Below, piece by piece: positions 1 through 34,067 of a stretch of 34,067 nucleotides of DNA. Numbering within the stretch: the stretch's first letter is position 1; each line of letters starts with the position of its first letter. The DNA comes from Candidatus Sungbacteria bacterium RIFCSPHIGHO2_01_FULL_50_25 (GTDB lineage: Bacteria > Patescibacteriota > Minisyncoccia > Sungbacterales > HO2-52-23), in contig MHQD01000032.1 in NCBI GenBank assembly GCA_001822215.1, positions 1 to 34,067 of the forward strand. Direction: 5' to 3'. A model generated the notes under the pieces. The model saw nothing but the letters and a program-made list of their open reading frames with translations. It was not told the origin of the DNA and searched no databases. Position numbers and translations under genes: made by a program.

Positions 1-1692
1 GTCTGAGTTTGCGGCATTAAGCTCAAATGTTTTTCCAAATCCTCCTCCTGAGAGGGTGACTGTGAGAACTCCAGCATTGTTTGCAAGTCCTGTGCCAAGG
101 AGGTTTGTGAAGTGCTCGGAGTTGATCCTGATCGCGCCCACGTTCTGGGTGCCTGTGGTGGTGGCTTGGGTGGATGTGGAGTATTTGGCAAATATTCCTT
201 CGAATGTGCTTGATGCGGATGTGGTCAGGAGTCCTACGGTTGAGGTGGGAGAAAGCGAGATCTGGCCCAAAGAGTTTGCGGCGTTGAGTTCAAATGTTTT
301 TCCGAATGTGGCGCCTGACTGGGTCACGCATCCTGACCCTGTGGTGGAAACCACTCCCTGGTTTGAGATCTGGAGGCAGTTGGTGCCTGTGTTTCCGAGG
401 TTCGAGATAGTGAGGAGGGAGGTAGAAGCAAGGGTGGAGATTGAGATATATGAGGTTGTTGCCTCTGTTGAAGTCGAACGAGAAGACGAAAGCCCAAGAA
501 TTGTCGAAGACGCATAATTTATAATGATTCCTACGGTTGAAGTCGGTGTGATAGAGCCACCCGTGGCAGTAAATTGCCAATTCGAAACGCCGGAAACATC
601 AGCACCGCACAAAAACTTACCGGATGTAGAATTGTATAAAACCGTTTGCGACTCAGCGGAACAATCGCCAAAATCGGATTGGAAAAAACCGTTCGAAACT
701 GACAGACGCGACGTACTCGCGTTTACTAGAACCGCAAAGTATGACGTGGTCGCTTGTGTTGAAGTCGAAAGAAGAGAAGTGAGATAAGAAACAGTCGAAG
801 AAGCACTCACAATCATTCCGATTGTCGAAGTCGGAGTGATATATGCATTTGATGCAATCGTAGTCCAAATATATTCTCCCGTGCCCTCTCCAACCGCATC
901 GGCACCGCAAGTAAATTTTCCGGTTGAAGAATTATATAAAACGTTTTGCGATTCCGTCGAACAGTCCCCCAGCCCTCCTTGGAAAAATCCGTTTGAGATA
1001 GTGAGTTCAGACGAAGATGCAGAACCGCTCCCGGAAATGACAAAAAGATTTGTCGCAGTCGAATTCTGAATTTGGAAAAGATTTGCGCTCTGGCCCAAGG
1101 CACCGCGAACTGAAACAGGAATAACCGCAGACGAAGTTGCCTCGATAGTAAGAAGCGACCTCCCGATTGCGGAAGTCGTACCAAGACGCGATTGGGTGCT
1201 GGTCGAAAGAAGCGTATCGGCGACAAGCGCAAACGCAGTTGAGTTAATCCGGTGTCTGGGGCTAAGCGTTTCCCATGACGCGGTTGAACTGTTATACACC
1301 TCCACTTGCAGATAGACTTCATCTCGCGAAGAGAAATCATAATCAAGCACGTCGGAACATTCGTTCGAATCCCCAACGTTCGCGTTAAACACGCCCTCCT
1401 TCACCACAAGCGAATGCGTGCACGGATCAGCAGATCCAGACGGCCATACGCGCGAACCACCGCTTGCGGCGGTGTAGAGTGAAAAACGGAAGTTGTAATT
1501 TGTTCCTAACCCTCCAAGAAGATTTCCGCTCGAATCAGCAAGTCGACCCTGGTAGCTTAAGATACGCGGAACCCCGGGAGCCGCAATCGACGTTATAGCA
1601 AATAGCGGCAAGAGAAGAACAAATAACCCCGCAGGAATTAGGAGAAATTTCTTCGAAAAAAAGCGAATTGTAGAGAGGATATTTCGCTTCAC
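1..1692 (-). CDS. large secreted/cell-surface repeat protein, N-terminal part (C-terminus lies beyond window start)
   Basis: I checked triplet by triplet and the minus-strand frame has no stop from 1 to 1707. It is absent from the supplied track because its stop is off-window. GTG at 1692-1690 is preceded by an in-frame TAA (1710-1708). The N-terminus VKRNILSTIRFFSKKFLLIPAGLFVLLLPLFAITSIAAPG looks like a signal peptide or TM anchor. It is followed by PRILSYQGRLADSSGNLL...FRFSLYTAASGGSRVWP and S/T/G-rich ~100-aa repeats carrying SNGFFQ..GDCS.ESQ.VLYNS.SGKF.CGAD. Track ORFs 56..517, 524..787, 836..1069 (+) and 290..580, 653..910, 813..1376 (-) are off-frame shadows of this gene. Confidence 0.75.
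   Translation of the reverse strand, partial: MKRNILSTIRFFSKKFLLIPAGLFVLLLPLFAITSIAAPGVPRILSYQGRLADSSGNLLGGLGTNYNFRFSLYTAASGGSRVWPSGSADPCTHSLVVKEGVFNANVGDSNECSDVLDYDFSSRDEVYLQVEVYNSSTASWETLSPRHRINSTAFALVADTLLSTSTQSRLGTTSAIGRSLLTIEATSSAVIPVSVRGALGQSANLFQIQNSTATNLFVISGSGSASSSELTISNGFFQGGLGDCSTESQNVLYNSSTGKFTCGADAVGEGTGEYIWTTIASNAYITPTSTIGMIVSASSTVSYLTSLLSTSTQATTSYFAVLVNASTSRLSVSNGFFQSDFGDCSAESQTVLYNSTSGKFLCGADVSGVSNWQFTATGGSITPTSTVGIIINYASSTILGLSSSRSTSTEATTSYISISTLASTSLLTISNLGNTGTNCLQISNQGVVSTTGSGCVTQSGATFGKTFELNAANSLGQISLSPTSTVGLLTTSASSTFEGIFAKYSTSTQATTTGTQNVGAIRINSEHFTNLLGTGLANNAGVLTVTLSGGGFGKTFELNAANSD
590..1010. repeat. imperfect tandem repeat units (~300 bp = 100 aa) inside the surface-protein gene
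   Basis: 604-700 (ccgcacaaaaacttaccggatgtagaattgtataaaaccgtttgcgactcagcggaaca...) realigns with 904-1000 (ccgcaagtaaattttccggttgaagaattatataaaacgttttgcgattccgtcgaaca...) at a 300-bp offset. A weaker third unit recurs near 21-42 and 289-310 (caaatgtttttcc). Confidence 0.7.
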
Positions 1693-2043
1693 AAGTATGC
1701 GTATATTTTATCATGGGTTTTTCGCGTACCTATCACGCTTTGCTGTGGAAAAAATGTATTCAAAATACGTACCTTTTTCGTAAATATGATTTATGCACCA
1801 AACATATATAAACCTTACTATTAAAATAATTATTCTTGTAAGGTTTATCCGGCTTAACTGAAATAAAATTATTTTTTGCTGTTTTGAAAGCAGAATTTTA
1901 TTTGTGAAAAGTGATCAATTCCGCCCTTGACAGGTTTCCGTCAAATCAAATCTATGCGAAAATCCAAACAAAATAACCGCATGTCGGCGGCTACATCTTT
2001 TCTATAAAAATATCAGAATGACTGAAAAATCAGGATTCTAGAT

Positions 2044-2154
2044 ATCAGTTAGAACGCATATGCTCCCCGTGCCGGCATACTTGCTTTTCAGGCGAGCACA
2101 CCCTTTCGCTTTCATCGACGAAAGCCAGGGCTATATTTAAACTTTCTAACCGGA
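2044..2154. repeat. possible degenerate member of the GTTAGAA...TTCTAAC inverted-repeat element family (copy E)
   Basis: Termini are atCAGTTAGAACgc (2044-2057) and acTTTCTAACCGGa (2142-2154). The 111-bp length is similar to copies A-C. There is an internal hairpin CTTTCG...CGAAAG. No flanking direct repeat is present and the termini are diverged. Confidence 0.3.
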
Positions 2155-2310
2155 GAGGGCGAGATTCAAATTCGCGATGCCGGTAAACCCCGTTAGAACG
2201 GGCGCTTTGCGAATACGCTCGCGGGAACATTCCACTCCCGCGGGCGATCGGGGGACGACCGCCGACTGGAGTCGGCGGCGCTCTAACGGGGTAAAGGTAT
2301 ACCTGCTTTT
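2151..2310 (-). pseudogene. 3' fragment of a class-II (Ser-like) tRNA, split in its variable arm by element A
   Basis: Plus strand 2151-2187 (cggagagggcgagattcaaattcgcgatgccggtaaa) joined to 2296-2310 (ggtatacctgc...) aligns with the intact tRNA-Ser at 2363-2410 (cggaggcgagaggattcgaacctctgataccggtaaaggcatactcgc). The acceptor 3' strand, T-arm (gcgag/ttcgc versus agagg/cctct) and variable arm are all recognisable. I could not find a matching 5' acceptor, D-arm or anticodon arm. Confidence 0.55.
2188..2291. mobile_element. MITE-like inverted-repeat element, copy A (104 bp)
   Basis: Termini are CCCCGTTAGAAC (2188-2199) and GCTCTAACGGGG (2280-2291), an 11/12 inverted match. It is flanked by direct TAAA (2184-2187 and 2292-2295). 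Internal hairpins are CGCGGGA-9nt-TCCCGCG (2220-2242) and CCGCCGAC-TGGA-GTCGGCGG (2259-2278). Removing the element plus one TAAA restores colinearity with the neighbouring tRNA-Ser. Confidence 0.6.
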
Positions 2311-2362
2311 ATGCACTTTTTTGCGGTCGTAAAAACTCGGGTTGTTTGTATAACGTCATCAG

Positions 2363-2449
2363 CGGAGGCGAGAGGATTCGAACCTCTGATACCGGTAAAG
2401 GCATACTCGCTTTCCAAGCGAGCGCACTAGGCCACTATGCGACGCCTCC
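2363..2449 (-). tRNA. tRNA-Ser (anticodon GGA), class II with long variable arm
   Basis: Manual fold of the reverse complement: acceptor GGAGGCG/CGCCTCC, U8, D-stem GCA/TGC with an AGTGG loop, and anticodon stem CTCGC/GCGAG with loop TTGGAAA. The variable arm is ATGCC-TTTAC-GGTAT, the T-arm is AGAGG-TTCGAAT-CCTCT and the discriminator is G. CCA is not encoded. Confidence 0.85.
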
Positions 2450-2474
2450 GCTGAGGATATTAATATATGTGCAA

Positions 2475-2507
2475 CCCGTTAAAAGCAAAGCAGTTTGCTT
2501 CTAACCC
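2475..2507. repeat. short hairpin with element-like arms (copy F)
   Basis: CCCGTTAAAAGCAAA-GCAG-TTTGCTTCTAACCC forms a 12-bp stem with one mismatch. The arms resemble the termini of copy C (CCCGTTAGAAGC). The right arm overlaps a tRNA D-loop-like fragment, so assignment to the family is ambiguous. Confidence 0.35.
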
Positions 2508-2590
2508 ACTATGCGACCTTTCCGATTTGGAAGCTCAAGGAATAACCCGCAAAAAAATGAAAACATCTATTCTGGCACTATGCGACTTTA
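2506..2590 (-). repeat. two extra partial copies of the 5' acceptor/D-arm segment of tRNA-Ser
   Basis: CACTATGCGAC occurs at 2433-2443 (inside the tRNA), 2507-2517 and 2576-2586. Read on the minus strand, copy 2 is GGAAAGGTCGCATAGTGGG, compared with GGAGGCGTCGCATAGTGGC in the tRNA. Neither extra copy continues into a foldable tRNA. Confidence 0.5.
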
Positions 2591-2599
2591 AAAAAACCG

Positions 2600-3520
2600 T
2601 TACTGCTTTTCAACTCTCATTCCAAGAAGCACGTTAACTCGTTCTTCAATCGGAGGATGTGTTGAGAATATCCGCACGATCCACGGCATCTTTTGTCCTA
2701 CTACTCGGTCAGCACCAAATGGATTTTCTAAAAATAGATGTGCGGTCGCGTTTGACGCGGTGCGAAGCGGCCGGGAATATGCGCTGATTTTTCTCAAGGC
2801 AGACGCAAGCCCCTCCGGGTAGCGCGTCAAAAGCGCTCCCGATGCATCCGCAAGAAATTCGCGCCTCCGGGAAATCGCAAAATGAAGAAGCTGCGCGATT
2901 ATCGGCGCAAGAATTGAAATCACAAGTCCAAAAAGAAGAAAAACAGCTCCTGCTCTCCCTCGATCGTTATCGCTTCCAAAACTTCGAAACAGCATGGAGC
3001 GCGTAAACATGTCGGACAAAACAGCTACAAACCCTACAAGCACTACTGCAACGGTTGAAACAAGCATGTCGCGATTACCGATGTGCGAGAGTTCATGCGC
3101 GAGCACTCCCTCAAGCTCCGAACGATCAAGAATTTCCAAGAGTCCGGTTGTTACAACAACAACTGCGTGCTTCGCATTCCGGCCCGTTGCAAATGCATTG
3201 GGTGCCACGTCGTCAATAATGAAGAAACGCGGCATGGGGAGGCCCGCAGTAATCGAAAGATTTTCTAGAATGCGGTAGAGCTCGGGATGCTCTTTCATCT
3301 CGATTGGTTTTGCGCGGTGCATTGCAAGAACAAGCTTATCAGAAAACCAGTAGCTGGCCACATTCATGAAAACGCTGAAAAACACCGCAATATATAGTAT
3401 TCCCGGATTGCCATATGCCTGGGCGAAAACCCATCCCACTCCGATGACAATGCCGAAAAAAGCCGTCATCAAGAGCCATGTTTTCCAAATATTGTATGTG
3501 CGCTGTGTATATAATGTCAT
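2600..3520 (-). CDS. htpX: M48-family membrane zinc protease HtpX
   Basis: 306-aa ORF with several hydrophobic helices and the HExxH motif in VLAHELSHIGNRD. The N-terminus and overall length are HtpX-like. Confidence 0.9.
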   Translation of the reverse strand: MTLYTQRTYNIWKTWLLMTAFFGIVIGVGWVFAQAYGNPGILYIAVFFSVFMNVASYWFSDKLVLAMHRAKPIEMKEHPELYRILENLSITAGLPMPRFFIIDDVAPNAFATGRNAKHAVVVVTTGLLEILDRSELEGVLAHELSHIGNRDMLVSTVAVVLVGFVAVLSDMFTRSMLFRSFGSDNDRGRAGAVFLLFGLVISILAPIIAQLLHFAISRRREFLADASGALLTRYPEGLASALRKISAYSRPLRTASNATAHLFLENPFGADRVVGQKMPWIVRIFSTHPPIEERVNVLLGMRVEKQ

Positions 3521-3534
3521 GAAATATGTGTAAA

Positions 3535-3637
3535 TTCCGTTAGAACAGGCGCTTCGCGATCGGCTGATGGGAGCAGTATACTCCCGTAAGCTTATTCTAT
3601 CTCCACCGCCGACTCTGTCGGCGGCGTTCTAACGGGG
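3535..3637. mobile_element. MITE-like inverted-repeat element, copy B (103 bp)
   Basis: Termini are TTCCGTTAGAAC (3535-3546) and GTTCTAACGGGG (3626-3637). It is flanked by direct TAAA (3531-3534 and 3638-3641). It is colinear with copy A: a shared GGCGCTTYGCGA block, a GGGAG-7nt-CTCCC hairpin (3569-3585) and CCGCCGA-CTCTG-TCGGCGG (3606-3624). Confidence 0.6.
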
Positions 3638-3730
3638 TAAAAAGTTTTCCCCAAAATTATATCAGAAATTTCCTTCCCCCGCAATCCCCCGCTGTGGTAC
3701 CATTGCTATACTATAGCAGTCTCACACAAA

Positions 3731-4639
3731 ATGATCAGGGAAAGAAAAATTGACGGCATCTCTTGGATCTCGATTGTGCACCCGGGGAAAAAAGACATTG
3801 ATACGCTCCGCAACCAATTCCCCGATATCCACCCCTTGATCCTTGAAGACCTTCGCACACCAACCATCCGGCCTCTTTCCGAAAACTACGAACGGGAAAT
3901 TTATATGGTCATGCATTTCCCGACTATCATTTCTGGAAAGAATAAAGTTCACGCGCGAGAAATTGATTTTATCCTAAGGAAAAGAATACTCGTCACGGTC
4001 CAATACGATTCGATTCCTGAGCTTGAAGAAATTTGGAACGAATCTGAACATGAGACAACCGAGCAATACGGAAAAACACCCGCGCATCTTCTCTACTATC
4101 TTCACAAGCGGTTTTTCTCGCGCGCGCTTACGGATCTTGACCAAATACAAGCGGAGATCGACAAGGCAGAAGAAGAAGTATTTGCAGGCCGAGAAAAAGA
4201 AATATTTACCGATATCACGCTTCTCCGAAGAGACGTTCTTGATTATTCCAGGACAATGAAACCCCAGCGAATGGCGCTCGAATCCCTGCTTGAACAGGGA
4301 ACCGAACTCTATGGCGAGCTCGCGCGCCCCTTTTTCAGCGGAACATTGTCAGAATACATCCGCGTCGCAAATCTCATCGAAAACCACAAGGAGGCGCTCG
4401 ATGCGCTTTACGATACCGCGTCTTCCCAGCTTGCGACAAAGACAAACGAAATCATGCGGGTATTTACCATCCTTGCATTCATCAGTTTCATCCCTACCGT
4501 AGTCGCAAATATTTACGGAATGAATGTCGTAAACATTCCTTTTTCAGACCACCCAATCGCGTTCTGGATTGTCATCGGATTTATGATTATTACGACTGTG
4601 GCGATCTACCTTGTACTCAAATGGCGGAAACTTGTATAA
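3731..4639 (+). CDS. corA: CorA-family magnesium/cobalt transporter
   Basis: 302 aa, with two C-terminal TM helices and the CorA signature YGMN (VANIYGMNVVNIPF). Confidence 0.9.
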   Translation: MIRERKIDGISWISIVHPGKKDIDTLRNQFPDIHPLILEDLRTPTIRPLSENYEREIYMVMHFPTIISGKNKVHAREIDFILRKRILVTVQYDSIPELEEIWNESEHETTEQYGKTPAHLLYYLHKRFFSRALTDLDQIQAEIDKAEEEVFAGREKEIFTDITLLRRDVLDYSRTMKPQRMALESLLEQGTELYGELARPFFSGTLSEYIRVANLIENHKEALDALYDTASSQLATKTNEIMRVFTILAFISFIPTVVANIYGMNVVNIPFSDHPIAFWIVIGFMIITTVAIYLVLKWRKLV

Positions 4640-4649
4640 TACCGCCACA

Positions 4650-6065
4650 ATGATTCGGCTATACAATACGCTCACGCGAAAAATCGAAGATTTTAAACCC
4701 ATCCGGAAAGGACGGGTCGGTTTATACACCTGCGGGCCAACGGTCTATAATTTCGCTCACATAGGAAACCTGCGCACATATATATTTGAGGATATCCTTC
4801 GCCGGACACTCGAATACTCCGGATATAATGTTACGCACGTCATGAACATCACGGATGTCGGGCATTTGACGTCAGATGCGGACGCGGGCGAGGACAAGCT
4901 TGAAAAAGGCGCAAAACGCGAAGGGAAAACCGTCTGGGATATTGCGCGCTTCTATACGCGCGCGTTTCTCAAAGATATCCGCGCGCTTAATATCAAACGG
5001 GCGCAAAACATCGTCCCCGCGACATCCGCAATACGAGAACAGATTGCCGTCATAAAGAAACTTTTCGCCGGCGGCTTTGCATACGAAACACCCGAGGCCG
5101 TTTATTTTGACGTGTCAAAATTTAGGAATTATACAAAACTTTCCCGCCAGCGCCTTGAGGAAAAAAAAGCGGGCGCACGCGCCGAAGTCATCGAAGACCC
5201 GGGGAAAAAACATCCGCAGGATTTCGCGCTCTGGTTCAAGCGCGTCGGAAAGTTCAAAAACCACGTGATGCATTGGAATTCGCCCTGGGGTGACGGATTT
5301 CCGGGCTGGCACATTGAGTGCTCCGCAATCTCAACTTCGCGGCTCGGCCAGCCTTTTGACATCCACACGGGCGGAGTGGATCATATTGCGGTGCACCACA
5401 CGAACGAAATTGCGCAGTCAGAAGGCGCATTCAAAAAACCTCTTGCGCGATTCTGGATGCACGGCGAATTTCTCCTTGTCGCGGATTCAAAAATGGCAAA
5501 ATCAGCGGGAACGTTTCTTACGCTTCAAGAACTTGAAAAAAAAGGATTTAATCCGCTTGCATTCCGCTATCTTGTCCTCACCTCGCATTATCGCTCAAAA
5601 TTGAATTTTACATGGGAATCGCTTCGGGCGGCAGAACACTCCCTTGAGCGGGTCCGTAGTTTTATCAAAACACTCCTCTCGGAAAGAAAAAAACCAAAAC
5701 ACCCTGTCTCTCTCGAAAAATATAGAAGCCAGTTTGACGATGCGCTCAAAAGCGATCTCCAAACCCCGCAGGCGCTTTCAGTACTTTGGAAAATCATCAG
5801 CGATTACAACACGCAATCGGAGTCGTTCGACGCAAAAAAGATTCTCGCGCTTCTCTACGATTTTGATCAAGTCCTTGGGCTTCATTTTACCGCAATCAAA
5901 AAAGACGCTATCCCGGAAACAATACGCGATATGGCAATGAAACGCGAGGTAGCGCGCAGGAATAAGGATTGGGATAAAGCCGACAAATTCCGCGCCAAAA
6001 TTGAAACAGCGGGATTTGTTATATTCGATACCCCAGACGGTTCAAAACTCCGAAAGAAACAATAA
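4650..6065 (+). CDS. cysS: cysteine--tRNA ligase
   Basis: HIGH motif (AHIGNLRT), KMSKS motif (KMAKSAG) and a CysRS-type N-terminus MIRLYNTLTRKIEDFKP. The track ORF starts at 4611 and overlaps corA. The ATG at 4650 gives the conserved N-terminus. Confidence 0.93.
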   Translation: MIRLYNTLTRKIEDFKPIRKGRVGLYTCGPTVYNFAHIGNLRTYIFEDILRRTLEYSGYNVTHVMNITDVGHLTSDADAGEDKLEKGAKREGKTVWDIARFYTRAFLKDIRALNIKRAQNIVPATSAIREQIAVIKKLFAGGFAYETPEAVYFDVSKFRNYTKLSRQRLEEKKAGARAEVIEDPGKKHPQDFALWFKRVGKFKNHVMHWNSPWGDGFPGWHIECSAISTSRLGQPFDIHTGGVDHIAVHHTNEIAQSEGAFKKPLARFWMHGEFLLVADSKMAKSAGTFLTLQELEKKGFNPLAFRYLVLTSHYRSKLNFTWESLRAAEHSLERVRSFIKTLLSERKKPKHPVSLEKYRSQFDDALKSDLQTPQALSVLWKIISDYNTQSESFDAKKILALLYDFDQVLGLHFTAIKKDAIPETIRDMAMKREVARRNKDWDKADKFRAKIETAGFVIFDTPDGSKLRKKQ

Positions 6066-6168
6066 TTCGCGATTTCCCCAGCTTCTCCATCTGTCTTCCA
6101 GAGACCGATGTTGCATTCATTCCCTGCTGCGCGCTATGCTTTAGGGAGGATTTTTTCTCATCATCTTT

Positions 6169-7533
6169 ATGCAAAACTCCGAAAGGAAACCTGTCGAGAT
6201 TCGCATGCCTCCGCAGAATATCGAAGCGGAGATGTCGGTACTCGGGTCTTTGATGCTCGATAAGGACTCGATTTTCAAGGTGGCTGATTTTTTGACACCG
6301 AAAGATTTTTATAAGCCAATCCACGCCGATATCTATGAGACAATGTCCGACCTCATGCAGAGGCGAGAGCCGATTGATATTGTAAGCGTTACAAACCGCC
6401 TGAAAGAGCAAGGGGGACTCGACGGAGTCGGAGGATCGAGCTATCTTGCATCGCTCGTAAACACCGTTCCGACCGCATCACACGTTGCGCACTATGCCTC
6501 GATTGTGAAAAAGAAGCGGCTCTTGCGGGACCTCATTGACGCATCCCAGCATATCATCGAACTCGGATATAGAGAAACTGACGACGTCGATACAATAATT
6601 GACGAGGCGGAGCAGCGGATTTTTGCCGTCGCGCGCGGAACGATCAAACAAGAATTTCAAGCAGTCCATACCGCGCTCGCCGAGGCGTGGGACAGGATCG
6701 AGCGCCTTCATAAGGACGACGGAATGCTCCACGGCATTCCCACGGGTTTCCCTGATCTCGATAATTATCTCGCTGGCCTTCAGCGTTCCGACCTTATCGT
6801 ACTTGCCGCGCGGCCGAGCCTCGGGAAAACGGCACTCGCATTGAATATTTGCCGTAACGTCGCGATTGACCATAAAAAGGCGGTTGCCCTTTTCAGCCTT
6901 GAGATGTCGAAAGAACAGCTCGTCGACCGCCTCATCGCGTCAGAAGCGAACGTCGACCTTTGGCGCCTGCGCACGGGGCGGCTCCGAGAGGACCAAAATG
7001 AATTCTCGCAGATCCGTGATGCAATGAGCGTCTTATCGGACGCGCCGCTATACCTTGATGATTCGCCGTCGCTTTCGGTGATGGATATTCGCGCAAAGGC
7101 GCGCCGCTTCCAGGCAGAGCGCGACCTCGGGCTTGTCATGATCGACTATCTCCAGCTCATCCAGGGCACAGGACGAGTGGAGTCCCGCGTACAAGAGGTT
7201 TCCGAGATATCCCGGGCGCTCAAAGCAATGGCAAAGGAACTCAATGTGCCGGTTCTTGCGGTTTCCCAGCTTTCCCGCGCAGTCGAGATGCGCCCGTCGT
7301 CCCGCCCGAAACTTTCTGATTTGCGCGAGTCGGGGTCAATCGAACAGGACGCTGACGTCGTCATGTTTATCTATCGGGAAGACAAAGTGCGCGAAAACTC
7401 CGACAAAAAAAACATTGCGGAAATACTTATTGAGAAGCATCGGAACGGCCCCACGGGAAAAATCGACCTCTATTTCCATGAGGAAACTGCGTCTTTCCGC
7501 TCGATTGATAAACACTACGATAGCGCCGTATAA
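6169..7533 (+). CDS. dnaB: replicative DNA helicase DnaB
   Basis: 454 aa with the DnaB N-terminal domain (PPQNIEAEMSVLGSLML), Walker A (ARPSLGKT) and the RecA-like core (LVMIDYLQLI, SQLSRAVE). The length leaves no room for an intein. Confidence 0.93.
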   Translation: MQNSERKPVEIRMPPQNIEAEMSVLGSLMLDKDSIFKVADFLTPKDFYKPIHADIYETMSDLMQRREPIDIVSVTNRLKEQGGLDGVGGSSYLASLVNTVPTASHVAHYASIVKKKRLLRDLIDASQHIIELGYRETDDVDTIIDEAEQRIFAVARGTIKQEFQAVHTALAEAWDRIERLHKDDGMLHGIPTGFPDLDNYLAGLQRSDLIVLAARPSLGKTALALNICRNVAIDHKKAVALFSLEMSKEQLVDRLIASEANVDLWRLRTGRLREDQNEFSQIRDAMSVLSDAPLYLDDSPSLSVMDIRAKARRFQAERDLGLVMIDYLQLIQGTGRVESRVQEVSEISRALKAMAKELNVPVLAVSQLSRAVEMRPSSRPKLSDLRESGSIEQDADVVMFIYREDKVRENSDKKNIAEILIEKHRNGPTGKIDLYFHEETASFRSIDKHYDSAV

Positions 7534-7541
7534 AAATAGAA

Positions 7542-8171
7542 ATGCTCTATCCGAGGCCCGTACAAGACCTTATTGACCTTTTTGCGAAATTTCCCGGCAT
7601 CGGCCCGCGGCAAGCGGCTCGGTTTGCTTTTTTTTTGTTGCGGGACGCAACGTCTCTCGTACCACTTTTAAAATCTTCTTTGGATGACATAGAGAAAAGC
7701 GTCGCGTTTTGCAAAGAATGTTTCCGAGCAACGGAAAAAAATGGTACGCCATTACTCTGCGCATTTTGCCGCGACTCGAAGCGAAATGCATCGCTTATCG
7801 CAGTTGTCGAAAAAGAATCTGATATGCAAAATATCGAGAAAACCGGCGCATTTCGCGGCAGATATCATATCCTCGGCGGCACGATTTCTACGCTTGACCC
7901 TGAATCCCCAAAACGACTCCATTTACGCGAGCTCCACGCCCGCGTCTCGAAAGCGCTCAAAGACATGCCGGAGACTGAAGTCATTCTTGCAACCGCCGCG
8001 ACCTCCGAAGGAGACATGACCGCGCTCTATATCGAGCGTGTCCTCTCGCCTCTCAAAAACGGCAACCCGAAACTCAAACTGACGCGCCTTGGCCGCGGGC
8101 TTTCCGCCGGGTCAGAGCTCGAATACGCGGACGATCAAACGCTTCGAAATGCCCTGAAAAACCGGGGGTAA
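7542..8171 (+). CDS. recR: recombination protein RecR
   Basis: 209 aa with the HhH N-terminus LIDLFAKFPGIGPRQAARFAFFLL, the C4 zinc finger CKEC...CAFC, and a Toprim-like remainder. Confidence 0.92.
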   Translation: MLYPRPVQDLIDLFAKFPGIGPRQAARFAFFLLRDATSLVPLLKSSLDDIEKSVAFCKECFRATEKNGTPLLCAFCRDSKRNASLIAVVEKESDMQNIEKTGAFRGRYHILGGTISTLDPESPKRLHLRELHARVSKALKDMPETEVILATAATSEGDMTALYIERVLSPLKNGNPKLKLTRLGRGLSAGSELEYADDQTLRNALKNRG

Positions 8172-8210
8172 CAAAAAACCCTGGCGATACCATGGGGTTA
8201 TTTTGTGTTT
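8172..8210. terminator. bidirectional hairpin between convergent recR and rplU
   Basis: CCCTGG-cgata-CCATGGG forms a 6-bp stem with one bulge. An A-run lies upstream and a T-rich run downstream on the plus strand. On the minus strand the stem is followed by TTTTTTGT. Confidence 0.4.
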
Positions 8211-8515
8211 ATTCCGGTTATTTCAACTTCAGTATAATGCTGACGATGACCTTTTTTCTTTCGCCACCGCGCTTTTGGACGATATTTAAACACGATGACT
8301 TTTCGTGCGCGCGCATGCAAAAGTACTTTGGCGTGTATGGATGCTCCAGGAATCGTTGGAGTCCCGATTATGATATTATCACCGTCATCAACCGAGAGAA
8401 GAACCTCGGTACACACAAAATTCCCGCCCTCGGCGGCATCGATTTTCTCGATCTTCAATTTTTTGCCCGGGCTCACAATATACTGTTTTCCGCCGGTTCT
8501 GATAACAGCCCACAT
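8198..8515 (-). CDS. rplU: 50S ribosomal protein L21 (bL21)
   Basis: 105 aa. MWAVIRTGGKQYIVSPGKKLKIEKI is the canonical bL21 N-terminus. Confidence 0.9.
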   Translation of the reverse strand: MWAVIRTGGKQYIVSPGKKLKIEKIDAAEGGNFVCTEVLLSVDDGDNIIIGTPTIPGASIHAKVLLHARARKVIVFKYRPKARWRKKKGHRQHYTEVEITGINTK

Positions 8516-8523
8516 ACTGTTAT

Positions 8524-8552
8524 AGGATAAAAAATAAAACGCTTTTTGTCAA
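8524..8552 (-). promoter_or_regulatory. sigma70-like promoter for rplU
   Basis: On the minus strand: TTGACA (8552-8547), a 17-bp spacer, then TATCCT (8529-8524). The -10 ends 8 nt upstream of the rplU ATG. Confidence 0.45.
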
Positions 8553-8578
8553 CAAAATACGGCCCATGAGCCGTTTTG
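8550..8578 (-). terminator. intrinsic terminator after the 8581..9339 gene
   Basis: On the minus strand: ACGGC-TCATGG-GCCGT followed by ATTTTGTTG. Confidence 0.45.
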
Positions 8579-8580
8579 GT

Positions 8581-9339
8581 TTAGACAGGTACGTGCGCGG
8601 ATGCGGGATCAGAAAGCTTTTCGAGCCGGCTCCTGTTAGCGCGAAGGAGCAGGAGCGCCCGCTCGAGTACTGCGCTGACTTCATCAAATTTCGGCATTTC
8701 GCTTCTTACCCGAGATAAAAGATCATTAATTTGATTTCTGATTTCCCAGAGATTCGGACTCTTTTGGAACAACTCGCGGCGAAGAGTCGCCGCGTCATCG
8801 CGCGCCACGATCTTCGCGTTGATTTCAATGTGCAATATCTCCTCAAGCTCGCGAATCTTTTTATCCCGCACTTCGAGTGAATATCGATCGTAATCCGACG
8901 TGCGCTTCCGAAGGAGATACAACACCACGATTCCAACAAAGATGATAACCGCGGCAACAGTTTTCATTATCATATCCACATACCCCCATGCGATTTCCTT
9001 CTCCTCCGAAAGGAGTTTTACCGTTGTCTCAAGAGACCGAATCGTCATTACGCCGGATATAATATCGAGTCGAAGGTCGTTCGAAGTGTGCGTGTGGCGG
9101 GCCTCGACGGCCTTGAGCCGGGACGTGAGGATTGAAGCATCGCTCCGAGCGAGCGCAAGATCGCGCTTTGCACTCGCGTTCTTCGCTTCAAGCGCGCGAA
9201 CGTAGTCAAAACACGTACGGGCGTCATAGTACTCGCCATCCGGATCGCACGGATTTTGCTGGGCCTCGGCAACCGATGGAAAGAACCCGAGCGCGAAGGA
9301 AACGATGACACTTGCGAAAACTCCACCGAAGAATCGCAT
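8581..9339 (-). CDS. hypothetical secreted/membrane coiled-coil protein
   Basis: 252 aa. A strong SD (AAGGAGGA) lies 4 nt upstream of the ATG. The N-terminal signal peptide is MRFFGGVFASVIVSFALGFFPSVAEA. There is a central TM (VAAVIIFVGIVVLYLL) with heptad-like charged regions on both sides. I recognise no family. Confidence 0.6.
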   Translation of the reverse strand: MRFFGGVFASVIVSFALGFFPSVAEAQQNPCDPDGEYYDARTCFDYVRALEAKNASAKRDLALARSDASILTSRLKAVEARHTHTSNDLRLDIISGVMTIRSLETTVKLLSEEKEIAWGYVDMIMKTVAAVIIFVGIVVLYLLRKRTSDYDRYSLEVRDKKIRELEEILHIEINAKIVARDDAATLRRELFQKSPNLWEIRNQINDLLSRVRSEMPKFDEVSAVLERALLLLRANRSRLEKLSDPASAHVPV

Positions 9340-9404
9340 ACGTCCTCCTTCGTATATGTCGGAATCAAACTAGCACAATTCTCGAAATAAATCAATGCCG
9401 AATG

Positions 9405-10496
9405 CTATTCGATTTCTTTGGGGCCTGAAACCGTATTCGCCTCGATCCCGATTTTTTCTCCGGTTATTCTCAAAAAATCCTTGTCTATTTTCCCGAACTC
9501 CTTATACGCGTGATTATACATGCTTACCGTCGTGCCAAGATTTTTCCCCAGCTTATCAAAATATATGTTATACCCGTCCAAGTGTTTCTTTAGATTCTCA
9601 ACCTGCCCGATAATCTCGCGCGCTTGCTCGGAAATTTTTTGATTTTTGAGCCCCTGGAGAACAGTCTGAAGATACGCAAGAAACGAAGTGGGAGAAACGA
9701 CGATAACCCGTTTTTGCCCCGCGTAATGAATCAAATTGCGAGTGTCGTCTCCGATCGCGCCCACTTTATTGATAAGCAAATCATAGTATACGGCTTCAGA
9801 CGGAATGAACATGAAGGCAAAATCCATGGTGTCTTCCTCCGGCTTTACATATTTTGACGTTTCATCAATCCGATTTTTTAAGTCCTGAACAAATGCGCTT
9901 TCGTAGCGCTTTCGCTCGAGCGCGTCTTTTGCTTCGAGAATCCTGTTATAATTTTCCAAGCTGAATTTTGAATCAATCGGAATAATCCGCTTGTCGACGA
10001 AAACAACCGCGTCGACAATCACGTTATTCGAAAACGGATACTGCATTTTGTAGGAACCCGGCGGAAGCACATTTTTGAGCACGGTCTCAAGATAATATTC
10101 GCCCAATATCCCTCTTTGTTTCGGATTTTTCAAAATATCCTGGAGGCTCTGCAATTGGCTCGAGAAATTTACCACCTGCCTGTTTGTTTCGTCGAGTTTT
10201 GTTAATTTCTCCGTAACCTCACTGATAAGGCGGGCTGATTGTCCTGAAATTCCCTGAATCAAATCGGCTGTTTTACCCAATTGTTCCTGGTTTGAACGGT
10301 GCGTCTCGCTTAGCTTTATATCTATCAAATGCCTCAATTCACGATTCTGCTCTGAAAGATGGCTAAGACGCTCCATAAGCGCGCCTTCCTTCTGTGACTC
10401 CTCCGTGTCCCCTTTTCCCCCGCGAGAAAGATACCAAAAGATCCCTCCGAAACCGAGTACTAAAACCGCTAATATAAGCCAAAATTGGACGTCCAT
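9405..10496 (-). CDS. rmuC: DNA recombination protein RmuC
   Basis: 363 aa with an N-terminal TM, a long coiled coil and an RmuC-type C-terminal region (FAFMFIPSEAVYYDLL...VVSPTSFLAYLQTV). Confidence 0.88.
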   Translation of the reverse strand: MDVQFWLILAVLVLGFGGIFWYLSRGGKGDTEESQKEGALMERLSHLSEQNRELRHLIDIKLSETHRSNQEQLGKTADLIQGISGQSARLISEVTEKLTKLDETNRQVVNFSSQLQSLQDILKNPKQRGILGEYYLETVLKNVLPPGSYKMQYPFSNNVIVDAVVFVDKRIIPIDSKFSLENYNRILEAKDALERKRYESAFVQDLKNRIDETSKYVKPEEDTMDFAFMFIPSEAVYYDLLINKVGAIGDDTRNLIHYAGQKRVIVVSPTSFLAYLQTVLQGLKNQKISEQAREIIGQVENLKKHLDGYNIYFDKLGKNLGTTVSMYNHAYKEFGKIDKDFLRITGEKIGIEANTVSGPKEIE

Positions 10497-10523
10497 AAAG
10501 AGTTTTTTACGCTTTTTTACCTT

Positions 10524-10552
10524 GACTTTTTTGCCTCCCGGATGTATACTTG
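10524..10552 (+). promoter_or_regulatory. near-consensus sigma70 promoter
   Basis: TTGACT (10524-10529), an exactly 17-bp spacer, then TATACT (10547-10552). Confidence 0.45.
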
Positions 10553-10557
10553 GATAA

Positions 10558-10593
10558 GATCACGGGTTAATGTGCCGTGATTTTTTGTTTTCC
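10558..10593 (+). terminator. terminator-like hairpin immediately downstream of the promoter
   Basis: ATCACGG-gttaatgtg-CCGTGAT (10561-10583) is followed by TTTTTTGTTTT (10584-10593). The run of Ts is on the plus strand only. Confidence 0.4.
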
Positions 10594-10828
10594 GGGGTTT
10601 TATGGAATTCGATGGTTCGACCCTAATCCCCTGGCAAGCTCAAAAAAGCGACGTGTATAAAATCTGAGCTAATGTGAGGATTGCCAGAAAGCCCCAGCCG
10701 GGGAGTACTCGCAAACCTCTTATTATATTAGCGCATATCTTTCAGTAATAATACTTACGGTTGCACTCTTTGTCCCGCAAGAGGCGAAAGAAGCGGAAAA
10801 CTCCCCTTTCCACGCCTATATTCATCCG

Positions 10829-11167
10829 GTGCCCCACACCCTCCCGCTGGAGGAGCGAAAGGCAATGGATGTAAAAGAATTCGCGGAACGCACCGCGCGC
10901 GAGGCTGGCCTTCGGCCGGACCTTATTCAAAATCTTATCCGATGCGAGTCCGAATGGAAATTGGATGCAAAAGGCGACAACGGCGCCTCATACGGCATTC
11001 TTCAATTCAAGGCGCCGACATTTGCGCTTTTTTCAAAAAAGTACGGTCTTGAAGATCTTGAGATAGAAAACCCCTATCACCAGATCGAGCTTGCGTCGCT
11101 CATGATCCGAGACGGCTATATCATACACTGGAAAAACTGCGGCAAGAAACTCGGACTCATAAAATAA
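10829..11167 (+). CDS. lytic transglycosylase (SLT-domain) protein; true 5' end probably upstream
   Basis: The catalytic-Glu context LIRCESEWKLDAKGDNGASYGILQF is typical of SLT/lysozyme-like folds. The frame is open back to 10673 and encodes a hydrophobic anchor (ISAYLSVIILTVALFV), but it has no ATG, GTG or TTG before 10829. Confidence 0.7.
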   Translation: MPHTLPLEERKAMDVKEFAERTAREAGLRPDLIQNLIRCESEWKLDAKGDNGASYGILQFKAPTFALFSKKYGLEDLEIENPYHQIELASLMIRDGYIIHWKNCGKKLGLIK

Positions 11168-11175
11168 CAACCAAT

Positions 11176-11210
11176 CGAAAAGCTCCTACGGACTACCGAG
11201 GAGCTTTTCG
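11176..11210. terminator. perfect 12-bp hairpin between convergent SLT and phosphomannomutase genes
   Basis: CGAAAAGCTCCT (11176-11187), an 11-nt loop, then AGGAGCTTTTCG (11199-11210). The right arm overlaps the last codons of the minus-strand gene. The flanking T-runs are only weak. Confidence 0.45.
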
Positions 11211-12556
11211 ATTTCCGCTCGTTTCTCGCGAAGAAGCTCCTCGGTATCGGCTTCGATTACAAGCCGCACAACAGGCTCTGTATTCGACGCTCGGATATTA
11301 AACCACCAATCGGGAAATTCGATTGTGACGCCGTCAATCTCGCCCACTCGGACGTTTGGCGCGCGGCGATATCGATTCCGGGCGTCCGCAAGCGCTCGCG
11401 CTTTGTCGCGAACCGTAACATTCAATTCGCCGGTCGATGCAAACTGAATGTCCGGCTCAACAATTTTTGAAACAGGCAAGGGCGACCCCGAAACATATTC
11501 TGCAAATGCAAGGAACGCAAAAATCCCGGAGTCGTCATACGAAAAATCCTTGAAAAAGTAATGGCCCGAGCGCTCCACGCTTATGGGCGACGCGAATTTC
11601 CTCATAGCCGTCTGAAGAAACACGTATCCGCGCCGCGAAAGCTCCACCCGCCCGCCGTGTTCCTCGATCGCGCGGCGCACGGCGCGCGACGTATCAACGG
11701 GGAGGACGATGACCGCTTTTCTCTTCTTCTCGAGCGCCTTGAGCGCGATGGGAAGAAACACGAACTGCGAATCGAGCAGATTCGCTTTTTCATCAAAAAA
11801 CATGACCCGATCGCCGTCCCCGTCAAATGCAACTCCAAAATTGTATTTTCCCCGCCCGAGCTCCGCTTTTATCCATTTTTGGGATTCGGGAAGAAGCGGA
11901 TTCGGCGGATGTTTTTTAAACGAGCCATCGGGCTCAAAAAAAAGCGGAGTGTATTCGATGTTCGGAAAAAGAGAAAGAATCTGCGGAAGAAAAAGCGCGG
12001 TACTCCCCCCTCCGGCGTCGATCGCGACCCGAATGCGCCGCTTTATGGAAATATGTTTTGAAAAAAATGAAATATATTTTTCCCGGTAACTATTGTTGAA
12101 CTCTATGTTCCCGAGCATTTTTGCGCGCCGCGTCTTGCCGCGAGACGCGATTGCGCGTATCTTCTCAAGTCCGGTGCCAAGAAAGATTGACTCCCCCGAC
12201 CGCCCGCGGATTTTCAGCCCGTTATACTCTCGGGGGTTATGCGATGCCGTGACCATAATTCCGCCGTCCGCTTTTCTCTGATGCATGAGAAAGCAAAAAA
12301 ACGGACTTGTCCCCACTCCGGCGTCAATCACATCGCTTCCCTGAACGATAATCCCGCGCACAAGCGCATCGCGAAGGGACTCCGACGAAATACGAACGTC
12401 GCGGCATACAAAAAACCTTCCTCTCTTTTTGTGAAGTTTTTTCGTTATATACTCCGCGGTAGCGTATCCGATCCTTTCGACAGCATCCTCATCGAGTTCG
12501 CTTGGATATTTGCCGCGGATATCGTATGCTTTGAAAATGTCTGGATTGATATTCAG
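11186..12556 (-). CDS. phosphomannomutase/phosphoglucomutase (alpha-D-phosphohexomutase family)
   Basis: Active-site loop TASHNP (IMVTASHNPREYNG) and the Mg-binding loop FDGDGDR. The track ORF starts at the GTG at 12361. The same frame stays open to 12580 and encodes the conserved N-terminus NINPDIFKAYDIRGKYPSELDEDAVERIGYA. The only plausible starts are CTG (12556-12554), ATC (12550-12548) or ATT (12538-12536). Confidence 0.85.
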   Translation of the reverse strand: MNINPDIFKAYDIRGKYPSELDEDAVERIGYATAEYITKKLHKKRGRFFVCRDVRISSESLRDALVRGIIVQGSDVIDAGVGTSPFFCFLMHQRKADGGIMVTASHNPREYNGLKIRGRSGESIFLGTGLEKIRAIASRGKTRRAKMLGNIEFNNSYREKYISFFSKHISIKRRIRVAIDAGGGSTALFLPQILSLFPNIEYTPLFFEPDGSFKKHPPNPLLPESQKWIKAELGRGKYNFGVAFDGDGDRVMFFDEKANLLDSQFVFLPIALKALEKKRKAVIVLPVDTSRAVRRAIEEHGGRVELSRRGYVFLQTAMRKFASPISVERSGHYFFKDFSYDDSGIFAFLAFAEYVSGSPLPVSKIVEPDIQFASTGELNVTVRDKARALADARNRYRRAPNVRVGEIDGVTIEFPDWWFNIRASNTEPVVRLVIEADTEELLREKRAEIEKLLGSP

Positions 12557-12631
12557 AACGTTAAAACCGTTATAATCGTTCTAAACGATTTGGGCGATTA
12601 GAACGGCTAAAACAATTCTAACAGAAAAACT

Positions 12632-13801
12632 ATGTCACTCAAAATAGGTATCGTAGGCCTCCCGAACGTGGGTAAATCCACCCTGTTTCAGGCGCTCACG
12701 CGCCAATCGGTTGAAATCGCAAACTATCCGTTTGCGACAATCGACCCGAATATAGGCGTTGTACCCGTTCCCGACGAACGGCTCCTAAAGCTCGCCCAAA
12801 TGTCAAAATCCAGAAAAATCGTTCCGGCGGCAATTGAATTCGTTGATATTGCGGGCCTTGTCAAGGGCGCCTCAGTTGGCGCGGGACTCGGAAACAAATT
12901 TCTCACAAATATCCGGGAAGTCGACGCAATCGCCGAAGTAGTGCGCGTATTCGAGGATAACAATATCATTCACGTCTCCGGAAAGACAGATCCTATATCT
13001 GATATTGAAACAATTTCCTACGAGCTTGCGATGAAAGATCTGGAGACCGTTTTGAAGCGCCTCGAATCTGTGGAGCGCGACGTGCGCGCAGGAAAAAAAG
13101 AAGCTATCGCGGAAAAAGCCGTTCTCGAAGTGCTCCGAAGCGCTTTTGACACCGCAACACCTGCACGAAGCATCCGCCCACACGGAAAAAACGAAGCCGA
13201 GGAATTTGATGCTGTCGCGCACGCGCTCTCGCTCCTCACCGCAAAGCCGATTCTCTTTGTGCTGAATGCTTCGGAAAGTATGGTTCAAGAAAGTTGGAAA
13301 CCCGAAGGCGCTCTTTTGAAAGCGCTTTGCGGTGCCGAGTACGCCGTCATAAGCGCAAAAATCGAATCCGAGCTCGCCGAACTTCCAGACGAAGAACGAA
13401 AAGAATTTCTTTCGTCACTCGGACTTCGAGAAAGCGGACTTGCCCCGTTAGAGATCCGTTCCGCCGAAGGCGGAACGGCAGATACCAGAGGCATCTTATC
13501 TCTAACGGGGCTAGATCAACTGATACGCTTGAGCTACGAAACGCTCGCCCTCATGACTTTTTTTACCACAGGAGAGGACGAATCACGCGCGTGGACCATT
13601 CCAAAGGGATCAACCGCCCCGCGGGCGGGCCGCGCAATACACTCGGATTTTGAAGAAAAATTTATTCGGGCTGATATCATAGAATGGAATAAGCTCCTCA
13701 AGATCGGATCATGGACGCGCGCCCGCGAACTTGGAACACTCCGCACCGAAGGGAAAGAATATATTGTAAAAGACGGGGACGTAGTTGAATTTAAAATATA
13801 G
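12632..13801 (+). CDS. ychF: ribosome-binding ATPase YchF, carrying a 24-aa insertion
   Basis: G1 motif GLPNVGKST, the YchF helical insert, and a TGS-like C-terminus (RAWTIPKGSTAPRAGRAIHSDFEEKFIRA...EGKEYIVKDGDVVEFKI). Confidence 0.93.
   Translation: MSLKIGIVGLPNVGKSTLFQALTRQSVEIANYPFATIDPNIGVVPVPDERLLKLAQMSKSRKIVPAAIEFVDIAGLVKGASVGAGLGNKFLTNIREVDAIAEVVRVFEDNNIIHVSGKTDPISDIETISYELAMKDLETVLKRLESVERDVRAGKKEAIAEKAVLEVLRSAFDTATPARSIRPHGKNEAEEFDAVAHALSLLTAKPILFVLNASESMVQESWKPEGALLKALCGAEYAVISAKIESELAELPDEERKEFLSSLGLRESGLAPLEIRSAEGGTADTRGILSLTGLDQLIRLSYETLALMTFFTTGEDESRAWTIPKGSTAPRAGRAIHSDFEEKFIRADIIEWNKLLKIGSWTRARELGTLRTEGKEYIVKDGDVVEFKI
13443..13510. mobile_element. MITE-like inverted-repeat element, copy D (68 bp), in-frame inside ychF
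   Basis: Perfect 13-bp termini CCCCGTTAGAGAT (13443-13455) and ATCTCTAACGGGG (13498-13510). An internal perfect 10-bp hairpin is CCGTTCCGCC-GAA-GGCGGAACGG (13456-13478). It is flanked by CTTG (13439-13442) and CTAG (13511-13514). Confidence 0.65.
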
Positions 13802-13833
13802 CGGCATGACCCCGCAAGCGCACACCTTATAAA

Positions 13834-13862
13834 GAAAAAACGCCCAATTGACAAGGGCGCGT
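13834..13862. terminator. bidirectional terminator between ychF and the DUF5317-like gene
   Basis: CGCCC-aattgacaa-GGGCG (13841-13859). On the minus strand it is followed by TTTTTTCTTT, and on the plus strand by cgTTGTATTAT. Confidence 0.55.
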
Positions 13863-13866
13863 TGTA

Positions 13867-14391
13867 TTATCGATTTTGCCGTGCACGCGTCTCAGGAATC
13901 ATCAGCGCACAACCAAGCGCGAGCAGGACATCTCCCATGCTTATGATATTCCCGAATGGCCCTGGAATCCAATCCCCGAGAAAGTTGAAAGATGTCATAA
14001 AGGACATGAGCGTATAATCGGCGTTTTCAAGAAACACATCTTTGACAAAGACCGGCATCCGCATGCCATTCGTGAGCTTCGCAACAGTATTTGCAAACGC
14101 TCCGCACCAGAATATCAAGAGACTAATCCCCGCATTGTGCAAATTTCCAACCGCAAAGATGAGAAGCATGAAAACAGAAACCGCTTTCGTTACATAGATA
14201 TCATGTGGAATCCCAAAAACCGCAAGCACCGAGGATAAGAACGCGGAGAGAAAATAGAACAAAAAGAGCCACATCGGCATTGTTTTTTTTGAAAACCAGA
14301 GGTAGAGCGCCACCCCGAATGGTATGGAAAGAACGAATCGAAATGCGTACGACGAATGGAGAAACTCGGTAAGATGCCCGACAATCTCCAT
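13867..14391 (-). CDS. polytopic membrane protein, DUF5317-like
   Basis: The ATG at 14391 is preceded by the SD AAGGAGAG. There are several TM helices. The motifs FANTVAKLTNGMRMPV and ISMGDVLLALG resemble my recollection of DUF5317. The longer track ORF (to 14487) would leave 2 bp before the divergent rpsF. Confidence 0.6.
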   Translation of the reverse strand: MEIVGHLTEFLHSSYAFRFVLSIPFGVALYLWFSKKTMPMWLFLFYFLSAFLSSVLAVFGIPHDIYVTKAVSVFMLLIFAVGNLHNAGISLLIFWCGAFANTVAKLTNGMRMPVFVKDVFLENADYTLMSFMTSFNFLGDWIPGPFGNIISMGDVLLALGCALMIPETRARQNR

Positions 14392-14489
14392 GTGCTCTCC
14401 TTCTCGAGGATATTGCATTCTGTTGTAGCGTACCCGGATAATTGCGTCAACCCTTGCTTTTCCCCATAAAACTGATACACTAATCAAAT

Positions 14490-14927
14490 ATGGAAAAAGA
14501 GCCGAAAAAATACGAAATCACGTATCTCCTCGCGCCTTCCATCGCAGAAGATGCGCTTGCAAATACCGTTCAAGCAATTCACACGGCCATCGAGGAAGAA
14601 AAGGGTTTTATTTCCCATTCCGAATCACCGCGGAAACGGCATCTCGCCTATCCGGTTGGAAAAGAAACAAGCGCGTATTTCGGCTGGACAAGATGCACGC
14701 TTCTCCCGAATGCGATTTCGGCTGTTGAAAAGAAAATAAAGGCAAATCCGTCCGTCATCCGGCACATTATCGTCGAAGATACGATACCCGCGATGGCGCC
14801 GCCCCGCATGCCCCGAATGATGCCTCCGACAATGCCTGCGGCACTCCCGAAACGCGAAGAAGAAGCCGATGAGCGCCTTGATCTTGAGGGACTCGATAAA
14901 AAATTGGAGGAAATACTTGGGAAATAA
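14490..14927 (+). CDS. rpsF: 30S ribosomal protein S6 (bS6) with C-terminal extension
   Basis: KYEITYLLAPSI...RKRHLAYPVGKE..AYF is an S6-like core. About 45 extra C-terminal residues are rich in P/M and then acidic residues. Confidence 0.88.
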   Translation: MEKEPKKYEITYLLAPSIAEDALANTVQAIHTAIEEEKGFISHSESPRKRHLAYPVGKETSAYFGWTRCTLLPNAISAVEKKIKANPSVIRHIIVEDTIPAMAPPRMPRMMPPTMPAALPKREEEADERLDLEGLDKKLEEILGK

Positions 14928-14937
14928 CGAACATGAA

Positions 14938-15050
14938 TCCCGTTAGAAGCTACGGCCGCTTTGCACAAAACAAATTACAAAAATTTTATTATTTTAATTA
15001 ATAACTGGCAGTATCAAAGTCAAGTAGACCGCGACCTGCTTCTAACGGGA
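14938..15050. mobile_element. MITE-like inverted-repeat element, copy C (113 bp) between rpsF and ssb
   Basis: Perfect 13-bp termini TCCCGTTAGAAGC (14938-14950) and GCTTCTAACGGGA (15038-15050). It has an AT-rich core. It is flanked by direct repeats TGAA (14934-14937 and 15051-15054). Read more broadly, ATGAAT(C) occurs on both sides. Confidence 0.65.
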
Positions 15051-15505
15051 TGAATCTCAACAAAGCATTCATTATGGGGAATCTCACGCGCGACCCGGAG
15101 CTCCGACAGACTCCTTCGGGACAAGCCGTCTGCTCATTCGGAGTTGCAACAAACCGCTTTTATACCGATCAATCAGGGCAAAAACAAAAACAGGCAGAAT
15201 TCCATAACGTAGTCGCGTGGGGAAAACAGGCGGAGATTGTAAACCAATATCTGAAAAAAGGTAGCTTGATCTTTGTCGAGGGCCGCATTCAGACGCGAAA
15301 TTGGCAGGATCCGCAAGGCACGAAGCACTACCGGACCGAGGTGATTGCAGAACGCGTTCAGCTGGGCCCGCGGCTTGGCGGCGGGATCCCGGCGCAGCAG
15401 CAAGAACCAGCGCCGCGGTCAGAGGCGACAAAAGAGGACGAGACCCCGATTATCGAGCTTCCGACTGAAGACGACGGAATTGATGTGAAGGATATACCTT
15501 TTTAA
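15050..15505 (+). CDS. ssb: single-stranded DNA-binding protein
   Basis: OB-fold N-terminus MNLNKAFIMGNLTRDPELRQTPSG, a Gly/Pro/Gln-rich linker, and the acidic C-terminal tip DGIDVKDIPF. Confidence 0.92.
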   Translation: MNLNKAFIMGNLTRDPELRQTPSGQAVCSFGVATNRFYTDQSGQKQKQAEFHNVVAWGKQAEIVNQYLKKGSLIFVEGRIQTRNWQDPQGTKHYRTEVIAERVQLGPRLGGGIPAQQQEPAPRSEATKEDETPIIELPTEDDGIDVKDIPF

Positions 15506-15526
15506 CGATGTATAATTTCTAACGGG

Positions 15527-15739
15527 ATGAAAGAGCAAATAAAAAAACAGTGCTATTTTTGCACGACAAACCGCCCGATCGACTATAAGGACGCTGATCT
15601 CTTAAAGCGCTTTATGTCAGCGGGAGCAAAAATCTATTCGCGCAGGAAATCTTTCCTCTGCGCATACCACCAGCGGGAATTCTCGCAAGCCGTAAAACGA
15701 GCGCGCTATCTAGCGCTCGTACCATACACGTCGAGGTAG
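15527..15739 (+). CDS. rpsR: 30S ribosomal protein S18 (bS18)
   Basis: 70 aa. CYFC...IDYKDADLLKRFMS...KIYSRRKS..C...QREFSQAVKRARYLALVPY is S18-like. It sits in the conserved rpsF-ssb-rpsR arrangement. Confidence 0.9.
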   Translation: MKEQIKKQCYFCTTNRPIDYKDADLLKRFMSAGAKIYSRRKSFLCAYHQREFSQAVKRARYLALVPYTSR

Positions 15740-15775
15740 GGATTAGATTATGGGGGGTTAAGGAATAGTGACTCC

Positions 15776-15800
15776 AAAAGCTCATATGCGTGAGCTTTTT
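15776..15800 (+). terminator. intrinsic terminator of the rpsF-ssb-rpsR operon
   Basis: AAAAGCTCA-tatgcg-TGAGCTTTT followed by T, which is a 9-bp stem plus a T-run. Confidence 0.7.
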
Positions 15801-15909
15801 AAATCTAGGAAATTCGCATTTGACTTTCTTTTATAAAGGGAATGATATTTTTGAGACAATAGAACTACTGATTATTTTTTCCCTTCACGTAGATAAAGGG
15901 TGAGGTAAT

Positions 15910-16167
15910 CTTTTCGAAACTATGCGGAGACCAAGCGGGCATGTTCCTTATTTCCCATCCTGCTCTCCCACGATAAAGACAGGCAGAGATGCTTCTGCGA
16001 CATTTTGTAGAGCACGCGAGGAAAGCTACTTTTGAAAACATGCGAGACCGAGCGGCCACGGTGTCCCGAGCTTGTCGAGGGACGAGCGAGGTCGAGCTCT
16101 GATGAACAAAATCTCGGTGGGATTTTGTGAAGTTTTTCAAAAGCTGTTTCCGAGCGAGCCGTGTCTC
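15910..16167. repeat. three imperfect ~36-bp direct repeats in a noncoding tract
   Basis: R1 is 15910-15947 (cttttcgaaactatgcggagaccaagcgggcatgttcc). R2 is 16029-16066 (cttttgaaaacatgcgagaccgagcggccacggtgtcc). R3 is 16133-16167 (tttttcaaaagctgtttccgagcgagccgtgtctc). Spacing is 119 and 104 bp. Confidence 0.4.
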
Positions 16168-16185
16168 AAAAGCATTACCGACTGC

Positions 16186-17196
16186 TCATTTTCCCGCCTC
16201 CTCTGCCTTTATCGCCTCCTTTATCTTTTTCATTATCTCATCCCTCGCCTTCGGATTCTCCTTCAAGTAGCTTTTCGCATTATCAAATCCCTGCCCGAGC
16301 TTCACGGAACCGTATGAAAGGCTTGCCCCTGATTTTTTTATGACGTCATATTTCATCCCGAGATTTAACACATCGGCATCATACGAAATTCCTTCGTTAT
16401 AGAAAATGTCGAATTCCGCTGTCTTAAACGGCGCGGCAACCTTGTTTTTCACGACTTTCGCTTTGTGGCGGTTCCCGACGATCTCCTCTCCTTTTTTTAT
16501 CTGGGCGGAGCGCCGCAAATCGATCCGCACCGAAGAATAAAATTTGAGCGCTTTTCCACCGGGCGTTGTCTCGGGGTTCCCCCACACAACGCCAATCTGC
16601 ATCCGAATCTGATTGATGAAAATAATGGCGGTTTTTGACTTCGCGCCGATCGCGGTGAGCTTTCGTAATGCGTGAGACATAAGGCGGGCTTGCAACCCCA
16701 TGTGCTGCTGGCCCATCTCGCCCTCGATCTCCGCCCTGGGGGTGAGCGCCGCGACAGAATCAACGACTATGATGTCTATGGCATTCGACCGGACAAGCGA
16801 CTCCACGATTTCGAGCGCCTGCTCGCCCGTATCGGGCTGGGAAATCAAAAGGTCGTTTATTTTTACGCCGATCCGCTTTGCGTATTCCGGATCAAGCGCA
16901 TGTTCCGCATCGACAAACGCCGCAAGCCCTCCGCGCTTTTGCGCTTCTTTCACGATATGGAGGGCAAGCGTCGTCTTTCCAGACGACTCCGGCCCGAATA
17001 TCTCGACGATGCGGCCCCGAGGTATACCGCCCACGCCCAAGGCGGCGTCCAGAGCAAACGATCCCGTCGGAATAACGTCCACATCAACTTTCGGCGCGTC
17101 CCCGAGCTTCATGATAGCGCCTTCGCCGTATTTATTCTGAATTTCCTTAACCGCCGCCTCAACGAGCTTCACTTTATCAAGTTTATCTTCTTTCAT
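16186..17196 (-). CDS. recA: recombinase RecA
   Basis: 336 aa with Walker A (GPESSGKTT) and [10 protein letters not shown]. It is RecA-like along its whole length. Confidence 0.97.
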
Positions 17197-17220
17197 TGAA
17201 ATGGCCCTAATGAATAATGA

Positions 17221-17883
17221 TTACTCGACAAGAACATACCTCACGTCGCGCGCAACCTTCCCGAATCGGTTGGTCGCGACAAATTCAAGCGTATTTCGAT
17301 TCGGGCGAAGCTCAATCGCGTCGGAAAAATTGCCCTCGCTATCAATCGTAATTTCGCGGCCGTTTACTGTCAAACTCGATTCCCGCTCAACGCTTCCCTT
17401 TACCTCAAGAAGCCGCCCGGAAAAACGCAAAGACCTCTCCGATGGATATTCGATGGTGAACGGCGGACGGCGGACGAACACCGCCACCCGGAATCCGATG
17501 TATATGAAAAGCCCAAGAAGGATGATGCTCGCAAGAATAACCCAGAAACGCCTCGGCGTCACAAACGGCTGCGCGCCCCTATTCTCGGGAAGCGGCGTAA
17601 GCTCCCTCTTTACATGAAAGTAGCGGACATCCCATTCAGTGGAAAACTCATTCAGCATCCCTTCGATATCCTCACAGGAAAGAAGTGCTGCGTACTTTTT
17701 TAAGACGCCGGCCGCATACACTTTGGCCGGAAAATGGTCGTACGTGTCAGCTTCGAGCGCTTCCAGAGTAGCCACCGGCACATGGAGTAAAGCAGACACT
17801 TTTTCAAGCGTCAATTGCGCGCGCCCGCGCTCTTCCCTGAGTTTTCTTCCAACCGATATCGCATCCCGTTGATCAGTTTGCAT
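17221..17883 (-). CDS. RodZ-like helix-turn-helix membrane protein
   Basis: N-terminal XRE/HTH_25-like region (VGRKLREERGRAQLTLEKVSALLHVPVATLEALE...VYAAGVLKKYAALL), a single TM (FWVILASIILLGLFIYIGF) and a beta-rich C-terminal domain. Confidence 0.7.
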   Translation of the reverse strand: MQTDQRDAISVGRKLREERGRAQLTLEKVSALLHVPVATLEALEADTYDHFPAKVYAAGVLKKYAALLSCEDIEGMLNEFSTEWDVRYFHVKRELTPLPENRGAQPFVTPRRFWVILASIILLGLFIYIGFRVAVFVRRPPFTIEYPSERSLRFSGRLLEVKGSVERESSLTVNGREITIDSEGNFSDAIELRPNRNTLEFVATNRFGKVARDVRYVLVE

Positions 17884-17892
17884 AAGAAAAAA

Positions 17893-20085
17893 TTATATTT
17901 GGCCCGCATCCTCCTCGTCTTCAAAACCCGCCGGCGGGGCGACTGATTTCGCAAAAACCTCGCGCGGTTTTGCGCCGTCAGCCGGGCCGATGATGCCGCG
18001 CGCCTCCAAAAGATCGAGAAGCCGCGCCGCGCGCGCATACCCGACGCGGAGGCGCCTTTGCAAATACGAAGCTGAGAGCTTCCCGGCGGCAATCGCAAGT
18101 TTCTCCGCTTCACCAAGAAGAAGGTCATCATCTCCGACGTCGCCGTCAAACCCTGCGGACACCTCTTCGGTTTTTGCGTCAAAGATCGCCTCTTCATACG
18201 TAGGCGCCTCAAGTTCCTGGCGCAGGAAATCAACAACGCGCTTCACCTCGTGTTCCGAGATAAAACCGCCCTGGATACGCCTCGGTTTTGCGGTGTCCCC
18301 GGACATGAACAGAAGGTCTCCGTTTCCGAGAAGCGTTTCCGCACCAGCCATATCAAGAATCGTCCTCGAATCAACCTGTGAGGCAACCTGAAGGGCAATA
18401 CGGGACGTAATATTTGCCTTGATAAGGCCGGTAATCACTTCAACAGACGGGCGCTGGGTGGATACGATCAAATGGATTCCTACCGCGCGCGCCATCTGCG
18501 CGAGCCGTACAATCGCGGCCTCCATTTCCCGAGGGTAGATCGCCATCAAATCCGCGAGTTCATCAATGAGGATTACGATATAGGGAAGCGTTTCTTCCTC
18601 TTCGCTTTTTCCGAGCGATGAGTTATACCCCACCACATCCCGCGATCCCATCCGCGAAAGAAGATCATAGCGCCTGTCCATCTCGCGCGCCGCCCAGCGA
18701 AGCGCCTGGATCGCCTTTTTCGGGTCTGTGATGACAGGAGTGAGAAGATGCGGAATATCATTATACGCGGGCAATTCAACGCGTTTCGGATCAATCAGAA
18801 CGAACCGGAGAAAATCAGGGGCGTTGCGGTAGAGAAGCGATACGATGATCGAATGAATCGTGACCGATTTTCCAGAGCCCGTTGCTCCGCTTATGAGCAA
18901 ATGTGGCATCTTTGAAAGATCGGCGTATACCGGAGAGCCGGTCACGTCGCGGCCGACCGCAAAAAGAAGTGGTTGCAACGCGCGGTCGAACGCGTCTGTG
19001 CCCAAAAGCGCGCGAAGTCCGACAAGCGCGATTGACCTATTTGGCACTTCGATCCCGACAAGCGATTTCCCCGGAATCGGCGCCTCAATCCGGATCGGAT
19101 GCGCGGCAAGCGCAAGCGAAAGGTCCGACCGAAGCGCGACTATCCTCGAAAGCTTTACCCCTTCTGCGGGCTTTAGCGTGTATTGGGTCACGGTCGGGCC
19201 GACTGATACCTCTGCCATTTCGACTTCAACACCGAAATTTTCAAGCGTACGTTTGATGATATTGGCATTTGCCCGGATGTCGCCCGAAGACGGCTTTCCT
19301 TTATCCTCCTGCAGCAATTCAAGTGGCGGCTTTTTGTACGCCGCAATCTTTCGAGCGATTTTCCGAAGCGCGATCACAGATCCGTTCAAATCGTCTACCT
19401 TCGTCGCTGTGGAGGGCTCACTTTCCGTAAAAGCCCCTCCGGCGGCGATTTTTGCGCTTTCTCCCGCCTCGCGAGCCTTCTGGACAGCTCCCTGTATCGT
19501 TGAATTGATGCTTCCAATAACCGACTGGGTGAGGGAAAGATCAGACCCATTGCCTCCTTTTTCTGTATCCTCCGACGCTTGAGAAAATCTTTGCCAAAAC
19601 GGAATATTCAAAAGAAGCAAAAAAGCGATGATCCACACGCCAAACGTGATGATAAACCCTCCCCAAAAATCAAAGAGCCGTAAAAGCGGGCTTGAAACAA
19701 GCGTGCCCAATGCACCGCCGGTCCCGACGCCGAGAAAAATATCGAGAAGCGCAAGACTCGTTATTAAAAAAAGCACTCCGCCGAGGATCGAAATCTTGAG
19801 CACCCGTGTCCGCTCGGAAAAGAGGAACGAAAACCCGAGCACGACTAAAACAACTGGAGCGAAAAAATACCCGCTCCCCAAAAGGAACGCAAGTCCGAGA
19901 TAGAGATAGGATCCGAGCGCTCCGCTCTTCCCGATATAGCTCAACACAAAAAGCGCGGCGAGAATAAAAACGCCGATTGCGGAAATAACACGCTTGATAT
20001 CCGGGTGAACGTCAAACCAGGAACCCTCGGCCTCGCCTTCACGCTTCGTCTCCCTCTTCCCGTTTTTACTGATTTTGCGCGCCAT
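17893..20085 (-). CDS. ftsK: DNA translocase FtsK/SpoIIIE
   Basis: An N-terminal multi-TM region, Walker A (GATGSGKS), the motor domain, and a C-terminal winged-helix gamma domain (LQRRLRVGYARAARLLDLLE). The ATG at 20085 is preferred, because the track TTG start at 20127 lies inside the rpoC terminator T-run. Confidence 0.92.
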   Translation of the reverse strand: MARKISKNGKRETKREGEAEGSWFDVHPDIKRVISAIGVFILAALFVLSYIGKSGALGSYLYLGLAFLLGSGYFFAPVVLVVLGFSFLFSERTRVLKISILGGVLFLITSLALLDIFLGVGTGGALGTLVSSPLLRLFDFWGGFIITFGVWIIAFLLLLNIPFWQRFSQASEDTEKGGNGSDLSLTQSVIGSINSTIQGAVQKAREAGESAKIAAGGAFTESEPSTATKVDDLNGSVIALRKIARKIAAYKKPPLELLQEDKGKPSSGDIRANANIIKRTLENFGVEVEMAEVSVGPTVTQYTLKPAEGVKLSRIVALRSDLSLALAAHPIRIEAPIPGKSLVGIEVPNRSIALVGLRALLGTDAFDRALQPLLFAVGRDVTGSPVYADLSKMPHLLISGATGSGKSVTIHSIIVSLLYRNAPDFLRFVLIDPKRVELPAYNDIPHLLTPVITDPKKAIQALRWAAREMDRRYDLLSRMGSRDVVGYNSSLGKSEEEETLPYIVILIDELADLMAIYPREMEAAIVRLAQMARAVGIHLIVSTQRPSVEVITGLIKANITSRIALQVASQVDSRTILDMAGAETLLGNGDLLFMSGDTAKPRRIQGGFISEHEVKRVVDFLRQELEAPTYEEAIFDAKTEEVSAGFDGDVGDDDLLLGEAEKLAIAAGKLSASYLQRRLRVGYARAARLLDLLEARGIIGPADGAKPREVFAKSVAPPAGFEDEEDAGQI

Positions 20086-20123
20086 ATATGTAATTATAAT
20101 AGTAACATTTTCTCGAAAATACA

Positions 20124-20150
20124 ACAAAAAAACAGCACCGGCACGGTGCT
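20124..20150 (-). terminator. intrinsic terminator after rpoC
   Basis: On the minus strand: AGCACCG-TGC-CGGTGCT followed by GTTTTTTTGTTG. Confidence 0.7.
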
Positions 20151-20178
20151 ATTTTCAAGCCAAATGACCCGCTATACC

Positions 20179-23100
20179 CTATGGTATTTTTCGATACCCT
20201 GTTCCCGCAGGGATGAGACGGCCGATAATGACATTTTCTTTAAGACCCCGGAGATCGTCCGTTTTTCCGCGAACCGCCGCGTCAACCAAGACGCGAGTCG
20301 TTTCCTGGAAAGAAGCCGCGGACAAGAAGCTCGAGGTCGAAAGCGCAACCCGGGTAATCCCTAAGAGAAGCTGGGTCGCTTTCGCCGGCCGCTTCCCTTT
20401 GCGGACCGCCGCAATATTTACCGTTCGGAAATCGCGCTTTTCAACGACCTCACCCGGAGTAAAATCGGTATCGCCCCCGTCCTTGATGCGAATCCGGGAA
20501 AACATCTGTCTCACGATGACTTCAACGTGCTTGTCATGAATCGGCGCGCCCTGCATGGAATAAATTTTTTGGATTTCTTTGATAACGTAGCGTTCAACCG
20601 CCTCCTTCCCCGCGTATTTGAAAAGCTCTTTCAAATCCGCGTGCCCCTCCGAAAGAATATCCCCGCGCTTCACCTTTGAACCGACCGCGACAAACATGCC
20701 TGTCGAGGGAGGAATACGAAATTCCTTTATTTCGTCTTGGGCGGAATTTTTCTTTTTTCCTTTTTTCAGCGGCGCGCCCTCATCGGAATACTCAACCGCG
20801 ATTCGAACAATTTTCTCGCGGCCCGCATCTGCAATCTCAATGACTTCTCCCGACACATCCGCAAGAATCGCCCTGCCTTTCGGGGGCCGCACTTCAAACA
20901 CCTCCTCAACCCGAGGAAGACCGGTTGTAATGTCCCCGCCTCCGGCAACGCCTCCGATATGAAATGTGCGCATGGTAAGCTGGGTGCCGGGCTCGCCGAT
21001 TGCTTGCGCCGCGACGATGCCGACCGCCTCTCCGAACCGAATCGGCGAGTTATTCCCCAAGTCGTATCCGTAACAAGATTGGCAAATCCCGACAATGCTT
21101 CGGCACGTAATGGGCGAACGCACCACAACGCTTTCAATCTTTTTTTCGTCGAACATCTTTCCTTTTTCCTGATCAATATAGCTTCCTGCGGACATAAGCA
21201 TTTTTCCGCTCTCCGGGTCTTTCACTGCTTCAAAAAGCATCCGGCCGAATGCGCGCGCACCCAAGGGCTTATTGATTTCTTCCGAATCCGATCGAAAAAT
21301 TTCCAGACCCTGCTTCGGTTTGCAGTCTCTTTCGGAAACGATCAAGTCCTGCGCAACATCGACAAGCCGACGCGTCAGATACCCGGCGGCAGACGTTTTC
21401 AGCGCGGTGTCCGCGGTCCCTTTTCGCGCGCCGTGCGTCGAAATGAAATATTCAAGCACGTTCAACCCTTCTTTGTAGGATGAAATAACGGGAAGCTCGA
21501 TAATCTTTCCTGCCGGGTTCACCACGAGTCCTTTCATGCCGGACATTTGCCGAATCTGAATCCACGAGCCGCGCGCTTTCCCGTCAACCATGGAAAAAAT
21601 CGGGCCGACCGGATCGAGTGCCCCCGGAACAAGCTTTGTCAATTGATCAACAACCCGCTTCCATATTTCAAGAACGCGATCGTAGCGCTCTTTTTCGGTC
21701 AGGAGCCCGCGGCGAAACTGCTCGATGACAAGAACCTCTTCTTTTTCAGCCGCTTTAATAATTTCTTTTTTCTCCGGGGGAATACGCAAATCATCCATTC
21801 CCCATGAAATGCCGGATTTCGTCGCATAGGTAAAACCGAATTTCTTGATATTGTCGAGAATCGGCGGAGTCCCCTCAACACCGTGAACCTTAATAAGATG
21901 CGCGACAATATCCCCCAGGTCTCTCTTTTTCACTTGCTTATTTACGTACAGAATTTCTTTGGGAAGAGCGCGGTTAAACAAGATTCTGCCGACCGATGTT
22001 TCAACAATCTCCGTGTCTTTCTCATCAGGCGCGACAACGACTCCCGTGATTCGTTCCTTTTGCATGCGGACCATTATCTTCGCCTGAAGGTCAACCGCTC
22101 CGGAATCATGGGCGAATATCGCCTCGTCCTCTGAACCGAAAAATTTCCCGTGGCCGAGAAGTCCATCGTGCACTGACGTTGCCCAATAGCATCCGAGAAC
22201 AATGTCCTGGGTCGGATCAACGATCGGATCTCCGGTCGCGGGCTTCAGAAGATTGCGCGTCGAAAGCATAATATCCCGGGCCTCGGCCTGCGCTTCATCC
22301 GTAAGCGGCAAGTGGACAGCCATCTGGTCACCGTCAAAATCAGCGTTAAACGCGGGACACACCAACGGATGCACCTGAATCGCGTCCCCTTCTATCAGGA
22401 TCGGCTGAAACGCCTGTATGCCAAGCCGGTGGAGCGTGGGGGCTCGATTCAAAAGAACATAACGGCCTTCGATGACCTCTTCAAGCGCCTCCCACACGAA
22501 CGGGTCATGATCTTCAATGAGGCGGCCCGCGCCGCGAACGTTATGGGCGATCTCTTTTTCGATGAGCTTTCGTATGACAAACGGCTTGAAAAGCTCGAGC
22601 GCCATTTTTTTCGGAATCCCGCACTGGTGAAGATGAAGATCGGGACCCACGACAATAACAGAGCGTCCGGAATAATCAACGCGCTTCCCAAGAAGATTCT
22701 GGCGAAATCGGCCCTGTTTGCCCTTGATGATATCGGCAAGGGATTTCAACGGACGGCGCTGGACTTGCGATGCGACCGGGGAGGCTGTTCCGCGCCTGAT
22801 CGAATTATCGATAAGCGCGTCAACCGCTTCCTGGAGCATGCGTTTTTCATTTCGCGTAATGACTTCGGGCGCGTTCAATTCGTGGAGCCGCTTCAGACGA
22901 TTATTGCGATTGATTACGCGCCGGTATAAATCATTCAGGTCTGAAGTCGCATACCTGCCGCCGTCAAGCTGCACCATCGGGCGAAGATCCGGAGGAATAA
23001 TCGGGATCATGGTTAAAAACATCCATTCAGGGCGGATACCCGACCGAATCATCCCCTTGATCACCTGGAGCCGGCGAAGGGTCTTTCGCTGGACCATGGG

Positions 23101-23823
23101 CGACTGCTTCGGCAAATCCTCTTCAAGCTCCTTTTGGAGCGTAGGCAGATGAATGCCCTCAAGAATTTTTCTGATTGACTCCGCGCCGATTGAGGCCTCA
23201 AATACTTCTCCGAACTTTCTCGAAAGGCGGTGATACTCAACCTCCGAGAGCACCTCGTGAAGCTGGATGTTTTTGAGGTCGTCTTTTGCCTTTTCCTTCG
23301 CATCGCGGATGTCCGATGTCTCCTCTTTCTCAAGCTTTTTCGTCTTTGTTTTATACTCGCGCTCAATCTCTTCAAGAATGCGCTTCCGCGCATCTTCATC
23401 GACTTTCGTGATGATGTATCCCGCAAAATAGATCACCTTCTCAAGCGCGCTCACGGAAATATCAAGCAACAGCCCGACTTTTGAAGGAATACCCCTCAAA
23501 AACCAGACATGAGAAACCGGCGTCGCAAGTTTTATATGCCCCATGCGCTCCCGGCGCACGATTGCGCGCGTCACTTCGACTCCGCACTTGTCACACACGA
23601 TTCCCTTGTAGCGGATCCGGCGATACTTCCCGCAATAGCATTCCCAATCCTTGACCGGACCGAATATCCGCTCGTCGAAAAGGCCGTCCCGCTCTGGCTT
23701 TGCGGTCCGGTAGTTGATTGTCTCGGGCTTTGTCACCTCGCCGAATGACCACGTCAAAATATCCTCCGGCGAAGCGAGACGGAGCGAAATTGCTTTAAAA
23801 TCGCGAAATGATGTTTCCTGCAT
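20179..23823 (-). CDS. rpoC: DNA-directed RNA polymerase subunit beta'
   Basis: 1214 aa with the zinc-binding CYCGKY...CDKCGVEV and the catalytic NADFDGDQM. Confidence 0.97.
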   Translation of the reverse strand: MQETSFRDFKAISLRLASPEDILTWSFGEVTKPETINYRTAKPERDGLFDERIFGPVKDWECYCGKYRRIRYKGIVCDKCGVEVTRAIVRRERMGHIKLATPVSHVWFLRGIPSKVGLLLDISVSALEKVIYFAGYIITKVDEDARKRILEEIEREYKTKTKKLEKEETSDIRDAKEKAKDDLKNIQLHEVLSEVEYHRLSRKFGEVFEASIGAESIRKILEGIHLPTLQKELEEDLPKQSPMVQRKTLRRLQVIKGMIRSGIRPEWMFLTMIPIIPPDLRPMVQLDGGRYATSDLNDLYRRVINRNNRLKRLHELNAPEVITRNEKRMLQEAVDALIDNSIRRGTASPVASQVQRRPLKSLADIIKGKQGRFRQNLLGKRVDYSGRSVIVVGPDLHLHQCGIPKKMALELFKPFVIRKLIEKEIAHNVRGAGRLIEDHDPFVWEALEEVIEGRYVLLNRAPTLHRLGIQAFQPILIEGDAIQVHPLVCPAFNADFDGDQMAVHLPLTDEAQAEARDIMLSTRNLLKPATGDPIVDPTQDIVLGCYWATSVHDGLLGHGKFFGSEDEAIFAHDSGAVDLQAKIMVRMQKERITGVVVAPDEKDTEIVETSVGRILFNRALPKEILYVNKQVKKRDLGDIVAHLIKVHGVEGTPPILDNIKKFGFTYATKSGISWGMDDLRIPPEKKEIIKAAEKEEVLVIEQFRRGLLTEKERYDRVLEIWKRVVDQLTKLVPGALDPVGPIFSMVDGKARGSWIQIRQMSGMKGLVVNPAGKIIELPVISSYKEGLNVLEYFISTHGARKGTADTALKTSAAGYLTRRLVDVAQDLIVSERDCKPKQGLEIFRSDSEEINKPLGARAFGRMLFEAVKDPESGKMLMSAGSYIDQEKGKMFDEKKIESVVVRSPITCRSIVGICQSCYGYDLGNNSPIRFGEAVGIVAAQAIGEPGTQLTMRTFHIGGVAGGGDITTGLPRVEEVFEVRPPKGRAILADVSGEVIEIADAGREKIVRIAVEYSDEGAPLKKGKKKNSAQDEIKEFRIPPSTGMFVAVGSKVKRGDILSEGHADLKELFKYAGKEAVERYVIKEIQKIYSMQGAPIHDKHVEVIVRQMFSRIRIKDGGDTDFTPGEVVEKRDFRTVNIAAVRKGKRPAKATQLLLGITRVALSTSSFLSAASFQETTRVLVDAAVRGKTDDLRGLKENVIIGRLIPAGTGYRKIP

Positions 23824-23833
23824 AACGGATGTT

Positions 23834-27067
<3,234 letters not shown>

Positions 27068-27267
27068 AAAATGGTTACAAATGAGTTATGTAAAGAAAGA
27101 GTATGGAAATCCTAAAATCAAAAAAATAAACACGCCCTAAAATAACCTCCTCAATTAGGGATGCTCAATCAAATTTGCGATAACTAACTATAGTCGCAAA
27201 TAGTGGTAGAAATTATTTTGATGTAATCAGCCGAAACACCCGTTACCTCCCCATTCAGTATTGTTTC

Positions 27268-27296
27268 AAGTATACGCGCATACGAAAAAATAGTCA
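27268..27296 (-). promoter_or_regulatory. near-consensus sigma70 promoter for rpoBC (about 195-nt leader)
   Basis: On the minus strand: TTGACT (27296-27291), a 17-bp spacer, then TATACT (27273-27268). Confidence 0.5.
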
Positions 27297-27311
27297 AGTG
27301 CTCACGCGCAC

Positions 27312-27340
27312 TTGCCTTAAAAGCTCATATCTGCTATGAT
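27312..27340 (+). promoter_or_regulatory. sigma70-like promoter for the 27353 gene
   Basis: TTGCCT (27312-27317), a 17-bp spacer, then TATGAT (27335-27340). The -10 ends 12 nt before the ATG. Confidence 0.45.
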
Positions 27341-27352
27341 CTTTGTATTGCC

Positions 27353-27688
27353 ATGATAGGCCTTGGGACGAAATTCATCATAAAAGTCCTTCTAAACGGC
27401 CTTGGGTTATACCTCGCGAATTCCTATATACCGGGCTTTACTATGGAGGGAGGCGCTAAAACCCTCCTTATAAGCGCCGTTTTACTCGCGCTCCTCTATA
27501 CACTTATACGGCCGCTCATACGGCTTCTCTCTGCTCCCCTTGTCTGGATTACCTTTGGCCTCTTCAATATCGCAATCAATATCGCGCTTCTCTGGACAGC
27601 AGACATCCTCCTCGCCGAAATCTCATTTGACTCCATAAAAACACTTTTTTATATCTCTTTTATAATCGCAGTTGCAAATATATTTTAA
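27353..27688 (+). CDS. YvlD / phage-holin-4 (PF04020-like) small membrane protein
   Basis: 111 aa with 3-4 TM helices. The LIRPLIRLLSAPLVWITFGLFNIAINIALLW block matches my recollection of the YvlD/DUF360 family. Confidence 0.65.
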   Translation: MIGLGTKFIIKVLLNGLGLYLANSYIPGFTMEGGAKTLLISAVLLALLYTLIRPLIRLLSAPLVWITFGLFNIAINIALLWTADILLAEISFDSIKTLFYISFIIAVANIF

Positions 27689-27747
27689 CGCGGCAGAATG
27701 CGCATCGATCGCTTTCGTAATGCGCCCATATGCATAATTGATGAGAT

Positions 27748-27966
27748 ATGAATGACTTGATATTCCAAATAGTTCAAATTGTCGCGGCGGTTGTCCTTAT
27801 CGCAACCATCCTCCTGCAGCAGCGGGGCGGCGGTCTTTCGCCGGTGTTTGGCGGCGAGGGAGGATTTTATCGCACGCGACGGGGAATTGAAAAAACAATT
27901 TTTATCACATCCATCATATCTGCCGCTATTTTTTTTCTTGCCGCAATTCTCAATCTTGTATTCTAA
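27748..27966 (+). CDS. secG: preprotein translocase subunit SecG
   Basis: 72 aa with two TM helices flanking a Gly-rich loop (LLQQRGGGLSPVFGGEGG). Confidence 0.85.
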   Translation: MNDLIFQIVQIVAAVVLIATILLQQRGGGLSPVFGGEGGFYRTRRGIEKTIFITSIISAAIFFLAAILNLVF

Positions 27967-28020
27967 TCGATTTGCGGCTTCGCCGTGCTTGAAAATACTC
28001 CTTCTCAAGGCATTGGCCGG

Positions 28021-29769
28021 ATGCCCGACGCTGTCGGATATCGCTGGCTGAGGCTCCATAAACTATTGCATATCCCGCGCTTTCTTGATCCTCGTGATCA
28101 GCGAAGGGTATATCTTGTATTTATTGCATGTATTCTTTTTGGCGTTTCTTTTTTTGCGCGCGTCTATATCCGGCTTACGCTGCCGGTCCCCGCTCTTGGG
28201 GGCGCATACCATGAAGGGCTCCTTAAAACCCCACGCGCAATCAATCCGGTCTATGCATCGACGAACGACACCGACCGTGATTTTGCAAAACTCGTGTTTT
28301 CCCGCATTCTCACCTATGACGGGAACGGAAACATAGTGCTCGATCTTGCAAAGCAATATGAAATGAGCGCAGACGGAAAGACCTATATGGTAACGCTCCG
28401 TGAAAATGCGTACTGGCATGACGGGAAAAAAGTGACGGCAGAAGATGTTCTTTTTACAATTTCCATGATCCAAAACCCTTCCTATAAAAGCCCATTTATC
28501 GCAAACTGGCAGGGTGTCGAAATAAAAAAAATCGATGAATACACGGTTCAGTTCACGCTCCGGACGCCATACGTCCCGTTTCTCGAAAACCTGACGGTCG
28601 GGATATTGCCGCGCCATATATGGAAAGACGTCCGCCCGGAACAAGCGCTTCTGCACGAACAAAACCTCCAGCCGATAGGATCGGGCCCGTACCGATTTGA
28701 CCGCTTCATAAAGAACGATGACGGCACAATATCCGAGTATCGCTTTGCCTGGAACCCCGATTATTACAGAGAAGGCCCATATATCAGACGATTGACATTT
28801 ACGTTTTATGATTCATTTGAGATGCTCCTCACTGACTGGCGAAAAGGCAAGATTGATGGAATGAGCCCGATATCGAAAAACATAGAAAACGAACTCAACG
28901 AGAATCGGCATTCGCTTTTTTCAATAGAAACGCCTCGGGTATTCGGGATATTCTTCAATCAATCGAAAAACGACGCGCTCCGGGATAAACGAATTCGCGA
29001 GGCGATCGCACGCGCCATCTCACGAGACGCGATCACGGATTACATCCTCGGAGAAGCGACTTCAAAATCAACTCCGTTCCCGCGATTCGGCGAAACAGAG
29101 CCCCGAGGCGACACGCCGACATCGACAATCGTGTATGACCCCGGGAAAGCACGCACACTCCTTGCAGAAGCGGGATATAAAGATGAAAATGGAGACGGAA
29201 TACTTGAAAGAAAGGAAAAAAAGAAGTCGGGGAACAAAACAATCGAATCGGAAACCCCGCTCTCTTTTGTGCTTACAACATCAGACTGGCCCGACCTCTT
29301 GCGCGCCGCAGAAAAAATCCAGCGCGACCTCGCGGCTGTCGGCATTGATATCCAAATCAATACCGTCTCCCTATCTGAACTCGATACTTCGGTAATCCGC
29401 CCCCGTGATTTTGAGATTCTCCTCTTTGGCCACGCATACGGCTATGAACCGGACCCATTCCTTTTCTGGCATACATCGCAGGGAAAAGACCCTGGGCTTA
29501 ATATCGTCCGCTACAGCGATAAAACGTCAGACCGCCTCCTCGAAGAAATCAGAACGCTCCCCGACCGCGGCGAACGGGAGCGCCGCCTCCGCGAGCTGGA
29601 AAAGCGCATCATGCAGGAGCTTCCCATGCTTCCTATTTTTTCCGAAGAATACCTTTATATTCTTCCACGACGCATAAAAGGTATCGACCCAAAAATCATA
29701 TCGCTCCAATCTGACCGTTTTAACGAAGTCAACAGATGGTATATAGATACGAAACGAATCTTTAAGTGA
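28021..29769 (+). CDS. ABC-transporter family-5 solute-binding protein (Opp/Dpp/Nik-like), membrane anchored
   Basis: An N-terminal TM (VYLVFIACILFGVSFFARVYI) is followed by family-5 SBP-like blocks (...WHDGKKVTAEDVLFT...NPDYY...). The track starts at the GTG at 27985 and the first ATG is at 28021. No permease or ATPase gene is adjacent. Confidence 0.8.
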   Translation: MPDAVGYRWLRLHKLLHIPRFLDPRDQRRVYLVFIACILFGVSFFARVYIRLTLPVPALGGAYHEGLLKTPRAINPVYASTNDTDRDFAKLVFSRILTYDGNGNIVLDLAKQYEMSADGKTYMVTLRENAYWHDGKKVTAEDVLFTISMIQNPSYKSPFIANWQGVEIKKIDEYTVQFTLRTPYVPFLENLTVGILPRHIWKDVRPEQALLHEQNLQPIGSGPYRFDRFIKNDDGTISEYRFAWNPDYYREGPYIRRLTFTFYDSFEMLLTDWRKGKIDGMSPISKNIENELNENRHSLFSIETPRVFGIFFNQSKNDALRDKRIREAIARAISRDAITDYILGEATSKSTPFPRFGETEPRGDTPTSTIVYDPGKARTLLAEAGYKDENGDGILERKEKKKSGNKTIESETPLSFVLTTSDWPDLLRAAEKIQRDLAAVGIDIQINTVSLSELDTSVIRPRDFEILLFGHAYGYEPDPFLFWHTSQGKDPGLNIVRYSDKTSDRLLEEIRTLPDRGERERRLRELEKRIMQELPMLPIFSEEYLYILPRRIKGIDPKIISLQSDRFNEVNRWYIDTKRIFK

Positions 29770-29776
29770 TACCGAC

Positions 29777-29860
29777 GCCCCCCTGGCGGAACTGGCAGAC
29801 GCGCTAGCTTCAGGAGCTAGTGGGAGAAATCCTGTAGAGGTTCAAATCCTCTGGGGGGCA
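29777..29860 (+). tRNA. tRNA-Leu (anticodon CAG)
   Basis: Manual fold: acceptor GCCCCCC/GGGGGGC, D-arm GCG..CGC, anticodon stem CTAGC/GCTAG with loop TTCAGGA, a long variable arm, T-arm AGAGG-TTCAAAT-CCTCT and discriminator A. Confidence 0.9.
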
Positions 29861-29956
29861 CCGCATCATTATTAACCTAATTTTTTATTTCCGAATAGTT
29901 GCCGATATCACGAACGATTTTTTCTTGATTGTCGGAACGTATTCGCATACACACTG

Positions 29957-31717
29957 ATGCATAGAAAACCGTCATATCACGAGGGACGGCGCCATCTACG
30001 CCGGCCCTCCCTCATGCGAGGGCAATCCCATGGACCCATTCCCGGTTCGCGGGGCGACCTTCGATTTATCCCGCTGGGTGGCTGCGGAGAGGTCCAGCGT
30101 TCGACCTATGTTTACGAATACAATGACGATATTGTGATTATCGACATGGGTCTCCAATTCCCGGATGAAGACATGCCGGGAATAGATTATTTAATCGCAA
30201 ACGTCGAGTACCTGAAGCCGAGAAAGAAAAATATCCGCGGGATCATTATCACCCACGGGCATTACGACCACTTCGGGGCAATCCCGCATCTCTTGGATTC
30301 TCTCGGGAACCCGCCGATATTTGCAACCGCGCTCACGCGGGGCATGATCATGAAGCGGCAGGAAGATTTTAAGCACCTCCCGAAGCCGAGAATCGAACTC
30401 ATCACCACGGAGTCAAAAGTGCGTCTCGGAAATTTCCTTGCCGAGTTCTATCACATAAACCACAACATCCCGGATTCGGTCGGCGTCGTGCTTCGGACGC
30501 CCGTGGGAACGGTTGTGCATACGGGCGACTTTAAGTTTGACCCCCAGCCCGTTTCAGAGGCAACCGCGGATCTTCACAGAATTGCTGAGATCGGCCATCA
30601 GGGAGTTCTTTTGCTCGTATCGGAGTCAACGGACGCCGACTCTCCCGGACATCAAATATCGGAAACAGAGGTCCAGAAAACGATTGAAGAAATATTCAAG
30701 GTGGCGCCCGGCAGGATCATTGCGGCAACATTCGCCTCACTCATTACCCGCCTCCAACAGCTCATCTGGCTTTCTGAAAAATATGGAAGAAAGGTTGCGC
30801 TCGAAGGGTTTTCAATAAAGCAAAATGTCGCAGTCGCGCAGGAACTCGGATATCTCAAGGTGCGCAAGGGAACGATCATAGACACAAAAGACATCCATCG
30901 CTATAAAGAGAGTGAAATTACGATCCTCTGCACCGGCGCGCAAGGCGAGGACCGCGCGGCCTTGATGCGGATTGCAAATAATGAACATCGCCTCATCACT
31001 ATCCAGCCAAAAGACTCGGTAGTATTCTCTTCTTCCGTCATCCCGGGGAATGAAAACTCGGTCCAGCGCTTGAAAGACACACTCTACAAGCGAGCGGGCA
31101 AGGTTTACCACTACGCGACAATGGACATCCACTCCGGAGGCCATGCAAAGCAAGACGAACTCACCCAAATGATAAAGCTCACAAAGCCGAAATACATGAT
31201 TCCGATCCACGGAAACTACTTTATGCTCAAAATCCATTCAGAGCTTGCCGAAAAAGCCGGAATCCCGAAAGAGCGGATCATAATTGCGGAAGACGGCGAG
31301 ATCGTCTCAATGAACCGTGAAGGAATCAGAAAGCTCAAAGAAAGAGCGCCGACCGACTATGTCATGGTTGACGGCCTTGGCGTGGGCGACGTAAAAGAGG
31401 TTGTTATCCGCGACCGCCAGCACTTGGCAGAAGACGGCATTTTCGTCATTATTACGATAGTTGACGCGAAAACCGGGAAGGTAAAAACAAGCCCGGATAT
31501 CATCTCCCGCGGCTTCATATACCTCAAAGAGTCCCAAGAGCTCCTCCGCGAAGTAAGAAAGCGCACACGGACCATTGTCGAAGGCCTTACAACGGGCCCA
31601 ACGCGCCCTATTGACTGGAATTATGTCAAAGACGAGGTTCGCGAAAAAATCGGGCAGTTTCTCTTCAACAAAACCGCGCGTCGCCCAATGGTATTGCCCG
31701 TAGTAATTGAAGTATGA
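29957..31717 (+). CDS. rnj: ribonuclease J (metallo-beta-lactamase / beta-CASP)
   Basis: HxHxDH motif (ITHGHYDHFG), beta-CASP region and C-terminal domain. Length and order are RNase J-like. The basic N-terminal ~20 aa may not be translated, as there is an alternative ATG at 30017. Confidence 0.9.
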   Translation: MHRKPSYHEGRRHLRRPSLMRGQSHGPIPGSRGDLRFIPLGGCGEVQRSTYVYEYNDDIVIIDMGLQFPDEDMPGIDYLIANVEYLKPRKKNIRGIIITHGHYDHFGAIPHLLDSLGNPPIFATALTRGMIMKRQEDFKHLPKPRIELITTESKVRLGNFLAEFYHINHNIPDSVGVVLRTPVGTVVHTGDFKFDPQPVSEATADLHRIAEIGHQGVLLLVSESTDADSPGHQISETEVQKTIEEIFKVAPGRIIAATFASLITRLQQLIWLSEKYGRKVALEGFSIKQNVAVAQELGYLKVRKGTIIDTKDIHRYKESEITILCTGAQGEDRAALMRIANNEHRLITIQPKDSVVFSSSVIPGNENSVQRLKDTLYKRAGKVYHYATMDIHSGGHAKQDELTQMIKLTKPKYMIPIHGNYFMLKIHSELAEKAGIPKERIIIAEDGEIVSMNREGIRKLKERAPTDYVMVDGLGVGDVKEVVIRDRQHLAEDGIFVIITIVDAKTGKVKTSPDIISRGFIYLKESQELLREVRKRTRTIVEGLTTGPTRPIDWNYVKDEVREKIGQFLFNKTARRPMVLPVVIEV

Positions 31718-32715
31718 TACCTGCGGAAAAATCCAAAAAACAAATCCTCCTAAGCGGCGTACAGCCATCCGGAAATTTCCACATCGGGAACTATTTGGGT
31801 GCAATAAAACAATGGGTGGAAATGCAAAAAACCCACCGCGTATTTGCCATGATCGCGGACCTGCACGCAATCACCATCCCCCAGGAGCCCGAAATACTCT
31901 ACAAAAATACCCTTGGCGTTGCAAAACTCCTGCTTGCCTGCGGCTTAGACCCAAAAAAGTCAGTTATCTTCGTCCAGTCGCAAATCCCCGCGCATACGGA
32001 GCTCGGATGGATTTTAAACACTCTTACTCCGATTGGAGAGCTCGAACGAATGACACAGTTTAAAGAAAAAAAAGAAAAAGCCGGAGTGCTTGCGGGACTC
32101 TTAAACTATCCCACACTCATGGCGGCCGACATTCTTCTTTATAACTCCGATATTGTTCCTGTGGGCGAGGACCAAATCCAACATATTGAGCTTACGCGGA
32201 CCCTCGCACGGAAATTCAATGCGCGCTTCGGCGAAACGTTCAAAGAGCCGAAAGAATATGTTTTGAAAGAAACCAGCCGCGTCATGGCGCTCGACGACCC
32301 GACGAAAAAAATGTCAAAATCCTCGGCAAATCCGGCGAGTTACATTGCGCTTTTGGACGAGCCCGAAACCATTCGGAAAAAAATCCAGATTGCGGTTACG
32401 GATTCAGGAAAAGAAGTTGCGTACGACGAGATAACAAAACCCGCAATCTCAAACCTCATGCGGATATATAGCGCATTCTCCGGAATTGGCCTCAAGGAAA
32501 TCGAGGCAAAATTTTCCGACAAGGGGTACGGCGAATTCAAGCACGACCTTGCAGATGTTATGGTAGGCGCCCTTACACCAATACAAAAACGCTACAGCGC
32601 GCTCACCGAAGCGAGTGTAAAAACCGTACTCAAAAAAGGTCAAAAAGCCGCGGCAAAGATCGCGGATAGAACCCTTACCGAAGCAAAGAAAAAAGCCGGA
32701 TTTCTTGCGACATAA
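31714..32715 (+). CDS. trpS: tryptophan--tRNA ligase
   Basis: 333 aa with HIGH-type FHIGNYLG and KMSKS. It has a 4-nt ATGA overlap with rnj. Confidence 0.95.
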   Translation: MIPAEKSKKQILLSGVQPSGNFHIGNYLGAIKQWVEMQKTHRVFAMIADLHAITIPQEPEILYKNTLGVAKLLLACGLDPKKSVIFVQSQIPAHTELGWILNTLTPIGELERMTQFKEKKEKAGVLAGLLNYPTLMAADILLYNSDIVPVGEDQIQHIELTRTLARKFNARFGETFKEPKEYVLKETSRVMALDDPTKKMSKSSANPASYIALLDEPETIRKKIQIAVTDSGKEVAYDEITKPAISNLMRIYSAFSGIGLKEIEAKFSDKGYGEFKHDLADVMVGALTPIQKRYSALTEASVKTVLKKGQKAAAKIADRTLTEAKKKAGFLAT

Positions 32716-32717
32716 AA

Positions 32718-32789
32718 CGCTCCTACCGGGAATCGAACCCGGGTTACCAGGATGAGAACCTGGCGTCCTAACCACTAGACGATAGGAGC
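32718..32789 (-). tRNA. tRNA-Glu (anticodon CTC)
   Basis: Manual fold of the reverse complement: GCTCCTA acceptor, D-arm GTCT-AGTGGTTA-GGAC, anticodon stem CCAGG/CCTGG with loop TTCTCAT, T-arm CCGGG-TTCGATT-CCCGG and discriminator G. Confidence 0.9.
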
Positions 32790-32802
32790 AGAATCACTCG
32801 AA

Positions 32803-32831
32803 ATTCTACGGGAAAAATCACAAAAAATCAA
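32803..32831 (-). promoter_or_regulatory. sigma70-like promoter for tRNA-Glu
   Basis: On the minus strand: TTGATT (32831-32826), a 17-bp spacer, then TAGAAT (32808-32803). The -10 ends about 13 nt before the tRNA 5' end. Confidence 0.45.
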
Positions 32832-32880
32832 TCCTTCGAGGCTTCGACTGAACTCAGCCGAAGTCCAAGCTCAGGATAAA

Positions 32881-32907
32881 GAAAAAAGACCGCCGGTTAT
32901 TGGCGGT
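32881..32907 (-). terminator. intrinsic terminator of the zinc-ribbon ORF
   Basis: On the minus strand: ACCGCC-AATAACC-GGCGGT followed by CTTTTTTC. The stop codon TAA (32899-32897) lies in the loop. Confidence 0.6.
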
Positions 32908-33139
32908 ACGCGAACTCGGGATCCCTGTCATACCAGTGCGCTGAGTTCCGATTGCCGTTTCCGGATGGCTCGATGAACGGCTTAGCGCATAGCTCGCCGA
33001 CTTTGCGATTGCATTGCGGGCAATATTTTCCATCGTTGCGGCGGACAAGATGCACTGACTTCGGCTGTTTACAGTACTGGCATCGGGCCCATGTATGCGT
33101 ATCAATCCATTCTGCAAGTTCCCAGCCGGAAAGATTCAC
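32897..33139 (-). CDS. small zinc-ribbon protein (hypothetical)
   Basis: 80 aa with a GTG start. The two CxxC pairs (CQYC...CPQC) are 19 residues apart. The ORF ends in its own terminator. The overlapping 32854..33117 ORF lacks these features. Confidence 0.5.
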   Translation of the reverse strand: MNLSGWELAEWIDTHTWARCQYCKQPKSVHLVRRNDGKYCPQCNRKVGELCAKPFIEPSGNGNRNSAHWYDRDPEFAYRQ

Positions 33140-33231
33140 CCCGCGCCGCTATCTGGCATCGCAGTCTCCAAAAGGTTCTTTCTCCAGTATAGCGCCAGCT
33201 ATCCCTTTTGCGTTTTAAGATATGCACAGGC

Positions 33232-34067
33232 CTACGCTTTCTTCCAATAATCTTCCTGCCTCACAAGAAGTTTTTTTGCATGCTCCCGATTCGCCATGAT
33301 TTCTTCAACGATTTTTTCCATCCGAATACCCTGGCTTCCTTTGATTAAAACGGCATCGCCCGGCCGGAGAAGGGATTCAAGCATTTTCCCGGCTGATATC
33401 GCATTTGCGAACGAAAACACTTTCTCTACGCCGCCACGGCTTTTTGCCTTTCGAAGCAATTTCATTTCTTCGCCAATGAGACGCGCCTGAGGGCCGACGG
33501 TGAGGAGAATGTCAACGTATGAGCCGACCATGCGGCCGATTTCGCGATGCGCTTCTTCGGAATATCGCCCAAGCTCAAGCATGTCGCCCAATACCGCGAT
33601 TTTCCTCTTTGCAAAAAGCGACTCAAGGAGTAAAAGTGCTTCTCGCATTGATTCCGGAGCCGCGTTATATGTGTCGTCAATAATAAGCGTGTGCTTTATC
33701 CCCGAAAGAATCCTCAAACGTCCCTGCGGCGGCGCATACTCCGCAAGCGCGGAAACAATCTCGCCGATATCCATCCGCATGAGAATGCCTACAAGCGCGG
33801 CCGCGCCAGCGGCATAGAGCTGGGGCGCGCCGAGGGCTGAAGGCAAAAACACCTGCGTCACTGCGCCTTTGTATTGAATCTTAAATGAAAGCCCGGCGGG
33901 CACGCGGCCGAATTCCTCATCGTTTTTCATGCGAAGCTCGGAATTCATAATCCGAAAATCCGCTTCAAGCGATTTTCCGAACGTGAGCACGCGCGCCGCA
34001 GTACGCACGCGCATTGCGCGCACGGCCGGATCATCCTGGTTCAGGAGCGCGTATCCGTCCGAGGGAA
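33232..34067 (-). CDS. murF: UDP-N-acetylmuramoyl-tripeptide--D-alanyl-D-alanine ligase, C-terminal part (N-terminus beyond window end)
   Basis: Mur-ligase central and C-terminal blocks (LIIDDTYNAAPESMREAL, AVLGDMLELG). The frame stays open from 34023 to the window edge (..PSDGYALLNQDDPAV). Confidence 0.9.
   Translation of the reverse strand, partial: PSDGYALLNQDDPAVRAMRVRTAARVLTFGKSLEADFRIMNSELRMKNDEEFGRVPAGLSFKIQYKGAVTQVFLPSALGAPQLYAAGAAALVGILMRMDIGEIVSALAEYAPPQGRLRILSGIKHTLIIDDTYNAAPESMREALLLLESLFAKRKIAVLGDMLELGRYSEEAHREIGRMVGSYVDILLTVGPQARLIGEEMKLLRKAKSRGGVEKVFSFANAISAGKMLESLLRPGDAVLIKGSQGIRMEKIVEEIMANREHAKKLLVRQEDYWKKA

Follow-up and report, generated by a model that had tools for sequence, protein, structure and literature searches.

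The ychF gene in the analysed window, a stretch of 34,067 nucleotides from a Candidatus Sungbacteria genome, contains 72 nucleotides that are an insertion, made up of a 68-bp element and a 4-bp target duplication. The element belongs to a family that is MITE-like: its members are short, lack a transposase ORF, carry terminal inverted repeats (TIRs), are flanked by a target-site duplication (TSD) of fixed length, occur as dispersed copies and have empty sites. We consider it highly probable that the ychF insert is a non-autonomous DNA transposon (MITE) together with its 4-bp TSD.

The YchF protein of the window (P0001) was assigned the Pfam domains MMR_HSR1 and YchF-GTPase_C and matched the PDB YchF structure 1JAL with E = 3e-97. 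The inverted repeats, the internal hairpin and the flanks had been placed by a first-pass annotation made from the letters of the DNA, and every position was confirmed (Table 1). The TIRs are perfect over 13 bp, or over 14 bp if G13442 and C13511 are included. Together, the 68-bp element and the 4-bp duplication amount to 72 nt, a multiple of 3, and add the 24 codons for APLEIRSAEGGTADTRGILSLTGL with the frame kept. Since 72 is a multiple of 3 and the frame used is stop-free, ychF stayed open. When the 72 nt were deleted in silico, the sequence GGA CTT GAT CAA was restored, so that the conserved GLDQ motif predicted by the first-pass annotation reappears in frame at base level. The two flank copies differ by a single T-to-A change in the third base of a Leu codon. 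The ychF TSD is therefore identical at 3 of 4 positions, and CTTG is a minority target that departs from the preferred TNNA.

Table 1. Features of the ychF insertion, related copies in the window, and proteins of other loci that carry in-frame copies
Feature	Position or locus	Strand	Remarks
ychF (389 aa), insertion host	12632..13801	+	ORF; G-domain and TGS motifs all intact
MITE-like element, 68 bp	13443..13510		ends C-CCCGTTAGA ... TCTAACGGG-G, of the family type; absent from L007 and L008
Left terminal inverted repeat CCCCGTTAGAGAT	13443..13455		10-nt family core and 3 element-specific bases
Right terminal inverted repeat ATCTCTAACGGGG	13498..13510		inverted match of the left TIR
Internal perfect 10-bp hairpin CCGTTCCGCC-GAA-GGCGGAACGG	13456..13478		read from the sequence
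Left TSD copy CTTG	13439..13442		ancestral sequence; single in orthologues
Right TSD copy CTAG	13511..13514		one T-to-A change, synonymous
Family copy, 104 bp, intergenic	2188..2291		perfect TSD TAAA at 2184-2187 and 2292-2295
Family copy, 103 bp, intergenic	3535..3637		left end degraded (TTCCGTTAGA); TSD TAAA at 3531-3534 and 3638-3641
Family copy, 113 bp, exactly at the ssb start codon	14938..15050		TSD TGAA at 14934-14937 and 15051-15054
Solo right end ATTTCTAACGGGA	15514..15527		rpsR start codon (15527-15529) begins with its last base, A; left partner absent
RsmH	L018		in-frame copy; Pfam
RfbB-like dehydratase	L024		in-frame copy; Pfam
HypE-like protein	L035		in-frame copy; Pfam
Fpg	L040		two overlapping in-frame copies; Pfam
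Sua5/TsaC	L061		in-frame copy; Pfam
TrpF	L062		in-frame copy; Pfam
Exonuclease III (Xth)	L064		in-frame copy; Pfam
IF-2	L111		in-frame 28-nt mini-copy; Pfam
SecA	L113		in-frame copy; Pfam

Folded as RNA, the 76-nt stretch with the element reached -45.9 kcal/mol (z = -8.6 against shuffles). A hairpin of this stability would lie in the ychF coding sequence of the mRNA and might be costly, which counts against a tolerated insertion. The peptides predicted across the insert are ESGLAPLEIR and GILSLTGLDQLIR, and the tryptic peptide SAEGGTADTR. For the interior of the ychF copy no close sibling was found in the fetched loci, and no sibling was detected through the insert peptide with a duplicated query of 48 aa (E <= 10).

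The relatives of the protein were collected by a search of 5.8 billion proteins, which returned thousands of YchF sequences besides that of the window. The eight closest are 69-84% identical (84, 82, 75, 73, 71, 69 and 69 are quoted) and 365-366 aa long, equal to 389 minus 24, and in all eight the alignment leaves a clean gap of 24 residues between ...ES and GLDQLIR. None of the 23 aligned relatives carried a homologous 24-aa stretch at this point; according to the first-pass annotation, the presence of one would speak against an insertion. The residues that are invariant across the 24 proteins were all kept in the window protein. At the DNA level, the ychF genes of the two closest relatives by protein, L007 and L008, are 81-83% identical to the window gene and read AGCGG(T/C)CTT|GACCA at the site, with a gap of exactly 72 nt and a single CTTG. 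Since both genes read one copy of the tetranucleotide, the ancestral ychF site held one CTTG. The interpretation as an insertion, proposed from the window alone, is borne out by these two empty sites.

The identical 389-aa protein was found on nine contigs from at least six assemblies. Six contigs, from independent assemblies, were fetched and aligned to the window with 99.8-99.98% identity over 3-21 kb and zero gaps, and the insert was present in all of them, so that an empty allele was not seen within the species. Likewise, all five element sites of the window were fixed in every fetched contig that covers them. The ychF insertion allele is fixed in the sampled population. The empty-site junction GAAAGCGGACTWGATCAACTGATACG had 0 matches in the JGI metagenome contigs, as had a 19-mer of the ychF copy itself, the organism being absent from that collection.

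Further copies of the element are found in the window. There are 4 exact matches to the 8-mer CCGTTAGA and 5 to TCTAACGG, which form four left-right pairs that are 48-95 nt apart and leave one solo right end. The paired pattern CCGTTAGA-N41-101-TCTAACGG matched 4 sites in the window and none in 100 dinucleotide-preserving shuffles. The recurrence of the ychF termini near 2188, 3535 and 14938, already seen in the first-pass annotation, was reproduced as four paired copies and the solo end, with 0 expected. The copy at 2188-2291 had a fold z of -6.4 and belongs to a subfamily with further members at 3535 and in L075. It has interior sequence in common with the copy at 3535-3637; the other interiors in the window are unrelated. 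The copy at 14938-15050 supplies, with its last base A15050, the first base of the ssb ATG. The N-terminus MNLNKAF of ssb is conserved in L007 and L129. A search with Rfam 15 found only tRNAs at the gathering score, and nothing at E <= 1 over 2000-15700.

The paired pattern was also scanned against one genome per GTDB species, 596 Gb in all. This yielded at least 120 stretches, corresponding to at least about 130 non-redundant further copies, in more than 100 other genomes, where about 8,000 chance matches to the paired pattern were calculated for the 596 Gb. The matches are not due to chance because the conservation runs outward past the searched bases: beyond the 8-mers, position -1 was C in 92% of the matches listed, position -2 was Y in 95%, position -3 was A in 77% and position -6 was T in 74%. 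About seven listed loci (in Alkalihalobacillus, Galactobacter, Eubacterium, an rpoB gene and a few others) have no such extension and look like chance matches. Among the matches listed, the hosts comprise about 20 named CPR lineages and, outside the CPR, MAGs of Omnitrophota, Planctomycetota (with Brocadia), Desulfobacterota, Cloacimonadota, WOR-3, Edwardsbacteria and Stahlbacteria; one of the host genomes is a single-cell genome. Genomes rich in copies are MFKK01, NVSU01 and CAZLXA01. Copies were also found on 17 IMG/VR contigs. The terminal motif is therefore repeated outside ychF, with 4-bp flank repeats, both in the window and in the at least about 130 copies elsewhere; its confinement to ychF would have counted against the original claim.

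The anatomy of the family is sharply defined. The length of the perfect TIR peaks at 13 nt (66 of 136 copies), and the repeat consists of YCCCGTTAGA followed by 3 bases that vary between copies. Within a copy these positions, 11 to 13, are symmetric in 93, 93 and 83%, and the symmetry beyond them is about 30%. In 70 of 137 copies (51%) the 4 nt next to the left and the right end are the same, and about half of the copies have no perfect TSD. Position by position, the flank identity is 0.79, 0.69, 0.66 and 0.74 within the 4 bp and 0.45 and 0.44 just outside. Since the identity falls outside the 4 bp, the duplication is 4 bp long; a 6-bp TSD model was rejected on the same drop from 0.66-0.79 to 0.44-0.45. 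The reconstructed target is R|TNNA|Y, with the T present in 66 and the A in 64 of the 70 perfect TSDs. TGAA, TTCA, TAAA and TTTA are the commonest TSDs, and TTAA is absent among the perfect ones. The copies range from 28 nt, the size of two TIRs alone, to at least 125 nt. Their interiors are unrelated, some copies lie in tandem or nested arrays, and solo ends are almost absent in the fetched loci.

The insertion site in YchF maps between the residues 265 and 266 of the Haemophilus influenzae protein 1JAL (EEPGL|NRVIR). An AlphaFold2 model, built on the alignment of 24 YchF sequences, had a mean pLDDT of 79. The residues 269-290 were modelled as coil with a pLDDT below 50 and lie between the helices 253-262 and 293-304, with confident domains on either side. 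According to this model, the 24 residues are most likely a disordered loop on the surface that precedes the last helix of the G-domain (GLDQLIR...), and the fold is kept; a surface linker, the possibility raised beforehand for this segment, is supported by the structure prediction. The 24 codons are probably translated and the loop tolerated. In other CPR bacteria, ychF genes carry unrelated palindromic in-frame inserts at other loops.

In-frame copies are not limited to ychF. Two of the three reading frames cross both TIRs without a stop, the frame with the TAG on the left being the same as that with the TAA on the right. We screened for open frames that span an element and assigned them by Pfam, a procedure by which only open-through copies are detectable, and confirmed nine further hosts, giving ten with YchF (Table 1). 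The peptides encoded by the elements start with PLE or (N/D)PVR and finish with LTG or SNG(V/I), because these ends are encoded by the TIRs. Over all copies, the excess of insert lengths divisible by 3 (56:46:38) was not significant (chi-square, p ~0.18). With nine more conserved genes carrying in-frame copies, the resemblance to the Rickettsia palindromic elements pointed out in the first-pass annotation fits as an analogy, and does so for the family as a whole.

About one third of the family copies adjoin a true start codon, and they do so at one exact offset. Of 274 element ends, 46 have an ORF of 80 codons or more that begins at this offset, as compared with about 0.7% per offset in the control. 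The last base of the element, A or G, is then the first base of the ATG or GTG. When ten of the start-abutting ORFs were analysed by Pfam, nine had their first domain from residue 3-6 on, beginning at profile position 1-2 (TopA, RuvC, a GalU-like and a KdsB-like protein, Gmd, MurC, DnaA, RsmD and a carbamoyltransferase). The ssb and rpsR genes of the window follow the same rule. A duplicated upstream start codon was kept in 37 of the 45 start-abutting copies analysed, and in six cases an element ending in G had turned the ATG of the gene into a GTG. The bias may reflect a target preference, as A|TGNA|Y fits an ATG whose next codon is xAx, together with purifying selection at other places, or it may reflect a role in expression. 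Translational coupling via a uORF that begins at the duplicated upstream ATG and ends with TAA(-7) or an ATGA overlap was considered and is not a rule: in 16 of the 37 copies with an upstream start the uORF terminates at the start codon or adjacent to it, or continues through it in frame, and in 21 it stops deep inside the element. Displacement of a Shine-Dalgarno sequence was dropped, as the empty-site relative L007 also has none upstream of ssb.

The TIRs, the TSD of fixed length, the palindromic target and the empty sites indicate that the elements are moved in trans by a DDE-type transposase, in a cut-and-paste or a copy-in reaction. In the mechanism that we propose, the element, which codes for nothing itself, would be recognised by this transposase at its 13-bp TIRs, YCCCGTTAGA with the 3 symmetric variable bases. 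The enzyme would cut the target with a 4-bp stagger, preferring R|TNNA|Y, and repair would duplicate the 4 bp. In ychF, the element landed at CTTG, the frame used being one of the two that are stop-free through both repeats. The gene stayed open and gained 24 codons, whose residues would form a disordered surface loop, and the protein would still fold.

A search for an autonomous copy in the approximately 1.1 Mb of fetched loci found no TIR pairs 0.4-4 kb apart that enclose a transposase; the only two pairs with matched TSDs in this range both join the ends of separate copies in the window. In the same 1.1 Mb, a small search space for a distant query, tblastn with the ISEcp1 transposase gave no match. 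The ends of ISEcp1, read in L148, are CCTAGATTCTACGT / ACGTGGAATTTAGG. ISEcp1 has a TSD of 5 bp. That an enzyme of the IS1380/piggyBac type stands behind the family is only a guess. A wider proposal is speculative and rather doubtful: the elements might be the partners of a bacterial piggyBac/IS1380-like transposase, with the R|TNNA|Y target, a 4-nt stagger and seamless excision, so that the insertions would be reversible, would serve throughout the genome as a source of protein-loop innovation and expression switching and would be exchanged between phyla. If this were true, there would be reversible insertions in essential genes and at start codons (dnaA, topA, ruvC, murC, rplA, ssb, rpsR), and expression switching, including changes of the start from ATG to GTG, in the ultra-small CPR bacteria and in other phyla of similar groundwater and sediment metagenomes.

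Several other explanations of the ychF insert were weighed. One is that the hairpin is taken out of the transcript, for example through a cut at the 13-bp stem and ligation of the ends, or out of the translated protein, so that the mature YchF is wild type; this is very improbable. The stem-loop is very stable and its base lies exactly at the insertion boundaries, and the TIR positions 11-13 vary between copies while being complementary within each, as would suit such a removal; selection on pairing would also give this pattern at the TIR positions. However, the ychF region has neither intein or intron features nor an Rfam match, and to our knowledge there is no bacterial mechanism that excises such hairpins from mRNA and religates the ends. 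In addition, all ten verified intragenic hosts are in frame and stop-free, which translation needs and RNA excision would not, an argument limited by a screen that saw open-through copies only and by some flank pairs that are open in different frames across the family. Another explanation is that the insertion inactivated or crippled ychF and that the gene is a young pseudogene, still open, in an organism where YchF is dispensable. The gene is not strictly essential in many bacteria, and the insertion is close to the junction of the G-domain and the TGS domain. We regard this as quite improbable, since the protein has kept every residue that is invariant among the 24 YchF sequences, its reading frame runs open through 389 codons, six assemblies share the same allele, and the model shows the insert as a separate, disordered loop between confident domains. 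The unrelated palindromic inserts in YchF loops of other CPR bacteria also suggest that the fold tolerates such additions.

The elements could also be structured RNA or DNA modules maintained by the host, such as 5' regulatory hairpins, rather than selfish transposons, the ychF copy being a by-product. Such a function would agree with the third of the copies that sit at a true start codon with one exact offset, with the exact 13-bp stem and its symmetric variable positions, and with the same ends across phyla. This is nevertheless unlikely, as the 4-bp flank duplications, the empty sites and the palindromic target are signatures of transposition, and as the interiors are unrelated and copies also lie within coding regions and in tandem or nested arrays; a function could be secondary and would be compatible with mobility. 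Finally, CPR YchF proteins do vary in length, and the segment might be a loop native to the YchF of this lineage or an artefact of assembly. We give this almost no credence, since the closest relatives lack exactly 72 nt here, the perfect TIRs are common to the intergenic copies, and the segment is identical in six assemblies from different samples. The reading that we favour is the transposon insertion with its 4-bp TSD.

CPR/Patescibacteria have genomes of about 1 Mb that are usually described as streamlined. They contain a dense family of mobile palindromes that spans many uncultivated bacterial phyla, with copies in frame in SecA, IF-2, YchF, Fpg and RsmH and others at the starts of dnaA, topA and genes for ribosomal proteins, exactly on the start codon. 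The family represents many natural insertion experiments on which protein loops tolerate extra residues. It also affects how the genes of MAGs are called and annotated, as it gives rise to spurious extensions of the N-terminus, to duplicated starts and to outliers in length. The 13-bp TIRs and the R|TNNA|Y target provide a handle for finding the transposase and for testing the exchange between phyla of similar environments.

Among the known systems, the Rickettsia palindromic elements (RPEs; Ogata et al. 2000 as summarised in PMC10969869) are also short palindromes with many copies per genome. In both groups a sizeable share lies in frame in unrelated housekeeping genes and adds a peptide that is apparently compatible with the fold. 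RPEs are found in Rickettsia and are about 100-150 nt long, whereas the present family occurs in CPR/Patescibacteria, Omnitrophota, Planctomycetota and others and measures 28 to about 125 nt. Further differences of the family are its sharp 13-bp TIRs, the clear 4-bp TSD and the target consensus. Its interiors are unrelated, with only the peptide ends shared (PLE...LTG or PVR...SNG), and many of its copies are on start codons. Classical MITEs (Correia, ERIC, QMITE1 of Coxiella and those of Anabaena; PMC10969869, PMC5896051) are non-coding, multicopy and mostly intergenic, have TIRs and a TSD and occasionally form in-frame fusions, as is the case here. The present family differs from them in its TIR sequence, in having no known parent IS, in the unusually wide spread of one terminal sequence across phyla and in copies as small as 28 nt.

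The ends of piggyBac and IS1380 elements (PMC10813416) start with CC(C) and have TIRs of about 13-14 bp, as in the present family, and the 4-bp TSD of piggyBac begins with T and ends with A (TTAA, with TAAA and TCAA as reported variants), as does ours. In contrast to piggyBac, the target here is TNNA and not strictly TTAA, and the likeness is one of anatomy alone. REP/BIME sequences (RAYT) and the palindromes derived from IS200/IS605 are small, abundant and hairpin-forming like the present elements. They have neither a TSD nor true TIRs, and REPs carry a GTAG or CGTC tag (PMC3733652), whereas the present family has a 4-bp TSD and perfect TIRs. An assignment to REP/RAYT was rejected on the presence of the TSD, on the CCCGTTAGA ends and on sizes above 20-40 bp, and IS200/IS605 derivatives, introns, inteins and known Rfam RNAs were rejected on anatomy. 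A 2024 review of prokaryotic MITEs gives RPEs, QMITE1, ERIC and the Anabaena MITEs as in-frame precedents and does not mention the CPR. The first-pass annotation was aware of no such family from this kind of genome, and a full-text literature search on MITEs in the CPR, on the motif and on RPE-like elements in Patescibacteria or MAGs likewise found no description of it. In conclusion, the kind of element is known; what appears to be new is the family itself, the range of its hosts and its occurrence on start codons.

About one third of the family copies in the window and among the listed matches (loci L009-L128, from the scan of GTDB genomes) lie exactly on a true start codon. In these copies, the last base of the element, A or G, doubles as the first base of the ATG or GTG. 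Outside the window, the genes hit in this way include dnaA, topA, ruvC, murC and rplA. When 45 start-codon copies were analysed, the duplicated upstream start codon was kept in 37. With G-ended elements, ATG was kept in the upstream duplicate and the gene's own start is now GTG; therefore, the insertion alters the codon at which the downstream gene starts.

Across the family, positions 11-13 of the terminal inverted repeat (TIR) vary among copies, yet show within-copy symmetry in 83-93% of cases. This symmetry is abruptly lost at position 14. This implies either that the family consists of many sub-lineages with co-varying ends or that the 13-bp stem is under selection or correction.

The ssb gene of the window is bracketed by the left end of the copy before it and the solo right end before rpsR, 586 nt apart and both flanked by TGAA. 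Either a deleted copy has left this remnant, or the arrangement is composite. Elsewhere in the window, the intact copy at 2188 is immediately preceded by a possible older, degenerate copy with 2 core mismatches, and weaker TIR-like fragments are found just 5' of the ychF start. Tandem and nested copies occur at other loci: a pilin-like gene is preceded by two identical 76-nt copies arranged head to tail, and inside fpg one copy is nested within another.

Two further sets of repeats were observed in the window. The diverged direct repeats at its left end (repeat families D2, D3, D7 and D15) suggest that a gene there encodes repeated domains. The phosphoglucomutase-like gene is overlapped at its 3' end by two short, perfect inverted repeats.

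Complete family copies were also found on 17 stretches of IMG/VR contigs classified as viral (L131-L147); IMGVR_UViG_3300038429_000794 carries three. These contigs could be vectors for the spread of the family, or CPR contigs misclassified as viral.

Coordinates of family copies, second-family inserts and other repeats (L, loci of other genomes or contigs; P, YchF proteins)
Feature	Location	Detail
Start-codon copy	window 15041-15052	ssb
Start-codon copy	window 15518-15529	rpsR
Start-codon copies elsewhere (examples)	L050:2179; L032:4320; L089:5501	
ATG-to-GTG cases	L049:4084; L051; L059:5479; L088; L092:3452; L095:7809	
Tandem/nested copies	L055:2944-3103; L074:7675-7894; L040:5742-5862; L107:3171-3272	
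Left end before ssb	window 14934-14950	TGAA
Solo right end before rpsR	window 15514-15527	TGAA
Possible degenerate copy	window 2044-2153	CAGTTAGAACG ... TTTCTAACCGG
TIR-like fragments	window 12560-12625	GTTCTAAACG, GATTAGAACGG, TCTAACAG
Direct repeats	window 5-1212	spaced 267, 291, 438, 591 nt
Inverted repeats	window 11173-11246	15 bp; 13 bp with AGGAGCTT cores
Second-family ychF insert	L129:2888-2950	P0011
Second-family ychF insert	L130:3785-3851	P0088
Palindrome in ychF	L130:3430-3451	22 bp, perfect, GACCTGCCTGCGCAGGCAGGTC

The ychF genes of two other CPR genomes carry in-frame inserts of a second palindromic family with the TIR CCCCCACACCA / TGGTGTGGGGG, at two different positions in the gene. 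The L130 copy is flanked by a 4-bp target-site duplication (CGTG/CGTG). The L130 gene additionally contains a palindrome coding for PDLPAQAG, a peptide also present in the YchF protein P0029, and P0077, P0083, P0104 and P0120 likewise have this loop region lengthened by long inserts. The peptides encoded by both second-family inserts are alike, PHT(N/K)RA...GVG.

What the first reader, a model, noticed from the sequence alone, without database searches (positions are those of the whole stretch)
14933..15054. Element copy C sits between rpsF and ssb and has duplicated the ssb start-codon region
The 113-bp element has perfect termini TCCCGTTAGAAGC / GCTTCTAACGGGA and is bracketed by the same string on both sides. 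On the left is acATGAAT|CCCG (14933-14938) and on the right is CGGG|ATGAATctc (15050-15056). The right copy is the real ssb start (MNLNKAF...). The left copy sits 5 nt after the rpsF stop and opens a 22-codon decoy ORF (MNPVRSYGRFAQNKLQKFYYFN*, 14933-15001) that terminates inside the element. The simplest reading is a target-site duplication (TGAA, or ATGAAT depending on where the terminus is drawn). It would have been created by insertion into an originally tightly coupled rpsF-ssb junction. The AT-rich core now separates two ribosome/replication genes and could provide a new promoter, a uORF or an RNA structure affecting ssb and rpsR expression.
Basis: seen in the sequence. Interest (0 to 1): 0.7.

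Follow-up and report, generated by a model that had tools for sequence, protein, structure and literature searches.

The report
Hairpin transposon sitting on ssb start codon
The 113-base element between rpsF and ssb is a small non-coding mobile DNA hairpin that duplicated four bases (TGAA) of the ssb start region, and it belongs to a seemingly undescribed family, common in ultra-small (CPR) bacteria, whose longer members sit almost always exactly on start codons and rebuild them.

Summary
It is a 113-nt element (14938-15050) with perfect 13-nt inverted termini. It is flanked by TGAA/TGAA, which reads as ATGAAT on both sides. A 22-codon decoy ORF opens at the left ATG, and the real ssb start is at the right ATG.

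The window, from a Candidatus Sungbacteria genome, holds three more full copies and one solo end. One full copy is a 68-nt in-frame insertion in ychF that orthologues lack.

A pattern scan found the same termini (YCCCGTTAGA...TCTAACGGGR) in at least 120 stretches from species-representative genomes. Most are CPR/Patescibacteria of many classes. In 139 copies the 4-bp TNNA flank is duplicated exactly in 56%.

T...A-ended copies such as this one lie on start codons in 46 of 56 cases, and the element's last base plus TG rebuilds the start. Four other metagenome contigs carry same-family elements with different interiors on the ssb start (two of them are near-duplicates).

Best reading: a MITE-like non-autonomous transposon. 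Its transposase was not found. How ssb is still translated is inferred, not shown: a relay through the decoy ORF that melts the hairpin. No Rfam family or paper matched.

The parts
14938..15050 (.). Element copy C, 113 nt: non-coding hairpin transposon of the T...A-ended class with an AT-rich core
   Evidence: It shares subterminal motifs (CCCGTTAGARGC.. at the left..GACCGCGACCTGCTTCTAACGGG at the right) with L023, L114, L116, L131 and L133.
14938..14950 (+). Left terminal inverted repeat, TCCCGTTAGAAGC
   Evidence: 0 mismatches.
15038..15050 (+). Right terminal inverted repeat, GCTTCTAACGGGA. Its last base, A15050, is the A of the ssb ATG.
14934..14937 (.). Left copy of the target-site duplication, TGAA
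   Evidence: The family-wide 4-bp TNNA duplication is shown.
15051..15054 (.). Right copy of the target-site duplication, TGAA
14933..15001 (+). 22-codon decoy ORF that opens at the original start codon, reads through the left arm of the hairpin and stops in the AT-rich core
   Evidence: Its start lies 5 nt after the rpsF stop.
14490..14927 (+). rpsF (ribosomal protein S6)
15050..15505 (+). ssb. Its N-terminus MNLNKA is conserved in relatives, so the right ATG is the true start.
15517..15527 (+). Solo right end TTCTAACGGGA abutting the rpsR start (ATG 15527-15529, then the TGAA context). Probably the remnant of a second start-codon copy.
   Evidence: No left end is present, and the region has no fold.
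15508..15522 (+). 4-codon mini-ORF (ATG TAT AAT TTC TAA). It ends at the TAA inside the solo end, 4 nt before the rpsR ATG.
   Evidence: Read.
15527..15739 (+). rpsR (ribosomal protein S18)
13443..13510 (.). Copy D: a 68-nt C...G-ended element inside ychF, in frame and free of stops. Flanks are CTTG (13439-13442) and CTAG (13511-13514). It adds 24 residues between the two Pfam domains.
2188..2291 (.). Copy A, 104 nt, C...G-ended, flanked by TAAA (2184-2187 and 2292-2295)
3535..3637 (.). Copy B, 103 nt, related to A. Its left tip is TTCC instead of CCCC. Flanked by TAAA (3531-3534 and 3638-3641).

Best explanation
Copy C is a miniature, non-coding, cut-and-paste-type transposable element (MITE-like). 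Its terminal inverted repeats are YCCCGTTAGA...TCTAACGGGR. It inserted into the tetranucleotide TGAA of the ssb start (A|TGAA|T) and duplicated it.

Shown:
- The termini, the 4-bp TNNA duplication and the multi-copy, multi-genome distribution.
- Presence/absence at an orthologous site (ychF).
- Recurrent elements with different interiors on the ssb start in other lineages.
- The element's last base (A, or G in some copies) plus the duplicated TG rebuilds a start codon. The gene therefore keeps an intact ORF, while the original start codon stays on the left, next to the old initiation context.

Inferred:
- Mobilisation in trans by an unidentified transposase. By tip sequence and 4-bp duplication, an IS1380/piggyBac-like enzyme is the best guess.
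- How ssb stays expressed. Ribosomes finishing rpsF re-start at the left ATG 5 nt downstream and translate the 22-codon decoy ORF. This unwinds the left arm of the hairpin and frees the right arm, which holds the first two bases of the ssb AUG. ssb is then initiated or re-initiated.
- Retention mostly where the element is harmless: on start codons, in spacers, or as short in-frame loops in proteins.
For: - Perfect 13-nt termini and flanking TGAA.
- Four full copies and one solo end in 34 kb. The 8-mer occurs 9 times against 0.55 expected.
- All copies fold as single long hairpins, z from -5 to -10.
- ychF copy: the window has 72 extra nt (68 + 4) and 24 extra residues compared with L007 and L013, with clean empty sites there.
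- In 139 copies the tip pair is C:G (75) or T:A (56). The 4-bp flank is identical in 56%, and the middle two bases in 63% against about 6% by chance.
- Duplication spectrum: TGAA 29, TAAA 18, TGGA 9, TTGA 8, TGAG 6.
- 57 of 139 copies have an ORF of at least 60 codons starting at the element's last base. Only 3.6% of all TNNA sites are start-like.
- T...A-ended copies are on start codons in 46 of 56 cases, C...G-ended in 10 of 75.
- Same-family elements with different interiors sit on the ssb start in L160, L165/L166 and L170.
- Intragenic copies are only the short, in-frame, stop-free ones. No frame-breaking copy restores a gene when removed.
- For the relay: the left ATG is 5 nt after the rpsF stop. 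Relatives show rpsF-ssb coupling geometry, with an ATGA overlap in L146 and TAAATG in L158. In 15 of 52 start-codon copies the left ORF runs through the whole element and stops in the right terminus (TAA, 4 nt before the start) or at an ATGA overlap, against 4.8 expected after interior shuffling.
Against: - No transposase gene bounded by these termini was found in the window or in the roughly 1 Mb of fetched loci.
- No relative shows the exact empty rpsF-ssb site.
- All six population contigs carrying this SSB have the identical element, so no polymorphism was seen.
- 44% of copies lack an exact duplication.
- In copy C itself the decoy ORF stops 48 nt before the ssb ATG, so the relay needs re-initiation at a distance or independent initiation without a visible Shine-Dalgarno sequence.
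- Nothing about transcription or translation was measured.
- The long class has a 22:3 orientation bias relative to the gene. Neutral insertion does not explain this.
Confidence: 0.8

Rival explanations
1. The element is mobile in origin, but the T...A-ended class is kept because it works as a translation-control cassette. A stable hairpin occludes the rebuilt start codon, and the duplicated upstream start drives a short ORF. The stop of that ORF is supplied by the terminus itself (TAA 4 nt before the start, or an ATGA overlap). Expression of the downstream gene would then depend on upstream translation or on hairpin stability. This overlaps with the best explanation.
For: - 82% of T...A-ended copies are on start codons.
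- The asymmetric long class has a 22:3 orientation bias relative to the gene.
- Run-through ORFs ending in the right terminus are about threefold more frequent than expected, 15 against 4.8.
- The frame class (length+4) mod 3 = 1 is the commonest: 25, against 14 and 13.
- The solo end before rpsR keeps exactly the ATG..TAA-CGGG-ATG arrangement.
Against: - The enrichments are modest; the frame bias is about p = 0.08 by my own chi-square.
- Most copies, including C, have internal stops.
- The same family also sits in spacers and inside proteins.
- Purifying selection against harmful insertions alone could give the start-codon bias.
- There are no expression data.
Confidence: 0.3
2. It is a conserved cis-regulatory RNA of the rpsF-ssb-rpsR operon, for example an autoregulatory protein-binding hairpin or an RNase III processing site, and not mobile DNA.
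For: It forms a strong hairpin in a ribosomal-protein operon. Hairpin-forming sequences occupy the same spacers in relatives.
Against: - The closest relatives (SSB 88-96% identical) lack it and carry unrelated sequences.
- The same element type flanks unrelated genes and sits inside ychF.
- It has a flanking duplication.
- No Rfam family matches, even at E up to 10.
Confidence: 0.04
3. It is a REP/BIME-like or IS200/IS605-type single-strand hairpin element, moved by a tyrosine (HUH) transposase such as a RAYT.
For: It is a dispersed palindromic repeat. The termini contain GTTAG, reminiscent of the REP GTAG tetranucleotide (my own knowledge). Relatives carry GTAG-containing palindromes in the same spacers.
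Against: Those elements make no target duplication and have no true terminal inverted repeats. Here a 4-bp duplication is exact in 56% of 139 copies, and the termini are perfect inverted repeats.
Confidence: 0.04
4. It is an intervening sequence removed from the RNA (intron-like), so the duplicated start region is restored in the transcript.
For: Removing the element plus one duplicate would restore the ancestral sequence exactly. CPR bacteria are known for insertions in rRNA genes (my own knowledge).
Against: All intragenic copies are in frame and free of stops, as expected if they are translated. None of the candidates for a frame-breaking copy whose removal restores a gene held up on inspection. 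The interior has no conserved catalytic core.
Confidence: 0.03

Closest known systems
Bacterial MITEs (e.g. Correia/CREE of Neisseria, RUP of Streptococcus, ERIC/IRU of enterobacteria)
   Same: Small size (60-140 nt), no coding capacity, terminal inverted repeats, a target-site duplication, many dispersed copies, a hairpin fold, and co-transcription with neighbouring genes is likely.
   Different: The termini (YCCCGTTAGA) and the 4-bp TNNA duplication differ from those families; Correia and ERIC duplicate TA (my own knowledge). This family spans many phyla. One class sits almost exclusively on start codons and rebuilds them.
Rickettsia palindromic elements (RPE)
   Same: Palindromic repeats are tolerated as in-frame insertions in essential protein genes. 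The ychF copy adds 24 residues, and 11 further in-frame cases occur elsewhere.
   Different: There is no sequence relation. RPEs are not known for clear inverted termini plus a duplication, or for start-codon placement (my own knowledge).
piggyBac superfamily / prokaryotic IS1380 family
   Same: A 4-bp duplication with T at the first and A at the last position (piggyBac TTAA, with rare variants TAAA and TCAA). Termini begin with CCC.., and IS1380 transposases serve as the prokaryotic outgroup (PMC10813416). IS1380 ends in 'CC' with a 4-5 bp duplication (my recollection of ISfinder).
   Different: No transposase was found here. The duplication is TNNA, not TTAA. There is one extra tip base (Y) before CCC. 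The resemblance is a lead only.
REP/BIME and REPIN elements
   Same: Short palindromic repeats dispersed in intergenic spacers.
   Different: REPs make no target duplication and depend on a RAYT. These elements have true terminal inverted repeats plus a 4-bp duplication.

Membership tests
MITE (miniature inverted-repeat transposable element) | Small size and no coding capacity | tested here: met
   Copies in the window are 68-113 nt and those elsewhere 53-142 nt. The only ORF in copy C is the incidental 22-codon read-in from the flank.
MITE (miniature inverted-repeat transposable element) | Terminal inverted repeats | tested here: met
   Copy C has a perfect 13-nt repeat. In 139 copies the termini are conserved as YCCCGTTAGA/TCTAACGGGR.
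MITE (miniature inverted-repeat transposable element) | Target-site duplication of fixed length | tested here: met
   The 4-bp TNNA flank is exact in 56%, and the middle dinucleotide is identical in 63% against about 6% by chance. Copy C has TGAA/TGAA.
MITE (miniature inverted-repeat transposable element) | Multiple dispersed copies, with presence/absence at orthologous sites | tested here: met
   4.5 copies in the window. The ychF copy is absent from L007 and L013. The ssb-start copy is absent from the closest relatives.
MITE (miniature inverted-repeat transposable element) | A related autonomous element encoding the transposase | tested here: inconclusive
   No pair of ends bracketing a transposase-size ORF was found in the window or in 232 loci. 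Whole genomes could not be searched.
IS1380 / piggyBac-derived element | DDE/DDD transposase of that superfamily bounded by the same termini | not testable with these tools
IS1380 / piggyBac-derived element | 4-bp (or 4-5 bp) duplication and termini starting CC/CCC | tested here: inconclusive
   The duplication is 4 bp and T..A-framed, but it is TNNA and not TTAA. The tip is Y+CCC. Comparison data come from PMC10813416.
Rickettsia palindromic element | Sequence membership in the RPE families | not tested
   No RPE sequences were compared. Only the behaviour is shared (in-frame insertion in a protein gene).
Correia / ERIC-type MITEs | TA duplication and their characteristic termini | tested here: not met
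   The duplication is 4 bp TNNA and the termini are CCCGTTAGA. The features of those families are from my own knowledge.
REP/BIME | No target duplication; an imperfect palindrome of about 35 nt with a 5' GTAG | tested here: not met
   A duplication is present and the elements are 53-142 nt.
Any Rfam RNA family | Score at or above the family's gathering threshold | tested here: not met
   Only three tRNAs reach the gathering threshold in the window. At E up to 10, only sub-threshold hairpin-like microRNA precursor models match.

The most novel reading that the evidence does not exclude
A cross-phylum family of hairpin transposons has a T...A-ended class specialised for start codons. It inserts into the TG.. 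tetranucleotide of a start codon, and its last base rebuilds ATG or GTG. Its inverted termini carry stop codons placed for termination-reinitiation (TAA 4 nt before the rebuilt start, or an ATGA overlap). It can therefore be wedged between a gene's initiation signals and its ORF without killing the gene, even in essential genes such as ssb. It may act as a mobile, possibly reversible, translational throttle in streamlined CPR genomes. It may be moved by a piggyBac/IS1380-like enzyme capable of seamless excision.
Probability: 0.3. Interest if true: 0.75.

Novelty: new variant of a known kind. Interest (0 to 1): 0.6.

Why it matters
CPR/Patescibacteria have tiny, gene-dense genomes, and little is known about their mobile DNA or how they start translation.

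- **Undescribed repeat family.** Here a single family, recognisable by 10-nt termini, is spread over many CPR classes. It also occurs in Omnitrophota, Planctomycetota and Desulfobacterota-type genomes.
- **Sits on essential genes.** Its longer class lies on the first codon of genes, including essential ones (ssb, and probably once rpsR). Its shorter class is tolerated as extra loops inside proteins such as YchF.
- **Practical for annotation.** These copies create decoy start codons, false short ORFs, N-terminal mis-calls and apparent protein insertions.
- **Conceptual interest.** The family offers a natural test of how ribosomes reach a start codon buried at the foot of a stable hairpin, through coupling, leaderless starts or re-initiation. 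It also hints at an unrecognised transposase with start-codon preference.

Tried and rejected
- **Empty site.** I looked in six same-species contigs (all identical), in three closer relatives via SSB homologues and in 80 metagenome loci. No exact empty site was found.
- **Transposase partner.** I checked unpaired ends, long-range end pairs with matching duplication, and ORFs next to ends. I also checked a 2.7-kb segment between inverted copies in L050, which encodes a secreted protein and not a transposase. Nothing was found.
- **RNA splicing.** Candidates where removal gave long open frames on both sides proved to be chance open frames beside true gene starts.
- **Internal promoter.** None was found on the + strand. 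Two weak sites on the - strand are not above the shuffle expectation.
- **Rfam.** No family matched at the gathering threshold or at a permissive threshold.
- **Plasmid and phage collections.** Only low-complexity AT-rich matches to the core.
- **Literature.** Searches by sequence, MITE+CPR, palindromic elements and start-codon MITEs found nothing relevant.
- **Possible degenerate fifth copy at 2036-2162.** It does not fold (z = +0.3) and was dropped.
- **Palindrome array in viral contigs L224/L231.** The TTAGAAC-N4-GTTCTAA array looks like a separate protein-binding site array that merely satisfied my pattern.

Full report
**Observation**

The region reads exactly as described.
- rpsF (14490-14927; Pfam Ribosomal_S6) ends with TAA at 14925-14927.
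- After CGAAC comes ATGAAT at 14933-14938.
- The element occupies 14938-15050 (113 nt). TCCCGTTAGAAGC at its left end has a perfect reverse complement at its right end.
- ATGAAT recurs at 15050-15055 and opens ssb (151 aa; Pfam SSB 2e-42).
- The N-terminus MNLNKA is conserved in all close relatives, so the right ATG is the true start.
- The left ATG opens the 22-codon ORF 14933-15001.
- As RNA the element folds into one long hairpin: -34.3 kcal/mol, z = -5.1, with no shuffle as stable.

**Copies in the window**

The 8-mer CCGTTAGA occurs nine times against 0.55 expected. These hits form four paired elements and one solo end.
- A: 2188-2291.
- B: 3535-3637.
- D: 13443-13510.
- C: 14938-15050.
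- A solo right end, TTCTAACGGGA, at 15517-15527, directly abutting the rpsR ATG.

A and B are mutually related. C shares only the termini and short subterminal stretches with them. All four fold as single hairpins, with z from -5 to -10. Each is flanked by a 4-bp direct repeat once one extra tip base pair is assigned to the element: TAAA (A), TAAA (B), TGAA (C), and CTTG/CTAG (D).

**Proof of insertion**

Copy D lies inside ychF (12632-13801), in frame and without stops. The orthologues in L007 (the Sungbacteria GWC2_49_10 genome whose SSB, P0003, is 91% identical) and L013 (CP066690) lack exactly 24 residues. At the DNA level they lack 72 nt, which is 68 nt of element plus 4 nt of duplication. 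The empty sites read GGGCTTACA and GGACTGGAT, where the window has GGACTTG[element]CTAGAT. The insert falls between the two Pfam domains of YchF.

**The family beyond the window**

SSB homologues place the window in Candidatus Sungbacteria, a CPR lineage. I scanned the species-representative genome collection for CCCGTTAGA, 41-101 nt, then TCTAACGGG.
- Most hits are CPR/Patescibacteria of many classes: Saccharibacteria-labelled MAGs, Paceibacterota, Nomura-, Kaiser-, Kerfeld-, Uhr-, Wolfe-, Jorgensen-, Moran-, Doudna- and Zambryskibacteria, among others.
- A minority are from Omnitrophota, Planctomycetota, Deltaproteobacteria-type genomes and a few others.
- Seventeen stretches occur in IMG/VR viral contigs.

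In 139 copies:
- The base pair outside CCCG...CGGG is C:G (75) or T:A (56).
- The next four bases are a direct repeat, exact in 56%, of the form TNNA.
- The two middle bases are identical in 63%, against about 6% by chance.

The duplication spectrum is dominated by TGAA/TTCA (29), TAAA/TTTA (18), TGGA (9), TTGA (8) and TGAG (6).

**Start codons**

- In 57 of 139 copies an ORF of at least 60 codons begins exactly at the element's last base, A or G, followed by the TG of the duplicate. Only 3.6% of all TNNA sites in the same loci are start-like by that criterion.
- The association is class-specific. T...A-ended copies (median 113 nt, the class of copy C) are on start codons in 46 of 56 cases. 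C...G-ended copies (median 80 nt, the class of A, B and D) are there in 10 of 75.
- The left flank usually keeps the original start codon: ATG in 40 and GTG in 4 of 55.
- A TATAAT-like box ends exactly 6 nt upstream of the left ATG in 8 of 55 copies (10 by the looser TANNNT test), the one offset that stands out. This suggests some of these genes were leaderless.
- The asymmetric long class points the same end (..CGCGRYCTRYYTCTAACGGG) toward the gene in 22 of 25 classifiable cases.
- Copies inside genes are only short, in-frame and stop-free: 12 cases. Apparent frame-breaking cases dissolved on inspection. So there is no support for removal at the RNA level.

**The rpsF-ssb junction in relatives**

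- Six contigs from different samples that encode the identical SSB all carry the identical element.
- Closer relatives (SSB 85-96% identical) have spacers of 60-190 nt without it. Several of these spacers hold unrelated palindromic repeats. In L011 one 96-nt repeat fills both the rpsF-ssb and the ssb-rpsR spacer.
- The predicted ancestral string was not found.
- Same-family elements with different interiors sit on the ssb start codon in L160 (...aaaagcATGAAT|CCCG..CGGG|ATGAATCTC), in L165/L166 and in L170. In L165/L166 the sequence is gagTAAaATGAAC|..|GTGAAC, so the left ATG lies 1 nt after the rpsF stop and the rebuilt start is GTG.
- Element-free tight junctions exist in L146 (ATGA overlap), L158 (TAAATG) and L145 (9 nt).

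Removing the element and one TGAA from the window leaves a 5-nt spacer, which fits this range. The 'insertion into a coupled junction' reading is therefore well supported indirectly. The ssb start (ATGAAY) is a recurrent landing site.

**How it probably works**

The anatomy shown here is that of a non-autonomous cut-and-paste transposon. The enzyme is unknown. No transposase bounded by these ends was found in the held sequence.

The tip sequence (Y)CCC and the T..A-framed 4-bp duplication resemble piggyBac. piggyBac has a TTAA duplication, tips CCCTT/CCCTC and rare TAAA/TCAA duplications, and IS1380 transposases are its prokaryotic relatives (PMC10813416). That is a lead, not a test.

For expression, geometry dictates that the left start always reads ATG-NNY-CCC-GTT-AGA, which is open through the left terminus. 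A ribosome starting there must unwind the terminal stem whose other strand holds the first bases of the real start codon.

At the right terminus the three frames behave differently:
- one continues into the gene;
- one stops at the TAA 4 nt before the start;
- one stops at a TGA overlapping the start, when the duplicate begins with TGA.

Run-through ORFs that use these stops occur in 15 of 52 copies, against 4.8 expected after interior shuffling.

In copy C the decoy ORF starts 5 nt after the rpsF stop and ends 48 nt before the ssb ATG. I infer a relay from rpsF to the decoy ORF, to hairpin opening, to ssb initiation. This relay is inference. No + strand promoter was seen in the element, and no Shine-Dalgarno-like sequence precedes the ssb ATG.

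The solo end before rpsR preserves a miniature of the same design: ATG TAT AAT TTC TAA-CGGG-ATG.

**Comparison and novelty**

The element meets the structural definition of a MITE, except for an identified autonomous partner. It behaves like Rickettsia palindromic elements when inside genes. It is not REP-like, because it has a duplication. It is not Correia/ERIC-like, because the duplication and termini differ.

No Rfam family, no plasmid or phage record and no paper in the searchable library describes it.

I rate it a new variant of a known kind. It is an ordinary class of element with an unusual, statistically strong habit of sitting on start codons and regenerating them across many phyla.

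Noticed in passing
window 13443-13510 (ychF 12632-13801): A 68-nt member of the same family is inserted in frame in the GTPase gene ychF. It adds 24 residues (APLEIRSAEGGTADTRGILSLTGL) between the G domain and the C-terminal domain. Orthologues lack exactly these 72 nt.
   Followed up: yes
window 15508-15531: A solo right terminus (TTCTAACGGGA) abuts the rpsR start. It is preceded by a 4-codon mini-ORF whose TAA stop lies inside the terminus, 4 nt before the rpsR ATG. A TATAAT hexamer (15511-15516) lies 10 nt upstream of that ATG. It looks like a deleted second start-codon copy.
   Followed up: partly
window 2079-2105 and 2501-2531, around tRNA-Ser 2362-2449: Two partial duplicates of tRNA-Ser sequence flank the intact gene. 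A weak 40-nt hairpin with degenerate family termini (ACCCGTTAAAAGC..GCTTCTAACCC, 2473-2507) lies next to it. Copies A and B bracket this tRNA and an M48 peptidase gene.
   Followed up: partly
L011 2405-2500 and 2948-3043; also the spacers in L007, L136, L139, L141, L144, L148 and L013: In related Sungbacteria the rpsF-ssb and ssb-rpsR spacers are filled by other, unrelated palindromic repeat families. Examples are ACTACGAATGTACGAA...TTCGTAACTTCGTAGT and GTAGAAGCAAA...TTTGCTTCTAC. In L011 the same 96-nt repeat occupies both spacers. These two junctions are hot spots for several repeat families.
   Followed up: partly
L130 4972-5059: In one MAG the family termini CCCGTTAGA / TCTAACGGG directly bracket a complete tRNA-Thr(CGT) gene (ARAGORN 4981-5052). 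This could be a tRNA carried between the ends, or a terminus-derived processing stem.
   Followed up: partly
L224 6240-6980 (and the near-identical L231): A GC-rich viral contig has a 0.8-kb non-coding stretch with about ten palindromes of the type TTAGAAC-N4-GTTCTAA. It looks like an array of binding sites for a DNA-binding protein (origin, partition or operator). It is probably unrelated to the transposon, apart from the shared half-site.
   Followed up: no
L050 2046-2369 and 4832-5155: A family copy is embedded in a roughly 320-nt inverted repeat that flanks a 686-aa secreted-protein gene. Related copies occur in L040 and L092.
   Followed up: partly
window 1-1400: Several direct repeats spaced about 270-290 nt and 590 nt apart (families D2, D3, D7, D15) suggest a repetitive coding region at the window's left end.
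   Followed up: no
L032, L035, L049, L108, L123, L127 and others (left flanks of start-codon copies): TATAAT-like boxes end exactly 6 nt upstream of the original (left) ATG in 8 of 55 start-codon copies (10 by the looser TANNNT test). This suggests that some CPR genes hit by the element are leaderless and that the element sits at +2 to +5 of the transcript.
   Followed up: partly
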